Part shown: piece after piece, positions 1 to 64,000 of the stretch
Position numbering within the stretch: position 1 is the first letter of the stretch
Layout of the letters: each line of letters opens with the position of its first letter
Source: a virus
Lineage: Duplodnaviria > Caudoviricetes
DNA: 64,000 nucleotides
Reading direction: 5' to 3' (one strand)
Virus record (IMG/VR): IMGVR_UViG_3300021431_000075
Coordinates: 160,001-224,000 of that record
The notes under the pieces: generated by a model
The model's database searches: none
What the model was told of the DNA's origin: nothing
The model's input: only the letters and a program-made list of their open reading frames with translations
Position numbers and translations under genes: made by a program

Positions 1-1172
1 CTCCATTATATGGTAAACTTTGGCTTGCAGAAGTTGATGAAAAAAATGGAATAATTACGTGTTACAAGCAACCTTTAAATAAAGGTTGCACAAGAGCAAT
101 ATTAGAACAAGAAGATACAGTATCTTTTTATTCTAATGGCACTACAGGACTGCCTGATTATAATGTTTCAAAAGATTGTATGCTGTTTGTTTATGATGTT
201 GGAAATAAAGGAGAGCAAAAGCCTGTCAATGATACAGATGAAGATATTGTTGAAGCAGTCAAAAGAACTTCCATTCTTGATTTGGTTGAGCCAAAGTTCC
301 ATGAAGGTAATTGGGTTGTACAAAAAAATAGTGGAGTCTATAAGGTTATTGAGATATGCAAATCTTGGTATGAAGTAATTGATTTCGAAGATAATCATTA
401 TTCGATTTCTTTTGATAAAGAGCATATGTGTCATCTTTGGTCAATACATGATGCTAAGGACGGTGATATTCTTGCATGCAATGGAAGCATATTCATCTTT
501 AAAGAAGAATATATGGCAGGAAAGCCTACTGCTTATTGCGGTTTAATTAATGGTGTTTTTCATGTAAGTACTTTAAGTTGTTGGACAAATGAAAAATGCT
601 ATCCAGCAACAAAAGAGCAACAAGATTTACTCTTCTCCAAAATGAAGGCATCAGGATGGTCTTGGAATCCAACAACAAAAGAACTTAGTCAATCAAGAGT
701 GACTAAGATAAGTGATAAAGATAGAATAGCAACAGATATTGCCATCAAGGCACTCAATCATAATACCGTAAATGATTCTTATTGCAAAGAAAATTGCAAA
801 GGATATCAAGAAACGGGAAAATGTTATGCCGATTGGGCTTGCGAAGCCAAAAGAAAGGCAGATGTTGTTAAACCGATTTTCAAGGTCGGTGATGAGGTAT
901 ATAACAAATTTGACAAATCACTTGCTCACGTTATCATCGAATACGTTGACGAATCCACATATTATGGCGATACAACAAACTTTGACATTATTGACCAAGA
1001 CCAATGGGGAATCGTTAGAAGTTGTGAGAATTGCAAATGCGGACACTATGATTACCCTACTGTGTCATGTTATCTTCATAAAGATTGTGGCGGTGACGAA
1101 CCTATTATAATTCATGATGATGACTTTGTAGAGACTGCAATGAACTGTAAAGAGTTTGAACAAGAAAATTAA
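1..1172 (+). CDS. Hypothetical phage protein with KFxxGxW..HLWSIxDAKDGD..PATKEQ module (5' partial)
   Basis: The frame of ORF 180..1172 is open back to base 3 (PLYGKLWLAEV...). It carries the module repeated in 4943..7453 and two Cys-rich segments. Confidence 0.8.
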   Translation, partial: PLYGKLWLAEVDEKNGIITCYKQPLNKGCTRAILEQEDTVSFYSNGTTGLPDYNVSKDCMLFVYDVGNKGEQKPVNDTDEDIVEAVKRTSILDLVEPKFHEGNWVVQKNSGVYKVIEICKSWYEVIDFEDNHYSISFDKEHMCHLWSIHDAKDGDILACNGSIFIFKEEYMAGKPTAYCGLINGVFHVSTLSCWTNEKCYPATKEQQDLLFSKMKASGWSWNPTTKELSQSRVTKISDKDRIATDIAIKALNHNTVNDSYCKENCKGYQETGKCYADWACEAKRKADVVKPIFKVGDEVYNKFDKSLAHVIIEYVDESTYYGDTTNFDIIDQDQWGIVRSCENCKCGHYDYPTVSCYLHKDCGGDEPIIIHDDDFVETAMNCKEFEQEN

Positions 1173-1239
1173 AACGAGAAAGATTATGGCAGATGATTTG
1201 CAAATTACATAAACAAAACTTTTATAACGAGAATAAGTT

Positions 1240-1425
1240 ATGACACAAAATAAAGATTTATGCAAAACATGTAAACATTATTGGCAGGATTTTCCATTGC
1301 CATTAGAGTCAGTGACATCTCATTGTGAAATACTTGATAGCAAAAAAGGACTATCTGCTAATATGGATGATGAAGTGCCATATCCTTGTGTAGAATGCCC
1401 ATTTAATTCATACATTAAAAAATGA
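1240..1425 (+). CDS. Small Cys-rich hypothetical protein
   Basis: 61 aa with CxxCxH and CxxC motifs; ATGA overlap with the next gene. Confidence 0.7.
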   Translation: MTQNKDLCKTCKHYWQDFPLPLESVTSHCEILDSKKGLSANMDDEVPYPCVECPFNSYIKK

Positions 1426-1751
1426 AAATTACAACACAGTTTATCGACAAAGACGCTTTAATAGCAGAGATAGAAAAAGCAATAGACGAACCAGCACCTT
1501 CACATGACCAACAATGTCCTTGGGAAGATGGATATTATTGCGGTCTAAATAAGGCGGAGTCTATAATTGACAGCCTTGAAGTGAAAGAAGCGAAAGATGT
1601 GGACTTAAAAAAAGAGATTTATGAAGCGGAAAAAAGATTCGGAGATATAGACGAAATGGGTGGCTATAGAATTCTAATATTTGATGATGAGTTCCGTGAT
1701 ATTCTACATCATTTCTTTGAACTTGGTCGTAAATCACAGAAAGGAGAATAA
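1422..1751 (+). CDS. Hypothetical phage protein
   Basis: 109 aa; IDKDALIAEI start and HFFELG end resemble neighbouring ORFs. Confidence 0.75.
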   Translation: MKITTQFIDKDALIAEIEKAIDEPAPSHDQQCPWEDGYYCGLNKAESIIDSLEVKEAKDVDLKKEIYEAEKRFGDIDEMGGYRILIFDDEFRDILHHFFELGRKSQKGE

Positions 1752-1852
1752 TATATGAGCGATATGAGCGATGAAATGTGCGGAAAAAACTGTTTGTTTC
1801 CGTTGATTATTTTTATCAGTTCGATTATTGGACTTTGTGTATATAATTTTTA

Positions 1853-2020
1853 GGTGTTCATCCAGCAACCAAAGAACAACAAGTACTTCTCAGTAAAATG
1901 AAAGAATCTGGTTACGAATGGAATGCAGATACTCTTGAAATGTCAAAAACAAAACTTGAAACGAAGTTTAAGATTGGCGATTGAATCACTGATGGATTTT
2001 GCCAATCATTAAAAAATTTT
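1853..2020 (+). pseudogene. Remnant of the PATKEQ module
   Basis: Translates GVHPATKEQQVLLSKMKESGYEWNAD...KFKIGD*ITDGFC; no start codon, TGA at 1982-1984. Confidence 0.75.
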
Positions 2021-2025
2021 AAGAT

Positions 2026-2301
2026 ATGGAAATACCCGATAAGATTTATATTTCTTGCGAAACAGATGAAGATGAGAATCTGTTTCTTAATTACATGTGG
2101 CACAGGCATCCGTTTGAAAATATGAAAAACATCGAATATGTCCGCAGCGGATTGCTAAAGGAAATAGACTTTGAAAAAGAATTAAAATCATGGATAGACA
2201 AAAACACATGCAACAACGGTTATTGCTCGGCATCTATCCATGACACAGCAGAGCATTTCTTTGAACTTGCTCTTAATGCAATCCATAAGCAAAAAGCATA
2301 G
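2026..2301 (+). CDS. Hypothetical phage protein
   Basis: 91 aa ORF; PDKIYI and AEHFFEL motifs. Confidence 0.75.
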   Translation: MEIPDKIYISCETDEDENLFLNYMWHRHPFENMKNIEYVRSGLLKEIDFEKELKSWIDKNTCNNGYCSASIHDTAEHFFELALNAIHKQKA

Positions 2302-2337
2302 CGAAGTCCAAAGAAAACAATTTTAGCATTACTCATT

Positions 2338-2964
2338 ATGGAAACAATAGACAAGAACAAACTTCTTGAAATCATAGAAGAAAGAATGCAGGAACTGCGT
2401 CCGACAAACACCGGGAAGATGCAGACCGGAGAAAGAATAGACAACGACACTCTCATGTGGCTGAACGCGCTGACATGGGTCAAGAAGAAAATCAGTGACA
2501 TTTCATCCAAACAAACAAGCAGCACAGATTCATCAATCAAGATTCCAAAGCCTGTGCTTGATGAAATCAAATTCGATAAATGGATTATTAACAAGGGAAA
2601 TCCGATTAAGATTGTCGGGGGCGTGGGAAATGAGTATGTTGCTGTTGATACAACCGGCAAAGTCCGCGGAATTTTTCCAGAAGAACTTAGGAAATATAGA
2701 CCATGGACTATCGAAGATGCAAGACACGGAGAACTGATATTCAACGAAAGATGGCACAAGATATTCATTCTTGATTCATTCGATAAAGAAACTGTGACTG
2801 CAAGCATATCTTATGTTCAGAACGGAGCAGTTTCCAAGTTCGACCAGTTTCCGAAATATGAGCCGTTCTCTCCTGCTTCGAAAAAGCAACAAGACGAGTT
2901 CTACAACGTGCTTGAAACATATTTGTTAAACAAGCATTTGGAGAAAGAATGCGACAAGAAATGA
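2338..2964 (+). CDS. Hypothetical protein (PATKEQ-family module); truncated part of a gene interrupted by the downstream element
   Basis: 208 aa. A second copy of its RPWTIEDA..LIFN repeat continues past the TGA to 3068 and resumes at 4789-4935. Confidence 0.8.
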   Translation: METIDKNKLLEIIEERMQELRPTNTGKMQTGERIDNDTLMWLNALTWVKKKISDISSKQTSSTDSSIKIPKPVLDEIKFDKWIINKGNPIKIVGGVGNEYVAVDTTGKVRGIFPEELRKYRPWTIEDARHGELIFNERWHKIFILDSFDKETVTASISYVQNGAVSKFDQFPKYEPFSPASKKQQDEFYNVLETYLLNKHLEKECDKK

Positions 2965-3075
2965 ACAATTAAGGATGCAAAGACCAATGACTTGATTTTC
3001 AACAAGACAATGAACCGGTTATTCATTTTCTCGCACATCGGTTCGAAATTCATAAATGCAGGCATGATGTAACTT

Positions 3076-4554
3076 TCATGTAACATTTTGTGTCAAGTTG
3101 TTCTTTTTGAAAGAAATCTTCTTGGCATAAATTTTATTAGACAAAAGTTTGGAGACAACTGGCTGACAAGCAGACAGAGAGACGCGATACATGATTTTCG
3201 AGTCTGCTTTTAGAGCATAGTAGATTTTCCTCAAGTCTATTTCAGAGTTCTTCAAGTTAAATACTTCCATCGTTCGCTCTATCTGTTCTCTGAAGTCGTT
3301 GACATCAGGAAATACTATGTTCTTTGTTTTTGCAAAATCACTTGCAATATACTGGTGGTAGAACTCGTAAGTCCTTCTTCCTATTTCGATTGATGCAAGG
3401 CACATGTCTGCATAGCCACAATCCCTGAACACGAAGTTGCCTACGAAGCTGCTGTACTCGCACATCACTTCCAAGCATTCTATGTTGTTCTCTGCACATT
3501 TCTTTCTTAAATTGTTGATTAGTGGTCTGCGGAGCCACATGTTGTTTATCAATCTATTGTAATTGGTTCCTTTCTTGTTGTCCTTTGTTACGATTGCAAG
3601 TTGCTCGTAGCCGAACAGAGAACAACCGTAGTGAACTGCTATGCTTATTAAAGTTTTGGATATGAGAAATATCTCGTTGTATCTTTCATTTGTTAACTTC
3701 TTTCTCTTTCTATGACTGCTTGGAAGATGCTGTTCTTTCAGTGCATTTTCTGCGTCATTAAGGTCCTTGATTGTAATAGTATTTGATTCTACTATATGGA
3801 AGTCTCCGTGCGATTTCCAGTCAACAACACTCCAACCCACATAGTTAGGATTCAAGTCTATCGCAAGAACTCTATCTTGAATCTGCTTCGGTCTGTTTTC
3901 TATCTTGACGTTCTTGTACAGTTCTTTGACTTTGTATGATATATAAACGAAGTTAGCATCAATCTTGTAAGTGATAGGCATGTCACCTGCAACCTGATGC
4001 TCATAGAGCAGTCTTATAATCTTGAGATAATTCTTCGATAGCCTTGCAGAGAACTTAACTTCCATCCAATTCTTGTCAGACATCTTTATTCTAACTCCGC
4101 TCAAGTCATCAAGCAATCTGAACTTCCTGTTGCAGTGAACTTTCATTGTCCCTGAGTCTGCCGTTCCTATACAGACGAACGGAGAGAGCCTGCTTGCTCT
4201 CAGTTCGTCCTTCGAAACCTTGCCGCTTCTGTATTCGTTCATCAGTGACTTGCCGCCGAAGCAAGTCCGTATCTTCTTCTCGCTTGACTTCTGAAGTTCC
4301 TTCTCCGTTTCATATATTGCATTGCCTTCATATACGGCAGACTGTTTAAGCCAAGAATCAAGCAAGTCTATGTCATTGTAGTTGTCAAATGAATTAAACT
4401 TTACAGAAAGTCCTTTTTCATATTTCTTGAACGCGGACCGTATTATGTGCGTCTGCTGTCTCTGCAAATCGGAAATCAACATACGTTCTTCGGTTGAACT
4501 GTATTCAACCGGAATCTTTATCGTGCTGTATGTATCTTTCTGGTTTTTTGACAT
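3076..4554 (-). CDS. tnpB: TnpB-related RNA-guided RuvC nuclease (FGG / YSS..G / IGRR subtype, no Zn finger)
   Basis: RuvC-I LAIDLNP, RuvC-II GYEQL, EYSSFVGN, ADMCLASIEIGRR; 492 aa. Confidence 0.8.
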   Translation of the reverse strand: MSKNQKDTYSTIKIPVEYSSTEERMLISDLQRQQTHIIRSAFKKYEKGLSVKFNSFDNYNDIDLLDSWLKQSAVYEGNAIYETEKELQKSSEKKIRTCFGGKSLMNEYRSGKVSKDELRASRLSPFVCIGTADSGTMKVHCNRKFRLLDDLSGVRIKMSDKNWMEVKFSARLSKNYLKIIRLLYEHQVAGDMPITYKIDANFVYISYKVKELYKNVKIENRPKQIQDRVLAIDLNPNYVGWSVVDWKSHGDFHIVESNTITIKDLNDAENALKEQHLPSSHRKRKKLTNERYNEIFLISKTLISIAVHYGCSLFGYEQLAIVTKDNKKGTNYNRLINNMWLRRPLINNLRKKCAENNIECLEVMCEYSSFVGNFVFRDCGYADMCLASIEIGRRTYEFYHQYIASDFAKTKNIVFPDVNDFREQIERTMEVFNLKNSEIDLRKIYYALKADSKIMYRVSLSACQPVVSKLLSNKIYAKKISFKKNNLTQNVT

Positions 4555-4679
4555 ATTATAATGCTTTGAATGACATAGTATTTATCTTTAAAATAGTTCA
4601 ACATGAAGATTATCAAATGAATTTTATGTTAAAAACAATTAAAAATCAATCTGTATATATATTTTTTTTCAGATTATTA

Positions 4680-4710
4680 TTGCATATTGTTTATTTAATC
4701 ATTATCTTTG
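4680..4710 (+). promoter_or_regulatory. Bacteroidota sigma-A promoter, reading out of the element
   Basis: TTG-N20-TATCTTTG, the same geometry as other promoters in the window. Confidence 0.7.
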
Positions 4711-4788
4711 CATTGTGATACGAATTCATTAAAAATGATAATATGTTTATATTTTATAATATAAAGAATAAAAAATAATTTATGAATT

Positions 4789-4935
4789 ATAACATATGAC
4801 TGCAGTCTTGATTCATTTGAAAACGAAAGCGTTTTCTCAAAGCAAGACGAGTTCTTCCCTGCAACAAAAAGCCAGTTCAATATGTTCCATGACAAGTTGC
4901 TTGACAAGCACTTTCCAAACAATCAAAACCAATAA
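4789..4935 (+). pseudogene. Orphaned 3' end of the interrupted 2338 gene
   Basis: ITYDCSLDSFENESVFSKQDEFFPATKSQFNMFHDKLLDKHF aligns with ISYVQ...FSPASKKQQDEFYNVLETYLLNKHL. Confidence 0.75.
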
Positions 4936-4942
4936 GAAAGAA

Positions 4943-7453
4943 ATGAAGAAACTAATAGACAAAGAAAAAGTCGTATCTGAAATAAAGAGAAGGATACGAA
5001 TACTTGAAGATACTATCAACAAACCGGATACTCTCCAGTTTCTCAAGTCTGCTTTGGGATATGAAGTTGAAAGATACAAATCCCTGATTTCGTATCTTGA
5101 TACGATGGAAACGACAGACGATCTTGAAAATATGATTCTTGAACTTCCGGAGTCGATTGCAAATCCGAAAAACCATCAAATTTATCAGTTGTCAATTTAT
5201 CATTATGACAGAAGCTGCTGTGTAGACTATGTCGGAGAACTGGAACATGACTCGCTGGTTTGCTTTGCGGAAAGTACATTTGCAAAAGCGGCAGACAAGA
5301 TGAAAAACTGGATAAAAGAAAACAAGATAGACAAGCATCTGCAGATTCCTGATGAATATGATGTCGTGAACACAACCGGTCAAGAACAAAATAATCTAAA
5401 TTTTGACGAGGTTGAAAAATTCATGATGAATACAAATGCTGAAAACCTTGAAGTCAAGAAAGGCAAATCGTACATTTGTATAGAAGACTGGAAGAAGCGC
5501 GGCACATCATTCACAAAAGGCAAGATATACGTTTGCCATAAAGACAGATGCATGTATGATGATTTCGGAGCAGAGAAAGCATCAGTCAGCAAGTTGTTCC
5601 GTCTTGCAACAAAAGAAGAGATAAAAAAGTCAAAAGCTTTCAGAAAAGGAGACTGGATTGTACTGCTTACAGAAGGCAATGACAACATCACTGTTCAAAT
5701 CATGGATGTTGAAGTGACATCGGACAAAGAAACCCGATACTGGATCTCCGACAACAAACTCAATATGAGATGGTTTGATGACAAATCAATCGCAAGACCA
5801 TGGAACATAAAATTTGATGCAAAAGACGGCGACATTCTCTGCACATATGAATGCGAAGAACCGAAAATCGTGTTCATTCTAAAGGGAAATCCGCATCCGT
5901 TGAGACCGTGCGTGTTAAGTTACTACTGCTACTACAACATCATGTATCCATATTTCGACCCAGGAATCGAAAAGGGTTGTCTTGCTCCCAATGATGAAGA
6001 TGTGAAACCTGCTACAAAAGAGCAGCGTGACACTCTCTTTGCAAAGATGAAAAATTCTGGTTATGAATGGGACGGTGATACAAAGAAGTTGATGGAAATT
6101 GAGCAGAAACCTGCTGATAAGGTTGAGCCAAAGTTTCATGAAGGAGACTGGGCTGTTTCTAATTTAGACGGAAATGCAAGACAAATTTCTGAAGTTCACT
6201 TTGACGAATATAATAGTTATTATGTTGTTGAAGGAAAATCTGTTAATTTAGAAGAATATGATAGACTACACCATCTTTGGACTATTGCTGATGCACAGGA
6301 CGGAGATGTGCTTAGTGATGGAACTACTATTTTTATATTCAAAAACTTACTATCAGACGGTTCAGTTATGTCATATTGTGACTATGATACAGATAGTAAT
6401 GAGAGCGATGCTTTCTGCCCATTATCGGTGAATTTGATATGTTCAAAAATTACTCCTGCGACCAAAGAACAGCATAATACTCTTGAAAAAGCAATGGTTG
6501 ATGCAGGATATACCTTTGACTTTGAAAAGAAAGAAATGAAGAAGATTGAACAGAAGCCTGCTGATAAACCTGAACATAAGTTTAAAGTTGGCAATTGGAT
6601 TACAAATGGCCATTGTACGTGTCAAATTACATTTATTGATAGTCGTTATTGGTATTCAAAACATTGTGTATTAGGTGATATTACATCTATTGATAAAACT
6701 TTCCATCTTTGGTCAATAAATGATGCACAGGACGGTGATGTACTTGCAACAGAACCGATTGATAGTTATAAATCTCCGTTTGTCGCCATTTATAAAAATC
6801 ATGGTCTTGATTTCTTTAATTCATATTGCTTTATTTGTTTTGATGGCAAATTTTATGAAGCAGGGACAGGACATTCAATAGAAAATATTCATCCTGCTAC
6901 AAAAGAGCAGCGTGACACTCTCTTTGCAAAGATGAAAGAAGCAAGTTATGAATGGGACGGTGATACAAAGGAGTTGATGGAGATTGAGCAGAAACAAGCA
7001 ATAGATTATCCAGATAGTCTTCCAAAAGACAACTGTGAACTTGTTCATGAATTCATTGAGAATTTTGGTAGAATGCCGGAAGATGAAGATGAACTAAACG
7101 TTCTTGTGGAATATGTCTTAAAGAGGCAGAAACCTGCTGAATGGAGTGAAGATGATGAAAGAATATGTCAATGCATTATCAAAGAACAAGAAGAAGCTCT
7201 TGTTGAAGTAAGAAATGACAAATATGGTCATTCAGAAATCATTTCAGATCTAAAGGAAATGTATCGTGAAAGAATCGATTGGCTCAAAAATCGCAAAAAC
7301 AGAACACTTCCGCAGCAAAAACAAGAATGGAGTGAAGACGACGAACAGAAATTTAGAGATGTAATCAGACTCATTGAACAAGGGGCGACTGTTCAATCAA
7401 TAAGAAACCATTATATAAATTGGTTCAAATCTCTCAGACAAAGGATAGGATAG
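4943..7453 (+). CDS. Large modular phage protein with three PATKEQ modules and WSE(D/E)DE repeats
   Basis: Long ORF; the likely start is MKKLIDKEK at 4943 rather than 4796. Confidence 0.85.
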   Translation: MKKLIDKEKVVSEIKRRIRILEDTINKPDTLQFLKSALGYEVERYKSLISYLDTMETTDDLENMILELPESIANPKNHQIYQLSIYHYDRSCCVDYVGELEHDSLVCFAESTFAKAADKMKNWIKENKIDKHLQIPDEYDVVNTTGQEQNNLNFDEVEKFMMNTNAENLEVKKGKSYICIEDWKKRGTSFTKGKIYVCHKDRCMYDDFGAEKASVSKLFRLATKEEIKKSKAFRKGDWIVLLTEGNDNITVQIMDVEVTSDKETRYWISDNKLNMRWFDDKSIARPWNIKFDAKDGDILCTYECEEPKIVFILKGNPHPLRPCVLSYYCYYNIMYPYFDPGIEKGCLAPNDEDVKPATKEQRDTLFAKMKNSGYEWDGDTKKLMEIEQKPADKVEPKFHEGDWAVSNLDGNARQISEVHFDEYNSYYVVEGKSVNLEEYDRLHHLWTIADAQDGDVLSDGTTIFIFKNLLSDGSVMSYCDYDTDSNESDAFCPLSVNLICSKITPATKEQHNTLEKAMVDAGYTFDFEKKEMKKIEQKPADKPEHKFKVGNWITNGHCTCQITFIDSRYWYSKHCVLGDITSIDKTFHLWSINDAQDGDVLATEPIDSYKSPFVAIYKNHGLDFFNSYCFICFDGKFYEAGTGHSIENIHPATKEQRDTLFAKMKEASYEWDGDTKELMEIEQKQAIDYPDSLPKDNCELVHEFIENFGRMPEDEDELNVLVEYVLKRQKPAEWSEDDERICQCIIKEQEEALVEVRNDKYGHSEIISDLKEMYRERIDWLKNRKNRTLPQQKQEWSEDDEQKFRDVIRLIEQGATVQSIRNHYINWFKSLRQRIG
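6008..6995 (+). repeat. ~100 bp near-identical direct repeat inside the gene (about 6008-6110 and 6893-6995)
   Basis: cctgctacaaaagagcagcgtgacactctctttgcaaagatgaaa...gttatgaatgggacggtgatacaaag occurs twice. Confidence 0.9.
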
Positions 7454-7655
7454 AAACCTACTAAGAAACAGTTATCCGAACTTCACTGCCTCATCAGTGG
7501 GCGCTCTTGTGATATAGATGAAATTGTTAAATTAGAAGAAGAATTAAAAGAATTATGAAATGGGTTCACGGCACAATTAAAGAAGCATGGAAATACATTC
7601 AGAATTGAAGAAGACCGAAAACAAGACTCTTGAACCTATAAAATAGATTATTAAA

Positions 7656-8246
7656 ATGAATAACCAGAAAGCAATAACAAACAGAAAAAATCTCTATGCG
7701 TTCAAAGGCAAGCTTCTTGCTTTCCTGCTTCGGCATGACAAGATGTACGACTTCGACCAGCACGGCTGGCGCAAAGTCAGCGACTTGACTGAAAACCACG
7801 GGTTCACTGTCAGCGAACTGGAAGAAATCGTAGAGAAAGACAACAAGAACAGATACGAGTTCTCGGATGACAAGAGCAGCATCCGGGCAAGACAAGGACA
7901 CAGCATATCCGTCGATGTGGAACTTGATGAGAAAACTCCGCCGGATGTGCTATATCACGGAACCGCAAGCCGATTCATCAGTTCCATAATGGACCAGGGA
8001 ATCATGAAAATGACAAGACTGTATGTCCATCTTTCCGCTACGTTCGACACCGCCATCAATGTAGGCAAGCGTCACGGAACCCCTGCCGTCCTGACAATAG
8101 ACAGCAAGAAGATGGCTTCTGACGGTTGCAAATTCTACCTGAGCACAAACGGAGTCTGGCTGACAGACTTCGTAGATGTCAAATATATAAACGGAATATG
8201 GGAAAACCGCTTGGATGAGTATTCACCAAATCAAGAAAAGCAATGA
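7656..8246 (+). CDS. kptA: RNA 2'-phosphotransferase (Tpt1/KptA)
   Basis: LLRH, KNRYE, IRARQGHS, LYHGT, RLYVHLS, GKRHG and NGVWL motifs. Confidence 0.95.
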   Translation: MNNQKAITNRKNLYAFKGKLLAFLLRHDKMYDFDQHGWRKVSDLTENHGFTVSELEEIVEKDNKNRYEFSDDKSSIRARQGHSISVDVELDEKTPPDVLYHGTASRFISSIMDQGIMKMTRLYVHLSATFDTAINVGKRHGTPAVLTIDSKKMASDGCKFYLSTNGVWLTDFVDVKYINGIWENRLDEYSPNQEKQ

Positions 8247-8620
8247 ACAAGGATAAAGTCATAGAAGAACTGCAGAAAAAGATAAGGGAATGCGAAGCAG
8301 CCGCAATGAAAGAAGATGAAGGAACACCTCTTGTCGAATCATCATCATGCTTCATATACGGAATGGCTGCAGGTCTTGAAGATGCAATCAAGGTAATAAA
8401 CGATGAGAAGATAGAAAGCACGAAACCAGATTCTGCATTGGATGATAACAACAATCTTGAGAATCTCATCAAGGAAAACATAGACTCTGTCCTGTTCGAC
8501 TTGGATGGCGTTGCAGTCAAAGGTGCTACATCCTATCTGACAGTCGATGATGTCCGGGAAATAGCAAGATTATTCTTCAAACTCGGAATGGATGCAGGTT
8601 CATCATTACATGAACAATAA
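8243..8620 (+). CDS. Hypothetical phage protein
   Basis: 125 aa, ATGA-coupled to kptA; ends IARLFFKLG like 1422..1751. Confidence 0.75.
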   Translation: MNKDKVIEELQKKIRECEAAAMKEDEGTPLVESSSCFIYGMAAGLEDAIKVINDEKIESTKPDSALDDNNNLENLIKENIDSVLFDLDGVAVKGATSYLTVDDVREIARLFFKLGMDAGSSLHEQ

Positions 8621-8633
8621 AAAACGACAGCAT

Positions 8634-9176
8634 ATGGAAACCCGAATCAACGACAGCATCTGTTCAAACTGTGCATATTGCACAGAAGGCTCCTGCGGGC
8701 TTGCTGACGACCTTGGAAAGTCCAAGGATGATAACTTGTGCTATAACTTCATCAAGACGCCATCAAAAACGATTTATGATTATTCAGATGTCATCTATCC
8801 AGATGAACCGAGATTCATATCAAAGCAGATGATAGAAAAGTTCATCTCGAAAGGGTACGACATCAACAGAAAGTTGTTTCCGTTCAATCCACAGACCGGA
8901 GAAAAGAAAGAAACGGTTGTCATCTGCAGAGAGAATGCAGATTCTCCACTCATTGAACCGACTCACCATGAAGTCCAGCAATGGCTCCGAACAGAACACG
9001 GAATCACCATAGCGATTCTTCCGAGAAAGAAAGACAGTCAAGACTCGTATATGACCGCTTACATTTCAAAGAGAATCAAAGACAAGCAAATCCTTCTTCC
9101 GGAATTCATAGACGGAAAGACAACGGAAGAAACCCTGGATAATGCTTATGATTACATCTTGGAGAAAGTGATTTAG
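8634..9176 (+). CDS. Hypothetical phage protein
   Basis: CxxCxxC N-terminus and PTxxEVQQWLR motif; start reassigned to METR. Confidence 0.7.
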   Translation: METRINDSICSNCAYCTEGSCGLADDLGKSKDDNLCYNFIKTPSKTIYDYSDVIYPDEPRFISKQMIEKFISKGYDINRKLFPFNPQTGEKKETVVICRENADSPLIEPTHHEVQQWLRTEHGITIAILPRKKDSQDSYMTAYISKRIKDKQILLPEFIDGKTTEETLDNAYDYILEKVI

Positions 9177-9193
9177 ACTTCTTGAAAGACTAC

Positions 9194-9241
9194 AAAAAGA
9201 AAAGAGATAACGCGGACTGATTTGCATTATCTCTTTTTTTT
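9194..9241. terminator. Bidirectional intrinsic terminator at the +/- convergence
   Basis: aaaagagataa...ttatctctttttttt inverted repeat between convergent gene blocks. Confidence 0.6.
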
Positions 9242-9401
9242 GCGTTACGTGTTTATGTATAATTTTTAGATATAAGTTCCTTACTTGTACTGACATTAGC
9301 ATTTTATTGCTTGCATATCTAATTATTGTATAAGCATTATAGTTCACCAGCCGTTCTGACAATAGACAGCAAGAGAATGACTTCAGGCATTGTCACAGTT
9401 T

Positions 9402-9620
9402 TTATTCATATAGCACATTTCCAATCCGAATAGACTTATGATTGACAAGAACATATTCATCTTGTTCTGAAAAATCAAAGAACCATCCAATCATCTTGTT
9501 GTCACCATCAATAGAATATTTTTGTTCTTTGATACAGACTCCTGTTATCAAATGTTCATCACCATTATCTTTCTTAACTATATCTCCGATAATGAATTTC
9601 GGTCTGATTATTTTATTCAT
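9402..9620 (-). CDS. Small hypothetical protein (PKFxIGDxV, SH3-like)
   Basis: 72 aa ORF overlapping the stop of the upstream gene. Confidence 0.6.
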   Translation of the reverse strand: MNKIIRPKFIIGDIVKKDNGDEHLITGVCIKEQKYSIDGDNKMIGWFFDFSEQDEYVLVNHKSIRIGNVLYE

Positions 9621-10302
9621 ATAACTGATTAACTTGTTCGCTATACATGCTATATTGCTGCTGTTGCGTAACTACAATTGTTGAATTCACATCAGGTCCA
9701 AGAATAAAGTTACCTGTTCCGGAATTGCTGAAAAGTTTATTAGAAACCTTATCATACATGAAACCTGTTAAACCTATACGATATGGAACAACATCCATTA
9801 TCAAAACATCATTCTTGAACACTTTAATATTATATAATCGCAATCTTATTTTAGAACAGAATAATCTAAATGGTTTTGTGTTTTGATTACCTTTTGTTGT
9901 CTTATAAGTAATTCTGGTTTTGTTATATGAACCTCCAGTTATTTCGCCATAATCTGGATATAATTTTAGATTATATATAACATTCTTAATTGTACTGACA
10001 TTAGTATTTCCATTGCTTGCTAATCTACCATTAGTAACCATTATGGCACCATCGCTTGCATATCTAATTATTCTATAAGCATTGCTCTGTTCATTAGTAT
10101 AGCATCCAAAAATCAACGGATACTTCCCAACGTCACTCAAATCACCTCTACGCATAAATCTTGCTTCTATAGTATTGTCATAATCAGTAAGAACAATGTC
10201 GGTATCCATTATTTGATAACCATCACTTTCAAGATACTCAATTTCAGATTCATATTTAGGCGCAATTAACAACTGTCTTCTATAATGATTTCCGTTAATC
10301 AT
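9613..10302 (-). CDS. Putative virion surface/adhesin protein (ConA-like beta sandwich)
   Basis: YRRQLL N-terminus, IEYLESDGYQIMDT, and C-terminal GFMYDKVSNKLFSNSGTGNFILGPD as in Bacteroidales phage tail-associated domains. Confidence 0.6.
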   Translation of the reverse strand: MINGNHYRRQLLIAPKYESEIEYLESDGYQIMDTDIVLTDYDNTIEARFMRRGDLSDVGKYPLIFGCYTNEQSNAYRIIRYASDGAIMVTNGRLASNGNTNVSTIKNVIYNLKLYPDYGEITGGSYNKTRITYKTTKGNQNTKPFRLFCSKIRLRLYNIKVFKNDVLIMDVVPYRIGLTGFMYDKVSNKLFSNSGTGNFILGPDVNSTIVVTQQQQYSMYSEQVNQLYE

Positions 10303-10428
10303 GGATTTTGGCGTGCTTCTTTAAAATTCTGTTTATTTATTGCCAAAAAAAAAAGAAAAATTGAACATACTATAACAATAAATAACTAACTAATTATCAA
10401 GAAATTAACACTTAAAAATCAAAAAAGT

Positions 10429-11250
10429 TTATGATTGCATCTCAACTTTCGTCCAGTTGTACTTTCCAAGATAGTAGTTTCCAGTTCCCATCCAGACATC
10501 ATAGCCTGTGCTACCAGCCGGGACATAAAGAGTGCCGTCAGTTTTTATATCTTGAAATGCAGTGTATACTAATGACGGTGCTGTTGTTGCTCTGCAAATA
10601 ATTGTTTTCAAATTTACACAAGCGTTAAATGCTCTATCACCAATAGAAGTTAATGTAGATGGAAAATCAATAATTTCTAATCGAGTTGCAGCCCAAAATG
10701 CACCGTAATTAATGGAAGTAACTGATTCTGGTATTATTGTATTATAACAACCAAGCACTAAATTGTTACTCTTTGTGCTAATTACGGCATTACAATTATC
10801 TCTTGAATCATAAGTATTATTTTCGCTGGAAACGATTATTTGTGACAAACTACGAAGACCTGTGTGCCAAGCACCAATATTCTTAACATTTTTTGGAATA
10901 TATAATGATGTTAAACTACTCAAATTTTGTAATGCATAAGCTTTAATAGTTTGTATTGAAACAGGTAATTTTATTGAAGAAAGATTTCTCATATCTTTAA
11001 AACCTCGTGATGGAATAGAAGTGACATTGGTAAAGTGTTCAAATTCATCAAAATGAGTAATTGCAGTTTTATTTGAAAATACAGTACCTATATCTGTAAC
11101 TGCTTGTGCTTCTGACAATGTCATATAATACTTGCTTGCACACCAACCTTGTGCATAACACACAGCAAGTACTTCCGGATTACTCACAATTGTCATAATT
11201 GCATCATCTGGAATGTTATCCAAACCTTCCATCAATCTTCGTCTGAACAT
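10429..11250 (-). CDS. BspA-type leucine-rich repeat (LRR_5) protein
   Basis: TSIGDRAFNACVNL-type repeats, YDSRDNCNAVI..NTIIPESVTSI, GTLYVPAGS; MFRRRLM N-terminus. Confidence 0.9.
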   Translation of the reverse strand: MFRRRLMEGLDNIPDDAIMTIVSNPEVLAVCYAQGWCASKYYMTLSEAQAVTDIGTVFSNKTAITHFDEFEHFTNVTSIPSRGFKDMRNLSSIKLPVSIQTIKAYALQNLSSLTSLYIPKNVKNIGAWHTGLRSLSQIIVSSENNTYDSRDNCNAVISTKSNNLVLGCYNTIIPESVTSINYGAFWAATRLEIIDFPSTLTSIGDRAFNACVNLKTIICRATTAPSLVYTAFQDIKTDGTLYVPAGSTGYDVWMGTGNYYLGKYNWTKVEMQS

Positions 11251-11390
11251 CTTGAAAATAGCAAGTTCTTTAAAATCTGTTTATTTATTGCCAAAAAAAA
11301 AAGAAAAATCGAACATACTTATGAAATAAAAAAGAAGCATATTAAAAAAATACACTTCAATTTATTTCAATTAATCAATAAACAGATTTC

Positions 11391-12008
11391 TCAACTAATC
11401 AACTTATGTACTTCTGCAACTTCAAATGATGTCAAAGCCTTATTAAACAACAAGAAGTTTCTTGTATATATTCTCATATTGTTCGGCGACTTGATGTTTA
11501 TCGTTGAATAGTTCCATATGTCAGGATAAGAACCGGAATCATCATTAATGAACAATGAGCGATTTTCATAAATCTCTCTATGACCACTCTTGTACCTGAC
11601 AATTACCCCTTCGTTCCAAGAGTCATTCGTCCAGTTTGCTGTGCTTGACGTGTTGTTCTGATAACCTGACGCAATCTTGACACCATTGACATCAAACAAT
11701 GCAGCAGTAGAATGGAATGTCGAATTCTCGTATCTGCGGACTTGGCTGAATGTCGTATAATTTCCGTTATCAAAATCATCAGAAGTCAAATCTGAAATGT
11801 TTATATATGCAATACGTTCAACTGTAGTTATAAGATAACTTCCGCTTGCCTGTGGTGTAAGCGTCCCGCGTTCCTTGACGATTGTCCTTCCGCCAATAAC
11901 ATCATTCAACCCATATGTAGCATTCAAGGGAAACCACATCAAACAACCAATATCTTTCAGTCTCTCGAATTTGGTTATGTCAGTCATCAGAAAATGTCTC
12001 CGTTGCAT
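11391..12008 (-). CDS. Putative LamG/ConA-like virion protein
   Basis: MQRRHFLM N-terminus, WFPLN, and C-terminal LLFNKALTSFEV typical of LamG-like folds. Confidence 0.6.
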   Translation of the reverse strand: MQRRHFLMTDITKFERLKDIGCLMWFPLNATYGLNDVIGGRTIVKERGTLTPQASGSYLITTVERIAYINISDLTSDDFDNGNYTTFSQVRRYENSTFHSTAALFDVNGVKIASGYQNNTSSTANWTNDSWNEGVIVRYKSGHREIYENRSLFINDDSGSYPDIWNYSTINIKSPNNMRIYTRNFLLFNKALTSFEVAEVHKLIS

Positions 12009-12083
12009 CTTGTTTTGGCGTACTTCTTAAAATTCTGTTTATTTATTGCCAAAAAAAAAGAAAAAATGAACATACTCTTGCAA

Positions 12084-12116
12084 TAAAAAAGAGAGATTAC
12101 CACCGGGCAATCTCTC
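12084..12116 (-). terminator. Intrinsic terminator
   Basis: gagagatt...aatctctc stem with U-tract on the minus strand, after the GNAT gene. Confidence 0.65.
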
Positions 12117-12142
12117 AAAAACAAAAACATTAAAATCTATTT

Positions 12143-12676
12143 CTATTTCACAAACTTCAAATAGACCATGTTCTTATCGCTTCTATATTTCTTGAAACCA
12201 TTCTTCTCATGAAATAACAGAGAAACTTCATTACTCTTGTTTACGCTTGACTTGACCGCTCCGTGTTTGACAGCATATTTCAATAACCTGCTGCCAAGAT
12301 GCAGTTCTCTGTACTTCGGATGGACCCAGATTCCTTTAATCCACTCTCCGCTATATCCAACATAACCGACCAGCGTTCTCTTCTTAAAATATGCAATTCC
12401 ATCCACATCATCCTGCATATGGATTAGCAAGTTGTCAGAACTCTTGTACTTGTCTATGATTTCCTGAGTCAGTTTCCTGCGCTCAAGTCCGGAAACTGCA
12501 GACTTTCTTTTCTTTCTTGACTTCTTCTCTATCAGCAAACCAACCAAAAAACTTTCAACTGTCTCTGCAAGCATAGAACTGAAATCGTCATCAGAACAAT
12601 CAAAAGCAAATGATTCATCAAGAACCTTTTCAAGTTGTCTGTTTATTGAAATTTCATAACTATCTAAATAGTGCAT
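12143..12676 (-). CDS. GNAT-family acetyltransferase
   Basis: IWVHPKYRELHLGSRLL (motif A) and N..SLLFHEKNGF (motif B). Confidence 0.85.
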   Translation of the reverse strand: MHYLDSYEISINRQLEKVLDESFAFDCSDDDFSSMLAETVESFLVGLLIEKKSRKKRKSAVSGLERRKLTQEIIDKYKSSDNLLIHMQDDVDGIAYFKKRTLVGYVGYSGEWIKGIWVHPKYRELHLGSRLLKYAVKHGAVKSSVNKSNEVSLLFHEKNGFKKYRSDKNMVYLKFVK

Positions 12677-12802
12677 TTATCAAAAAAAAGAAAGAAATTT
12701 TTTTATTTATCAAATCATCAAAAAGAGCCGCATATCTGCATCAAGCAAGATATACGACTCTCGGAATCAAAGAAAAATACAAAAATGCATATGTAACTTT
12801 TT

Positions 12803-13036
12803 TTATCCTGCCATATACGGCTTCCCTCTTTGCACAAGAGCATCCAGAACTCTGAACACAGGAACTTCAAGCACAGGATGATTCCATTCATCCTTGTGCA
12901 AATTCCAATGACTATATTCAAGAACAAACTCTGCAATGGGCTTCAGGTCATCGTCGATGTACTTCATCCTTGAGGATACTTCAACTGTATCGTCTATCTT
13001 TACGTTCGGTCTCTCGAAAAATCTTTCGTCTGCCAT
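12803..13036 (-). CDS. Hypothetical protein
   Basis: ORF between the tRNA and GNAT genes; start reassigned to MADER. Confidence 0.6.
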   Translation of the reverse strand: MADERFFERPNVKIDDTVEVSSRMKYIDDDLKPIAEFVLEYSHWNLHKDEWNHPVLEVPVFRVLDALVQRGKPYMAG

Positions 13037-13060
13037 ATATTTCGCCTTTGTCAATTCAAG

Positions 13061-13134
13061 TGATCCAGAAGGGATTCGAACCCTTGACCCGCAGCTTAGA
13101 AGGCTGCTGCTCTATCCAGCTGAGCTACCGGACC
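13061..13134 (-). tRNA. tRNA-Arg(UCU)
   Basis: GGTCCGG acceptor, TAGCTCAGCTGGATAGAGC D-arm, anticodon loop CT-TCT-AA, GGTTCGAATCC T-arm; CCA not encoded. Confidence 0.95.
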
Positions 13135-13181
13135 ATCATCTGATTATAGTATACAACGGAATCTTGAAATAGTTTAAATTA

Positions 13182-13811
13182 TCAAATATCGAACTTGTAA
13201 CCGAGAGTTATCTGGAACACACTGTTGCGAGCATCAGTGTCTTTTGCAACTTTCGTGACTCCGATATTATATCTTCCATCAAGAACGAAGTTCTTGAACT
13301 CATATGATACACCAACTGGTATAGAAAAATCGAATGTATTCATATCAACAATATCTGAATTCACAGTTTTCCCATCAATCGTCAAATCAGTAGACGCTTC
13401 GATGCCGAACTGAAAACCGAACTTAAACGCAAATCCTTTCATAAGATAAGCATTTATCACAAACGGAAGCGTAATATAATGCAAATTTATCTTCGCGTCA
13501 TATTTCAGCCAATCATAGTAGTATGTGATTGCTCCGTTGCTTGAAGAAAAAGATTCAAACGTATAATAATAACCTTTCGCTCCCTGCATAGAGTACATAA
13601 CTCCGCCTGCAAAACTGAACGTCTCCGTCAGCTGGTATTCCGCTTCAAGCCCTGCTGCAAGACCGACTTTCTTCTTTGCTTCCGAATCATCTGCGAAATC
13701 AGAAATATTGATGCCGACTTTCGGCTGAATAGTGAACCTTCCGGGCTGCTCTTGAGCAGAACCGATAATGCATATACAAACAAGTATCAAAAAACTAACA
13801 AATCTTTTCAT
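13182..13811 (-). CDS. Outer-membrane beta-barrel (PorT/porin-family) protein
   Basis: Signal peptide, QPKVGINIS, YSMQGAK, DFSIPVGVSYE, DGRYNIG, and C-terminal FQITLGYKF beta-signal. Confidence 0.9.
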   Translation of the reverse strand: MKRFVSFLILVCICIIGSAQEQPGRFTIQPKVGINISDFADDSEAKKKVGLAAGLEAEYQLTETFSFAGGVMYSMQGAKGYYYTFESFSSSNGAITYYYDWLKYDAKINLHYITLPFVINAYLMKGFAFKFGFQFGIEASTDLTIDGKTVNSDIVDMNTFDFSIPVGVSYEFKNFVLDGRYNIGVTKVAKDTDARNSVFQITLGYKFDI

Positions 13812-13894
13812 AATTTCTCAAAATTAACTTAATTAAACTTATATTGTATTAAAAACATAGATTTATATAAAGAATATAAACTATATGTTTTCAT

Positions 13895-15148
13895 TCAAGG
13901 GTTGATTCTCAACACCTCTGGCGATACAACGTCGCCTCTATCCCGTAAGTTCTTAAGTTGAACATTCGAGATTGCTTTTCCTTTCCTTAGGATTCCTATG
14001 GCACCGTTTATGTCTGCATTGAGTTCCTTTCCAGTCGAACTCTTGAACAAGCCTCTCTTGACTCGCTTTCCAAGATACTTGTCATGGTGCTCCATAGTCT
14101 CATAAGCCAAGTGGTCGCACTTGCTTGTGTAGCTTTCTTCGACTACGACTACCTTGAGATTCTCATAGCGTTTCGCCTTGTATTGCAACGTCTTAATCAG
14201 ATCGTTGAACGGAACAGAAACGAAGTTCTGGTTGTTCTTTCTTCCCATATTCGCATTCTGCTTCCATCCCTTGTTATGACCTATGTAGATGGTTGAAATC
14301 CTGTTCTCTATACAGAGCATTATGATTCTGTTTGCAACAGCATGTATGAAGTTGTACATCTTGTGCTTACGTTTCATGGAGAGTCTGTCAAGCGCACGAC
14401 TTGATTCTTGATTCTTGTTGCAATTTGCAAGTTCAGAGTACAGTTTCGCTCTCTTCTTGTTGTAGTACTGGTTGATGCTCTTCAATGGACCACCCTTAAC
14501 GACATAAGAAATGCTCTTGTCGTTTGAAGTTATGGCACAGAAGTTGTTTAATCCAATATCTATTCCAATAGATGAACGCTTGTCTGAATCTATTCTTTCC
14601 TTATTTGAATCGTCATTATATACAATGCATATCTTCACTTTGCCGTAGTACGGCTTCAGTATCAATTGGTGTATGCTCTTGATGTCTATCTGTTTTGGAA
14701 TCACAATGCATTCCGTTGTACAAGGCAGAGTAATCGAGTGTTCTGTCTTCTTCTTTCCCTTTTTGAACCTCGAACTGTTTACATAGACTGTCGCATAATT
14801 CTTGCGCTTGTACAAGTAGTTCGGTATCCTCGGCTTTTTGTCAAACAGTTCTGGATGCTCCTTGTACCTCATCACAGCCTTGATATACTTGTTCCAGTTC
14901 TTTATAACTTCCCTTATCTGATCCTCACGGAGAACATAGTCCAGTTTCGAGTTCTTGAACACGTCGGTTTCTTTCACCAGCTTGCGCAAGTCATTGTATT
15001 TATATGTCTTTACGTCTCCCTGCTTTTTTGTCTCGAAGTATCTCTGTCTCTGGAAGTACAGAGCCTTGTCATATATAGACAACGCTTCCGACATCATTCC
15101 ATGAATGGTGTCGTTTGCCTCCGTTACTATGCTCCAAGACCTTATCAT
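13895..15148 (-). CDS. tnpB: Solo TnpB RNA-guided endonuclease (GxNxGWKQ / EESYTSK subtype)
   Basis: GIDIGLNN, LKSINQYYNK, IGHNKGWKQ, EESYTSKC, NADINGAIGI; no tnpA nearby. Confidence 0.9.
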   Translation of the reverse strand: MIRSWSIVTEANDTIHGMMSEALSIYDKALYFQRQRYFETKKQGDVKTYKYNDLRKLVKETDVFKNSKLDYVLREDQIREVIKNWNKYIKAVMRYKEHPELFDKKPRIPNYLYKRKNYATVYVNSSRFKKGKKKTEHSITLPCTTECIVIPKQIDIKSIHQLILKPYYGKVKICIVYNDDSNKERIDSDKRSSIGIDIGLNNFCAITSNDKSISYVVKGGPLKSINQYYNKKRAKLYSELANCNKNQESSRALDRLSMKRKHKMYNFIHAVANRIIMLCIENRISTIYIGHNKGWKQNANMGRKNNQNFVSVPFNDLIKTLQYKAKRYENLKVVVVEESYTSKCDHLAYETMEHHDKYLGKRVKRGLFKSSTGKELNADINGAIGILRKGKAISNVQLKNLRDRGDVVSPEVLRINP

Positions 15149-15195
15149 ATTTATATAACTATATGGTATTTATCTACTTATATACATTCAAAAAC

Positions 15196-15822
15196 TCATT
15201 TCATTTTCTCTTTATGCCTGATCCATCTGTTCAATGTTCCAATATCACGACGCTTCTCATGAACGCTCTCATCTTGTTCTTTCTTTTCCGGAACCACCGG
15301 CTTCTCTGGTCCGTCATCTCCTGAACTCCTTGAACCAAAACTCGATTCGTTCAGTTCATAACATCTCTGATCTGCAATTTCTTCATCCATCATGAATTCA
15401 CAGAATCTATGTTCTGTGAACAGAATGTTCATTATCTCTCCAATGACATCAGCCAGTTCAAACTTCTTCAATTTTCCAGTTCGCCATACAGAGAACCTTC
15501 TAATTAAAGACGAATATCTATTGTTTATCAAAGCCTCATCTATGATATAAGATATCATCGTAAACTCGTCAGCATGAGCAACCAAAGAAAACATTTCATC
15601 TTCCAGAATCATCACATCAAAAAGTCTGTACATAATGTAATGAGGAATTCCATAAAGTCCTTCCAAACGACGGATTCCATACAGAGAGAAGATGTTCACA
15701 TTCACAACTTTGCTTCCGTCAACATGCTTTGCGACACAAGCATTCCGAATCTCTCTCCGTATCTCTGCAAGAACCGTAAAGATTCCATATTTGTTATACT
15801 TCTCTGGTTCCATCAACATCAA
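15196..15822 (-). CDS. Hypothetical protein, YSSxxRR family
   Basis: NRYSSLIRRF motif shared with three nearby ORFs. Confidence 0.75.
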   Translation of the reverse strand: MMLMEPEKYNKYGIFTVLAEIRREIRNACVAKHVDGSKVVNVNIFSLYGIRRLEGLYGIPHYIMYRLFDVMILEDEMFSLVAHADEFTMISYIIDEALINNRYSSLIRRFSVWRTGKLKKFELADVIGEIMNILFTEHRFCEFMMDEEIADQRCYELNESSFGSRSSGDDGPEKPVVPEKKEQDESVHEKRRDIGTLNRWIRHKEKMK

Positions 15823-15832
15823 ATAAAATCAT

Positions 15833-16330
15833 TCAACTTTTACCGCCAACAATAATAAAAAGAAAGACAACACACAGAATACCAATCGCTCGGATGATGC
15901 CCCATAAAAGGTTATTTGGATAAAACATCAACCCTGTCGGATACGTCAACTTCGTTCCGCTCTCTCCGTTATCAGTCAACGTCTCTCGGAGCTTCATCAG
16001 AACGTTCGTCTTTTCGAACTGGGACTTTCCTCTTGCTTCATCAAGTTCTTTCTTGGAATCTTTCAAGTTCCTGTACCAGAATCCTACGTTCTCATCTTCC
16101 GTTTTATACAACACAGAAGTGTATCCGTCAGTCCATCCTTTGTACTCGATATAATCAAGCGCTTTTCCAAGTCTTTCCGATGCAACTTCAACTGTATTAG
16201 CATCAGCACTCTGCTTAAGGTAACCAGTACAGTTCTGCTTGAACTGAATTCTCTGATAAATCCACAAGCCGCCAATCGCCAGGGCGACAAATGTAATTAA
16301 AATGCTTAATAAGCAACCAAGATTTTTCAT
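15833..16330 (-). CDS. Two-TM membrane protein
   Basis: Hydrophobic segments at both termini around a soluble domain. Confidence 0.75.
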   Translation of the reverse strand: MKNLGCLLSILITFVALAIGGLWIYQRIQFKQNCTGYLKQSADANTVEVASERLGKALDYIEYKGWTDGYTSVLYKTEDENVGFWYRNLKDSKKELDEARGKSQFEKTNVLMKLRETLTDNGESGTKLTYPTGLMFYPNNLLWGIIRAIGILCVVFLFIIVGGKS

Positions 16331-16365
16331 GTAACTTTTTAATTTTAATTGTTTAAGAATTTCAT

Positions 16366-16986
16366 TTATTGTTTATTGTTTCGATTTTCATTTATTTTCT
16401 TCCGAAGCCAAGAATTCATTATCTTTGACTCGTCATGCTCAATTTTATCCACATCTGATGTTTCACCGCTATCTTTCTTGTACATATCTTCAACTTTTGC
16501 CACCAACTCGTTATTCAACTCCAGACATTGTTTCATAAGATAGTCTTTGTCAAGTGAAAATTCACTAAACATATGAATTTTACCAAGTGTTTCAAGAACA
16601 AGCCTTGTTATGTTTTTGACTTCATCTATATTGAAGTGTCTGGTACATTTTGTTTTGAATCTCCTTAATACAGAACTATACCTCGCTTCTTCTATGGCAT
16701 CTTCAACACAAGACGCAGTTCTTTCAAAATCATTATAACTTGCAAAAGAAAACAAATTTTCACTCACTTGCCAAATGGCAAAGAGTTTATATACATTGAA
16801 CGGGATGTATCCGTCGCACTCAAGCTTTCCGCGACGCATGCCACTCACGCAACAAATGTTCTTATTGCTGTCATTAGATAAATTCGAGCATACATTTGCA
16901 ATCGTATTGACTAAAGAATCGATGCCGCGGTAGTCGCTAAAAAAACATCCACCTACGCTATCTTCTGCATAATCATCCTCGTTCAT
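16366..16986 (-). CDS. Hypothetical protein, YSSxxRR family
   Basis: ARYSSVLRRF...FNIDEV. Confidence 0.75.
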   Translation of the reverse strand: MNEDDYAEDSVGGCFFSDYRGIDSLVNTIANVCSNLSNDSNKNICCVSGMRRGKLECDGYIPFNVYKLFAIWQVSENLFSFASYNDFERTASCVEDAIEEARYSSVLRRFKTKCTRHFNIDEVKNITRLVLETLGKIHMFSEFSLDKDYLMKQCLELNNELVAKVEDMYKKDSGETSDVDKIEHDESKIMNSWLRKKINENRNNKQ

Positions 16987-17001
16987 TTTCCTTCTTCTAA
17001 G

Positions 17002-17454
17002 TTATTGTTGAACAATCCAACTGTTTATCTTTTTATTTCTAATGCATTTCTTACATAACCGCTCTTTCTCTCTTTCAAGTTCATCAGCATCGAATGACAA
17101 CATAATGATTCTATCTCCACACGCCTCTTTACAAAACTCTCTAATTATCCACATGGTCTCATCAATGTTGAATTCCTTAAAGAAACAACACCACAACCGT
17201 CTAAGCCAAGATGAATATTCACAGTTTATAAACAAACGTTCCAATATATCATATTCACGATTATTAAAACCGTAATCAATAGAGAAATTGAATCTTTTAT
17301 TGCTATGCTTAAAAATCTTAAACATCGGAAAAACTGCATAGTCTCCTCCGCCGTTGAAACTTTTCAAGCAATATAGCACATCAGACCACTGTGAATCATC
17401 AAGTTCAAGCAGTCGTTTTCTGAAATAAAAAAGTTCTCTCGATGTCATAATCAC
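17002..17454 (-). CDS. Hypothetical protein, YSSxxRR family
   Basis: EYSSWLRRL...FNIDET. Confidence 0.75.
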   Translation of the reverse strand: MIMTSRELFYFRKRLLELDDSQWSDVLYCLKSFNGGGDYAVFPMFKIFKHSNKRFNFSIDYGFNNREYDILERLFINCEYSSWLRRLWCCFFKEFNIDETMWIIREFCKEACGDRIIMLSFDADELEREKERLCKKCIRNKKINSWIVQQ

Positions 17455-17954
17455 TTAAACATCTCTTCAATGTCTACTTCTTCTCCGTTAAGCATTCTCT
17501 TCAATCCATGTTCAACATTTCGACCAATCTTGCTGAAATATAAAAATAGAACCGAAGAATAAAAATACATCGTCAGAAGCCAGATGTTCCTGTTAAATAG
17601 CAATTGCGACCCTTTCGGCAGAAACTCATAAATGATTCTTGAAACACAAACAGCACCAAGAACTGTAAGAAACTCTATGCTAATCATGTTCTTAAAACAA
17701 CCCGTCATTTCCATTGTCGGTTCCATCTGTTCCTTGTTCTCCACTGTCACTTCAAGCATCACTACAGAACGAGCATATGTCCAGATAAACAACAAGAACA
17801 CGAAGATTATCAAAAGATTCAACCAGTCAGGAATAACACTTCCTTGCATATGATTCCTGAAGATGAAGGAGAAAATGACAGATACACCAGTACCATTAAA
17901 TAGCATTTTAAAACCTGACGTTTCGGTAAGTCTAATGTCTTTTGAAGTTTTCAT
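17451..17954 (-). CDS. Multi-pass membrane protein
   Basis: About four hydrophobic segments. Confidence 0.7.
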   Translation of the reverse strand: MKTSKDIRLTETSGFKMLFNGTGVSVIFSFIFRNHMQGSVIPDWLNLLIIFVFLLFIWTYARSVVMLEVTVENKEQMEPTMEMTGCFKNMISIEFLTVLGAVCVSRIIYEFLPKGSQLLFNRNIWLLTMYFYSSVLFLYFSKIGRNVEHGLKRMLNGEEVDIEEMFK

Positions 17955-17998
17955 AATTTGTATTTTCTTTGATTATAATTCATAAATTTGTGTAATTA

Positions 17999-18388
17999 TT
18001 ATTTTTCAGTTGCAAAAAATACATGTCGGCATCCACGTCCTTCAATCATCTTCACGAACTCGTTGGCAATCCAAATCAGTTCGTCAAACTTGAACTTCAT
18101 TGTCAAGCAAGCGCAAATCCGCCTAAAAACTGATGAATATCTACATCTCCATATAGATAAGTCAAGAATCCTTAAATAATAATCATCGAGACCTTCTCCG
18201 GGAACGAATCTGTAATCACAATCATCAATCCGCTTAACGTTGAACAACACAACCTCATCGTCATAGTCACTCTCGATGATTCTCCGTTCTGCAAGCAGAC
18301 TTTCAGAAGTTTCTCCGGCAGCAAGCCGCTTGACCATCAGTCCGAAATCCATTATGAAGTCACTGCCTTTATAGAATTTATGATCCAT
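17999..18388 (-). CDS. Hypothetical protein, YSSxxRR family
   Basis: RYSSVFRRI...FKFDEL. Confidence 0.75.
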   Translation of the reverse strand: MDHKFYKGSDFIMDFGLMVKRLAAGETSESLLAERRIIESDYDDEVVLFNVKRIDDCDYRFVPGEGLDDYYLRILDLSIWRCRYSSVFRRICACLTMKFKFDELIWIANEFVKMIEGRGCRHVFFATEK

Positions 18389-18401
18389 ATTTTCTTAACA
18401 A

Positions 18402-18608
18402 TTACTTGTTCGTGCTTCCGTTCTTATTCTTTGATTCTCTTGCCATACGCTTCCTCAACTTTGTCAACTCGAAGTTGTCCATGAGAATCTTTGCAGGCAA
18501 CGCGGGATCCATCTTTTCCGGAATCTCCTTGTCGCTAACAATCTCGCGGACCTTTTTCATCATCTCCAAATATCTGTCAAGCGCGCTCGGCTTATCCATA
18601 CAAATCAA
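18402..18608 (-). CDS. Hypothetical protein
   Basis: 68 aa, coupled to the upstream stop. Confidence 0.6.
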   Translation of the reverse strand: MICMDKPSALDRYLEMMKKVREIVSDKEIPEKMDPALPAKILMDNFELTKLRKRMARESKNKNGSTNK

Positions 18609-19015
18609 TTTTCAATTTCAACAGCATCTTTCTTTATAGAGAAATAACTATCAAACCTATCATCAAACCAATAACTGATATTATCAATCAAGTCGTTAGA
18701 ACTGTTAGTAAGTTCAATGCCGCTAAGAGGCAGCTTGGACCTCAAGCAAAAGAACCCGACCGGTTCTCTATCTGCATTCTCTGCAACAACTTCCCAAAGA
18801 CCGTCAGAGTAGTTTCGATCCGTGCATCTTGCAAGTCTTGCAATAATTGATACATCATAGCATCTGAACCAGATGCAATACGACATCTCTCCATGACCAC
18901 AGCAAGACTCGCTTGTCGCAACTCCGGGAATCCTGTTCAGCATATCGCACAAAGCAATGCATTCATTGTCTATATCATTCGGCAGGACTATCGCCGGTTT
19001 CTCTCTTAACTTCAT
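18605..19015 (-). CDS. Hypothetical protein with T-x-ESCCGH motif
   Basis: DIDNECIALC..LN..PGVATSESCCGH; start reassigned. Confidence 0.7.
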   Translation of the reverse strand: MKLREKPAIVLPNDIDNECIALCDMLNRIPGVATSESCCGHGEMSYCIWFRCYDVSIIARLARCTDRNYSDGLWEVVAENADREPVGFFCLRSKLPLSGIELTNSSNDLIDNISYWFDDRFDSYFSIKKDAVEIEN

Positions 19016-19949
19016 AAGCAACTGTTTCTTTATTGATGTTACGATTTTCAGAAATCTCACAAATAAACGGTTTATCAACCGTCACAGGATTTGACATCAT
19101 GCGGATATCATCCATGATTCGTTCCACATAGTCAAGACCGTCTCTGATTTTTCTCGGAAGTGTTCCCCACTCCCTGATGGCGGAAACTTTCTTCCGGCAC
19201 GGTTCAACAATCTCGTTTGCTTTGACCATAAGCCCGTGCGATGCAAGTTCTGTAGCGGTCAAAAGCCTGCGCTTAATCTCTCCAATCTCACACTGCATTT
19301 CATGTCTCTTGTCCTTGAGAGTCCGTTGCATCAACTTGCACTTGCGAATCATCTCGCTTTTCTTTTCTTCTTGCTTGAGCGTTCCAAGAATCCTTATAAG
19401 CGCGTGAGCCATGCTTGCACCGATTTCTGTATAGAGAAACCTGTCTTTCAAAACTTCTTTCAAGAAATCATAGGTTCTCTCGATAAGAATCTCCTTATAT
19501 GACAATGCCTTTGATTCATGCACACCGTCCTCACTTTTCCTTGCAGCACGCTCATAGTATGATAGCATCTTCTCCATATCCAGAAGATTTGACGCTTTTT
19601 CCTTTGCAGTCTCGATTCGCTTGAACTCCATGTCAAGCATCCAAACATTTTGGTTAAGTTCATCAACACCCATCTTCATCAGAGATTCATCGCCGCTCTG
19701 TTTCTGATCGCATTCTGTTGCATCATGCTTGGTATAAGTCTCCGATTTGGCAAGTTTTTCTCTTGAAGTCACATGCCACCCGCCGCAAGCAGCGCAGTAA
19801 TATGCACGGACTGGCTTCTTTCCAGTCTTGGACTCGGCACCGATCTCATCCGCGTTACGTCTAATAAAGTTTTCAGCCTTGTTCTTTGTCTCGAACAGAA
19901 GCTTTGCCCGACCTGCATAAGCGCAGAACACTCTGTTCTTCGGTCTCAT
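18975..19949 (-). CDS. Hypothetical protein with N-terminal Zn-binding motif
   Basis: RAYYCAACGGWHVTS followed by a helical region; sigma-A promoter at about 19977-20006. Confidence 0.75.
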   Translation of the reverse strand: MRPKNRVFCAYAGRAKLLFETKNKAENFIRRNADEIGAESKTGKKPVRAYYCAACGGWHVTSREKLAKSETYTKHDATECDQKQSGDESLMKMGVDELNQNVWMLDMEFKRIETAKEKASNLLDMEKMLSYYERAARKSEDGVHESKALSYKEILIERTYDFLKEVLKDRFLYTEIGASMAHALIRILGTLKQEEKKSEMIRKCKLMQRTLKDKRHEMQCEIGEIKRRLLTATELASHGLMVKANEIVEPCRKKVSAIREWGTLPRKIRDGLDYVERIMDDIRMMSNPVTVDKPFICEISENRNINKETVAYEVKRETGDSPAE

Positions 19950-20064
19950 ATGTTACAGTATTTTAATTTCATTATGCAAATATAGCAACATTTTATGAAA
20001 TCGCAAAACTTTTGATTGTTAATTATCATTAAATCTGTTGAGATAAGACATCTCAACAAAATGC

Positions 20065-20655
20065 TCATTTACCATAGCATCTGAATCTTGACGTACAGCA
20101 AGGACATCCGTGCGTAACCAGATGCTGGTACGGAGTCTGCCAGAACTCTCCGTGAAGCGGACACTTCATCTTCATCTTGGAATTCACAGTATCATAGGTC
20201 TCTCCGTAGTACTTGAACTTATCGCCATGGACTTCCCTTGCCCGGCGTACAAACTCTGTAAAAGACACTCGCTTTCTCGGAATCTTTCCTGCACAGTACG
20301 GACATCCCTGACCTTTGATATGATTGTACGGGGTTGTTCTGAAGTCTCCATGCTCACGACATGTAACAATGACATTGATTTTAGAATTCACATACTTGGA
20401 CTTTGAATAGTCATACCTGTCGCCGTGAACCTTTCTCGCTTTCTCTATGAACTCTTCAGTCGAGCGACGTGTGTTTCCAGCACAAATGGGACATTTGGAA
20501 CCTTTCAGATGATTCCGAGCCGTCTGTGTGAACTCTCCGTGTTCCGGACAGATGATGCGCACTTTCTTCGTCGTGTTCACATAACCCGCTTTGGAGTAGT
20601 CGTACTTGTCGCCGTGAACCTGACGCGCTTTCTCTATGAACTCTTCTTCCGTCAT
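20065..20655 (-). CDS. Zn-ribbon repeat protein (DUF723-like), 3 repeats, no nuclease domain
   Basis: EEFIEKARxVHGDKYDYSK...CPEHGEFxQ...GCPxC repeats. Confidence 0.85.
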   Translation of the reverse strand: MTEEEFIEKARQVHGDKYDYSKAGYVNTTKKVRIICPEHGEFTQTARNHLKGSKCPICAGNTRRSTEEFIEKARKVHGDRYDYSKSKYVNSKINVIVTCREHGDFRTTPYNHIKGQGCPYCAGKIPRKRVSFTEFVRRAREVHGDKFKYYGETYDTVNSKMKMKCPLHGEFWQTPYQHLVTHGCPCCTSRFRCYGK

Positions 20656-20667
20656 CTTGCTATTGTT

Positions 20668-20961
20668 CTACTCTTCCACATAACTCCATCTGACAACATC
20701 AGTGTCTATCTGATAACCAGCAGGGATTAAAAACTGTTCATGATATGTGTCATACTCGATTACATCCTCGACTTCTGTCCAAGTCTTAAGAACCGCTTTA
20801 ACTTTAACAAAGCGTTCTCCGTGTCTGCTTTCTGGCTTATCCATTTCCAAATTTGATTTGAAGATTTTCTTTATAACACCATTTGATTTTATCTTCCATA
20901 GCATCTTCGTCTTGAAGAGCATTCCGGACAACCATATGACTTCAGCAACAAGCTCGGACAT
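20668..20961 (-). CDS. Hypothetical protein (start uncertain)
   Basis: ORF fills the gap between two repeat genes; its 5' part overlaps 20889..21281. Confidence 0.5.
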   Translation of the reverse strand: MSELVAEVIWLSGMLFKTKMLWKIKSNGVIKKIFKSNLEMDKPESRHGERFVKVKAVLKTWTEVEDVIEYDTYHEQFLIPAGYQIDTDVVRWSYVEE

Positions 20962-21281
20962 TGCTCAAAGTCACCATGCTCCCTGCATGTGATTCTCATC
21001 TTGGCATTCATGTTTCTAAACTCGCTCTTATAATAAACGAACTTGTCTCCATGAACCTTGCTTGCACGTTCAACAAACTCTTCAAATGTGACTTTCCGAT
21101 TGCTGGAGCATTTCGGACAACCTTTTCCACGCAAGTGATTGTAAGGGTCCTGCCAGAACTCGCCATGCTCATGACAAATGATGCAAACCTTCGTGTTCCA
21201 ACTAACAAAAACAGTCTTTGTATAGTCGTACTTGTCGCCATGCACTTTCTTTGCTCTCTCTATGAATTCTTCCGTTGTCAT
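20889..21281 (-). CDS. Zn-ribbon repeat protein (DUF723-like), 2 repeats
   Basis: Same repeat; C-terminus RCYGR matches RCYGK of 20065..20655. Confidence 0.85.
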   Translation of the reverse strand: MTTEEFIERAKKVHGDKYDYTKTVFVSWNTKVCIICHEHGEFWQDPYNHLRGKGCPKCSSNRKVTFEEFVERASKVHGDKFVYYKSEFRNMNAKMRITCREHGDFEQCPSLLLKSYGCPECSSRRRCYGR

Positions 21282-21332
21282 CGATACCGATATTTTTAAA
21301 AACAACAAAATGCTAAAAAATCAAACAAATAA

Positions 21333-21764
21333 TCAATCCTGATTAGAACAAGCCTTGTATTCTGAACAAAACTCATTGTGCTTCTTGACAAAGATATTTG
21401 CTATGTCTTTCAGGTTCTTGATGGTCTGCTCGTCGATTTCAAACTTGGAATAGTTCTTGTTTCCGTATTCAATATATTTGAATATCTTGCTGAATTCATC
21501 TATGCATTTTCCATAGCAATCCTGAGCAAGCTCGCATGAATAGAACTTCTCTTTGTAAGAAGCAAAGTACTCCGAAAGGAAATCCATATAAATATCCATT
21601 TCTTCTTCTGTCGGCTTCCTGCTTTCTTTTCCTACTTTCATATCTTCGAACCTGAACTTTTCATCCAGATACCAAGAATCGGTCACTGTCTGATAATATT
21701 CTTTTGTGAATAACTCATCCGCACGGACCTGTGCAAGTTTTTGTATAAATTCTTTTGACAACAT
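21333..21764 (-). CDS. Hypothetical protein
   Basis: 143 aa ORF in a co-directional block. Confidence 0.7.
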   Translation of the reverse strand: MLSKEFIQKLAQVRADELFTKEYYQTVTDSWYLDEKFRFEDMKVGKESRKPTEEEMDIYMDFLSEYFASYKEKFYSCELAQDCYGKCIDEFSKIFKYIEYGNKNYSKFEIDEQTIKNLKDIANIFVKKHNEFCSEYKACSNQD

Positions 21765-21794
21765 AGTTGTATATTTTTAGTTGATTGAACTATA

Positions 21795-22250
21795 TCATTT
21801 CTCATCTATGAAAGATTGCATGTCTTTTACGATTTCAACTTCTCGCAATTCTTCTAAATGCTTCTTCATGAAATCTGTTAGCGCGGCGACATCTCCGTTC
21901 TTGTTTGGAAATCCGTTCGGATATAATGAAACTTCGATGTTCGGAACAAAACAGAAGACTTCCATAGAATTATCGTGATCAGCATTCGTCAAGTAACGCA
22001 TTATTGCCACTCTGTCATTCACAACATCTTTCTTTTCCGTATCCGCGTCAAAAGCAACGATTATCTTATCAATCTCACTGTATTGACCTCGCTTCAACCG
22101 AATCGTTCTTGCAACAGAAGACATATTTGCAAAGCTGCTAACAGGAACTTGATAAACATGTTCATACATTTCGCAATTCAACAAAGTGTGGATTATCCTT
22201 GCATCTATCTGACTTTCCGCTATAATGAATAATGATTTCACTGTGTCCAT
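21795..22250 (-). CDS. Putative stand-alone TOPRIM-like protein
   Basis: FIIAESQIDA (E-x3-D), IIVAFDAD (DxD), PNIE; own sigma-A promoter at about 22299-22328. Confidence 0.5.
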   Translation of the reverse strand: MDTVKSLFIIAESQIDARIIHTLLNCEMYEHVYQVPVSSFANMSSVARTIRLKRGQYSEIDKIIVAFDADTEKKDVVNDRVAIMRYLTNADHDNSMEVFCFVPNIEVSLYPNGFPNKNGDVAALTDFMKKHLEELREVEIVKDMQSFIDEK

Positions 22251-22385
22251 ATCCAGATTATAATTTATTTGTTTAATTGTTGTTCTGGTTTCTTTCTGCA
22301 AATATAGCAATAATATACCGAATACAAATAACAATGCATGTTAAACTATGTTAAAAATCAAGAAAAATATTTCAGATATAATTGC

Positions 22386-23366
22386 TTACATTTTCTCTTT
22401 CTTTCCAAGAGAACATTTTGGACATCCACAACCACGAAAATGCACAGCCGGTCTCTGCAAGAACTCTCCGTGTTCAGCACACTTGATTATCACAGGAGTC
22501 GCATTGTTCAAATATTCGACCCGCGAATAGTCATACCTGTCTCCGTGGACTTTTCTTGCCTTTTCTATAAACTTTTCCTTGGTCATCCTCACATTCCCTG
22601 CACATTTCGGGCAACCCTGTCCGTTCAGATGCATAGAAGGAGTCTGCCAGAATTCTCCGTGTTCCGGACAAACAATACATACTTTTGTTGTCGCGCCTTG
22701 ATAAGCAACATTTGAATAGTCATACTTGTTTCCATGAATCTTGCGAGCCTGATTGATAAAATCTTCTGTCGTCTTTCTCTTTCCAACACATTTCGGACAT
22801 CCGGAACCGTTCAGATGTGCAATCGGGACTTGTTCGAAGTCACCATGTTCAGGACACCTAATCACTATCTTGGTGACTGTGTTCACATATTTTATCCCGG
22901 AATAGTCGTACTTGTTTCCATGCACTTCCCTTGCTCTCTGAATAAACTCATCTTTGCTCATCGTGCGCTTTGACGCGCTTACTGCAAAACCACATTTCGG
23001 ACAACCTCTTCCATGCAAGTGATTTGCAGCATTCTGCAAGAACTCTCCATGCTCCGGACATACAATCTTCACAAGAGACCTGTAGTTCAAATAGACAACC
23101 TGCGAATAGTCATACTTGTCGCCGTGAACTTCTCTTGCTTTCTTGATAAAATCATCAGTCGTGAATCTTATGTTACCGGCACACAACGAGCAACCGGCTC
23201 CGTTCAGGTGATTCGCCGGCGTCTGCCAGAACTCTCCATGTTCAGGACAGATAATGCACACTTTCACAAAGGAACCGTCATAGTTCACTTTGGAGTAGTC
23301 ATATTTGTTTCCATGCACTTTTCTTGCATGCTCTATGAACTCTTCTGTTGTGATTTTTCTTTTCAT
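22386..23366 (-). CDS. Zn-ribbon repeat protein (DUF723-like), 5 repeats, no nuclease domain
   Basis: Five tandem repeats then a stop; sigma-A promoter at about 23393-23423. Confidence 0.85.
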   Translation of the reverse strand: MKRKITTEEFIEHARKVHGNKYDYSKVNYDGSFVKVCIICPEHGEFWQTPANHLNGAGCSLCAGNIRFTTDDFIKKAREVHGDKYDYSQVVYLNYRSLVKIVCPEHGEFLQNAANHLHGRGCPKCGFAVSASKRTMSKDEFIQRAREVHGNKYDYSGIKYVNTVTKIVIRCPEHGDFEQVPIAHLNGSGCPKCVGKRKTTEDFINQARKIHGNKYDYSNVAYQGATTKVCIVCPEHGEFWQTPSMHLNGQGCPKCAGNVRMTKEKFIEKARKVHGDRYDYSRVEYLNNATPVIIKCAEHGEFLQRPAVHFRGCGCPKCSLGKKEKM

Positions 23367-23559
23367 AATGTTTATTTGTTTAATTGCATTTGCAAAGATA
23401 CATAACTTTTGTAGCAAAAACAAAACTTATTGTGTTAATTTTTATTAATTCAGATAAATTAACTGACAAATAAATCGAATCCAAAATAAATATCTTGTGA
23501 TAATGTAACATAAAATAAGTACTTAAACCATAAAACTATCAGATTTAGAGCAGTTGACT

Positions 23560-24048
23560 ATGAAGATGATGAACATTAATGAAACATTAAAGCACAAGCA
23601 TGTTGTGCCGACATTGTACACACTCATTTGGGCTGTGTCTCTTTTGATGTCGTTGGTCGGGGACACATTGCTTGCAAACTTAGGTTTGTTTCCGAGAATA
23701 ACATCAATTCATGGTGAAATAAGCTGGCTGTTCTGGTCTGTATATGTCGCGTTCTTATTCGAGTTCATCGTTTGTGCATTCGACTTGATAGTTCAATATA
23801 AGAATATGCGCTTTCATGGTCTTGTCCTATACAACCTCCTATATTTCGTCATCATCACCAGTGGCGTAGTCGTATTCTGGAACCTATATGACAAGTCAAT
23901 ATCAGGAGAAATCGCAAACAAGTCATTCTTCATCGTTATGGTACTTTTTGCCATCATGCAGAAATACCACACAACATGGCTTTCAAACAACATAGACAAA
24001 TATTTTGCAAACGATGCTCCGATAACCATACAGACGGAAGCTGCATAA
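23560..24048 (+). CDS. Four-TM membrane protein
   Basis: Four hydrophobic segments; lies on the opposite strand to its neighbours. Confidence 0.75.
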   Translation: MKMMNINETLKHKHVVPTLYTLIWAVSLLMSLVGDTLLANLGLFPRITSIHGEISWLFWSVYVAFLFEFIVCAFDLIVQYKNMRFHGLVLYNLLYFVIITSGVVVFWNLYDKSISGEIANKSFFIVMVLFAIMQKYHTTWLSNNIDKYFANDAPITIQTEAA

Positions 24049-24079
24049 TAAAAATGGATAGAAAAGTTTTTCAAGACAT

Positions 24080-24823
24080 ATGGACACTCTGATTCTAATT
24101 ATCCTCGCGGTCTGCATCGCACTTTTTATCATATTATTCGCGATGCTTGCAAACGCCGCATTAAAATGCGGAAAAACAGAGAGCAAGTTTCCGGTTGCTT
24201 GTGCCGGAGCGCTGGAAGAAAACGCAACATACTGGGGATACGGACTCTCCATGTACTCGAACGAATTCCTGTCCCCTGACGGAACTCCAATGAGTCCGGA
24301 CGATTATGACATCTACTCGACAAGCGGAGAGTCGATGAGCCTGTGCGGAATCCATGACGGCGCGCAACTGTTCGTGAGAAAGAAAGAAAAGCCGAATGTC
24401 GAAACGCTTGACTATCCGAAGATTCTCATACTCAACATAGACAAGAACACCAAAAAACAAGAACCGAAGTTCAAAGTCCGCAGGGCATGGAAAACAGTAA
24501 GACTCGGGGTTACAGACCTTGACAAAGCACTTGAAGAAATAAGAAATGAAGAAAAGTTCAAGAAACTGGAATCAAGCGACAAGTTCCCCGGATGGGACAA
24601 TATGAAAAAGTTATTCCATGATGAGAAATTGGAAACATACAAGAAAGAGTATCCGGACTGTGACAATGCCGGATCAAATAACAATCTCGCCATCATATCA
24701 ACCACGCTGCATGACAACACTATCAATTTCAGCATCCACCCGGCAAGAATCGTAAAGGGCGTTGTGGAGTGCTTCTACAACAAACCGAAAACGAAACATC
24801 AATCAGCCGGTTTGTACAATTAG
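24080..24823 (+). CDS. Membrane-anchored S24/LexA-like peptidase-fold protein
   Basis: N-terminal TM, PVACAG, TSGESM..GIHDG, FKVRR. Confidence 0.55.
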   Translation: MDTLILIILAVCIALFIILFAMLANAALKCGKTESKFPVACAGALEENATYWGYGLSMYSNEFLSPDGTPMSPDDYDIYSTSGESMSLCGIHDGAQLFVRKKEKPNVETLDYPKILILNIDKNTKKQEPKFKVRRAWKTVRLGVTDLDKALEEIRNEEKFKKLESSDKFPGWDNMKKLFHDEKLETYKKEYPDCDNAGSNNNLAIISTTLHDNTINFSIHPARIVKGVVECFYNKPKTKHQSAGLYN

Positions 24824-24859
24824 AACCATAGAGTCAAAAAAGTAATGATAACTTACTCG

Positions 24860-25120
24860 TCACAGTTCTTTAACTGCATCAATTGGAATAGGTTCATAGA
24901 CTCTGCATTGCCAACAACCCTCTATATAGTTGTTCATTTCCGAATGCTCTGATGGGTCATACTCAACTTGAAGAAGAATTTCACCATATTGTCTTGCCTC
25001 TTCAATATCAGTTGCAAGATATGTTGCTCTGCTTTTTGCAAATTCTCGCATGCCGAACAATATACCCTCCTTTTGGATTCTCTTCCAATTTTCATCTGTC
25101 GTTCCGTGATAGAAAATCAT
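24860..25120 (-). CDS. Small ADP-ribosyltransferase-fold protein
   Basis: FYHGT..IQKEGI..TYLAT..ARQYG pattern. Confidence 0.55.
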   Translation of the reverse strand: MIFYHGTTDENWKRIQKEGILFGMREFAKSRATYLATDIEEARQYGEILLQVEYDPSEHSEMNNYIEGCWQCRVYEPIPIDAVKEL

Positions 25121-25248
25121 TCTTTGCTTGTTTTATTGATTATAACTTATATGCAAATCATTACCAAAAACACACAGAAAGCGCATAAGACAGAATCGTC
25201 CGATTGCGCTTTCTTCTTTTTGACCGTCCGGTCTATTAAGCCATTTGG

Positions 25249-25347
25249 TTACTGCTCGCTCTCGCAAACAACCACGTAAGGTTTCACGGACGCATCCGTG
25301 CATTCCTTGATTTCCGGCTTGATGTACTTTTTCTTTTTTGAATCCAT
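25249..25347 (-). CDS. 32 aa peptide with KKKYIKP leader-like motif
   Basis: MDSKKKKYIKPEIKECTDASVKPYVVVCESEQ*; followed by a hairpin at about 25177-25215. Confidence 0.55.
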   Translation of the reverse strand: MDSKKKKYIKPEIKECTDASVKPYVVVCESEQ

Positions 25348-25394
25348 ACGCTGGTACTTGTTTGTAGTTAAAAAATAAGTTAGGTTTATCTCTG

Positions 25395-26186
25395 TCACTT
25401 GAATGCCTCGTCGAGCATCTCAGCGACCTCGCTCTCTGTCTTGTCAGGAACCAAGTCCGCAGGAATCCCCACTTCTGCAAGAATGTTCTGCAGCTGGTTG
25501 AAGAACTTCACAGAACCGCGGAAACACTTACCGTTCCTCTTGTTCTCGATTGTCCACTGCTCGTTCTCTGAATATCTGACAATGAAGTCTCCATTTCCGG
25601 TCTCTTTCATATCAAGTTCGTATATCCCGTCCGTGCATATGAATCTATTCTCTTTCTCTGTGAACAGAGTTTCCGCAATCTCTATCTTCTCAATATTTCC
25701 ATACGGAACCACATCGTCAATCCCGTCAACCCTCCATCCTTCATCTGTCCTGTCAAGCAGCATCCGGTTCACGTTTCCGACTCTTGCGAAGTTGAACTTC
25801 CTAAGTTCCATATTGCATCTACGAACATCGATGCTAATGTCACTTCTGTGATGACTCTTCAGCGCGGTCTGCAGTTCATGGATGAACTTCATCCGTATTG
25901 TCGTCTCGTGCAGACTAACCGACATCGTCCAGTTTTCTTCTGTTGAATCATATGACAGAATCAACATATTCGTTCCGCTTCCGAACACAAACCTCTCCTT
26001 CGCGCCGAAGAAGCCGGCTTCCTCAAGAATATCCGGAGTTATATGAACCGGCTGGCACATGTCTATCCCGACTTCTTGACCGTCATCGAGCGTTACGTTG
26101 CTTCCGCTGATTCCTGCTATCCTGAACGGCTTTCCGTCATAAGAAACCCAGAATGAAATCATTATGTCTGTGATATCCATAGGCAT
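25395..26186 (-). CDS. Hypothetical protein, tandem F(I/L)HxLQ domains
   Basis: ITPDILEEAGF..FIHELQ and FFNQLQNIL; related to 32007 and 32683. Confidence 0.75.
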   Translation of the reverse strand: MPMDITDIMISFWVSYDGKPFRIAGISGSNVTLDDGQEVGIDMCQPVHITPDILEEAGFFGAKERFVFGSGTNMLILSYDSTEENWTMSVSLHETTIRMKFIHELQTALKSHHRSDISIDVRRCNMELRKFNFARVGNVNRMLLDRTDEGWRVDGIDDVVPYGNIEKIEIAETLFTEKENRFICTDGIYELDMKETGNGDFIVRYSENEQWTIENKRNGKCFRGSVKFFNQLQNILAEVGIPADLVPDKTESEVAEMLDEAFK

Positions 26187-26301
26187 ATAGTTTTGAAAAG
26201 GAGCCAGCAAGACCGAACTAACCTGTTAGTTTCAATCCTGACATGACTCCTGCTCTTTGTATATTTATTTTCAGAAGGAGCATTCAGACCGAAACATGTC
26301 A

Positions 26302-27063
26302 TCAATCCCACCATGTAGCGGTGTACCTCTCTCTAATATAATAATAAAGATGCTTGCACTTTGCAATATACATCTCATGCAAATATCCACGTTCCATCGC
26401 CTGCTCGAAACACTTCTCTCCCATAAACCTTGAACAGTTTTTCGTATTGAAATCCGGTCCGTCATACACATACTTGCTTGTTCCCTTATCAAACCGGTAG
26501 AGTTCAGCATCCGTTCCTTTCGGCAAATCTATCCATTCGCCATCCTCGCCATACTTTCCGGGAACAAACTCGCACTTCCCGTCATAATGGTACAAATCAG
26601 TCTCGTTGATGATTATGCCAAGAAGACGCTTTGCAAGTCCGAGATATTTAAGGATATGCTCGTACTGTTCATCGCACATTAGTTGATGATGCGTGAACCA
26701 GTACATCATCTTGTCCAGTTGCGCGTACTCGATGTCAAGCAGATAACCGAAATCCCAAGGATATGCATGGTATGCTCTGCTTACAAGTCTCCAGTGATAT
26801 TTGTTAGTGTTGCAATAAAGCCATGTCCTGATACTTTTATAAGTGTCATACGGAACCTGCCACACATAATAAAGAATATAGTCGTCTATCCACTTCGCAA
26901 ATTTGTTCCTCTTTGTGATACTGTACCATCTATTTGGAATGCTCTTGACAAACTTGCGGAACTTCATCAAGCGAGAAACGACATTCTCGTCCATCCATCC
27001 GGCTACTGCATTCATATGCTGCTTACACCACTGACATATTGTTGTTTTTCTCGACATCTTCAT
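26302..27063 (-). CDS. Hypothetical phage protein
   Basis: YPWDFGYLL..TWWD; sigma-A promoter at about 27087-27116. Confidence 0.75.
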   Translation of the reverse strand: MKMSRKTTICQWCKQHMNAVAGWMDENVVSRLMKFRKFVKSIPNRWYSITKRNKFAKWIDDYILYYVWQVPYDTYKSIRTWLYCNTNKYHWRLVSRAYHAYPWDFGYLLDIEYAQLDKMMYWFTHHQLMCDEQYEHILKYLGLAKRLLGIIINETDLYHYDGKCEFVPGKYGEDGEWIDLPKGTDAELYRFDKGTSKYVYDGPDFNTKNCSRFMGEKCFEQAMERGYLHEMYIAKCKHLYYYIRERYTATWWD

Positions 27064-27136
27064 TTTTATAATTAAAAACATTTTTGCAAAAATAGGCAAA
27101 ACAAGCGAAACCGCAAAGAAAAAATCAAAAATATTT

Positions 27137-29911
27137 TCAAAGTTCCGATAATCTTTGTATAAACATGTTCATCTCTGCATTTGTTGCCGGTCTCGCATCT
27201 TTCATCTTATCCGGATGAAATTCCATCGGATTTTCCGCATCATCGCACATTATAGATTTATCTCCAATTCCTTTAATATACAATCCGGAAGTCAACTTGA
27301 TGCCATCGTCTGTTTTAATCACGTCTTTGACAACAACTAAACAATCTTCAACTCTGACAAAGTCCCCTGCATGAATTACGCCCGGAGTCCACAGATAGAA
27401 CTTCTTGTATTCTGTATGCTTGTTCACATATGACAACGCATCAGAATCCTTGCAGTGCCTGACCACGAATATGTCTTCATACTCATCAACAATCTCCATG
27501 CATTCGCCGTCAAGCTTTCTTACAATGAAGTCTCCAACACAAACACGACGCCCCGACTTGTTCCATACAGTCTTGAAATTCGCTGACTTGGTTCTATGTT
27601 CGTTTTCACTCGAAGTAACACTCCCATCATCTGAAATAGTAACACCCGCTTCATCTGAATTGGAAAATTCATTCTTGAAGAATATGCATTTATCAACAGC
27701 ATATAGATACTCTTGATAAGTTGCAGGTCTCACTTCACAATTCTCCAAATCAAAAGTCTTTACATAACGAACCGCAGGCGTCTCGTTTGACGACATATTA
27801 TATTCCACAACAACTTGCATATGTATCGTATTCTTGTCATAATACGCATCATACTGATTACATAAGCAAATGTATGTCTTGTCTTCTGTATGCGACTTAA
27901 GAACGACAACAGAACCATCTTTTATATCAGCAATTGACCACAAACGTAGTCCGGCATTTTTATGCACAATGTATGAATTGCTGAACTGCTGCTTTAATAA
28001 TATATGTGATGCGCTTTCTCCGGAAAGTTGGTCATATGACACAAGAACAACACAAAATACATTTCCTTTCAAATCAACAACCCAGTCTCCCTTATCAAAA
28101 TAACAACAATATTTCTCTGTTTCCGTTTCTTTATTTGGCATCATATTCGTCGTTTCTTTTTCATTTATCGACTTTATAACGCTCAAATACTTGTCTTTAA
28201 CACTCTGGCGCACCGGATATACCCATTGAACCGGCAACATATTCCGGTCTTGCATCTTTATTTTCCAATCAGGCTTGATATCATCCTTTGACAAACTGTC
28301 ATCAGATAATTGCTTCATAACATAATCTTCAACTTCTAACACGTCAGATGAAATCCCTTTCATCTTTCCATAGCCGACAGGTCCGTTCTTCCCTACCACG
28401 CAAATAACATCTCCCCGAGCAACATCTATCTTCAGATTCATCAGACGGAATCTTGAGAGATTCGCGTCAGTCAGTTCAATCGTTCCTCTCCGCAACCCGG
28501 TGTCCAGACTATACAACACGATTATGTTTCCGTTATATTTTTCTGGGTGCTTCTCGTAACAAAGTCCATATGTAATAGCACCATACACGATGATTCTCAA
28601 ATCACCGTTAACAATCCCGTCCGTGATATACTTCCAGACAGCTTCATTCTCCGGAAGCCTAAAGCAGTTCTCATACTCTTTAAAGTCCCTGATTGTAATG
28701 TTGTCGTTTTTGTCAAATGATATGTCCAATCTCTCTCCGAATTCTCCATATATGACCATTATGTCATAACGGACACTATACATCCTTCCGGAGATGAACT
28801 TGTATATGCCGTCAACAACAATAGACTCGATGCACTCGAACCATCCATACATCTTATTCTCCACCATCGACTTGTTACCAAGCCATATGTGCGGATACTC
28901 ACCATGAAGCGCACTTACAAAAAACTGAATGCCTGCCTTGTTCATACACAAATATCCGCCAGTCGTAGATGAAACCACAGAGACCGGAGTAATTACCGAC
29001 TTCGATACGAGCAGTTCTCCATCCGGCACCCGTATGCGACCGATTTCATCTTGTTCGTTCTTATTCACCATAGACTTCGTTTCGTGTAACAAACAATGAT
29101 TATCATAAATATCCTTGATTGCTTCCCATACCGGACATATCCTGACATTTCTCTTGCCTGATATATCATATTCGTATTCTTCGAAAAAATTGTTTGGAGA
29201 TGACAAATCATCTATATCTATATTCTTGACATAGTTCTTGAATATAATATGCGTATCTTTGAAACCCATGAACAATCCACCGCCTCGAGTATCCAAAGTT
29301 CCGGGAATACTCGCGCTTTCTTCATGAATTACAACAAAGTCGCCAAGTTTTGCATCCACGTCAAGAAGCCACGGACGAATCCTATTGATTTTTTCAAGTC
29401 TCTGCGCATTGCATACAAACCTAAATTCAGTTTGACGAGTTGCGTCAAGCGACATCAAATTGACAATATCATTATTTGAATATTCACCATGCGAATGAAC
29501 CTGCAAAAGATAAGGTTTGCCGTCCATTACGCAGCATTCCATGCCGACAAACTGAGTTGACATATATCTAATAAGCCTATCGTATGGAGCATCATCAAAC
29601 CACACATCAAAATCCTCCCACCTGTATCCACTCAATGAAGAATAAACCTGCATTCTCAATGCGTGTCCATTCTCTCTCTGAATCGGAAATCTAAATCCAT
29701 ACTCGCCATAAATCCAGCCCAATAATTCAGAATACCAGTACATGTGTCCGGCAATGAACTTGCAGATTCCGCCATGGTTCATGTCCCTGATACACCGGCA
29801 CCAGTTTCCGGATACAGAAACGCCGGTATTCGCAGCATCATCAGCAGCGGAAACCGGTTTCTTGTTCTCGTCGGATGAAACCGCATCATATAAATTCGAA
29901 TCACTTTGCAT
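27137..29911 (-). CDS. Large modular hypothetical protein with degenerate PATxE modules
   Basis: FDKGDWVV..LWSIADIKDG..RPATYQE, RPATNAE; duplicated KFI(A/S)GxMY..IYGE(Y/F)G. Confidence 0.8.
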   Translation of the reverse strand: MQSDSNLYDAVSSDENKKPVSAADDAANTGVSVSGNWCRCIRDMNHGGICKFIAGHMYWYSELLGWIYGEYGFRFPIQRENGHALRMQVYSSLSGYRWEDFDVWFDDAPYDRLIRYMSTQFVGMECCVMDGKPYLLQVHSHGEYSNNDIVNLMSLDATRQTEFRFVCNAQRLEKINRIRPWLLDVDAKLGDFVVIHEESASIPGTLDTRGGGLFMGFKDTHIIFKNYVKNIDIDDLSSPNNFFEEYEYDISGKRNVRICPVWEAIKDIYDNHCLLHETKSMVNKNEQDEIGRIRVPDGELLVSKSVITPVSVVSSTTGGYLCMNKAGIQFFVSALHGEYPHIWLGNKSMVENKMYGWFECIESIVVDGIYKFISGRMYSVRYDIMVIYGEFGERLDISFDKNDNITIRDFKEYENCFRLPENEAVWKYITDGIVNGDLRIIVYGAITYGLCYEKHPEKYNGNIIVLYSLDTGLRRGTIELTDANLSRFRLMNLKIDVARGDVICVVGKNGPVGYGKMKGISSDVLEVEDYVMKQLSDDSLSKDDIKPDWKIKMQDRNMLPVQWVYPVRQSVKDKYLSVIKSINEKETTNMMPNKETETEKYCCYFDKGDWVVDLKGNVFCVVLVSYDQLSGESASHILLKQQFSNSYIVHKNAGLRLWSIADIKDGSVVVLKSHTEDKTYICLCNQYDAYYDKNTIHMQVVVEYNMSSNETPAVRYVKTFDLENCEVRPATYQEYLYAVDKCIFFKNEFSNSDEAGVTISDDGSVTSSENEHRTKSANFKTVWNKSGRRVCVGDFIVRKLDGECMEIVDEYEDIFVVRHCKDSDALSYVNKHTEYKKFYLWTPGVIHAGDFVRVEDCLVVVKDVIKTDDGIKLTSGLYIKGIGDKSIMCDDAENPMEFHPDKMKDARPATNAEMNMFIQRLSEL

Positions 29912-29937
29912 AGTCAGGCAAATCAACAAAAGACAGT

Positions 29938-30357
29938 CTAATCGTCAAACGCATCAACGACAGCATCAACAAACTCACCTGCAATGATGTATTTCACGCC
30001 ATTTACAGTGAACTGAAAATCACCATCCGGACGAATCTTCTTTTTGAAGTTCTGAATTTCTGAAACCCATTCATTCACAGGAAACTTGTCAAGATATATC
30101 ATCAATGCAGATATTGCACGCTTCTTGTCATATCTATGCAAAGTCCAAGGCTTGCCGACAAGATTGCGATAACTAACTGTACTACATGAAACAGAATTAT
30201 CACCAACCGGTTTTGCTTTACCGAACACATCACAATCATCCGCAACATTTTCAATAGCGGAACGAATCACGTTCTTGATTTGTTCACGCATTTCAGAAAC
30301 TTGCTTCTCATATCCAGCAAGTTCATTGAACATTTTTTCAAAACCTTTTGTTTTCAT
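29938..30357 (-). CDS. Hypothetical protein
   Basis: 139 aa ORF. Confidence 0.7.
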   Translation of the reverse strand: MKTKGFEKMFNELAGYEKQVSEMREQIKNVIRSAIENVADDCDVFGKAKPVGDNSVSCSTVSYRNLVGKPWTLHRYDKKRAISALMIYLDKFPVNEWVSEIQNFKKKIRPDGDFQFTVNGVKYIIAGEFVDAVVDAFDD

Positions 30358-30361
30358 GCTT

Positions 30362-30619
30362 CTATATCTTTAAATTGTTAAAATCATTATATTTGACAAG
30401 TGCAGTGCATTTGGCTTCATCCTTGCCAAATATGTCCTTGCCGTTGATGATCGGATTGAACCTCAAATTCATCATAACCCACGGATAGATGTATGAATCT
30501 ATATCATAAACGATTATGATGACAAAGTTAATTGCCATGAAGAAAGAAGTCCAGCCATAACCTTTCCAGTAGTTCTTCCAGTTTCTCTTAAGTTTTTCAA
30601 TATCGATTTTCATGTTCAT
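30362..30619 (-). CDS. Small membrane protein
   Basis: One TM; sigma-A promoter at about 30643-30673 fixes the start. Confidence 0.6.
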   Translation of the reverse strand: MNMKIDIEKLKRNWKNYWKGYGWTSFFMAINFVIIIVYDIDSYIYPWVMMNLRFNPIINGKDIFGKDEAKCTALVKYNDFNNLKI

Positions 30620-30712
30620 TGCTGTTTTGATTGTTCTTGCTGCAAAGATAACATTAATGTTTCGATTATGCAAGCATTTTAGGAAAATTTAACAAAAGAG
30701 AAACTTTAAAAA

Positions 30713-30871
30713 TCAATCAGTCTTTTCCACATCTCGTTCTGATGTTTCTGTTCTCTCGTTGAACAAATTTATCAGAAGCGGAACCGTATGAATCTCATGG
30801 TCTCTAAAGAACTTGAACGAGATCATTGCAGAAAACATCAAAATGAGCACATTAAAGAGAAATCTCTTCAC
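30713..30871 (-). CDS. Small membrane/secreted protein, 52 aa (GTG start)
   Basis: MKRFLFNVLILMFSAMISF...; fills the gap between genes. Confidence 0.45.
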   Translation of the reverse strand: MKRFLFNVLILMFSAMISFKFFRDHEIHTVPLLINLFNERTETSERDVEKTD

Positions 30872-30883
30872 ATCAAAAATGCA

Positions 30884-31417
30884 TTAAAACAACTCAAATT
30901 GTTCAAAACTGTCATCTATACTTACAATCGGTGAACTCTCTATATAACTCAAATCAGAGACCTTTTTATCCACATCATTTTCATCGTTATCAATCAAGTT
31001 GAGCAGTTCCTTGCTGCTCTTATCCGGAAACTTACTAACTCTGTCTTTCACCCAAGCAATAAACCAGTTCTCACGAACAAACAACAAGGTTCCGGCACTC
31101 TGACCGACAACATCACATAATTTGTTTATCTCTGAATCTGAATTTCCAGACTCTATCTTGTCAGCAAGCCTGTCATCAACCATAACAGCATCAACATCGC
31201 TTGAAAACAAACTGCTGGCATATGCGCCGAAATTTCCAAGCAGCTGCCTTATGATGCTCTTGTCGGTTCCATAGCAATCCGGAAGAAACATCTCGATGCC
31301 GTAGATAGGATTTCTGAATTTTTTGCTTTCTGTATCGAACAATGCTTCACCTTCTCTTGAAACAAGACTGTTCCTGATTGCTTCAATCGGATTTATTTCC
31401 TTTACGTTCTTTGTCAT
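30884..31417 (-). CDS. Hypothetical protein, possibly BRCT-like
   Basis: IRQLLGNFGA..VDAVMV..VRENWF spacing resembles BRCT. Confidence 0.5.
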   Translation of the reverse strand: MTKNVKEINPIEAIRNSLVSREGEALFDTESKKFRNPIYGIEMFLPDCYGTDKSIIRQLLGNFGAYASSLFSSDVDAVMVDDRLADKIESGNSDSEINKLCDVVGQSAGTLLFVRENWFIAWVKDRVSKFPDKSSKELLNLIDNDENDVDKKVSDLSYIESSPIVSIDDSFEQFELF

Positions 31418-31424
31418 ATCTCAA

Positions 31425-32003
31425 TTACATAAATGGCGAATAAATTTTTATTGTTTCTTTTATTAGCGAATCAACATATGATTCGTCATCGTGGTTATCG
31501 TCAGTTTTCGTCTTTATCGAAACATCGTTCTGTCTTCTATTAAACGCTTTCATCAATTCAGACGCAATCTTTCTATTTTCAGAACAAGATGCTGGCTTCA
31601 CATAACTTCCAAAAAACCATCGCTGTTCTTTTTGGATATTTATTGATTCAGAATCCGGTTCCCAACAGTTCTCTATGAAAATAGTGCTACCGAACTTCAC
31701 GATAGAGCAATCATCTTTCTCTACTTTTTCAACTACAAAGACTGTATTTCCTGAAGTCAAAACATCACCGACTTGAACTACACTCGGACTCCACAAATAA
31801 AAATTTCTATAGTTTCTTCTCTTGTTCAAAACAAACAGTCCGTCTGAACCGATGCCGCAAATAGAAACTATGAAAAAATCCGGATAATCAGATTCTATCT
31901 TAAATATAGTTCCGTCAGATTTCCTAACGATATAATCACTTATATGGACAATCCGTCCGCTTTTATTCCAAGTCTGTCCGTTCTTATTCCAAGTCTGTCC
32001 CAT
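31425..32003 (-). CDS. Hypothetical protein, paralog of the last module of 27137..29911
   Basis: WNKSGR..DYIVRKSDG..FYLWSP..GD..KPAS; 21 bp tandem duplication at the start. Confidence 0.75.
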   Translation of the reverse strand: MGQTWNKNGQTWNKSGRIVHISDYIVRKSDGTIFKIESDYPDFFIVSICGIGSDGLFVLNKRRNYRNFYLWSPSVVQVGDVLTSGNTVFVVEKVEKDDCSIVKFGSTIFIENCWEPDSESINIQKEQRWFFGSYVKPASCSENRKIASELMKAFNRRQNDVSIKTKTDDNHDDESYVDSLIKETIKIYSPFM

Positions 32004-32006
32004 AAT

Positions 32007-32699
32007 CTACTGTTTCGAATCTGCAGTTCCGCAATTAGTTATGACCAAATTAATCCAGAAGTTGTCATATAAAATGTTCTGCAACTGATGCAAGAACCTT
32101 ACGTGAACGCTATTGACTTCCGTGTTAATTGTCAAACCTTTCTTGTCAATAGACGCAACAGTCAGGTAATAGTTATGATTTGCCTTTCTGATGACAATGC
32201 TGTATTTGTTACCGTCCATTCCGAATGCCTTCATAACATATTCCGGATCTGACCACATTCCGTCCTTGACTACATCGAATCCATAGTTGCTCAAATCAAT
32301 CTCGCTCAAAGAAACTCTACACAACAACGATAAATTGAAAGTTTTTCCGATAAAATGATTACAATCGCAATATACAATCATTGAATCGCCTGTTTTATAG
32401 AATCCGCTCACATTCACATATGTCTCCTGACCTCTCAAAAAGAATATGTCGCCGACTCTTATATCTTCAGCCATCACTTGGTCGTCCATTTTCATACAGA
32501 ACTCTATGTTCAGCGAAGCTTTGTACTCGCCAGTGCAGAGATTATTGTCTCTTGCAAAATCTTTCAGAAAAACACTATTCTTATTGTCCGATTCACCGCC
32601 TGCATATTCAAATATAGCATCATTGCGTGAAAAGACCTTAACTGTTCCTTCTATGACTTTCTTTGCGCAATCGTCTTCATTTTCAGCCATATAAATCAT
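32007..32699 (-). CDS. Hypothetical protein, FLHxLQNIL family
   Basis: DIRVG..YGF..RFLHQLQNIL. Confidence 0.75.
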   Translation of the reverse strand: MIYMAENEDDCAKKVIEGTVKVFSRNDAIFEYAGGESDNKNSVFLKDFARDNNLCTGEYKASLNIEFCMKMDDQVMAEDIRVGDIFFLRGQETYVNVSGFYKTGDSMIVYCDCNHFIGKTFNLSLLCRVSLSEIDLSNYGFDVVKDGMWSDPEYVMKAFGMDGNKYSIVIRKANHNYYLTVASIDKKGLTINTEVNSVHVRFLHQLQNILYDNFWINLVITNCGTADSKQ

Positions 32700-33318
32700 T
32701 TAGAATGTTTTGAAGCTTATGCAAAAATTTAACCTTTATGCCATCGAATGAATCCAAAGTCCTGTCATCATCTCTTGAAATCACGACGCCTTTCATTATC
32801 ATAAAGTCATCAGAAGGAGTTAAAATGATTGAGACTTTGTTCATATGTCTATCATATGCATTAAACGCATAGTATCCGTCAGGCATAAATTCATTCTTCA
32901 TAAATTTGAAACCGTATTCTTCAAGAACCGCATCGTCAAGACGTACAGCACGAATAGCATCTAATGGAGCACAACCTCCCTGAAAATAAATTCTGTTGCT
33001 CATAGACGTGTATTCAATTCCAGTCACCTTCTTGACTTCTCCACCATAATTGATAAATCTGAACGAAGTGCCAACACGCACATCTCCGTAATCGACCATA
33101 AGTTCTTTATCGACATCAACATCCAAAGTCAACGTCGCGCTATATGTCCCGACTTCATTCAATTGAGAAAACATGTTGCCAACCAAAGATATGCTGCACA
33201 TATGCGGTTCCTCGCAGTTCTCATCATAATACTCGAAATATCTGGAAAACCCAGATATAGTCTTATAGACTCTCACGGAACCATTGACTTGTATTTTTTT
33301 ATTCTCAAAGACGCACAT
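32683..33318 (-). CDS. Hypothetical protein, FLHxLQNIL family
   Basis: DVRVG..YGF..KFLHKLQNIL; tandem paralog of 32007. Confidence 0.75.
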   Translation of the reverse strand: MCVFENKKIQVNGSVRVYKTISGFSRYFEYYDENCEEPHMCSISLVGNMFSQLNEVGTYSATLTLDVDVDKELMVDYGDVRVGTSFRFINYGGEVKKVTGIEYTSMSNRIYFQGGCAPLDAIRAVRLDDAVLEEYGFKFMKNEFMPDGYYAFNAYDRHMNKVSIILTPSDDFMIMKGVVISRDDDRTLDSFDGIKVKFLHKLQNILNDLYG

Positions 33319-33340
33319 AATGAATCATAAAAACATTTGA

Positions 33341-33631
33341 TTAACTCCAGTCCATAAATCTCATCACGTTGTCCAAGAATATTCTCCACCTGCGCTCTTC
33401 AACATCACGGTCCTCCGCATGATTCTCTGCACACAAGTACCATTTTGCAAACGAGTCCTTGCCAAAAATCATATTTAGAACCGCGATATAGTAGCATTCC
33501 TCATCAGGTTCGATTCTTTGTCCCGTGCTGTCGCAGTATATAGTTTCATCAACACCGTATCCGGACTCGGAAAACTCCCGAGCCGGACCGAATGCTATTT
33601 TGAAACGCTTATCATTATTGAAAACTTTCAT
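33341..33631 (-). CDS. Hypothetical protein
   Basis: 96 aa; CD..YYIAVLN. Confidence 0.7.
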   Translation of the reverse strand: MKVFNNDKRFKIAFGPAREFSESGYGVDETIYCDSTGQRIEPDEECYYIAVLNMIFGKDSFAKWYLCAENHAEDRDVEERRWRIFLDNVMRFMDWS

Positions 33632-33650
33632 TTTCGTAACCGTTTAATAA

Positions 33651-34052
33651 TTAGTATTTGGATGTCAATTCAGAGACCTGCTTCTCAAACTCGCGCTTCA
33701 TCTCCTCTATCTTCTCATGTTCCATCATGATCCTTTCCCGTTCTTCGAGCGGTATCCCATGATAGCCACTATGCCAACTCTTGAGATTGATATGGTTCCC
33801 TCCATAGTTCGCAATGAAGTTCTCATACTCATTCCATTCAAGAAACTCGTTATAAGACACATTGTTCTCGACAGAGTACTTGATGTTTTCCATCGTAATC
33901 GCATACTCGTCATTGAAACAATAAAGACCGCCTCTCTCTTCTGCGACCCAGTAACCATATGAAACATCCCACATAGCGTTGAGATGCTTCAAATACTTGT
34001 CGCAAATCTCGTCATACTGTTTGGACAGCTCCTGTATATCTTTATTTTCCAT
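33651..34052 (-). CDS. Hypothetical protein
   Basis: 133 aa; INLKSWHSG. Confidence 0.7.
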   Translation of the reverse strand: MENKDIQELSKQYDEICDKYLKHLNAMWDVSYGYWVAEERGGLYCFNDEYAITMENIKYSVENNVSYNEFLEWNEYENFIANYGGNHINLKSWHSGYHGIPLEERERIMMEHEKIEEMKREFEKQVSELTSKY

Positions 34053-34069
34053 ATCTTTTTCTTGATTAA

Positions 34070-34504
34070 TCAGAACCAGACAAAATCCTGCGCCGGAAGA
34101 AAATCAACGTCATCGCTTGGAATAACGATTTCATCGGGCACAGAAAGCAATTCAAGCATTCCATTGAGATCTTTCTCGAAGAAAAGACCGTCGTTGCTCT
34201 TGAGTGTAAGTTCGCGAGACGAATTTCCTCTCTGCGCACAAACTGTCACAAGCGAAACTATCTCCGTATCCTTTCTGAACAGGACTGTTATCCGAACATC
34301 AACATCCTTCCCTTTCTTGACAAGAATATAATGATCGTAAGTTCCGACCGTCCGTTTTACAAAACCGACTCTCTCAACAAAGTCTCGACAAACCCTGCCG
34401 GTCATCGTGTTTTCAGCATCCGAACCGCCGGCTGTTCCGGATGCGATGCTTGCGTCGTTAAAATACATAATGTTATTTTCGTTAGAATCTATTATTAAAA
34501 TCAA
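34070..34504 (-). CDS. Hypothetical protein
   Basis: 144 aa, coupled to the upstream stop. Confidence 0.65.
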   Translation of the reverse strand: MILIIDSNENNIMYFNDASIASGTAGGSDAENTMTGRVCRDFVERVGFVKRTVGTYDHYILVKKGKDVDVRITVLFRKDTEIVSLVTVCAQRGNSSRELTLKSNDGLFFEKDLNGMLELLSVPDEIVIPSDDVDFLPAQDFVWF

Positions 34505-36183
34505 GGAAACATTGGATAGTCGTCTATCTCGTCATAGATATTGCTGTCCGTATCAGTCGGATAATCTCCGGGCTTGCATGTGGAATCCTTGTCGTTATCT
34601 ATGATTCTTTTCATGCCAAACGCTGAACAAACACTACTGTAGCATCTATCAAGAGTCTCTTTGAAACTCTCGTCAGAACCGTTGTTCTCATAAAATCTCA
34701 ACGCGTACAGAACCGCATTCCCAGAAAGAGTCTTCACGACTTCTTCCATAGAGACAATATCATAGTATTGCTTATCCGAAACAGGAATGTCAGTGACATT
34801 ATCAGCACACAACCACCGTCCTTCCTTCATATCAACGGGCCAGACATGATAAACATCATCACATTTCTGCTGAATCCTGAAGATTTTCTCAGTTCTGCTA
34901 TCTTTGACAAACACTCCGGCATCGAAATCTGCAATCTTGATTTCATCCACCTTCTTTGTTTCCGGATTCCAGACATATCCTTCTTCTTTCAACATTTCAT
35001 TGAACGTATCAATGTCCTTGCTGGTTGCAGGGAACATCTGCACATCCTTTATGACCACGAACCCGCCGGCATCCAAGTCAAAGTTTTCATCTTCTTCCAT
35101 GTCATCGCTGGCGCAAATATAAAGCCGTATAACACCAGTTGTCTTGTTCCTGTCATGGTATGGACCGATAAACCGTTTCCCGTCTCTAATCAAAGAAACC
35201 ATATCTCCGTCCTTCAGCATATCAGAACTCCACAACTCTGTCACGCCGGAAAGCATATCATAAGTCTTTTCAAACTCGCTTCCATTCAAAGCAACCAGAT
35301 GATACTTTCCATCCTCCACATCCTTAACCTTGTACACGATTCCGTTAGGACAACCGCCGATGACGATAAAGTCATCTTTCTTGAAACGACAATCCTCATC
35401 ATCCGAATCGCTATGCCCCGCAATATCCATTCCCGCTTCTAACGAAATCTGAACAGGCTTCTTGGCTTGATCATCCCACTTGTACCCGTTAAAGAACATC
35501 GTTGCTCTATGATGAGCAATCTCGTGGCATTCCGCCATTGTAACAGACGGCGCAAAATAAGTTTCTTTCTCAACAGTAAATGTTTCTTTCTTTCCGATAG
35601 CAAGAACACACTCGCAACTCACCTTGTACATTCCGGAAAGAGAAATCTGTAGAATGTCAAGAATGCCTATGAACACATCGGAAGAACCCTTCGGGCTAAA
35701 CCGAACAACATCACCCGTCATTAGGTCGTCCTCGCTAAAAGCACGGAAATTCTCAGAAACTATCGCCGGAGAATAACTCAGGTCTATCAAGCAACCGTTA
35801 TACGGATTCTCGATGACATTGGCAAACTTGCACTTGAACACTGTTCCCTCCTTTGTATCATTAAACGGCTTCGTGCAAATATACCACTGTCCGGGAACCA
35901 GCGTCTTTATGACAGACTTGACTTCCGGTTTCTGTTCATGGCTTTCCTGCTTCTGAACCGCGTCCGTGTTTTCAAGATGATTATTATCGTCACATGCAAC
36001 CTTCTCTACATTCAAGAGAGCCATCATCTTGTGACTGCAAAACGGACAGTTGATTCTTGCGCCGGCAGCTCCGGAAATACCGTGTTCATTCTCGATATCT
36101 TCCGTGTCATACTCAAACACAGCACCGCACTCTGGACATGTAGCCCTGTATCTCATGCTTCCACACTTGATTAGTTTAATCAT
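34501..36183 (-). CDS. Modular protein: N-terminal Zn ribbon plus PATxE modules
   Basis: CPECG..CPFC; FKKDDFIV..LWS..KDGD..PATSKD..GYVWN. Confidence 0.8.
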   Translation of the reverse strand: MIKLIKCGSMRYRATCPECGAVFEYDTEDIENEHGISGAAGARINCPFCSHKMMALLNVEKVACDDNNHLENTDAVQKQESHEQKPEVKSVIKTLVPGQWYICTKPFNDTKEGTVFKCKFANVIENPYNGCLIDLSYSPAIVSENFRAFSEDDLMTGDVVRFSPKGSSDVFIGILDILQISLSGMYKVSCECVLAIGKKETFTVEKETYFAPSVTMAECHEIAHHRATMFFNGYKWDDQAKKPVQISLEAGMDIAGHSDSDDEDCRFKKDDFIVIGGCPNGIVYKVKDVEDGKYHLVALNGSEFEKTYDMLSGVTELWSSDMLKDGDMVSLIRDGKRFIGPYHDRNKTTGVIRLYICASDDMEEDENFDLDAGGFVVIKDVQMFPATSKDIDTFNEMLKEEGYVWNPETKKVDEIKIADFDAGVFVKDSRTEKIFRIQQKCDDVYHVWPVDMKEGRWLCADNVTDIPVSDKQYYDIVSMEEVVKTLSGNAVLYALRFYENNGSDESFKETLDRCYSSVCSAFGMKRIIDNDKDSTCKPGDYPTDTDSNIYDEIDDYPMFP

Positions 36184-36238
36184 AATTTTCTTTCTTTTAT
36201 ATGTTAATAATAAAAAAACATCCCTTGTCGTTTTTCAA

Positions 36239-37126
36239 TTAGAACAATCCGTGCTCTTCCGGCTCATAGTTCAAGTACAAAGACTCGTACACCATCGTGT
36301 CCCTGGACTTGCCAATCACCCTACGGAAAGACGAGTTTCCGCTGATGATATACATATGCTTCTTATACAGACATGCGGGAACCTTGTACGTCAAGTCTTC
36401 GTCTCCAGCCTTCCCTGCATAGCTCATAGCCCACTTACACCTTTTCTTGTTCGCGTCATCCAGCCATCTAAACAGTTCTGCATTGTCAAACCCTCCGAAG
36501 TACATCCCCTTGGTATTCGCATAAGGCGGATCCAGATACACGAAATCACCATTCTGCGGACACACATCGGCAAACGTTCTGCATATGAACTCGACTTGGT
36601 TCCTGTTCAGCAATCTTGACCATTCCGTAACTATCCTTCCAAGACTATCCGGATGAATTCCGTCCCTTGTTATGTGGAACGAATTGTTAAAATCGCCGGC
36701 AGAATTGTATCTCGGCATCCCGTTCGTTGTCGTCCGCATGATGAACATAAAGTCCAGAGGACTATGTTCCTTGTTATACCGTTCTCTAATGCTGTTGAAG
36801 AACGAGCGCTTGAACGCCTTGTCATGGTTGCCGTCGTTCATCTGGTGCCATAAATCCGAATAATGCGAAACAACCATTCTTGGACAATCCCTAATAGACT
36901 TCCAGAGATTGATTAGACCGTCGTTCAAATCAGAAGCAATGAACTTTCCGACATGATGCTCGCCGGACTCCATCAAGCAGCGGAGTACGCTACCGCCACC
37001 AATGAACGGCTCATAGTAAGTGCTTATCGTGTCGGGAAACTTGGAAACTATCTCTCCGCACTGGCTCCGCTTAGAACCGGACCACTTGATGACCGGCTCG
37101 AAAGATGTGCTCGTGAACTGTCCCAT
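36239..37126 (-). CDS. dam: DNA adenine methyltransferase (Dam/D12 class)
   Basis: IKWSGSKR, YYEPFIGGGSV, SDLN, VYLDPPY. Confidence 0.9.
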   Translation of the reverse strand: MGQFTSTSFEPVIKWSGSKRSQCGEIVSKFPDTISTYYEPFIGGGSVLRCLMESGEHHVGKFIASDLNDGLINLWKSIRDCPRMVVSHYSDLWHQMNDGNHDKAFKRSFFNSIRERYNKEHSPLDFMFIMRTTTNGMPRYNSAGDFNNSFHITRDGIHPDSLGRIVTEWSRLLNRNQVEFICRTFADVCPQNGDFVYLDPPYANTKGMYFGGFDNAELFRWLDDANKKRCKWAMSYAGKAGDEDLTYKVPACLYKKHMYIISGNSSFRRVIGKSRDTMVYESLYLNYEPEEHGLF

Positions 37127-37127
37127 G

Positions 37128-37367
37128 CTATTCTGAAATTACTGTATCGTTTTCCGGTCTTGTACGGATTGACTCCATCTGAACAGAGATTTCATCTACC
37201 CGTGTTCCGAGTTCCCTGTTCACTGTCTCCAGCGAATCAATGACACTGTCTATACGCAACGCATCTTTCGCCTGTTCCCGGATGACCTGCTGCTGCATCA
37301 GGTTCACGATGATGCACATCAGCACCACGAGACCTGCTATTATAAGAATGATAGACTTCCTGTTCAC
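37128..37367 (-). CDS. Small single-TM coiled-coil protein
   Basis: N-terminal TM followed by a heptad-like segment. Confidence 0.6.
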   Translation of the reverse strand: MNRKSIILIIAGLVVLMCIIVNLMQQQVIREQAKDALRIDSVIDSLETVNRELGTRVDEISVQMESIRTRPENDTVISE

Positions 37368-37765
37368 TGTTCTGCTGCTTTTTTGTTAGTAGATGGAAAG
37401 CGGAACTTGTCCGGACTCTCAACATCCTTCGGATCGTTCACCCGAGCCTCAACATAGTTATACTTTATTCTTGTAGACGGTCTCGACCAGCCGTTGATGT
37501 CACGCATCAGTCTGGTAGTCGTAAACTTGTACGTCTCATTCATACCAAGCATCTGCTGAATACCGTCCGAATTCATTTCAGACACGATGCCAAGCTTCGG
37601 CTGCACAGTGAACACTTTCTGCTTTGATGTGTCTCTATTGACAACGACTTTCCGAGAATAATAGGGAGACAACGTCTCTCTATCTATGCACCACTTTGTC
37701 ATGATGTCAATCGTTGATATATCAAGAACTGTCAATTCCTTCATTTTATCAAATATGTGTAACAA
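37364..37765 (-). CDS. Hypothetical protein
   Basis: 133 aa; sigma-A-like promoter at about 37814-37844. Confidence 0.65.
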   Translation of the reverse strand: MLHIFDKMKELTVLDISTIDIMTKWCIDRETLSPYYSRKVVVNRDTSKQKVFTVQPKLGIVSEMNSDGIQQMLGMNETYKFTTTRLMRDINGWSRPSTRIKYNYVEARVNDPKDVESPDKFRFPSTNKKAAEQ

Positions 37766-37897
37766 TTTATTAACGGCTCCTATATGAAAAGAGCTGTACT
37801 CTTTTTCAGGTTACAAATATAGTTCTTTTATTCGGAACCAGCAAGAAATATAAAAATAATTTAACATTTATTTGGATTGTCTCACATCTTTCAAATT

Positions 37898-37966
37898 AAA
37901 AAACCTGCGCGCTTCACAGCGCACAGGCACAAAAATAATCTAAATCTTAAATTACCATGAAAAACA
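37898..37966 (-). ncRNA. Candidate sRNA unit 1
   Basis: TTG-N20-TAACTTTG promoter (38002-37972); hairpin CCUGUGCGCU-GUGA-AGCGCGCAGG plus U6. Confidence 0.7.
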
Positions 37967-38022
37967 CTTTGCAAAGTTAATAACTTTATTTCATTCATGC
38001 AAGAAAAAATCAAAAAAATAAT

Positions 38023-38094
38023 AAAAAATCCGGCGCGCTGTCACAGCGAACCGGATTCAAAAAAAAACTTTTTAATATACTTGCAAAAATTCAT
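38023..38094 (-). ncRNA. Candidate sRNA unit 2
   Basis: TTG-N20-TATCTTTG (38130-38100); AUCCGGUUCGCU-GUGAC-AGCGCGCCGGAU plus U-tract. Confidence 0.7.
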
Positions 38095-38164
38095 CGCTGC
38101 AAAGATAGTGATTATTTTTGAACCAGACAACATAAAAACAAGTCTTTTAACTTTAATTAACGCC

Positions 38165-38250
38165 AAAAAAATCTGGCTCGCTATCACAGCGAACCAGAAA
38201 CAAAAGTACTTTTTAAATTCAAATCAACATTATTAATTAAATAATCAAAA
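38165..38250 (-). ncRNA. Candidate sRNA unit 3
   Basis: TTG-N20-TATATTTG (38286-38256); UCUGGUUCGCU-GUGAU-AGCGAGCCAGA plus U-tract. Confidence 0.7.
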
Positions 38251-38310
38251 CTTTGCAAATATAGCGATTTTGATTTTTCTGTGCAAGAAAATAATACATT
38301 TTTATGAATT

Positions 38311-38389
38311 AAAAAAACCGGCGCGCTGTCACAGCGAACCGGCTAAAAACATAAAACCTAAGAGTAATGATAGTATGTTTGCCTTTCAA
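38311..38389 (-). ncRNA. Candidate sRNA unit 4
   Basis: TTG-N20-TATATTTG (38425-38395); CCGGUUCGCU-GUGAC-AGCGCGCCGG plus U7. Confidence 0.7.
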
Positions 38390-38444
38390 CTCTGCAAATA
38401 TATAGACTTTTTTCGAAACTGACAAGAAAAAACAAAAAAATTTC

Positions 38445-38510
38445 AAAAAAAAAAAATGTCCGCGCGCTGTCACAGCGAACGGACACAACCAAATATGTAT
38501 TGTAATCGTT
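38445..38510 (-). ncRNA. Candidate sRNA unit 5
   Basis: UGUCCGUUCGCU-GUGAC-AGCGCGCGGACA plus long U-tract; no sigma-A box, TTAAATA upstream. Confidence 0.6.
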
Positions 38511-38614
38511 CACATATTTAATAGAAATATCCATCAAAAATATGCAAATAATTTTAAACTATTGTAGTAAAAATCAGTAACATTAATGGTTAAAACTTTT
38601 TAAACATAAATGTT

Positions 38615-39205
38615 ATGGATTACTACATAAAGTTATCAGACTATGCGAAGCGTTTCGGAGTGACATACCGGACTGCATGGAACCGCTACAAGCGCGGACA
38701 GTTTCCAGATGCTATAATAGACGAGACGAATCACATTTGCATACCAATCAAGCATTTTGTAAGCGATGAAAACATCTCTGTTGCAGTGTATGCACGCGTA
38801 TCTTCGTCAGAGAATAAGAGTAATCTTGACAGCCAAGCAGAACGTCTTGTGAACTATTGCATGGCTCGCGGCTACAAGGTTTCAAAGGTCGTAAAGGAAG
38901 TCGGTTCGGGGTTGAACGACGAGCGACCGAAGCTTGACAGTTTATTGAAGGACAGAAGCATAAAAATCATAGTCGTTGAACACAAGGACCGCTTCTCAAG
39001 ATTCGGTCTCAATTACATACAGACTCTGTTGAGCATGGATGACAGGAAGATAGAGATAGTTAACGAGTCTGGCGATGACAAGGAAGACTTGATGCAGGAC
39101 TTTGTCTCTATAGTGACTTCATTTTGTGCAAGGCTCTATGGGTTGCGTAGGAATAGAAGAAGGACAGAGAAGTTGATTCAGGAACTTCAGAATGAAGATA
39201 AATAA
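38615..39205 (+). CDS. tnpA: IS607 TnpA serine transposase
   Basis: MerR-like HTH, VYARVSS, EVGSGLN, VEHKDRFSRFG, SFCARLYG. Confidence 0.95.
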   Translation: MDYYIKLSDYAKRFGVTYRTAWNRYKRGQFPDAIIDETNHICIPIKHFVSDENISVAVYARVSSSENKSNLDSQAERLVNYCMARGYKVSKVVKEVGSGLNDERPKLDSLLKDRSIKIIVVEHKDRFSRFGLNYIQTLLSMDDRKIEIVNESGDDKEDLMQDFVSIVTSFCARLYGLRRNRRRTEKLIQELQNEDK

Positions 39206-39279
39206 TAATAGAATAATATAGAAATCTTTATCGAAGATAAATAATATAGAACAATATAGAAATCTTCATATAAAATATA

Positions 39280-40977
39280 GTGTCTGAACATAAGCATCAT
39301 AGAAGAAAAGTAGAAAAGAAGTCACAAAGAAAGATTTCTTCAAGTTCTTCTGTCTCTAATTCAAAGAATAAGAAGAAAAGACAGCCAAAGAAGCAGACTT
39401 TTGATGCTATGGGAATAATGCTTCGGATTTATCCGAACAGCAAGACACAGGAAGACTATATACTTCGTTCTTGTGGATGCGCTCGTCTTGTCTACAACAA
39501 GATAGTTGCGGACTATGAGTTGAAGAAAGAGCAAAGCTTAAGAGAATGGAAGAACAGTGAAACAGAGCATAAGTATCCGAAATACGGTTCGAAAGAAGGA
39601 AATGCTGTTTTGAACATGCTTAAAACCAATGAAGATTACTCGTTTCTTAAGGATGTCCATTCGAAGATGCTTCAGCAGGCAGTCTTGAATTTCTCGACCG
39701 CATTGTCAAACCATATAAGGTTCCCAGAGGATTTTGACGAGCCTGTGTTCAAGAAGAAAAGTAGACACAATGATTCGTTCCGCATTCCTATAGATGCGAT
39801 TCCCGGAAGCAATGGCAAGAAAGGAATACAATGTGTATATGGAAACAGAATATCGATTTGCTCTGAACTGACGGACGTTCTGTTTAAGTGCTCAAGACGT
39901 GACGAGAAGTATCTGAACAAGAACCAGAAGAAGATACGAAGCATAACAGTTTCTGTTGCTCCGGACGGGAAGATGTATGCTTCTGTTCTTATCGTTCCGC
40001 GCAATATAGACGTTGAAGATTGCGATATGATATGCGGTCTTGACTTGGGGCTTAAGGAGCATACGATTGAGCATCATCAGAAGATGTTCATTGATGATGA
40101 CGGCTTTGTTTCTCTTGCAGATAGTAATGTTGAGTATGTTCATATGCCGAACTTGAACAACTACAAGGATGAGAACGAAAAAGAACGAATGTTCAACAAG
40201 AACGGCGTTACAAGGCTTGAGCACTACAATAAGAAGTATATACACTGGCAGAAAGTTCTTTCAAGGACAGAGTATAATGCAAATACAAGAACTACATCAA
40301 GAAATAAAGACAACGATAAGAAACGAAACTATGACAGGGATAGTTTTCTAAACAAGAGAAGACTGAAGAATCTTGCACAATACAAGTTGAAGAGGGCAAC
40401 AACCAAGCCGTTCGGCAAGAAGCGCAAGAAGAATACATCCAAGCAAAATACAAATGTTGTATCTGAATGCAACAGACCCGTATGGCAGTACTCATCAAAC
40501 CGCCACGAGCGAATAAGGAAGCGCGCGGCGAAGTGGTCTGCGAAGATAGCGAACAAGAGAAGCGACTACAACCATAAGATTACGACAAGGCTTGTCAGAG
40601 AGAACAAGATGATAGTAACTGAGAACTTGAACGTGAGCGGTATGGTAAAGAACGGGAATCTGTCTAAAGCAATAATGAATGCTGGATGGAGCCAGTTCAC
40701 TCAGTTCTTGTCATACAAGGCTGAACGGTACGGAAGAATATACTACAAGATTGGAACATTCGCTGCATCTTCAAAGACCTGTCCGGTATGCGGGCACAAG
40801 TACAAGGAACTTACGCTTGCAGAGCGTGTGTGGACTTGCAAGAACTGCGGTGCTGTCATAAACAGGGATGAGGGTGCAAGTGACAACATAGTTTCGTTCG
40901 GAATAGAAGGATACAACGAGAAGCATCGAGCAGAACTTGACGAGCTTCGAATGAAAGACAGAGAACCAGAACTCTAA
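39280..40977 (+). CDS. tnpB: IS607 TnpB, enlarged (565 aa)
   Basis: RIYPN..CGCARLVYN HTH, GLDLGLK, TENLNV, SSKTCPVC..CKNC, NRDEGASDNI. Confidence 0.9.
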   Translation: MSEHKHHRRKVEKKSQRKISSSSSVSNSKNKKKRQPKKQTFDAMGIMLRIYPNSKTQEDYILRSCGCARLVYNKIVADYELKKEQSLREWKNSETEHKYPKYGSKEGNAVLNMLKTNEDYSFLKDVHSKMLQQAVLNFSTALSNHIRFPEDFDEPVFKKKSRHNDSFRIPIDAIPGSNGKKGIQCVYGNRISICSELTDVLFKCSRRDEKYLNKNQKKIRSITVSVAPDGKMYASVLIVPRNIDVEDCDMICGLDLGLKEHTIEHHQKMFIDDDGFVSLADSNVEYVHMPNLNNYKDENEKERMFNKNGVTRLEHYNKKYIHWQKVLSRTEYNANTRTTSRNKDNDKKRNYDRDSFLNKRRLKNLAQYKLKRATTKPFGKKRKKNTSKQNTNVVSECNRPVWQYSSNRHERIRKRAAKWSAKIANKRSDYNHKITTRLVRENKMIVTENLNVSGMVKNGNLSKAIMNAGWSQFTQFLSYKAERYGRIYYKIGTFAASSKTCPVCGHKYKELTLAERVWTCKNCGAVINRDEGASDNIVSFGIEGYNEKHRAELDELRMKDREPEL

Positions 40978-41130
40978 AAACTGGCTGCCCTTGAGTTCAG
41001 GGAGACGGGACGTGGAGATGACCTATAGGAAAACGCATTCTTTGAATGGACATGTGAGTACCAAGTCACCGATGAATCGTCAAAAGAAAGTAAACATACG
41101 GGATTCTATGAATTTCTATGTTCTACAGAA
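40978..41130 (+). ncRNA. Putative TnpB omegaRNA / right end
   Basis: ccctTGAGTTCAggg hairpin, cgtggag and gatgaatcgtcaa motifs directly after tnpB. Confidence 0.55.
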
Positions 41131-41165
41131 CTATAGAACACAAAAATTGAAAATTCCCAAATCAA

Positions 41166-41466
41166 TCAATCAGTAATCTCAAGATATCTTCTCACATCAT
41201 CCTTCTTGTAATGGCTCATGATGTAGCCATCTATCTTGTCATACAACTCTGAATAAAGAGCCGAGAACTTATTGCCATTCTTGATTACAGATGACCATGC
41301 TGGCAGAGAAGCACAGCACCGCCAAGATAAGGACTTTGATAAAATGAGGATTATCGGAGCAAAGCCCACTCGAAGCGGTGCTGAACAGTGGGAAACTGAG
41401 CGAATACATACCTACATGAAGAATCATAGAGGTAAACCCACACATTATTGTGCTGGAACACAATAA
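41166..41466. pseudogene. Two fused gene fragments on opposite strands
   Basis: Minus-strand C-terminal fragment (..SELYDKIDGYIM..LEITD*) abuts a plus-strand ITDD..REAQHRQ..WETERI fragment. Confidence 0.45.
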
Positions 41467-41554
41467 TGACTCTTACCAAGCGACTGGCGTTTTAGGCTCT
41501 GCAGCAGTTGCTTTTCTTAAATAACGATGAAAAGATTTTTATAATTAACTTTGA

Positions 41555-42646
41555 CTATTCAGACTCTCTCATCAAGTCGTGCAACCCGGGGATTTCATCG
41601 ACAACAAGCTTGTCAAGAAGCTCCATCTCGCATCCGGACTGCATAATATGCTTGTCATAAGCATCGATTTCTTCATGCTTCATCAGACGTGTCAGATACT
41701 TGTGGAACGGAAGCGGCATACCTTTGTATATACCTTCACGGTCGATGCTCTTATGATAGAACTCTCCCAACTTGTGCTTGGAATTGTCAGAAAACCTGAC
41801 AGCGCTGAACTCATATCCCTGCAGTACGAACCACTCTACCTTAAGATCAAGCGCCGTCTCGAACATTCCGTCATTGCAGATATCAAGAATCTTTCCATAC
41901 AAAGAGTCATCACCATCAAAGTAATACACAATCTCATCCGAGTTGAATGCCGCCATCTTCAAATCATTCGGACAACAAAGCATATGATCGATATACTCAG
42001 CAAGCGACTTCATCAGGTTCTTCTCTACAGATATGGTCCTTGCTGGATTCAGCTTACCGAAGATGACCTGACGGCTGTACTTCGACTCTGAAATGTAATC
42101 GAGCATGAAGCCGGAACAGAACTGTGCCAAAAAATCCCGGTATGTTTTCTGCTTGATAACCCCACACTTGCACAAAGTCTGGAAGTTCGCGTTCCTCATG
42201 TCAATGGAAATGAAACGCTTTCCGACATTCTGCATATTATAGATTCCCTTGCTTCCACAAACAGGCTTCACGACATAGTTTGTCTGGAACGGCAACACCT
42301 TCAAATTGTTAAACTCCTTGTACGCATCGGACTGCTCTACTGAGCGAATAACGCTATCCCGCGTCTCATAGTACTCCTGAAGAAACTTGGAAGCCTTCTC
42401 CGCAAAGTCTTGACCTTCATAGAGCCTGTTGATGTTGCACACGAGATTGCACCATTTCGTCTGTGCTCCGTACGTGTCTTCATACAACGACAAAGAATGG
42501 CGAAAATTCGCCTCGTCGCATCCGTCAATCGGAATCTTGTAGTCGCTTGCGAACCTTGCCGCAAGATTGAAATCATAAAACATATACCAGTTGTCGGAAT
42601 AGTTACTCACCTTGGTGATATCTATCAAATCACTATTTTTGCTCAT
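41555..42646 (-). CDS. Uncharacterised protein with DNA-polymerase-palm-like motifs
   Basis: FISIDMRNANF, SKYSRQVIFG, FNSDEIV, YKG in polymerase order. Confidence 0.5.
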   Translation of the reverse strand: MSKNSDLIDITKVSNYSDNWYMFYDFNLAARFASDYKIPIDGCDEANFRHSLSLYEDTYGAQTKWCNLVCNINRLYEGQDFAEKASKFLQEYYETRDSVIRSVEQSDAYKEFNNLKVLPFQTNYVVKPVCGSKGIYNMQNVGKRFISIDMRNANFQTLCKCGVIKQKTYRDFLAQFCSGFMLDYISESKYSRQVIFGKLNPARTISVEKNLMKSLAEYIDHMLCCPNDLKMAAFNSDEIVYYFDGDDSLYGKILDICNDGMFETALDLKVEWFVLQGYEFSAVRFSDNSKHKLGEFYHKSIDREGIYKGMPLPFHKYLTRLMKHEEIDAYDKHIMQSGCEMELLDKLVVDEIPGLHDLMRESE

Positions 42647-42727
42647 ACTAATAATAGTTTAAATTGTTTAATTTCCACTCAAAGCCATTATCATTTTTTA
42701 AAACAGAGTCGAAAACACTCATACCGT

Positions 42728-42985
42728 TTAGCCAATGCTTTTTTCATGTTTCAATAATTTCTCAAACTCCTGTAGAGATGTTTCTATTTGTTCAAGATTA
42801 TAGTTTAACTCTTCATTTTCCGGACAATCTACAAGAACGCCATACAGCACAGTCGCAATATAATTGAATATCTCTATAAGAGTTCCATTATGCACATAAG
42901 GAATGTATGGCTGAAAATCAGCAACCAATTGTCGCAATCTGTCCAAATTTTTTCTTTGTCTTTTAGTCATAATTCTTTTAGTCAT
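42728..42985 (-). CDS. Hypothetical protein
   Basis: Start reassigned; 15 bp tandem duplication at the start. Confidence 0.55.
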   Translation of the reverse strand: MTKRIMTKRQRKNLDRLRQLVADFQPYIPYVHNGTLIEIFNYIATVLYGVLVDCPENEELNYNLEQIETSLQEFEKLLKHEKSIG

Positions 42986-43026
42986 AATTAATTCATTACC
43001 CGTATCATCTATCTCGGAAAACAAGT

Positions 43027-43818
43027 TCACGGCTTCTCCACAGTGAACCTCTCGATGTAGAATGCATCTTCCTTCCGATTGTACGAAATGGTTGCCAGAA
43101 TCGTCTTGTACTTGACTCTCTTTGCCTTGCCGTTCACGCATGGCATATAGTATGTCCAGCCGTCATAGTATCTCTCCACGACTTCTCTGAAGAAGAAACG
43201 AACATTGTCCGTGTTCAAGTATCCTTCTTCTTTCGGATTGCTGACAAACACACAACCATCCTCGTCCGGATTGCGCTCGATGTACAGACGAACCTGCTCT
43301 CCGCTATTTGCGGCAGAGATAATACGCTCCTTTGCATCCTTTGCTTCTGCCATCTTCTTCTGTGCTTCAGGAGAGTAAACAAGCCCACCATCTACAAGAT
43401 AGCCCCTGCTACGGAGCACGTCTGCGACATACTCACGATGTTCTTCACTAACGCACCCGTAATACCACTCCAGATAATCTGTGTCCGTGCAAGCTTCGAT
43501 TGCACCGCCCTTGTACTTTCCGAAACGGAACGTATCCACATTATCCCATACATACTCGTAGTGTGTCCATGAGCGGGTCTTTCCGCGCAGGCTCTCGTCA
43601 ACCTTGCATCCGGGGTACTTGCTCATCGCAGTCTCCTTTGAGGTGGATATCTTTCCGTGATACGTGTACTCTGTGATATGAAGCGTCTGACCGCCGCCGG
43701 CATCAACAACCTTCTTGTTCTCTGACCACAATGTGTAGAACTTGGTCGCGAAACCGATGACATATCCAGTAGTATCGGTATTCTCGTTTGTTTCTTTTGC
43801 TGCAATAGATGTGTTCAT
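43027..43818 (-). CDS. Hypothetical phage protein with FGKYKG motif
   Basis: TFRFGKYKG..DYLEW; sigma-A promoter at about 43852-43882. Confidence 0.75.
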   Translation of the reverse strand: MNTSIAAKETNENTDTTGYVIGFATKFYTLWSENKKVVDAGGGQTLHITEYTYHGKISTSKETAMSKYPGCKVDESLRGKTRSWTHYEYVWDNVDTFRFGKYKGGAIEACTDTDYLEWYYGCVSEEHREYVADVLRSRGYLVDGGLVYSPEAQKKMAEAKDAKERIISAANSGEQVRLYIERNPDEDGCVFVSNPKEEGYLNTDNVRFFFREVVERYYDGWTYYMPCVNGKAKRVKYKTILATISYNRKEDAFYIERFTVEKP

Positions 43819-43970
43819 GACTTATATTTGGCTTTGTTGTTAAACGGTATGCAAATATAATTATTAGCTCAACTCCATGCAAGAAAAATCCTGAAAAACT
43901 TTCTTCAACAAGTGATTTTTAACTCTCATTAACAAACTGATGACATATATGTTGCAAAACAACAACCACA

Positions 43971-44014
43971 AAAAACAAAACAGACCATAGAACCAAAACG
44001 GCATCTATGGTCTG
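43971..44014 (-). terminator. Intrinsic terminator
   Basis: cagaccataga...tctatggtctg stem with U-rich tail on the minus strand. Confidence 0.6.
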
Positions 44015-44069
44015 AACAAAATAATAATTATTGAAACAACAGCTAAAATCTGTACATTTTAATCAAGTT

Positions 44070-44207
44070 CTAATAGAACTGCGCGACGTATTTCTTGTAA
44101 TCATCGTCTATAATCATTCTCACATATCCTTCATCCGCATTCAACATTTCCGCAATCTCTTGGACAGAGGTTCCGCAACGCCATAGCATTAAAATCTGAT
44201 CATCCAT
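44070..44207 (-). CDS. Small HTH-like protein (45 aa)
   Basis: GTSVQEIAEMLNADEGYVRMII. Confidence 0.55.
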   Translation of the reverse strand: MDDQILMLWRCGTSVQEIAEMLNADEGYVRMIIDDDYKKYVAQFY

Positions 44208-44279
44208 TTGTTCTATATATTTAAGAGTTAAAAACAATACAATGTCTATATATTGTACTACTACATCACAAAATAGTTT

Positions 44280-44353
44280 AAAAAAACTGCGGATGCTATC
44301 ACAGCACCCGCAGCCCAACATACTTTTAAAATTATAATGAAAAAATCAAATGT
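44280..44353 (-). ncRNA. Candidate sRNA unit 6
   Basis: TTG-N20-TATCTTTG (44389-44359); CUGCGGGUGCU-GUGAU-AGCAUCCGCAG plus U7. Confidence 0.7.
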
Positions 44354-44399
44354 TGCTGCAAAGATATGAACTTTTTTTCATCCGTGCAAGAATTTATAT

Positions 44400-44485
44400 A
44401 AAAAAAAAAAGCGATCGTTATCACAACGACCGCTCACGAAAATCAAATTGCATAATCACTTAATAAATGCTACAAAAGCTTTACT
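44400..44485 (-). ncRNA. Candidate sRNA unit 7
   Basis: TTG-N20-TATCTTTG (44521-44491); AGCGGUCGUU-GUGAU-AACGAUCGCU plus long U-tract. Confidence 0.7.
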
Positions 44486-44553
44486 CGCCGCAAAGATATG
44501 AACTTTTCACAAAATATGCAAGAGTTTGCTTCATTTTTTTCCAAACAATCAAC

Positions 44554-44618
44554 AAAAAAGCCGCTACTTATCACAAGCAACGACTCTCCCTTTTTTAACA
44601 ATTAACAAAATTATAACA
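44554..44618 (-). ncRNA. Candidate sRNA unit 8
   Basis: AGUCGUUGCUU-GUGAU-AAGUAGCGGCU plus U-tract; TATAAAT upstream (44630-44624). Confidence 0.6.
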
Positions 44619-44648
44619 CCACGATTTATAGCAAAAAAGTTTTCATCA

Positions 44649-45401
44649 TCACAATAAAGTGTTCAACCTGTTGCTCATAATGTCGAAGAACTTCTCATCC
44701 AGTTCTATACCGATGAACTTCATTCCACAGTTAAGAGCAGCAACTCCAGTACTTCCGCTACCGGCAGTGAAGTCAAGAACGGTCCCTCCGACCGGACAAT
44801 AAGACTTACACAGGAACTCCATCAGCTCTATCGGCTTCTGTGTAGGATGCAGCTGGTCCTGTCTTCTCCACTTCTGAGGAAAGTCAAGCACGCTGTCAGG
44901 ATGCCTCGTCCCCTTGTTGTCAGTCTCAACACCTCGGATTCCGTAGTTCATATTGTTGGTCTTGTTCGGAGTGTACGCACGCTTGTAGGGTTCACCATCT
45001 CTCATCTGCGGACAATAATACGCCGCCGAGTTTCCGAACACAAGAATGTTCTCATGCTTCTTCATCGGCATGTACTTTGCCGTGAACGGGGAACCGCACT
45101 TGCTTTTCTTCCATATGAGCTCGTATCTGTACTTCTTCTCGTTGCTCAAAGCAAGTTTGTGCGTGAAAATGCCGCCGGAAAACAGGACTATGTTCCCGTT
45201 ATCGACAACAAGAGAGTCAAGACACTTCCACATGTCAGTGAAGTCTATGATGCTCTTGTCGAACTCCGAAGAAAAGATTCCATAAGGCGGATCGCATATG
45301 ACAGCATCGACCTTGACTCCCTGCTCGATAAGAATTTTCATCTCCTCGATACAGTCTCCGTTTATAATCGTATATCTCGGATCCTCTATCTTCTGTCTCA
45401 T
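44649..45401 (-). CDS. Site-specific DNA methyltransferase (N6A/N4C, beta class)
   Basis: GDC, ICDPPY, HENILVF, HPTQKP, VLDFTAGSGST, GIELD. Confidence 0.92.
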   Translation of the reverse strand: MRQKIEDPRYTIINGDCIEEMKILIEQGVKVDAVICDPPYGIFSSEFDKSIIDFTDMWKCLDSLVVDNGNIVLFSGGIFTHKLALSNEKKYRYELIWKKSKCGSPFTAKYMPMKKHENILVFGNSAAYYCPQMRDGEPYKRAYTPNKTNNMNYGIRGVETDNKGTRHPDSVLDFPQKWRRQDQLHPTQKPIELMEFLCKSYCPVGGTVLDFTAGSGSTGVAALNCGMKFIGIELDEKFFDIMSNRLNTLL

Positions 45402-46279
45402 TTGCATTTTCGATTTGTTTTTCCTTTTTTGTGCCACCGGTTCATCATCTTGCATTCCTTTGTTTCATCGCCGCTGTTTTTTTGATTCTCTTTCAAATCT
45501 TCCATATCGCTTGTCCATCTATTCTTGTCGATAGTGCTCGACAAGACACCAAGAACAAAAAGCCACATATTAATGAATTTTCTAAAACACATAATCGCGC
45601 TTATATCATTCCTGAACCACAACGGACTAATGAAAGCCTGCCCACTATAAAAGAAACCCAAATTCTGTTGCGTAATCGCGCTGACGAACACATACTGCGG
45701 ATACAAGCCGTCTGACGACTTGGTCTTATGCATGCCAAGCGACGAGCAACTCATCAGAACAACCGGACCCTTGATTATTGACAAACTCTCGACAATCAAT
45801 TCCGGACTCTTCGCAAGCATTCCTGCATACAGATACCAGTTGCGCACATCTTGAGGATTGTCTGTCACCCCCTTCTCAACCGCACGGCTATCCCATGTAT
45901 TGTTATACAAATTGCAAATCATCTCAAGTCGCGCAAAACACTTGGCTGTATATGACCGGATTCTTTCGCAGTGCAAAGCATACTCGGAAGTTCTGGTCAA
46001 CATATCGACAGAGCTATCATCCGGCGTCATGGTGTCAGAACCGAAACTCCCTTGAAATATGCTGCAAGTGCAAAACTTAACACTGAACTCAGCCAAAATT
46101 GTCGATTCCACGCATTCATAGTCCTCAGGCTTCGCACGCTTCAGTTCAGCAGAGGTATCGACATCAACCATGAATATGCCTGTAGAACCGCAGTTCCGGA
46201 AAACGAACCTGTGCTTCGACATCATGGACAAAAAGTACTCACACTGTCCTGTATTCTTAACCGATATTGCGACTCTCAT
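45398..46279 (-). CDS. Hypothetical protein
   Basis: 293 aa, ATGA-coupled to the MTase. Confidence 0.65.
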   Translation of the reverse strand: MRVAISVKNTGQCEYFLSMMSKHRFVFRNCGSTGIFMVDVDTSAELKRAKPEDYECVESTILAEFSVKFCTCSIFQGSFGSDTMTPDDSSVDMLTRTSEYALHCERIRSYTAKCFARLEMICNLYNNTWDSRAVEKGVTDNPQDVRNWYLYAGMLAKSPELIVESLSIIKGPVVLMSCSSLGMHKTKSSDGLYPQYVFVSAITQQNLGFFYSGQAFISPLWFRNDISAIMCFRKFINMWLFVLGVLSSTIDKNRWTSDMEDLKENQKNSGDETKECKMMNRWHKKGKTNRKCK

Positions 46280-46383
46280 GTTGTAGAAAATAACAAAGAT
46301 TGCAGTTTGGTTCTCGTGAACCGACCAAAATCTTTGGCAAATTTATGATGTTTTCTCGAATTAAGCAAGAAAAATATAAAAAA

Positions 46384-46491
46384 TTATACAGTTGGTGCAA
46401 ATATTGCCCAAACTATAAGTGCTACTATCCAAATACCGATAGAAATGCATTCCCAGTACTTTTCAGTAAAATAACTATACGAACTTTTCAT
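46384..46491 (-). pseudogene. Short/truncated paralog of 46488..46691
   Basis: MKSSYSYFTEKYWECISIGIWIVALIVWAIFAPTV* versus MISSRKYFYERY..IVALMV. Confidence 0.5.
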
Positions 46492-46691
46492 GTAAATTTG
46501 TAAAGTACGATGAATAAATATACTGCAAACGTAATAAGGAATAGCGTTACATACGACACTATTAATAAATCATCTCCAGTATCTATCACTTTAACGAGAA
46601 ATGCGAAAAATACCATAAGTGCTACTATTGCAATTACAAATGCAATTGCACCCTTATATCTCTCATAAAAATACTTTCTACTGCTTATCAT
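46488..46691 (-). CDS. Small two-TM protein
   Basis: 67 aa, two hydrophobic segments. Confidence 0.65.
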   Translation of the reverse strand: MISSRKYFYERYKGAIAFVIAIVALMVFFAFLVKVIDTGDDLLIVSYVTLFLITFAVYLFIVLYKFT

Positions 46692-46806
46692 ATAATCTGA
46701 CTAAAATTAAGTAAATAATTAGGAGCGCGATTACGTACGGTACAACCCAAACCCACAACGGTTCAATCCTCGTTACTGTTGGTAGATAAACACACCATAC
46801 AAAAAA

Positions 46807-47061
46807 TTATTCGATTTTCTTGAAAAAATACTCAATCGCGCTGTGAACGTATATGAAATGCGTAGGGGTCTCCGCACACAAGTCGCCATATGGATTGTAC
46901 AAATCAGGTTTGTCAATCACGAGCTTCTTCGCAATACCCGGACAATATTTGTTTATCAGAACACGTAGTTCTTTTTCTGGATACGGAGTCGAATTTCGCG
47001 TCAAGCGTTCCCATTCTTCTACCGTTATTTCTGCACTATTACAATCATATCTAATTTTCAT
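46807..47061 (-). CDS. Hypothetical phage protein
   Basis: YNPY..TPTHFIYVHSAIEYF. Confidence 0.7.
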   Translation of the reverse strand: MKIRYDCNSAEITVEEWERLTRNSTPYPEKELRVLINKYCPGIAKKLVIDKPDLYNPYGDLCAETPTHFIYVHSAIEYFFKKIE

Positions 47062-47115
47062 TTCATTCTCTACAGTTTTTATGAAATCATTATCGTCAAA
47101 TTTATCACAAACCGA

Positions 47116-48042
47116 TTATTTGTTCGCATTTCTGCTCATTGCCACCAGATAATCAAGATTAGATCTCAACTCATCTATTTCATCCATGATTTCATCGAAC
47201 GAAAGATTGTCCAGAACAAGACTCAAATTGAGTTGTCCAAAATAAGAACTATTGTGCTTGTCATTCAGACCGCTTTTCTTTCTGTTATATCTTGTTCGAA
47301 TTTCATTATAAATCGAACGGTTAACCGTTTTTGGAATCCAGACCGTGATTTCAAGAACATCATGGTTCTCATTATCTTCGTTCGGAATCACGTAGAAACT
47401 ACCATATGCAAAATCTTGATTACCAAGATTTTTCAAGGAACCGCCTCTATAATTAAACAGCTGCATCATCCATCTGTCGTCATCGGCAATGCATCTAACT
47501 TCAATCTGGACGTTGATTTTGCCGTCTCTTTTCCTCTCGTCTCGCTGTGCATAAGGAAACAATCTCGATGCTACGCATTCCATGGTATATGACAGTTTTC
47601 TGTCCTCAAAGAACTTCTTTGCCGCATTGAACTTCTGTGCTGGAGTCATATCGGAATACTTGGATGTTGTCAAATCTGAATATGCATACTCATCCTCATC
47701 CTCATCTTCTTCATCCACATCCAGACAATCATCATCGTATTCGTTATCTACCATCGTTTCAGCAGATGCGAACCCGCTTAACTTAGCCCAATAAGGAGTG
47801 TCTCCGTCATAATCAACTTTTTCAGCACGGTCAATCTCGTTTTCATATTCCCTTTTGGAGTCCGCGAACTTGCTTCGCTTGACGCTGTAAGGAGTGCCGC
47901 CGTCATAATCAAATTCATATTCAGACTCGTCATCTTCATCATATGAAGACTCATCCAGCCTTCTCTTGACAATCTTGGAAACGTTCTCCATGATTGCATT
48001 ATATTTCTCATGCTTCTGTCGCGCGCTCAAACGTCTCATCAT
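47116..48042 (-). CDS. Acidic late protein, possible head-packaged protein
   Basis: KYNAIMENVSKIVKRRLDES leader, D/E-rich, duplicated DYDGxTPY; ATAAATA at 48074-48068. Confidence 0.65.
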   Translation of the reverse strand: MMRRLSARQKHEKYNAIMENVSKIVKRRLDESSYDEDDESEYEFDYDGGTPYSVKRSKFADSKREYENEIDRAEKVDYDGDTPYWAKLSGFASAETMVDNEYDDDCLDVDEEDEDEDEYAYSDLTTSKYSDMTPAQKFNAAKKFFEDRKLSYTMECVASRLFPYAQRDERKRDGKINVQIEVRCIADDDRWMMQLFNYRGGSLKNLGNQDFAYGSFYVIPNEDNENHDVLEITVWIPKTVNRSIYNEIRTRYNRKKSGLNDKHNSSYFGQLNLSLVLDNLSFDEIMDEIDELRSNLDYLVAMSRNANK

Positions 48043-48076
48043 ATTACTTACCGCTCATATTATAAGATATTTATTT

Positions 48077-48502
48077 TCAAAACAGCGCGAACTCCTCTGG
48101 CTTCTTCTCCTTCTTATCAGGATAAACCGGATACTCCTGAATGTCAAGCCCCGGCATCTTCTCGTTCAGCCATTCCGCAAGAATATGCCTGTGACAGAAG
48201 TCCTCAGGTCTCTCGTAGCAGAGCATCGCGACATCCCTGCCGCCTGAAATCTGCTCAAGGAATTCCGTGATGTACTCCGGATGGAACCTGTACGCGCACA
48301 GAATCTCGTTGATATACCGTTCCTTATACTTCTCGTCGTCATGGTCCTTCTTGTGTTCCATCAGAATCGAACCGCTCGGAGCGACAGACGCAAGGTTCGG
48401 TCCTTCGAAGAACGAAGGAACTTTTAGACAAATAGCGCAGCAAGCGATTCCTGCCTTCTCAAGATTCGGAATGTTGCTAAAATACGATGTGTAAATCTTC
48501 AT
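48077..48502 (-). CDS. DUF488-family protein
   Basis: IYTSYF, VAPS, MLCYERPEDFCHRHILAEW. Confidence 0.8.
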   Translation of the reverse strand: MKIYTSYFSNIPNLEKAGIACCAICLKVPSFFEGPNLASVAPSGSILMEHKKDHDDEKYKERYINEILCAYRFHPEYITEFLEQISGGRDVAMLCYERPEDFCHRHILAEWLNEKMPGLDIQEYPVYPDKKEKKPEEFALF

Positions 48503-48521
48503 TTTCTTTCTTTATTAAAAA

Positions 48522-50753
48522 TTAAACAAAACTTATATATTTGCCAGAATAGTCAACATATGCAGCAGGACCTATACGGACAACGCCATCCCTGTCAACA
48601 ACAGGTCTGAACCTTATCCACTCGTCAAGCAGCTGCTTGCCTCCAGCATCAAATATGTTGTACATAAAATAGTCATAACTTCCGGTTTTCTCTATGGCAA
48701 CCAGCTCGTCAGGAACAAGCGTGTATATCTGCGTCAGTCTTTCTCTTTCGCCAATCTTCGGACTCATTAGTTTTCCGCTCTTGTATGCAAGGACATCACA
48801 ATAAATCTTCGGACTCATTAGCGTTCCGCCCTTGTATGCAAGCACATCACCGTCGTTCTTGTCAAGCCGCGTGACGAACACGAAACCGTTTTCAGCCTTT
48901 CCTTTATATAAGAACCATTCATCGGAAACCAGCCTTAATGTCTTGTCATTAATGAAGTTGAGCATCCTTCCGCTATAACCACTGTCCAACGAGTCGTCGC
49001 CGGACTTTGCAACCGTCAAGAAACCGTCATCGCAGACATCACAGTACTTCAGATTGTCCTGAACAATCCCCTTTCCCCATTCTATCACCATAGTAGGGCT
49101 TCCAAGTTCACGCACAGCAGCAACAAGATTCGGACCTACGCAGTTTACAGAATAGAACCATTCATCAGAGCATTTCACTCCGGTACTGCTTACAAGTGTT
49201 TTCTTTGCATCATTCTTGAACCACTTCATGACTTCATAGAATTTGAAGTCGCCAAACCCCAAGTTAACCGAAACGTCATCGAAGCATTCCCCGCCAAAAA
49301 GCACTTTTCCGGACCCGGTGTCCATGAACTGCCAGCAACCGTTCTTCTTGAAAGCGTATATTCCACACTCTGGCCAGCCGCAGACATCGTCGAACCATTC
49401 ATCGGAAACAGGAGTTCCGTCTTCTCTCACAAACCTGCATGTGAAATCTGTGCCGTATGCGACTTTCGCGAAACCATTCTCCATAGCGTTGCTCTTTCCG
49501 GGAATCCAATTCTCCAACACAAGAGTGCCGTCCCTGTGGACGTAGTTGCTCTTTTTCCGAACCGGAATCCCGTGCTCATTGTAACACTCTCCTTCCTTAC
49601 AAGATCTGCAGACCAGTGCGACATCGCGCTTCTTTCCATGTCCAAAATCAATAAACTCATACCACTCGCTACATACGGGCTTTCCTGTCTTGTCAATGAA
49701 GTTGTACAATTTGTCCTTCATCACAACCGCGACACCATCAACGAAGTTCTCCATCCAGTCATAATTCTCCTTGCACAAAAACGTCCCGTCCGTTGACAAG
49801 AAATTGAACTCCTTGGAACCGCCGCGCTTGACCCATGCATATCCTTCGAAAAACAAAGGAGAACAACCCAAGAAATCTTCATTCGATAGAACTCTGCCGT
49901 CCATCGTGATATAGTTGCAGCATCCTTCCGTGAACTTGACATACAGCAAACCATCGGCGCAGAACTTAGGTCCGTACTTGAATTTCGGCAATACCACGCC
50001 GATGTCGCTCAATATGGTTCCGGACGAGTCAACCAGCGACATGCTCTCGCTCCCGACCCCTGTTCCGAAAGTTGTCACCACATATCTGCTGCCGGCTTCG
50101 TCAACCGCATCCATAAGCCTGATGCGGGAAGCGGCACGGACAAAGCTTCCCTGGAGCTTGCTGACATTCTCCTTGTTCAGAACCCCGTCATCGCCACCTG
50201 CATAGAAGGACCATATGTTCTCGTCGTACGCGATGCATATTGCATATCCGGTCCGCTCATGGTTGTCCCGGCTTACCAGCTCGCTTGCAACCATGCGCAC
50301 GTTGCGGTTTTTCATACACACATTGCTTGACATGAGAACATCAATCATGGATGCAGCCATGAACGCGAATGAATCTTCATCAGAATGGTCATTGCACACA
50401 TACATGACAAATCCAAGATTCTTTGCCCGGCATAACATCACGGACGCGTCCTGACGAGAACGGCTTGTTGAATAAACGCCGATAATCTTCGAGCAATCGT
50501 TATCAAGAAACTCCATATCCGCATCCCATCCGTCAACATATCCGAGATTCTTCATTCTTTCAAGAACCGGCTCCATGACAGAACCATAAAAAATCTCATT
50601 GATTGCGGACTTGTCATTATCGTCAACATCGAAACTGAAAACGAACTCATAGCACGAGCCGGACTGTTCCTGCATATCGTCCACAACTTCATCAGTTTCC
50701 ACATCACCAAGCAGGGACTCGTTCATGCATATGATTTCCGGATGTTCTTTCAT
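48522..50753 (-). CDS. WG-repeat-like beta-repeat protein, array member 1
   Basis: MNESLL leader; N(F/Y)IDxxGxxxSxEW(F/Y)..FxxG(F/Y)A repeats; start reassigned. Confidence 0.85.
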   Translation of the reverse strand: MKEHPEIICMNESLLGDVETDEVVDDMQEQSGSCYEFVFSFDVDDNDKSAINEIFYGSVMEPVLERMKNLGYVDGWDADMEFLDNDCSKIIGVYSTSRSRQDASVMLCRAKNLGFVMYVCNDHSDEDSFAFMAASMIDVLMSSNVCMKNRNVRMVASELVSRDNHERTGYAICIAYDENIWSFYAGGDDGVLNKENVSKLQGSFVRAASRIRLMDAVDEAGSRYVVTTFGTGVGSESMSLVDSSGTILSDIGVVLPKFKYGPKFCADGLLYVKFTEGCCNYITMDGRVLSNEDFLGCSPLFFEGYAWVKRGGSKEFNFLSTDGTFLCKENYDWMENFVDGVAVVMKDKLYNFIDKTGKPVCSEWYEFIDFGHGKKRDVALVCRSCKEGECYNEHGIPVRKKSNYVHRDGTLVLENWIPGKSNAMENGFAKVAYGTDFTCRFVREDGTPVSDEWFDDVCGWPECGIYAFKKNGCWQFMDTGSGKVLFGGECFDDVSVNLGFGDFKFYEVMKWFKNDAKKTLVSSTGVKCSDEWFYSVNCVGPNLVAAVRELGSPTMVIEWGKGIVQDNLKYCDVCDDGFLTVAKSGDDSLDSGYSGRMLNFINDKTLRLVSDEWFLYKGKAENGFVFVTRLDKNDGDVLAYKGGTLMSPKIYCDVLAYKSGKLMSPKIGERERLTQIYTLVPDELVAIEKTGSYDYFMYNIFDAGGKQLLDEWIRFRPVVDRDGVVRIGPAAYVDYSGKYISFV

Positions 50754-50766
50754 ATCTTGTCTATAA

Positions 50767-52956
50767 TTATATAATGCTTGTGAAATTTCCAGAGTAGTCA
50801 ACAAACGCCGCAGGACCCACTCTTACAATGCTGTCCCTATCTGCCACAGGCCGGAACCTTGTCCATTCAGAAAGCAGTTGCCTTCCGTCAGCGTCGAACA
50901 GGTTGTACAGCATGGACTTGTTATCGTCGTCAAAAATCTCTACAACGACCAGCTTGTCCGGAACGACTGTGTATATCCGGTTCAACTTCTTTCTTTCCTT
51001 TCCGAACAACAGCACACCATTGCAAGTCAGCACGTTGTTAGTATTCACGACCACGAACCCGCTCTGCATCTTTCCGGATCGATCAAGCCAAGAATCAGAA
51101 ACAAAACTTCCATCCGGCCTGATATAATTGATTTTTTCATCCCCGTGCTCATCCTTCATCTTCACTTTCGCATATCCGCCGATAAAATGTTCACAATCGG
51201 TCAGGTTGTCAACAATAACACCGCCGCCCCACTTGGCAACCGTGCGCATTCCGTATAGTATATTACTATAGCAAACACAATCATAACCGATATATTTCAC
51301 AAAGGGCTTATAGTCATCCACGCACTTCTTTCCATCATCAGAAACAAGATTGTACATGTTCCTGTTGTCAGTTCCGCTACCGATACTCGTCACCAAATAG
51401 AAAGTCTTGTTGAAATCCTTGCTATACACCTCACGATCAACGTCATCGAACATCTCGCCGTCAAAGAGAACCTTGTTCGTACCAGCATCCATAAACTGCC
51501 ACATGTCATATCCGTTGGACTGTCTCTTCTCGAAAGCAAAGACTCCGTTCTGCGGATAGCCGCACACGTTCTTGAACCACTCCTTCGACACGAGGCTTCC
51601 GTCCGCCCTCATGAAATTATAGAGACCGTCATTGTTGCTCAACTTCGCGAACCCATTCGCCATATTTCTGGACGATTTCGAAACCCACTCGTCCAGAAGA
51701 AGGTTGCCGTCCACGTCAGCATAGTTGCTGACAAAACCGAGATTGTTAGAAGAACCGTCATGCTTGTAGACATGCATGATGCCGTTGTCTCCGATTTCGA
51801 CGAGGTCGTACCAAGTGCTCCACCTCAGGACGCCCTTGTTGTCGATGATGTTCTTTTTATCGTTGTACCCGACAACCGCATATCCGTTCTTAAAATCGGA
51901 AGCATATGAAAACTGCTTTCCGCCAAGTACGTTTCCGTCCTTGTCAAAGAAAGACCAAACGCCGGGCCTGATATTCACCCACACATATCCGTCGTTGAAG
52001 CAAAATCCGCATCCGATACAGTTCTTTCCCAAAAGCAGCGAGCCGTCCTTCCTGATGAAGTTATATGATTCGGAGAAAAATGATATGCGCATAAGACCGT
52101 TGTCGAGGAACCTGCCCCATATAAACTGCCTGATGCTGTTGCACGGATATCTGCCCAGCACTTCCCCTTCCGAAGAAAGCAGCATCGCTGCAAGACTATC
52201 AACAGATTCGCCGAAAGTCAATGCCATATACCTGCTTCCCTCGTCATCATCGGCTTTCATGAGACCTATCATGCCGGCGGTCCTGACAAACTTGCCAGCA
52301 AACGACTCACAAACATCCCGGTCCAGATTTCCGCCATAATCACCAGCATAGAACAGCCACTTGTGCCTGAACATATCCTTCTGTACTTTCTGGAAATCTA
52401 TGTCGCCGACATCATCACTATCAAGACTTCCCACATAGCGGCGGATGACACAGAACTGCATGACCGCAGAGTCGTCAACCAGCTTGTCAACAACAAGACG
52501 AACTCCGGCATGCAAATCACAAAGACCGCCGAGAACAAGAGCATGAATCAGACTCGCGCAAACCGTTCCGAAAGAGTCTCCGCGCGCATCAGAGTTGTCA
52601 AGCCAGATGTCCATCGCGAACGTCGAGGAACCCCTCTTCTTATCCTTGTTCTCCATAAAGCACTTCGAATAAGTCTTGAGAATATCAAACCGAGATATAG
52701 ACTCAATCTTCTTATAGAACTTCCACGACTTGACAAAACCCTTTCCTCGCATCCTCTGAAGCCCGGATTCCATCAACTCGAAGAATATGTTCTTAATCAT
52801 CTGCGTTGTAAAAGAATGAATAGAATAAGTATTGAAGTCGAAAGTGAACCTGAAGCACACGTTGTCTGCAAATTCATTCTCATCAACATCAAGCACTTCG
52901 TCGCTGCCGATGTTGTCAAGCAGAGACTCGTTCAGATATATCGGTAACTTTTCCAT
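50767..52956 (-). CDS. WG-repeat-like protein, member 2
   Basis: YLNESLLD leader; same repeats and VGPAAFVDYSG C-terminus. Confidence 0.85.
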   Translation of the reverse strand: MEKLPIYLNESLLDNIGSDEVLDVDENEFADNVCFRFTFDFNTYSIHSFTTQMIKNIFFELMESGLQRMRGKGFVKSWKFYKKIESISRFDILKTYSKCFMENKDKKRGSSTFAMDIWLDNSDARGDSFGTVCASLIHALVLGGLCDLHAGVRLVVDKLVDDSAVMQFCVIRRYVGSLDSDDVGDIDFQKVQKDMFRHKWLFYAGDYGGNLDRDVCESFAGKFVRTAGMIGLMKADDDEGSRYMALTFGESVDSLAAMLLSSEGEVLGRYPCNSIRQFIWGRFLDNGLMRISFFSESYNFIRKDGSLLLGKNCIGCGFCFNDGYVWVNIRPGVWSFFDKDGNVLGGKQFSYASDFKNGYAVVGYNDKKNIIDNKGVLRWSTWYDLVEIGDNGIMHVYKHDGSSNNLGFVSNYADVDGNLLLDEWVSKSSRNMANGFAKLSNNDGLYNFMRADGSLVSKEWFKNVCGYPQNGVFAFEKRQSNGYDMWQFMDAGTNKVLFDGEMFDDVDREVYSKDFNKTFYLVTSIGSGTDNRNMYNLVSDDGKKCVDDYKPFVKYIGYDCVCYSNILYGMRTVAKWGGGVIVDNLTDCEHFIGGYAKVKMKDEHGDEKINYIRPDGSFVSDSWLDRSGKMQSGFVVVNTNNVLTCNGVLLFGKERKKLNRIYTVVPDKLVVVEIFDDDNKSMLYNLFDADGRQLLSEWTRFRPVADRDSIVRVGPAAFVDYSGNFTSII

Positions 52957-52973
52957 CTCTTGTCTAATTCACA

Positions 52974-55133
52974 TTATATCAAGCATGCGATCTCACCAGA
53001 GCAGTCAACATAAGCACCAGCGCCGACCCTTATGATTCCGGACTTGTCAGCAGCAATCCAGAAATTCGTCCATTTGTCAAGCAACTGGTCACCTTCGCAG
53101 TCGAATATGTTGTACAGTCGACCCTTTTTGACTTCCTTCTCCACAATGACAACCTTGTCCGGGACAACCGCCTGCACCCTTTTCAATATGCCGTCGCAAC
53201 CGTCAAGCAGAAGTTTGCCGTTACTGCACAGCACGTTGTATTCCAGTTTTCCGGACTGCGCATAATTCACTATGCAAAAACCGTCATTCAACGTTTCTTC
53301 TGTATACAAGAACCACTTATCCGACACAAGCCGGCATTCCTTGTCGATAAAGTTGTACTCGATGTCCCCGACGCCCTTTCTGCGTCGCTCAACCCTTGCA
53401 TATCCTCTTTTGTAACATCCGATATTCTTGATGTTCTCAAGCATCACGTCGCCGCCCCATTTAGCGACCATCGTCGGAGACGTCTCATACATCCTTGCGG
53501 CAACCATGCCGTTTCCAATATCCTGCATATACTCAAACATACCGTCCATAGCCTTGACACCGTCCTTCGAAATCAAGTTCATGGCAAAAGACCGGCTTCT
53601 TCTTTTATCGCCATCATGCAAAGTATAATTTTCAACAGTATAGTTATCTTCACCCACGCCCAAGTGAACATTGTCAAACTCCTCTCCGCCGAACAGAGGC
53701 TCCAGCGTATCCACGTCCATAAACCTCCACTTATCATCAGGCGCATATTTGTACGCTATCACGCCACGTTCCGGACAGCCGAGAACTTGCGCGAACCATC
53801 GTCTGGACAAAAGATTTCCATCTTGCTTCAGATAGTTGTAAGCATCCCTTCTCTTATCCCAAAGCAATGCGAAACCGTCCTCCATAGGCTCGCAATCATA
53901 GTCAACCCATTTTCTCATAATCGTCTTGCCGTCCATGTCTATGTAATTATACAACGAATCGCCTTTGACTTTCTTTCCAACTCTGAATATCATACCAGAA
54001 GTTCCTGTTCCGGGTTCTATATCTTCATACCACTTTCTAAAGATGGTCTTTCCGCTCGTGTCGATGACGTTTTCCTTGCCATTGTCGTTGACCACGGACA
54101 ATCCGCCATCAAACTCGCTCATATGGCTAAACCATTTATTACATAGAATATTTCCGGCGGCATCAACCATGTTGTTGTGCGAGTTGCCGTCTTCAACCAG
54201 CGCGTATCCGTCTGAGAAAGTCTTGCTACACTCGTTATAATCCCTATCCGACAACAGGGTTCCGTCCTTGCGGATAAAATTATATAAACATCTTTCGAAT
54301 TTCACATATAGCAAGCCGTTGTCAAGAAACTTCGGACCGTAATCAATTTCGTCCAGATTCCCAGGATAAGATGCAATCATTCTGCCGTCCCGTCCGAACA
54401 TATAAAATTTATCATTATTGTTCATATCATAATGCAATAGCGCGAACAGCACTATGTATATGCCAGTCTCATCATCGACCGCCGACATCAATCCTGAGGA
54501 AGAAGCTGTCCTAACAAAGCCGCCGGCAAATGAAACGCATGCGCTCCGGTCAATATTCATGTCATCTTTTCCCGCATAAAAATACCATTCCTTGTTTTCA
54601 AAATACACGCACCGGATTTCATCTGTTTCGCTACCGTTCTCGAATCTTGTCAATCCGAGCCTTACCCCATAATCCCCCGACATGATGCCACTTGACTTAA
54701 ATGAAAATAACAGCACTCCGCTAACATATCCAAGCACATCCTCACTGAACGAACGACTGTCAAAAACAACATGCACGGAAAATGTGTCTGTATTCTTGTA
54801 GTATTTCTTTGCAGGTTGATAATTATGCATGTACCTTGAAAACCTATCAATAAAATTCGAAAGAGCGGACGAGCCGAACTTATTGTCAACCTTCTTGATG
54901 CAAGTCCACGACCTGACAACTCCCTTCCTCGCCATTGTTGCAAGCACAGGCTCTATGACCGTGTCGAAGAACATGCTCTTGACATTCAAAATGTCACTTC
55001 TGAAATTGAACGAGAACTTATACTCGACTACGTTTCCGTTGTCAAAATCGTCATTGTCGTCAGTCACCTCGTCTATGCCGATGCCGTCAAGCAGGGACTC
55101 GTTCAAATATGCGCTATATGGATAATCTCTCAT
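52974..55133 (-). CDS. WG-repeat-like protein, member 3
   Basis: YLNESLLD leader; same architecture. Confidence 0.85.
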   Translation of the reverse strand: MRDYPYSAYLNESLLDGIGIDEVTDDNDDFDNGNVVEYKFSFNFRSDILNVKSMFFDTVIEPVLATMARKGVVRSWTCIKKVDNKFGSSALSNFIDRFSRYMHNYQPAKKYYKNTDTFSVHVVFDSRSFSEDVLGYVSGVLLFSFKSSGIMSGDYGVRLGLTRFENGSETDEIRCVYFENKEWYFYAGKDDMNIDRSACVSFAGGFVRTASSSGLMSAVDDETGIYIVLFALLHYDMNNNDKFYMFGRDGRMIASYPGNLDEIDYGPKFLDNGLLYVKFERCLYNFIRKDGTLLSDRDYNECSKTFSDGYALVEDGNSHNNMVDAAGNILCNKWFSHMSEFDGGLSVVNDNGKENVIDTSGKTIFRKWYEDIEPGTGTSGMIFRVGKKVKGDSLYNYIDMDGKTIMRKWVDYDCEPMEDGFALLWDKRRDAYNYLKQDGNLLSRRWFAQVLGCPERGVIAYKYAPDDKWRFMDVDTLEPLFGGEEFDNVHLGVGEDNYTVENYTLHDGDKRRSRSFAMNLISKDGVKAMDGMFEYMQDIGNGMVAARMYETSPTMVAKWGGDVMLENIKNIGCYKRGYARVERRRKGVGDIEYNFIDKECRLVSDKWFLYTEETLNDGFCIVNYAQSGKLEYNVLCSNGKLLLDGCDGILKRVQAVVPDKVVIVEKEVKKGRLYNIFDCEGDQLLDKWTNFWIAADKSGIIRVGAGAYVDCSGEIACLI

Positions 55134-55152
55134 CGCCTTTTCGTCAATTCAA

Positions 55153-57372
55153 TTATATTATGCTTATCGTTTTTCCGGAATAGTCAACATACGAGCACGA
55201 ACCGACCTTTATGATTCCGCTTCCCGCATCGGCTATCCTGAACTTTGTCCACTCGCCAAGCAGCTGCTTTCCGTCAGCATCGAACAGGTTGTACACGACA
55301 TTGCTGCCCCTGTCCATCGCCTTGACAACAACCAGCTCGTCAGCAACCACCGCATATATATGTAGTAGTGCCATCTTCGACGACTTGCAGTCGAATATGA
55401 TGTTTCCGCTCCTGCAAGCCAGCACTCCGACACTGGCGCTGTCCCGAGTCATCCTGACAACAGCGAAGCCGCCGTGCGAGACTTCGTAAACACGTTCGAA
55501 CCAGACACCGGACACGAGTTTTCCGTCCTCTCCTATGAAGTTGTACTTGCCTTCGAGAGATTTCACCTTCGCATAACCATCAGAGAACTCTTCCATACCT
55601 ATGACATTCCTGTCAATGAATACTCCGTTGGAACCCCACTTCAAGAGCATAATCGAACGGCATTCCGCGCTCATCAAGACAGACGCGAATCCGTTGCCCA
55701 TATACTTGACTTGCATGAAGCCGGAACCGCTGCAGCACATGACACCGTCTGCGGAAATCAGGTTGCACAACTTTCTGCCCGGATGTTTCGGATCATTAAG
55801 CGTCACTTCATAGTACATGAATCCGTCTTTCCCGCTCTTGGTACACACGCTCCAAAAAGCGGTTCCGCCGAACAAGACACTGTTCGTTTCTGAACTCCTG
55901 AACTCCCACATCAACAATCCGTCTTCATGCTGGACGAGAGCGGCAAATACTCCATGTTCAGGCCATCCGCACACGCCTTTGAACCAGTCTTCAGACACAA
56001 TGCTTCCGTCAGACCTCATGTAGTTGTAAACTTTATATGTTCCATCAGACTTGCACAACTTCGCGAAACCGTTCTTCATCACATCGCAGTCTCCGAGAAT
56101 AAACTTGTCAAGAAGGAGTTTGCCGCTACGGTCAATGAAATTGCACCCGCGTCTGTCGCTGTCATTGCCGATATCTACCACCAGCGCGACGTCACGCCTG
56201 CAACTGACTCCCGGTTCGGGAGAATCATAACTGATACTGTCATACCACTCTCTGGAAATGAACTTGCCGCTCGTGTCAACAACGTTCATCTTCATTTTCG
56301 AGTCGGTTGAACCGCTGCCGAACAGTCTGGTCACCAGAGCGAGTCCGTCCACGAAGTTGCCGACATGCCAGCACCACTCGTCAAGCAGCGTGTTTCCGTC
56401 ACTGTCTATCAGGTTGTACTCGTTCAACACACCTCCAGTTTTCCGGCTGACAGCGGCATAGCCGTCAGGAAAGCTCTCCGAACCGCTGGCAAGATTCCCC
56501 TCAATCAACATGCTCCCGTCCATCTTCAGGTAGTTCACCCTGTTCTCTTCCAGCTTCACGTACATCAGTCCGTTGTCAAGGTACCTCCCGTTCTTTGCAT
56601 TGTAAAGCTCGACCATGTACTGCTCGAGAACATTGCCGCCGGAATCGATGACGAACATGTTCTCGTCGCCCGTGTTCTTTCCGAACGAGTATGCAACATA
56701 CCGGCTCGCATTGTCATCCACAGATTCCATGATTCCGAGCGTCCTTGCAATCCTGACGAAGCATCCAGCAAGCCTCGAACTGCCGAAGTTCTCGTTGTTT
56801 CCGTCCTCTCCGCAATGGAAGATCCACCTGTTACCAGAATCATAGAACACGCAGTAGTTATATTGATGCGAAGAATTGTCATTGTCCGTCTTCCAGAATG
56901 CCATCCTCACGAAACCGTTGTCCGAGACGCCGCTTGCAATGACATACTGCATCATGCGCGCTGCAATCTCGCAAAGGCACTCGGCATTCTCATCATCCGT
57001 CGGAACACAGACGCGAACAGACCGGACTACCGCCTTCCTGTTGTATGCTGCTTTCGCAGACATGCCGTAAATCCGTTCCGCATACGCGTCGATGAGCGGA
57101 AACTCATCCTGAACGTAATTCATATCGTCCAAAGACCATGAACCGACATTCCCTCTTGACCTCAGCATATCAAGAACAGGCTCCATGCAGGTGCCGAAGA
57201 ATATGTTATTGACAGCATGGGTTCCATACTCGCTCTTGGAGTTGAAATGGAACATGAACCTGTACTCGGCAGTCCGTTCATGACCGTTCGATTCGTCATT
57301 CACCTCGTCGGTCTCCACCTTGTCAAGCAGGGTCTCGTTCAGCGCGTATATGTCATTCAAAAACCTTCTCAT
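55153..57372 (-). CDS. WG-repeat-like protein, member 4
   Basis: YALNETLLD leader; same architecture. Confidence 0.85.
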   Translation of the reverse strand: MRRFLNDIYALNETLLDKVETDEVNDESNGHERTAEYRFMFHFNSKSEYGTHAVNNIFFGTCMEPVLDMLRSRGNVGSWSLDDMNYVQDEFPLIDAYAERIYGMSAKAAYNRKAVVRSVRVCVPTDDENAECLCEIAARMMQYVIASGVSDNGFVRMAFWKTDNDNSSHQYNYCVFYDSGNRWIFHCGEDGNNENFGSSRLAGCFVRIARTLGIMESVDDNASRYVAYSFGKNTGDENMFVIDSGGNVLEQYMVELYNAKNGRYLDNGLMYVKLEENRVNYLKMDGSMLIEGNLASGSESFPDGYAAVSRKTGGVLNEYNLIDSDGNTLLDEWCWHVGNFVDGLALVTRLFGSGSTDSKMKMNVVDTSGKFISREWYDSISYDSPEPGVSCRRDVALVVDIGNDSDRRGCNFIDRSGKLLLDKFILGDCDVMKNGFAKLCKSDGTYKVYNYMRSDGSIVSEDWFKGVCGWPEHGVFAALVQHEDGLLMWEFRSSETNSVLFGGTAFWSVCTKSGKDGFMYYEVTLNDPKHPGRKLCNLISADGVMCCSGSGFMQVKYMGNGFASVLMSAECRSIMLLKWGSNGVFIDRNVIGMEEFSDGYAKVKSLEGKYNFIGEDGKLVSGVWFERVYEVSHGGFAVVRMTRDSASVGVLACRSGNIIFDCKSSKMALLHIYAVVADELVVVKAMDRGSNVVYNLFDADGKQLLGEWTKFRIADAGSGIIKVGSCSYVDYSGKTISII

Positions 57373-57385
57373 TTCGCATATTCGA

Positions 57386-59647
57386 TTATATCAGACCGGC
57401 TATCTTGCCGGAACGGTCAACATATGAGCACGGACCGACCTTCAGCAGTCCGCTCCTGTCAAGAGCGATACGGAACGCGGTCCACTCGTCAAGCAGCTGC
57501 TTTCCGTCAGCGTCGAACAGGTTGTACTTCTTGTCACCCTTTTCATCCGCGCACTCGACAACGACCAGCTCGTCCGGAACGGCTTCATACAGCCGAATCA
57601 GATTCAAGCCAGAACCGGCCAATCTGGAACCGTTCGTGCCGAACACGCGCTTTCCGGTCTTGCAGACAAGAACATCCGACACATTGTCATTCTTGACGGC
57701 GACAAAGCCGCCTCTCATGTATGTGCTTATGTTTTCGAACCAGATGTCTGAAACAAGATTGCCGTCCCTGTCTATGATATTCTCTTTCATGTCTCCGGAC
57801 GACACGACCCGCGCGTATCCGTATTCGTCAAACCTGTTTATGAACGAGACCTGCATGCCGAGATCAACCGGTCCGGCTCCCCACTTCCACAGCACCGTGT
57901 CTCCGGACCGCAACTGGACAGAAGCGAACCCGTTCCCGACATACTGTATTCTGGTGGCGTCATCCATGCCGCAGCACGCCTTGCCGTCAGCGGAAACCAT
58001 GTTCTGAAAAGTCTTCATGGAATACCCGTTCTGATAGCCGTGAAACGTCCACGTCCCGTTCTCTTTCGAATATATATGGTCGACATGGTACATCTTGGCG
58101 CCGTCATCCGCTTCGATGACATCAAGCTTGCCGAACTTGTATCCCTCAAGCACCGTCCTGCCGGTCTCCGTTTCCATGAACCGCCACTCGTCACAGCCTC
58201 TAACGAAAGCGAATACTCCGCACTCGGGCCAGCCGCACACGTCATCGAACCACTCTTCCGAAACAAAACTTCCGTCCTCCCTTATGTAGTTGTATGTTTT
58301 TGTTCCGTCCTCGTTTATGCACACGCTGGCGAACCCGTTCGACATGCAACCGCAGCCGCCATTGAACCATTCCTTAAAGAGCATCTTTCCACTCCTGTCC
58401 ACATAGTTGTACTCCCAACAATTGGACAGGCTGTCATACCTTCCGACCTTCGCGACATCGCGCTTCCGGTTCGGATTCACGGCTCTCTTCCTGTTTGCAG
58501 AATCATCGAACGCGACATACTCGTACCAGTCGTCAAGAATCGGCTTTCCGCTCCTGTCTATGATATTGCTATTGCATATCTTGCGTTCATCGTCGTATCT
58601 GGTTATCACGGAAAGACCGTCAACGAAGTTCTCCGCGCCCAAAATCCAGTCTCCAAGCAAAGAATTGCCATCCTTGTCTATCAACTTGGCACTCGTCGTA
58701 CCTGACTTGTTCTTTATCCGGATCGAGATGAATCCCTCCGAGAAACTGTCCTCGCATTCGTCAAACATATAGTCCAGCAGGAAAGTTCCGTCCATCTTCA
58801 GGAAATTCATCTCTCTGTTAAAGTTCATGTACATAGACACTGCCATCAGTCCGTTCTCATCGAATCTTCCGAACTTCGAGTCTGTTATGCCGGCTTCATG
58901 CTCGAACAGCAATCCGCCGGAAGAGTCAAACATGTACATCCTTTGCTGCGAAGCCATCCTGCTGAAACCGTATGCCACATACCTGCTTCCGGCGTCGTCG
59001 ACCGGCTCGATGATTCCCATGCGACCCGCAATCCTGATGAAGCTTCCGGCGAACTTCACGCAGCCCTTTTCGAGGTTGTACCCTTTCCGACCGCAATGGA
59101 ACACCCATTTCGCACCGTCGTCGCAGAACACGCAGCAAACGTTATCATCGCCGATTTTCCAGAAAGCCATCCGGACCCCGCCCTCCGTGCATATCCCGCC
59201 CGCCATGACTGACCGCATCATATGCGCGGCTATGGTCACGAGACCGTCAGCGGTCTCGGAATCCTTCGGGATGCTGACATCGACAGACAGCACGCTCGAA
59301 TCCTTGAACTTCCTCTTCGCGCTCCCGTACATGTCCTTCGAATAGAAGTCGAGGTTCGGAAAGTCGTCAGGCTTGCCGAGCTTCCTGATGAACTTCCAAG
59401 AATCGGCAAGCTCCATGTTCTTCAGTCTGCAGAGCGCCGGCTCCATGCACGTGTCGAAGAACATGCTCTTGACAGCGGCAGCTCCCAGGCCGCTCTTGAA
59501 ATGGAACATGAACCTGTACTCGACAGGACCGTCGATGCTGGCATCCTCGTCATCCCTCACTTCATCATTCTCGACGCTGTCAAGAAGCGACTCGTTCACT
59601 GCGTATATGCCATTCGGAAACTTTCCCATTGCCTGTTTCGTTTTCAT
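57386..59647 (-). CDS. WG-repeat-like protein, member 5
   Basis: YAVNESLLD leader; same architecture. Confidence 0.85.
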   Translation of the reverse strand: MKTKQAMGKFPNGIYAVNESLLDSVENDEVRDDEDASIDGPVEYRFMFHFKSGLGAAAVKSMFFDTCMEPALCRLKNMELADSWKFIRKLGKPDDFPNLDFYSKDMYGSAKRKFKDSSVLSVDVSIPKDSETADGLVTIAAHMMRSVMAGGICTEGGVRMAFWKIGDDNVCCVFCDDGAKWVFHCGRKGYNLEKGCVKFAGSFIRIAGRMGIIEPVDDAGSRYVAYGFSRMASQQRMYMFDSSGGLLFEHEAGITDSKFGRFDENGLMAVSMYMNFNREMNFLKMDGTFLLDYMFDECEDSFSEGFISIRIKNKSGTTSAKLIDKDGNSLLGDWILGAENFVDGLSVITRYDDERKICNSNIIDRSGKPILDDWYEYVAFDDSANRKRAVNPNRKRDVAKVGRYDSLSNCWEYNYVDRSGKMLFKEWFNGGCGCMSNGFASVCINEDGTKTYNYIREDGSFVSEEWFDDVCGWPECGVFAFVRGCDEWRFMETETGRTVLEGYKFGKLDVIEADDGAKMYHVDHIYSKENGTWTFHGYQNGYSMKTFQNMVSADGKACCGMDDATRIQYVGNGFASVQLRSGDTVLWKWGAGPVDLGMQVSFINRFDEYGYARVVSSGDMKENIIDRDGNLVSDIWFENISTYMRGGFVAVKNDNVSDVLVCKTGKRVFGTNGSRLAGSGLNLIRLYEAVPDELVVVECADEKGDKKYNLFDADGKQLLDEWTAFRIALDRSGLLKVGPCSYVDRSGKIAGLI

Positions 59648-61809
59648 TATATGATAGTCGCGACCTTTCCGCTGTAGTCGACATAAGAAGCCGGACCGAC
59701 CCTCATCAGCCCGTTATCAAGAGGCATGATGCGGAACTCTGTCCATTTGTCAAGCAGCCGGTTCCCGTCGCAGTCGAACATGTTGTACTTAAGGGTATTG
59801 GAAATCCATGCCTCGACAATGACCAGCCTATCCGGAACCGCGACATATATCTTGTTGATGCCGAGACCCTCCGGACCGAACAGCATCTTCCCTGTCTTGC
59901 AGACAACCACGTTCGCAACCTTGCATTCCCCCTTTCCGGTCCAACACACTGCGAATCCGTCCTTGCAATATCCGATGCCGTCAAACCATTCATCCGAAAC
60001 CTGCTTTCCGTCCTTGCCGACAATATTATGCTTGGAATCCTTTGACGCGACCAGCGTATATTCGCTATCGCCAAACATCGATGCACCTGAAATATTCCTG
60101 TCCAGTCTCACGGGACCTGTTCCCCATTTCCATAGGACGGTGTCTCTTGTGAATTGCTTCCGGACTGTCGCGAAACCGTTCCCTATGTAGCTCACGTCCC
60201 ACGAGTCCGTCTTGTCGCAGCACATCACTCCGTCCGCGGAAATCAGGTTGCTATATCTCTTGCCTCTGACAACATCATAGACTTCCACGTCATAATACTT
60301 GAAACCGTCATTCGCGACCTCGTGGTTAACTTTTCTGAATACCTCACCGCCGAACAGCAGTTTCCCGCTGCCGGTTTTCCTGAACTTCCAGCCGCCTCCC
60401 GGATTGACAAACGCGAACAGCCCGCATTCAGGCCAGCCACAAACCGCACCGAACCACTTTTCTGAAACGAAGCTTCCGTCCTCTCTCATGAAGTTATATC
60501 TGTACCGGTTGTTCTCGAACTCACCCACCGCCGCAAAACCGTTCCTCATGACACCGCAGCCTCCAGACAGCCATTTCCCAAGAAGCAACTCGCCTTTCCT
60601 GTTCACGTAGTTGTACTTCCACGAACCGTCAGCAGACCTGCATATGACTCTTGCAACGGTCCGCCTTCCAGTATTCGCATCATCTTCAAAATCTATGTCC
60701 TTGTACCATTCCGAAAGAACCGGCTTTCCGCTCCTGTCTATGAAGTTCTTGTTGTTCTTGTCGTTGGAATCTGGCATACGCTTCGATATTACCGCAAGAC
60801 CGTCAGAAAAGTTCTCGACATCCGCATACCAGTCTTTCAGCAGCAGGTTCCCGTCCTTGTCAATCAGGTTCGATTCCGAACACCTGTCTTGGTTGAGCCT
60901 TGTCACTCTTGCATACCCCTCGGAGAACGTTTCCGAGCAAGCAAAGAAATCATCAGGCGACAGTTTCGTTCCGTCCATCTTCATGTAATTCTCACGACCT
61001 CTTGAGAATTTGACATACATCAGACCGTTCTCAAGATACTTTCCGTTTTCTGTCCCTGACTCAAGCTCGACCTCGTAATCCGCCAAGCAATTTCCGTCCG
61101 ATGTGATGACGAACATCATCCAGTCCTTGGTCAATTCTCCATAACTGTATGCCACATATCTTGTTCCCGCTTCGTCAACAGGCTCTATTATACCGAGTCT
61201 CTTCGCAATCCTGACGAAGATTTCTGCAAGTTTTCTACACCCCACCGGATACATGGCACCGAATTGTCCGCAATAGAACAGCCACTTGCCGCCTGCGGCA
61301 TAGCACGCGCTGTACACGACGTCGGCATCCGTGTTCCAGAACGCCATTCTAATGTCTTTGCCTGTATTCAATCCGCACATAAGGACAGCCTGCATCAAAT
61401 GCGCCGCTATCGGTACAACCGTTTCTGCGGTTTCCGAAGAAGCGTCTATCCGGACATCTACAGACAACGTGAACGGACTCTTGAACACCTCGTCCGCGCC
61501 AACTCCGTGCAAGCAGTACGAGTACGCGTCGATGTTGGGAAAGTCGCCAAGTTTGCCGAGCTTCTTGTTGAACGACCACGAAACCAGAACACCGCGGCTC
61601 CTCATCCTCTCAAGCGCCGGCTCCATGGCGGAGCCGAAGAACACGTTCTTGACCTGCTTGGATTTCTTGTCGGACTCGAAACTGAACATGAACCTGTACG
61701 TTACTGTCTGTTCAGCACCGGCAGCCTCGTCGTCAACAACCTCGTCCGCATCGACCTTGCCAAGCAAGGACTCGTTCAACATGTATATGTCATTTCCATA
61801 ACTTCTCAT
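59647..61809 (-). CDS. WG-repeat-like protein, member 6
   Basis: YMLNESLLG leader; same architecture. Confidence 0.85.
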   Translation of the reverse strand: MRSYGNDIYMLNESLLGKVDADEVVDDEAAGAEQTVTYRFMFSFESDKKSKQVKNVFFGSAMEPALERMRSRGVLVSWSFNKKLGKLGDFPNIDAYSYCLHGVGADEVFKSPFTLSVDVRIDASSETAETVVPIAAHLMQAVLMCGLNTGKDIRMAFWNTDADVVYSACYAAGGKWLFYCGQFGAMYPVGCRKLAEIFVRIAKRLGIIEPVDEAGTRYVAYSYGELTKDWMMFVITSDGNCLADYEVELESGTENGKYLENGLMYVKFSRGRENYMKMDGTKLSPDDFFACSETFSEGYARVTRLNQDRCSESNLIDKDGNLLLKDWYADVENFSDGLAVISKRMPDSNDKNNKNFIDRSGKPVLSEWYKDIDFEDDANTGRRTVARVICRSADGSWKYNYVNRKGELLLGKWLSGGCGVMRNGFAAVGEFENNRYRYNFMREDGSFVSEKWFGAVCGWPECGLFAFVNPGGGWKFRKTGSGKLLFGGEVFRKVNHEVANDGFKYYDVEVYDVVRGKRYSNLISADGVMCCDKTDSWDVSYIGNGFATVRKQFTRDTVLWKWGTGPVRLDRNISGASMFGDSEYTLVASKDSKHNIVGKDGKQVSDEWFDGIGYCKDGFAVCWTGKGECKVANVVVCKTGKMLFGPEGLGINKIYVAVPDRLVIVEAWISNTLKYNMFDCDGNRLLDKWTEFRIMPLDNGLMRVGPASYVDYSGKVATII

Positions 61810-61827
61810 CTTTCCATATCGTCTCGA

Positions 61828-64000
61828 TTATATCAGGCATACCGTATTTCCAGAACAGTCAACATAAGCGGAAGGTCCGACCCTCAGCACTCTGCCGTCT
61901 TCCGTAGCGCAAATGCGGAAATCAGTCCACTCGTCCAGCAGCATGTTCCCGTCACAGTCGAATATATTGTACTTAAGAACAGAATCCTGTTTCTCGACAA
62001 TCACAACCTTGTCGGGAACGGCGCCGCATATCCGGCACGGAAGTTCCTCGCCGGTTCTGAACAGCAGTTTTCCGCTCTTACACGAAAGGATGTTCATCAT
62101 CTTCTCGATGTGGCGTCCGTCGCCGTAAGACCAGACTTCGACAAAGCCGCCTCTCATGTATGTGCTTATGTGTTCGTACCAGATGTCTGAAACAAGATTG
62201 CCGTCCTTGTCTATGACCGTGTACTTGTCAACTGACGTGACGACCGCGTATTCGCTGTCGCCGAGCCTGCATGCATGGGAGACAAGCCTGCCAAGCTCGA
62301 CCGGACCCTTTCCGAACTTCAATATTTCCTTTTTACTGAAGTACGACTTGCTGGCAAGCACGAGTCCGTTCCCTACATAATTCATATCCCACATATCTGT
62401 CTTGTCGCGGCACATCACTCCGTCAGACGAGACCAAGTTGCAGTAAGCATTCATATCTTTGCCGTCACTGCCGGCAGTGCGCACGACATAGTACCTGAAT
62501 CCGTCAGCACACACATTCTTGGCAACGCTACCAAACACGCATCCTCCGAACATGACCTTTCCGGTTTCCGTATCCATGAACTGCCAGTGTCCGTTCTTCT
62601 TGGACTTGAACGCGAAGATTCCATCCTCCGGCCATCCGAGAACACGTTCGAACCAATTCTTGGACATAAGACTTCCATTCTCCCTCATGTAGTTCCAAAT
62701 CGTATCTCCGTCCACTGTTATCTTACTCAGTTCGGCAAAGCCGTTCACCATGCATCCACAATGTCCGTCGAACCATTCCTTGGATAACAGATTTCCGCTC
62801 CTGTCCACATAGTTCCATATAAGGGATCCGCTGCTGGACTTCCGGACTCTTGCCACAGTCCTCTTGCACCCATCATCCGGTTCGCCGTCCGCTTCCTCGA
62901 ACCTGATATCATCATACCATTCTTTGAACAGCAGGTGTCCTTCTGTATCGACGACATTATGCTTTCTCTCAGTGCGCCAGTCACGGCGCATTTCCTTGAC
63001 CACGATTGCAATGCCGTCCACGAACCTCTCTGTCCGTTTGCACCATTCGTCCAGCAGGGGGTCTCCGTCCTTGTCGAGAAAGTTCCCCTCCGCATAGCCG
63101 TCCGCTCCTGTTCTCATCACGGACACGAAGCCCTCAGAGAACACGCTGTCGCACATGTATCCATATTCCTGCCATGTCGTGCCGTTCATCCTCAGGTAGT
63201 TCTTGTACCGTCCGCTGAAATCCACGTACATCAGGCCGTTGTCAAGGAACCTTCCGTGCGCCGCCACTGCGAGAACCACGGTGAATTCGTTCAGACAGGT
63301 ACCGTCCGACGCGATGAAGTACATCATCTGGTTTCCAGCATCCTTTCCGAAACTGTACACGACATATCTCGTGCCTGCATCATCAACAGGCTTCACGATA
63401 CCCAGCTTTCCGGATTTCTTGACAAAGCACCCTGCAAACGTTTCGCACAAGTCAAGCGAATTAGAACAGTCCCTGCCGCAATGAAATACCCACTTTTCCC
63501 AGTCGCCGCTTGTTGTTTTCCTCTTATCGATTTCATAGAACACGCTGTAAACCAGACTGTCGCCGGTTCTCCAGAACGACTCCATCATGTTCCCGTCCAT
63601 GCTGATTCCGGATGAAAGCGCGTACTGCATCAGAACCGCAGACACGGTTCCGAGGAACTCCGTGCTTTCTTCCGGCTCAGGAAACCTCACGGCGAGCGAC
63701 AGTACGAAAGAAGGCATGTCGCTTGAAGACACAGACTCGTTGTACATGCAATCCATGAACAAGCCGATAAGCGGAAAGTCCTCAATGCGTCCGTTGGTCC
63801 TGTCGAAATCCCAGGATTCCAGAAGCCCCCTCGACTTCATCATGTCAAGAGCAGGCTCCATGACAGAACCGAAGAAAGTATCCATGACAATCTTCGGGTT
63901 CTTGTCGCTGTTGAAATAGAACAAGAACGTGTACTCAGCGACCGATTCATCCTCATCGGAGACCTTGTCCGCTTCCACTGCATCAAGCAGATTCTCGTTC
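61828..64000 (-). CDS. WG-repeat-like protein, member 7 (5' partial)
   Basis: The frame continues to the window edge as NENLLDAVEADKV. Confidence 0.85.
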   Translation of the reverse strand, partial: NENLLDAVEADKVSDEDESVAEYTFLFYFNSDKNPKIVMDTFFGSVMEPALDMMKSRGLLESWDFDRTNGRIEDFPLIGLFMDCMYNESVSSSDMPSFVLSLAVRFPEPEESTEFLGTVSAVLMQYALSSGISMDGNMMESFWRTGDSLVYSVFYEIDKRKTTSGDWEKWVFHCGRDCSNSLDLCETFAGCFVKKSGKLGIVKPVDDAGTRYVVYSFGKDAGNQMMYFIASDGTCLNEFTVVLAVAAHGRFLDNGLMYVDFSGRYKNYLRMNGTTWQEYGYMCDSVFSEGFVSVMRTGADGYAEGNFLDKDGDPLLDEWCKRTERFVDGIAIVVKEMRRDWRTERKHNVVDTEGHLLFKEWYDDIRFEEADGEPDDGCKRTVARVRKSSSGSLIWNYVDRSGNLLSKEWFDGHCGCMVNGFAELSKITVDGDTIWNYMRENGSLMSKNWFERVLGWPEDGIFAFKSKKNGHWQFMDTETGKVMFGGCVFGSVAKNVCADGFRYYVVRTAGSDGKDMNAYCNLVSSDGVMCRDKTDMWDMNYVGNGLVLASKSYFSKKEILKFGKGPVELGRLVSHACRLGDSEYAVVTSVDKYTVIDKDGNLVSDIWYEHISTYMRGGFVEVWSYGDGRHIEKMMNILSCKSGKLLFRTGEELPCRICGAVPDKVVIVEKQDSVLKYNIFDCDGNMLLDEWTDFRICATEDGRVLRVGPSAYVDCSGNTVCLI

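Follow-up and report, generated by a model that had tools for sequence, protein, structure and literature searches.

The minus strand of a giant rumen phage carries, between positions 37895 and 38425 of the window (the 64,000-nt stretch analysed here, bases 160001-224000 of an IMG/VR virus record), what we read, with a probability of roughly 60%, as a tandem array of four independent small RNA (sRNA) genes: unit 1 would be a gene with the seed of the bacterial sRNA FopS, units 2-4 would carry other seeds, and the hairpin previously counted as a fifth unit is a terminator. Post-transcriptional control of polysaccharide utilisation in gut Bacteroides depends centrally on FopS sRNAs. In B. thetaiotaomicron, FopS blocks translation of susC-type mRNAs by pairing at their start region, RbpB relieves this block, and one FopS copy sits in a Bacteroides phage (Ruttiger et al. 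2025, PMC11697453). In each of the phage genes, a promoter of the host sigma-A type would drive an RNA with a single-stranded 5' body that ends at an intrinsic terminator whose loop is G-Y-G-A. Unit 1 would base-pair around the start codon of host susC-type (TonB-dependent transporter) mRNAs and keep translation from initiating; in this manner the phage would turn off glycan transporters of the outer membrane at an early stage of infection. Units 2-4 and two further units elsewhere in the window (6 and 7) would set other, phage-specific seeds on the same chassis, unit 6 carrying the related anti-start element UUUUUUCAU.

The genome is 673,114 bp long, with direct terminal repeats and 40.6% G+C, and long ORFs are intact under genetic code 11. 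Matches to TTGC-N16-22-TAnnTTTG, a pattern consistent with the Bacteroidota sigma-A promoter, number 15 in the window versus 1.78 expected, and contigs with homologous loci originate from sheep and cattle rumen metagenomes. On the basis of this promoter type, of FopS and of the rumen origin of the relatives, the host would most probably be one of the Bacteroidales living in the rumen. Terminase_6C was looked for in the phage and not found, and a 930-aa phage protein gave no match in the phage collection.

Five hairpins lie on the minus strand at 37895-38486 (array 1; Table 1), with spacings of 127, 143, 145 and 141 nt. The inner motif CGCTGTGA(N)AGCG, that is CGCUGUGA(N)AGCG (CGCU-GUGA(N)-AGCG), is common to all five, and these are its only five occurrences in the 673-kb genome. 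The initial annotation had described five units with a period of ~125-145 bp; the five hairpins are there at 127-145 nt, but the fifth lacks a promoter and adjoins a transposon junction. In units 1-4 its description stood: a perfect TTG-N20-TAnnTTTG lies upstream of each, the bodies between predicted start and hairpin measure 37-53 nt (35-50 nt of unique sequence had been given), and each unit ends with a G+C-rich stem followed by a U-tract. Folding z-scores of the predicted RNAs relative to shuffles range from -2.5 to -4.9. Units 1-4 have the appearance of small-RNA genes that are transcribed independently. After the last cassette comes the promoter of the next gene. Array 1 found no match by blastn in the phage collection, and a hairpin 16-mer gave 60 scattered matches in the viral contig collection, one per contig with a single exception, which are apparently due to chance. 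Unit 3 matches the Rfam family BTnc201 weakly (E 0.17).

Table 1. Features in and around the two hairpin arrays (positions in the window)
Feature	Position	Strand	Remarks
126-aa gene	37364-37744	-	no function assigned by family search; directly downstream of array 1; own promoter at 37814-37844
Unit 1, FopS-seed predicted sRNA, ~73 nt	37895-37967	-	seed GUGUUUUUCAUGGUA, internal hairpin, GUGA-tetraloop terminator
Promoter of unit 1	37972-38002	-	TTG-N20-TAACTTTG; aligns with bacterial fopS promoters
Unit 2, predicted sRNA, ~77 nt	38019-38095	-	5' end GAUGAAUUUUUGCAAG; without anti-AUG
Promoter of unit 2	38100-38130	-	TTG-N20-TATCTTTG; 88-91% like ordinary Prevotella promoters
Unit 3, predicted sRNA, ~87 nt	38165-38251	-	A/U-rich body; without anti-AUG
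Promoter of unit 3	38256-38286	-	
Unit 4, predicted sRNA, ~82 nt	38309-38390	-	5' end GUUGAAAGGCAAACAUACUAUCAU
Promoter of unit 4	38395-38425	-	
"Unit 5", terminator hairpin and U-tract of upstream operon	38444-38486	-	hairpin 38456-38486; without promoter
IS607-family insertion	38498-41134	+	boundaries ambiguous by 3 nt (TAT)
TnpA, serine recombinase	38615-39205		inside IS607 element; Pfam Resolvase
TnpB-like protein, 565 aa	39280-40977		inside IS607 element; Pfam OrfB_IS605, Cas12f1-like_TNB
3' part of upstream gene	41166-41369	-	"unit 5" hairpin is its terminator; tblastn to 103-aa gene of L072/L074, E 1e-8
Unit 6, predicted sRNA	44280-44354	-	contains UUUUUUCAU; promoter 44359-44389
Unit 7, predicted sRNA	44401-44486	-	promoter 44491-44521
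Hairpin 8	44554-44584	-	terminator of N6_N4 DNA methyltransferase gene (44649-45455); GUGAU loop

A second array (array 2, 44280-44584) comprises three hairpins with GUGAU loops and stems unlike those of array 1. Approximately 105 terminator-like hairpins were found in the genome; ten of them have a GUGA loop, and eight of these ten fall in the two arrays. A covariance model made from the hairpins has exactly eight matches genome-wide, five in array 1 and three in array 2 (at 44283-44588), and the figure of eight hairpins given previously is therefore real.

The guide that had been attributed to unit 5, acaaccaaatATGtattg..., marks the point at which the left end of an IS607-family element joins. 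Nucleotides 4-34 of this guide recur exactly elsewhere in the genome, and the hairpin is ~10-15 nt away from the end of the element, the boundary being ambiguous. A second copy of the element (88% identical) lies at positions 117441-120054 of the genome, solo right ends are present too, and the junctions have the 3-nt TAT in common. The site is empty in L314, a relative with 95% identity across the array, in which a homologous hairpin comes immediately after the upstream gene, and also in lineage B (L072; lineages are defined below), with the hairpin directly 3' of the upstream gene. Because the empty sites join what the IS607 insertion has separated, the "unit 5" hairpin is the terminator of the upstream operon, split off by the TnpA/TnpB element; hairpin 8 ends the N6_N4 methyltransferase gene in the same way. 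An sRNA unit with acaaccaaatATGtattg as its start region, as first proposed, was thus not borne out. We also considered that the array might be the omega-RNA of TnpB, which would overlap the 3' end of tnpB as well as the element's right end and have its guide beyond that end. This was rejected: the array runs on the opposite strand, beyond the left end of the element, and is present without the IS in relatives. The TnpB-like protein itself gave no match in the genome contig collection.

The hairpin structure is real and selected. In an alignment of 22 distinct hairpins, taken from the phage and from relatives, 8 out of 10 pairs had changes on both sides and 94.5% of cells were paired versus 74% in shuffles (0/500 shuffles equal; slid controls 24–49%), which confirms the earlier remark that the outer stems differ yet stay paired. 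The G-Y-G-A loop and its closing U-A pair are invariant in all 22. The same stems had been taken for a constant protein-binding scaffold, and this part of the initial annotation did not survive. A covariance search, envisaged at the time, recovered the eight hairpins of the phage genome, but it also gave matches in 35 of 151 host-family genomes: in the six top matches, which were inspected, the hairpin and U-tract lie downstream of other sequence, no FopS seed or promoter box precedes them, and an apparent stop codon occurs just before the hairpin in at least three. The first hairpin of each array likewise terminates a protein-coding operon. Since the same hairpin also ends ordinary genes, there is no sign of a dedicated scaffold, and the element is a host-type intrinsic terminator with a G-Y-G-A cap.

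These data also bear on a programmable system in which a dedicated protein would recognise the constant hairpin and use the variable parts as guides. The invariant loop and closing pair would suit such a system, as would the 126-aa gene without a known family that is always adjacent to the array. However, ordinary genes of host-family genomes and of the phage end in this type of hairpin too, and terminators of bacterial FopS genes also have a GNGA loop (104 of 130 units; the rest have no script-detectable loop). For the 126-aa protein no family match was obtained in Pfam or PHROG, its AlphaFold model is unusable (pLDDT 39.9), and its adjacency reflects general synteny only; we regard a programmable system as very improbable. 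The chances are equally slim that the stacked terminators and promoters serve to insulate operons or to soak up host RNA polymerase, the short transcripts being by-products. The operon-ending first hairpin of each array and the next-gene promoter behind the last cassette would fit this idea, but one terminator would suffice, and it would leave unexplained why an exact FopS seed stands at the transcript 5' end in three lineages.

Unit 1 aligns over its full length with Rfam family RF04319 (FopS; 37.8 bits, E 0.0015, below the cut-off of 56), which is the best Rfam match in the array-1 region. Its nucleotides 1-15 are identical to the FopS R1' seed GUGUUUUUCAUGGUA at 15/15 positions, and the seed begins 4 nt after the -7 box, the same position as in bacterial fopS genes (the start being predicted from sequence). 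On the plus strand the complement of the seed reads as the start region taccATGAAAAACAC. Promoter and seed together show 78% identity over 92 nt (E 3e-11) with one bacterial fopS gene, the terminator of which has the GCUGUGAAGC core in common with unit 1. FopS promoter plus seed were found at no fewer than 120 loci across the Bacteroidales, and the rumen Prevotellaceae and Paludibacteraceae genomes searched contain 2-5 true FopS copies each. Six IMG/VR contigs hold FopS genes above the cut-off (~77 bits).

Beyond the seed, unit 1 is diverged. Bacterial and other phage copies of FopS score 66-79 bits versus RF04319, and the unit 1 orthologue in lineage B scores 27.4 bits. The second FopS module, UUAGAUUUAAGGUUAA, is absent from unit 1 and present in ~95% of 123 bacterial copies; AAGGUU occurs in 96% of the 123 bacterial units versus none of three phage lineages; and the UUAGAUU..AAGGUUAA module, which follows the seed as part of a 41-nt motif, is absent from all three. 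Over nucleotides 16-31 the phage copies agree with FopS at 2 to 9 of 16 positions. Unit 1 has a predicted fold of 73 nt with a covarying terminator hairpin. On these comparisons it is a diverged fopS gene in which, it appears, only the R1' seed has been retained, and the architecture of the array is that of bacterial FopS sRNAs as judged by promoter, seed position and terminator. A kinship to RbpB-associated paralogous sRNAs, suggested in the initial annotation, holds for unit 1 (FopS seed, best Rfam match); units 2-4 have no match to RF04319 and lack the R1' seed.

RbpB could enter in another way: abundant U/A-rich single-stranded phage sRNAs might titrate this host RRM protein, the antagonist of FopS, and so reinforce the shutdown of polysaccharide-utilisation loci. 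Micromolar binding of RbpB to single-stranded stretches of FopS and of other sRNAs has been described, together with an action against FopS, and the region that it binds on FopS was mapped to 55 nt (PMC11697453). The phage's own proteins include no RRM_1 member, which would be compatible with such a sponge; on the other hand, its units lack most of the 41-nt motif and of the 55-nt bound region of FopS, and we consider a sponge improbable.

If unit 1 acts like FopS, it should pair with susC-type start regions. Pairing was assessed with 29 start regions of SusC genes, drawn from three candidate-host genomes, and with 60 shuffles per RNA. The host FopS consensus stood out (-10.9 versus -8.3 kcal/mol; 0/60 shuffles as good), as did unit 6 (0/60) and the FopS-seed unit of lineage B (1/60). 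For unit 1 the advantage was modest, with 4/60 shuffles as good, and its pairs are weaker than those of host FopS; for unit 2 the count was 8/60. Units 3, 4 and 7 and the remaining cassettes of lineages B and C did no better than shuffles, and when the bodies were compared without gaps with the entire phage genome, their complementarity did not exceed that of 60 shuffles. The initial annotation had proposed variable anti-start-codon guides, to be judged by complementarity relative to shuffled controls. This fits unit 1, with its FopS seed, and unit 6, but not units 3 and 4, nor the phage genome as target; in units 2-4 an anti-AUG is missing or uncertain. Because of the SusC pairing relative to shuffles, the anti-start-codon reading appears to hold for the units with the FopS seed or UUUUUUCAU and is unsupported for units 2-4.

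No homologues of the unit 2-4 bodies were found in 401 Bacteroidales and 301 Prevotella-genus genomes, and none of the lineage-B bodies in 301 Prevotella-genus genomes (a sample that may overlap the one used for units 2-4). These searches return only promoter similarity, the fopS promoter plus seed and chance A/T-rich matches, to which the bacterial BLAST matches of unit 3 belong. Exact 13-mer complements of the seed in host genomes turned out to be the fopS genes themselves; with up to two mismatches there were 92 matches versus 53 in the control, and 11 of the 12 checked are not at real start codons. Most likely, unit 1 acts as a mimic of host FopS that represses SusC-type transporters; units 2-4 could be regulators particular to each lineage, or duplicates in decay.

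It had been noted that short plus-strand ORFs run through the array and might be its translated products. ORFs of 40-79 aa do exist (e.g. 37997-38236). However, tblastn of the array ORFs in the relatives yields short matches only, which overlap the conserved promoters and hairpins, versus E values of 1e-53 and 1e-8 for the real flanking genes in the same relatives. The short ORFs are thus not conserved, and it is hardly credible that they encode small proteins.

Syntenic contigs were found through homologues of the flanking 126-aa and 363-aa proteins, the 126-aa gene serving as anchor, and fall into four lineages. Lineage A (the window) has an operon terminator and four cassettes in array 1 and two cassettes plus an operon terminator in array 2. 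Lineage B (L071-L075) has an operon terminator and six cassettes in array 1 and two cassettes in the array 2 region; lineage C (L076-L078) has at least three cassettes in array 1, its array 2 region being outside the contigs; and lineage D (L315, L316) has no array 1 and two identical hairpins in the array 2 region. Lineages A, B and C share a single orthologous cassette, the one with the FopS seed, which is always the last before the 126-aa gene; its seed is invariant in the three lineages whereas the remainder of the body diverges. One other cassette (b4/c1) keeps a ~25-nt 5' core between B and C, better than its own promoter. All other bodies are unrelated between lineages, and the hairpins are homogenised within each lineage. 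The 363-aa protein gave no match in the viral contig collection, and a metagenome scan revealed no further contig.

In the close relative L314 (~95–100% identical) an IS605-type element (Y1 transposase and TnpB) is inserted in the array, with a ~124-bp deletion by which the promoter and seed of unit 1 and the 3' half of unit 2 are lost. The unit 4 body is kept with a 1-nt deletion, and units 3 and 4 are nearly unchanged. Given these losses and the lack of array 1 in lineage D, array 1 would be dispensable in at least some variants. The turnover among lineages, together with the IS607 and IS605 insertions, marks the locus as accessory and dynamic, hit repeatedly by insertion sequences that carry TnpB.

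Possibly, though doubtfully, the arrays form a modular phage toolkit, in which a fixed chassis of promoter and GNRA-capped terminator is duplicated while new 5' seeds evolve fast, so that each lineage would silence its own set of host mRNAs early, with the FopS-seed and UUUUUUCAU units directed at SusC-type transporters. These may serve as receptors or nutrient gates, and a megaphage would then possess a natural multiplexed knock-down at a locus that also attracts TnpB transposons. Conversely, only the FopS-seed unit, if any, might work, units 2-4 being decaying duplicates with targetless bodies whose promoters and terminators remain alike through gene conversion; we rate this as rather unlikely. 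Decay would agree with bodies that, except for the FopS-seed unit and b4/c1, are non-orthologous between lineages, with the failure to find targets or homologues of units 2-4, with the hairpin homogenisation within lineages, and with the loss of units through the IS in L314 and of array 1 in lineage D. It is at odds with promoters that all have perfect -33/-7 boxes and terminators that all have perfect stems, with the ~25-nt 5' core of b4/c1 conserved above its own promoter, and with units 3 and 4 being nearly unchanged in L314.

On the reading that we prefer, a tandem array of four independent sRNA genes, the locus is, judging from its anatomy, a real phage-borne array of genes with FopS architecture. 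A stripped-down FopS seed gene, accompanied by further sRNA genes on the same chassis in a giant rumen phage, suggests that phages hijack the FopS network, the likely effect being that outer-membrane SusC-type transporters are switched off, which would benefit the phage. The analysis extends FopS-type seeds well beyond the Bacteroidaceae, with promoter plus seed across the Bacteroidales including rumen Prevotella. The locus provides natural seed variants for studies of sRNA targeting in a phylum that, to our knowledge, has neither Hfq nor ProQ. If units 2-4 are active, the array would rank with the densest viral arrays of sRNA genes known so far.

Two other types of repetitive RNA locus were considered and rejected. 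Type III toxin-antitoxin systems (ToxI-like) have near-identical ~36-nt tandem repeats under one promoter, followed by a gene for a ToxN-type endoribonuclease; the units here are 125-145 bp long with their own promoter and terminator and unrelated bodies, and the downstream 126-aa protein is without a family match. A CRISPR array, or an RNA anti-CRISPR mimic, would have 28-37 nt repeats and spacers of similar length in one transcript; here promoters and terminators recur inside the array at a period of 125-145 bp, and the Rfam search of the array gave no CRISPR-type family.

Among known sRNAs, FopS (RF04319) is the closest: a canonical sigma-ABfr promoter, a start 4 nt after the -7 box, a length of ~70 nt, a single-stranded 5' seed GUGUUUUUCAUGGUA (in unit 1), a Rho-independent terminator with GNGA loop and a multicopy family are alike in both. 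Unlike FopS, unit 1 does not reach the Rfam cut-off and has no UUAGAUUUAAGGUUAA module, the 5' regions of units 2-4 and 7 are unrelated, and the phage genes are arranged head-to-tail at 125-145 bp in a megaphage whereas those of B. thetaiotaomicron are dispersed on the chromosome. GibS (RF04182) of B. thetaiotaomicron is similar in its R1 core GUGUUUUUCAU and GUGA-type loop, but it is ~140 nt long, has a second seed (R2) and a non-canonical promoter, and its match here has an E value of 3.1. LhrC1-4 of Listeria are likewise tandem sRNA genes, each with its own promoter and terminator; they are, however, chromosomal paralogues with common seeds, whereas the seeds of the phage array differ. DicF is a phage- or prophage-borne sRNA that acts on host mRNAs by base pairing at their start regions and, as a mobile-element sRNA, resembles the phage genes in the predicted repression of host mRNAs at those regions; the array described here differs from it in phylum, in the absence of Hfq, in its multi-gene arrangement and in its apparent mimicry of a host sRNA seed.

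The sRNA array (minus-strand units 1-4) looks like a hotspot for insertion sequences that carry TnpB. In L314, a phage relative with 95-100% identity, an IS200/IS605-type transposon distinct from the IS607-family element of the window lies within the same array, where its insertion removed the seed of unit 1 and half of unit 2. The TnpB-like protein of the IS607-family element is unusually long (565 aa), and a second copy of this element, with 88% identity, is found at genome positions 117441-120054 (coordinates of the whole record). Its right-end region (~152 nt) begins directly past the tnpB stop codon and also occurs as two solo copies (genome 585754-585907 and 643562-643717), beyond which the flanking sequences differ from each other. 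These solo copies could be stand-alone omega-RNA-like genes, or mere remnants.

Upstream of the array, at least positions 41166-41369 of the interval 41139-41555 represent the 3' portion of a protein-coding gene that is homologous to a 103-aa gene of lineage B, a group of related rumen phage contigs with a syntenic array (tblastn E = 1e-8). The 250-aa gene which precedes the 103-aa gene in lineage B is missing at this place.

Features of the window and of the array of relative L314
Feature	Position	Strand	Remarks
tRNA gene	window 13061-13134	minus	Rfam, 67 bits
D12-class N6-adenine methyltransferase	window 36239-37126		flanks arrays
IS607-family element	window 38498-41134		encodes TnpB-like protein
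N6_N4 methyltransferase	window 44649-45455		flanks arrays
DUF488 protein	window 48077-48502		flanks arrays
IS200/IS605-type transposon	L314:4054-6010		143-aa Y1 transposase and 470-aa TnpB

With its two methyltransferases and DUF488 protein, the array region has the appearance of an early or anti-restriction module. At least six paralogous genes (716-760 aa each; weak match to WG_beta_rep) lie in tandem at window 48522-64000, and their homologues flank the arrays in relatives. A few GUGA-loop hairpins followed by U-tracts are also present outside the arrays, at genome 50215 (plus strand) and at 270644, 475873 and 246886 (these three on the minus strand); for 50215 and 270644, a script scan of the preceding 160 nt detected no promoter of strict consensus. 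The tRNA gene is the sole above-cut-off Rfam match in the window.

Full-scoring genes (~77 bits) for FopS, the family whose seed is carried by unit 1, were found together with group I introns on three other IMG/VR contigs (L062, L067 and L068; 63, 114 and 21 kb, respectively). Tandem fopS clusters exist in bacteria too, since the chromosome of Dysgonomonas sp. 521 carries four promoter-plus-FopS-seed matches in a stretch of 1.8 kb (NZ_QVMO01000008.1, 3318-5119). The phage FopS seed retains the canonical CAUGGUA, whereas many rumen FopS copies, in Prevotella-type genomes (G001-G004), have the variant GUGUUUUUCAUAGUA (G-to-A at position 12). The FopS paper mentions a single phage-borne case (PMC11697453); FopS appears to be commoner in phages than that.

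Follow-up and report, generated by a model that had tools for sequence, protein, structure and literature searches.

The window analysed here is a stretch of 64,000 nucleotides (bases 160001-224000) of a 673,114-bp virus record with direct terminal repeats, representing a gut or rumen megaphage. Long open reading frames cover 85% of the sequence (standard code 11), and the promoter-like sites of the phage are of the Bacteroidota type (-33 TTG, -7 TAnnTTTG), indicating that transcription of the phage depends, at least in part, on a Bacteroidota host's RNA polymerase; we assigned this host, to the family level, to the Bacteroidaceae. Two rows of short units lie on the minus strand of the window, one at 37898-38497 (array 1, units 1-5) and the other at 44280-44640 (array 2, units 6-8).

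Layout of the two arrays

Array 2 consists of three hairpins, each followed by 5-11 T, i.e., three intrinsic terminators, with folding energies of -12.7 to -20.9 kcal/mol (RNAfold). Their inner stems (UGCU/AGCA, CGUU/AACG and GCUU/AAGU) are unrelated to one another and fully paired, and all three carry the apex U-GUGAU-A. A preliminary description of this DNA had recognised a three-unit array with this architecture, these paired stems and this apex, and the strings it quoted are indeed found on the plus strand (at 44324, 44457 and 44593, with promoter text at 44358 and 44490); the units themselves, however, are read on the minus strand, as follows.

44606-44634, minus strand: promoter-like site of unit 8 (regular-expression match), TTG-N18-TAATTTTG, beginning 15 nt past the methylase stop codon
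44554-44601, minus strand: unit 8, a transcript of ~48 nt if the promoter is real; hairpin 44585-44559, apex GUGAU 44574-44570, then a T-run; dG -12.7
44491-44521, minus strand: unit 7 promoter, -33 TTG, 20-nt spacer, -7 TATCTTTG
44400-44486, minus strand: unit 7 predicted sRNA, ~87 nt, a 50-nt A/U-rich body and then the hairpin
44435-44409, minus strand: unit 7 hairpin, apex GUGAU 44424-44420, then 11 T; dG -13.3
44359-44389, minus strand: unit 6 promoter, -33 TTG, 20-nt spacer, -7 TATCTTTG
44280-44354, minus strand: unit 6 predicted sRNA, ~75 nt, its body with a diverged FopS-like 5' part
44314-44286, minus strand: unit 6 hairpin, apex GUGAU 44302-44298, then 7 T; dG -20.9

The promoters of units 7 and 6 end 55 and 43 nt ahead of their hairpins, respectively, and have 17-18 nt around the -7 box in common, as previously described; this common text is presumably the remaining trace of a tandem duplication. 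The start of unit 7 was placed 5 nt past the -7 box, after the host FopS genes discussed below. The promoter of unit 8 is uncertain, because its spacing is 2 nt shorter than that of the other units. A DNA methylase gene (44649-45455, Pfam N6_N4_Mtase) has its stop codon 60 nt ahead of unit 8, which may simply be the terminator of that gene.

Array 1 holds four complete units and one hairpin (unit 1), next to which lies an insertion sequence (IS).

37898-38002, minus strand: unit 5; promoter 38002-37972, 70-nt predicted sRNA 37967-37898, GUGA tetraloop 37917-37914
38023-38425, minus strand: units 2-4; promoters 38425-38395, 38286-38256 and 38130-38100, apexes at 38332, 38187 and 38044
38447-38497, minus strand: unit 1; hairpin, apex GUGAC 38473-38469, 12 T
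38498-41134, plus strand: IS607-like insertion of 2.6 kb; serine-recombinase TnpA 38615-39205 and 565-aa TnpB 39280-40977 (Pfam)

Units 2-4 have their inner hairpin in common, and their outer stems covary. The units are spaced with a period of 125-145 bp and are predicted to yield RNAs of 48-87 nt, each with one strong 3' hairpin and a U-tract behind a body whose A/U pairing is weak (mean P(unpaired) ~0.5). No open reading frames lie between units, and every downstream gene has its own promoter past the last terminator. An origin of replication with short-transcript primers was considered and rejected, as the minimum of the cumulative GC skew lies at ~290-300 kb of the genome and not at 198-204 kb.

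The IS607-like insertion, present a second time at genome 117441-120054, interrupts the stretch between the arrays, and what seem to be the promoter and 5' part of unit 1 are the end of the inserted element. In L037, a metagenome contig that is 96-98% identical to the window and is free of this IS, 41132-41282 is joined directly to 38500; by this comparison, the unit 1 hairpin was, before the IS arrived, a terminator just downstream of the small open reading frame 41166-41369. The element is likewise absent from two further relatives, L041 and L051 (see below), and since all three bear arrays, TnpB is not part of the array system. L037 has an IS200/IS605 element (Y1 transposase, 470-aa TnpB) in place of the unit 4 terminator and unit 5 promoter. 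Given that two different ISs thus sit within array 1 of two close relatives, individual units are dispensable.

These comparisons bear on the idea that the units serve an RNA-guided protein, for instance the neighbouring 565-aa TnpB, as guide RNAs, or that they represent a repeat mimic of the CRISPR-like or anti-CRISPR kind. The layout of a variable part joined to a constant hairpin, with a TnpB gene between the arrays, speaks in its favour. TnpB guide RNAs stem from the 3' end of their own element and carry the guide on the 3' side, and here the IS is recent, is missing from array-bearing relatives and has its boundary outside the units, except for the upstream context of unit 1. Moreover, CRISPR repeats are constant, but the stems here vary, with 17 distinct outer arms in 19 hairpins, and the units gave neither an Rfam match at gathering thresholds, where only a tRNA was reported, nor a protospacer-like match in the phage collection. 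We therefore give this idea almost no credence, and the 'guides' of the preliminary description, taken in a CRISPR-like sense, are not supported: the stems differ between units and each unit has its own promoter and terminator.

A conserved apex on covarying stems

Terminator-like hairpins were called genome-wide by folding the 42 nt ahead of every T-run, which yielded 173 sites in the 673-kb genome. A U/A-closed GUGA(Y) apex was found in the eight array units and in none of the other 165, which use many loops; the ordinary terminators at ~12090 and ~43980, already said to lack the array loop, have CGGT and GUUUU. One C/G-closed GUGAU terminator stands behind a gene at genome 270619, and a looser filter added GNGA-type terminators at 475861 (U/A-closed, weak, -7.7 kcal/mol) and 522803. 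A strict TTG-N17-23-TAnnTTTG promoter lies 42-57 nt upstream, with no open reading frame between, of 6/8 array units as opposed to 7/165 other terminators. Hence the loop is not equally common on normal gene terminators: hairpins of this kind are confined to the arrays and, on the point that the preliminary description had proposed to check, linked to promoters rather than to open reading frames. Six units have the form TTG-N20-TAnnTTTG, a host sigma-ABfr-type promoter, and the spacing from their -7 box to the seed, at the predicted transcription start, equals that of host FopS genes. Two other accounts of the hairpin were rejected: it is neither a REP-like element nor a terminator widespread in hosts, its 15-nt inner part occurring only once or twice per metagenome-assembled genome (MAG), nor does it encode small peptides ending at the UGA of the loop, the frames through the apex being 7-60 codons long and most having no start codon.

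L051 and L041 were found through a 363-aa neighbour protein. L051 (83% protein identity) has seven units at the place of array 1 and two at that of array 2, and L041 (68% protein identity) has at least three hairpins of the array type; in both, TTG-N20-TAnnTTTG opens each complete unit, a body of 35-65 nt follows, and a GC hairpin with its U-tract closes it. Across L051, L041 and L037, promoter, apex and U-tract are kept and stems and bodies change; in L037 the sRNA bodies differ from those of the window at 1-2 positions, and the 45-nt spacer before the unit 4 -7 box at ~10. No near relatives were found in the GenBank phage collection, nor through a 263-aa neighbour protein (IMG/VR) or the unit 6/7 promoter text, and the methylase gene, a promiscuous one, led to matches of 69-73% identity in unrelated contexts. 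The hairpins of these related sequences, counted in our own apex-anchored alignment, have the following composition.

Loops, 20 distinct hairpins: GUGAU 7, GCGAC 4, GUGAC 3, GUGA 3, GCGAU 2, GCGA 1
Closing pair: U-A in 20/20 distinct hairpins
Stem position 2: C-G 13, U-A 7 (20 distinct hairpins; swapped on both sides)
Stem position 5: pyrimidine-pyrimidine mismatch in 12/20
Stem positions 6-11: 95-100% paired, with 4-5 pair types each

The outer stem is 98.2% paired, compared with a mean of 57% and a maximum of 75% when the 3' arms are permuted, and 0/2000 permutations reach the observed value (11-nt arms of 19 distinct hairpins, 17 outer arms being distinct). This supports the earlier proposal of selection on RNA structure. 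What is conserved is thus U-GYGA(Y)-A: the apex is of GNRA type, a pyrimidine may follow as fifth base, and the stem beneath covaries freely. The claim of a conserved loop stands as regards the U-A closure and GYGA(Y), both present in 20/20 hairpins, and gives way as regards the exact letters, which are GUGA, GUGAY, GCGA or GCGAY in relatives.

An apex of this kind recalls the boxB hairpins of lambdoid phages, which are non-terminating, have a GNRNA loop ending in A, are paired with boxA and the N protein and occur once per early operon; that of P22 resembles a pentaloop closed by U-A on a GCGCU/AGCGC stem. The array hairpins are like boxB in their short GC stem, U-A closure and GNRA-like pentaloop, and unlike it in being followed by 5-12 U, in having a pyrimidine or nothing as the fifth loop base, and in showing no boxA repeat. 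Were the units regulated terminators, a phage protein would read the GNRA-like apex, in the manner of N and boxB in lambda and P22, and the tandem promoters would change over from making short abortive RNAs to read-through into the genes downstream. The P22 boxB likeness, in both apex and GCGCU/AGCGC stem, and the promoter rows ahead of small helix-turn-helix-like genes (44070-44207, with a weak match to sigma-70 region 4) lend themselves to such a scheme. Against it, the downstream genes have their own promoters past the last terminator, L051 has no counterpart, at the corresponding position, of the small gene that follows array 2, and the same loop is found on free-standing host sRNAs. In addition, neither a boxA-like element nor, in an unsystematic look for N-like proteins, a small arginine-rich protein came to light, and the U-tracts of 6-12 point to efficient termination. 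Altogether, we regard regulated terminators as very improbable.

Probable kinship with the host FopS and GibS RNAs

FopS is a paralogous family of ~70-nt sRNAs of the Bacteroidaceae, with sigma-ABfr promoters, a single-stranded 5' seed and a Rho-independent terminator; the RRM protein RbpB binds and cross-links its 5' part, the start region of a susC mRNA is repressed, and one copy in a Caudovirales phage has already been noted (Ruettiger et al. 2025, PMC11697453). GibS of Bacteroides thetaiotaomicron (RF04182) pairs with translation start regions through an unstructured, extended seed made up of its first 30-50 nt (Ryan et al. 2020, PMC7366714).

Unit 5 matches FopS (Rfam RF04319) over model positions 1-71 with 37.8 bits, below the 56-bit cut-off, at an E value of 8e-4 in the local search and 1.3e-4 genome-wide, with hairpin and loop in register. 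Its first 15 letters are those of the FopS consensus seed (15/15), and its ortholog in L051 has the same 5' end, which is the only body sequence conserved between the window and L051, despite the 83% identity of the neighbouring proteins. The comparison of bodies between related phages, which had been proposed earlier, thus found one of them kept and the others not conserved; such turnover fits a fast replacement of seeds and fits an absence of constraint as well. Unit 6 matches FopS over its full length, weakly, at 24.3 bits (E 0.16), again below the 56-bit cut-off. The other units gave no FopS match at E <=10 (array 1) or <=5 (array 2), with nothing beyond generic terminators. The FopS 5' seed is partly present in unit 6 and in the last unit of array 2 of L051 and is absent from units 2-4, 7 and 8, where no FopS likeness outside the scaffold is detectable. 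Matches to the GibS model in the arrays reach only 22-23 bits against a cut-off of 115.

The complement of the unit 5 seed was searched in 301 genomes of the family to which a Prevotella MAG bearing the hairpin core belongs, and was present in 289/301, at ~2-10 copies each versus ~0.2 for the reversed control. These matches are not targets; they are homologous genes on the opposite strand, with a -7 box, the same 5' sequence and a terminator, which Rfam identifies as FopS at 74-84 bits. FopS was found in 59/61 sampled genomes of the host family, in up to 13 copies, the host copies scoring 70-84 bits. As for the hairpin, the 21-nt core of array 1 occurs once or twice in several Bacteroidales MAGs and in a 31-kb phage, G001, where it stands behind weakly FopS-like 3' UTR sequences (20.5 and 11.8 bits) and is duplicated, together with a promoter, on either side of a 3-kb gene block.

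The host RNAs also account for the loop. The FopS consensus loop is GuGaa, and every copy with the unit-5-type seed, in a set of 38 distinct ones from hosts, has a C-G-closed loop of GUGA, GUGAU or GAGAU; a second host type, seen in the same set, has RGCG loops that are likewise constant over covarying stems. In the GibS consensus, the first, internal hairpin carries U-GUGAU-A, and 13 of its letters are identical to the apex and flanking pairs of unit 8. Since the loop is kept in FopS and GibS, a conserved loop on a free stem is a property of the whole sRNA family. Loop position 2 is U or C in the arrays, G or A in other FopS copies and any base across the wider family, and this freedom favours a GNRA-like fold over base-by-base read-out, although position 3 is always G and never A, a constancy beyond what stability would call for by itself. 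The sequence-specific loop binder once proposed is hypothetical: the second position varies as in a GNRA-type fold, the loop is common to host FopS and GibS and so did not originate with the phage, and no binder of it is known.

FopS copies are found in other viruses as well. At least 115 IMG/VR contigs bear the FopS seed, and the 80 viral loci fetched contained 25 distinct units with terminators, whose loops are mostly GGGA, GAGA or GUGA, in some cases extended by a U. Within 800 nt, 0/80 of these loci had another terminator with a GNRA apex. The FopS-like copies at these Bacteroidaceae phage and prophage loci thus stand singly, unlike the tandem units of the megaphage, and rows of units with replaced bodies were confined, among the sequences examined, to the megaphage lineage (the window, L037, L041 and L051).

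Array units and FopS genes are alike in their sigma-ABfr-type promoter, their ~70-nt length, their 5' seed with one terminator and their many, sometimes adjacent, copies, and FopS copies with the unit-5-type seed share the GNGA(Y) terminator loop with the arrays. They differ in that variation among FopS copies falls on the stem and the body is kept, whereas most phage units carry unrelated 5' bodies; in addition, the array closing pair is U-A and that of FopS C-G, stem position 5 is often mismatched in the arrays, and the units are tightly packed on the phage. GibS has the same 5' seed as unit 5, yet it is encoded in single copy, is 145 nt long and contains a further seed besides its two internal hairpins.

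One reading of this kinship is that the units are decoys or sponges, copies of a scaffold that soak up host RbpB or a loop-binding factor and so release or block the host sRNA network. It would suit the conserved scaffold (apex, closing pair and position-5 pyrimidine mismatch) with its free body, the many strong promoters in a row and the binding of FopS by RbpB (PMC11697453) in a host whose phage lacks an RRM protein of its own, none having been found encoded by the phage. RbpB, however, cross-links the 5' portion of FopS and not the terminator loop, and this portion is conserved here only in unit 5. We thus hold sponging to be rather unlikely.

Interpretation of the arrays and their bodies

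Taken together, these results make it probable that both arrays are tandem, separately transcribed, phage-borne sRNA genes of the host FopS/GibS type that the megaphage has multiplied. In a full unit, a sigma-ABfr-type promoter is followed by a body of 40-50 nt, rich in A/U and with little structure, and then by a GC-rich intrinsic terminator. On infection, host RNA polymerase would make RNAs of 48-87 nt from them, whose 5' bodies would act as extended seeds, pairing with the translation starts of host, and perhaps phage, mRNAs and repressing them. FopS provides the precedent, in which the mRNA of a SusC outer-membrane transporter is repressed, probably with host RbpB. Tandem duplication followed by replacement of the 5' body could have produced a changeable set of seeds on one scaffold, and the apex may have been kept because the scaffold needs it, be it for folding and termination, for stability or for some partner.

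The main competitor to tandem sRNA genes is that the units are promoter-terminator cassettes whose RNA has no function, i.e., duplication leftovers or mobile modules that insulate genes and promote recombination, the apex being simply a good terminator. Several observations fit it: the number of units differs among relatives (5 vs 7 and 3 vs 2), the bodies are not conserved except for that of unit 5, IS insertions and a 124-bp deletion are tolerated, G001 has its hairpin core and promoter duplicated around a 3-kb gene block, and units 1 and 8 lie behind genes whose ordinary terminators they may be. T4-type phages offer a parallel in their PeSL cassettes, early-promoter and stem-loop modules that flank variable open reading frames and are thought to drive gene shuffling. 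Like the arrays, these are repeated intergenic modules of promoter and stem-loop whose copy number varies among relatives; unlike PeSL, the arrays have no open reading frames between modules, a conserved loop, and one unit that is a recognisable host sRNA. The same features tell against cassettes in general. A terminator needs no set loop, yet GYGA(Y) and its U-A pair are kept in 20/20 hairpins, the 165 other terminators being varied; unit 5 holds the exact 15-nt host sRNA seed in two diverged phages; and there are no open reading frames between units, the downstream genes having their own promoters. We consider functionless cassettes unlikely, though less so than sponges.

What the bodies might pair with is suggested for unit 5 by its seed, that of FopS and GibS, which is known to pair with translation starts. 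By its sequence, the unit 6 seed would plausibly find its partner in a start codon with an A-run behind it. For the other units, a mirroring of start regions is not demonstrable, since about one in two A/T-rich 45-mers would contain a CAT triplet by chance. No antisense target within the phage genome rose above chance (blastn-short), a 31-nt match at genome 120020 being rejected as the second copy of the IS end; in 41 host-family genomes the unit 6 seed pattern was no commoner than its reversed control; and in BLAST comparisons of both arrays with four MAGs, mainly promoter boxes, the FopS seed and the hairpin core were matched, with no target above chance. A body motif, UU(U)AA(A)G, is shared by 10/15 bodies, and its enrichment was lost after multiple testing. 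The earlier statement that the bodies mirror start regions is therefore retained for unit 5, whose seed is the FopS/GibS one (PMC7366714, PMC11697453), and loosely for unit 6, and set aside for the others.

A bolder version of the tandem sRNA genes, which we put forward tentatively, sees the FopS scaffold as a reusable chassis, on which swapped 40-50-nt seeds form a fast-evolving, array-encoded antisense set that silences chosen host start regions. The targets might be, for example, receptors such as SusC-type transporters, or defence genes, and the whole could then be a protein-free counterpart of a guide array. Under the same tentative proposal, the turnover of seeds between related phages might reflect an arms race.

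FopS itself and one phage copy were already known; the tandem arrays with replaced bodies are the new part, and no description of such arrays was found in the literature searched. The regulation of Bacteroidota by sRNAs is a young field, GibS having been described in 2020 and FopS and RbpB in 2025, and the use of these sRNAs by phages has figured in print in only one sentence, on a phage-borne FopS copy. The megaphage lineage adds 8-9 units in two rows, one with an authentic host seed and the rest with replaced seeds on a conserved scaffold. If expressed, they would offer a clear example of a host sRNA family that a phage has copied and diversified in order to seize host gene expression; if not expressed, or targetless, the finding shrinks to duplicated promoter-terminator cassettes. 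The compact design of promoter, seed and terminator could also be of use for engineered knock-down in Bacteroides and Prevotella, and the arrays amount to a natural mutagenesis series for the FopS scaffold, covering its apex, the U-A closing pair and the position-5 mismatch.

Insertion sequences at array 1

Two transposable elements were found at array 1, the first of the two groups of predicted FopS-like sRNA genes: one in the window phage itself, between the arrays, and one in L037, a metagenome contig 96-98% identical to the window.

Window 38498-41134, plus strand: IS607-like element encoding a serine-recombinase TnpA (196 aa) and a TnpB (565 aa)
L037:7828-9857, within array 1: IS200/IS605 element encoding a Y1 transposase and a 470-aa TnpB

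In L037, 124 bp of array 1 were lost at the IS200/IS605 element, comprising the terminator of unit 4 and the promoter of unit 5. Both elements have relatives elsewhere in the genome of the window phage: a 92% identical copy of the L037 IS200/IS605 lies at genome positions 132847-134894, and a second IS607-like copy (88-90% identity) at 117441-120054. Thus, a single 600-bp array was struck by two different TnpB-carrying insertion sequences in two close relatives.

The TnpB-distal end of the IS607-like element (152 nt, window 40983-41134) is also found as stand-alone copies at genome positions 585754-585907 and 643562-643717 (93% identity), which could be either solo ends or guide-RNA scaffolds. 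At 565 aa, the TnpB of the window element is unusually long.

The array-1 hairpin core in other genomes and the host FopS genes

The core of the array-1 terminator hairpin was also observed in other genomes. G001, a 31-kb phage, carries a ~130-bp module twice, 3 kb apart (L006:3330-3470 and 6310-6450), each copy combining a 3' UTR that weakly resembles FopS, a hairpin built on the 21-nt core and a promoter; the pair flanks a block of genes. On the minus strand of a Prevotella sp. RUG116 contig (L026, locus ~1540-1800) there are two hairpins with the core, ~250 nt apart, the first with a TACCTTTG box ~115 nt upstream and a weak U-tract, and the second with its inner pair swapped (CGCA-GUGA-UGCG). 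Finally, in a MAG contig labelled as Clostridia (L019, minus strand), a terminator carrying the core is directly followed downstream by a run of four or five GTATCGGGGACGTAAT-like direct repeats of ~22-25 nt.

In the genomes of the host family (L060-L093), FopS genes fall into two types by seed and loop: those with a CATAG-type seed have RGCG loops, and those with a CATGG-type seed have GNGA(U) loops. Within either type, hardly any variation is seen in the 40-nt body or the loop; the stem of the terminator does vary, and its changes compensate for one another. The host copies are often clustered, at a spacing of 260-2000 bp.

Other genes in the window

Window 44070-44207, minus strand: 46-aa ORF, directly past array 2
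Window 41555-42646, minus strand: 363-aa protein, between the arrays
Window 13061-13134, minus strand: tRNA gene (Rfam, 67 bits)

The 46-aa ORF gave weak matches to sigma-70 region 4 (E 0.006) and DUF6115 (E 4e-4), neither of which reached the cut-off. The more distant relatives L051 and L041 have no called gene at the equivalent place, but a 45-aa one is called there in the closest relative. The 363-aa protein had no Pfam match, and its homologs (33 clusters) appear to be restricted to related large phage contigs.
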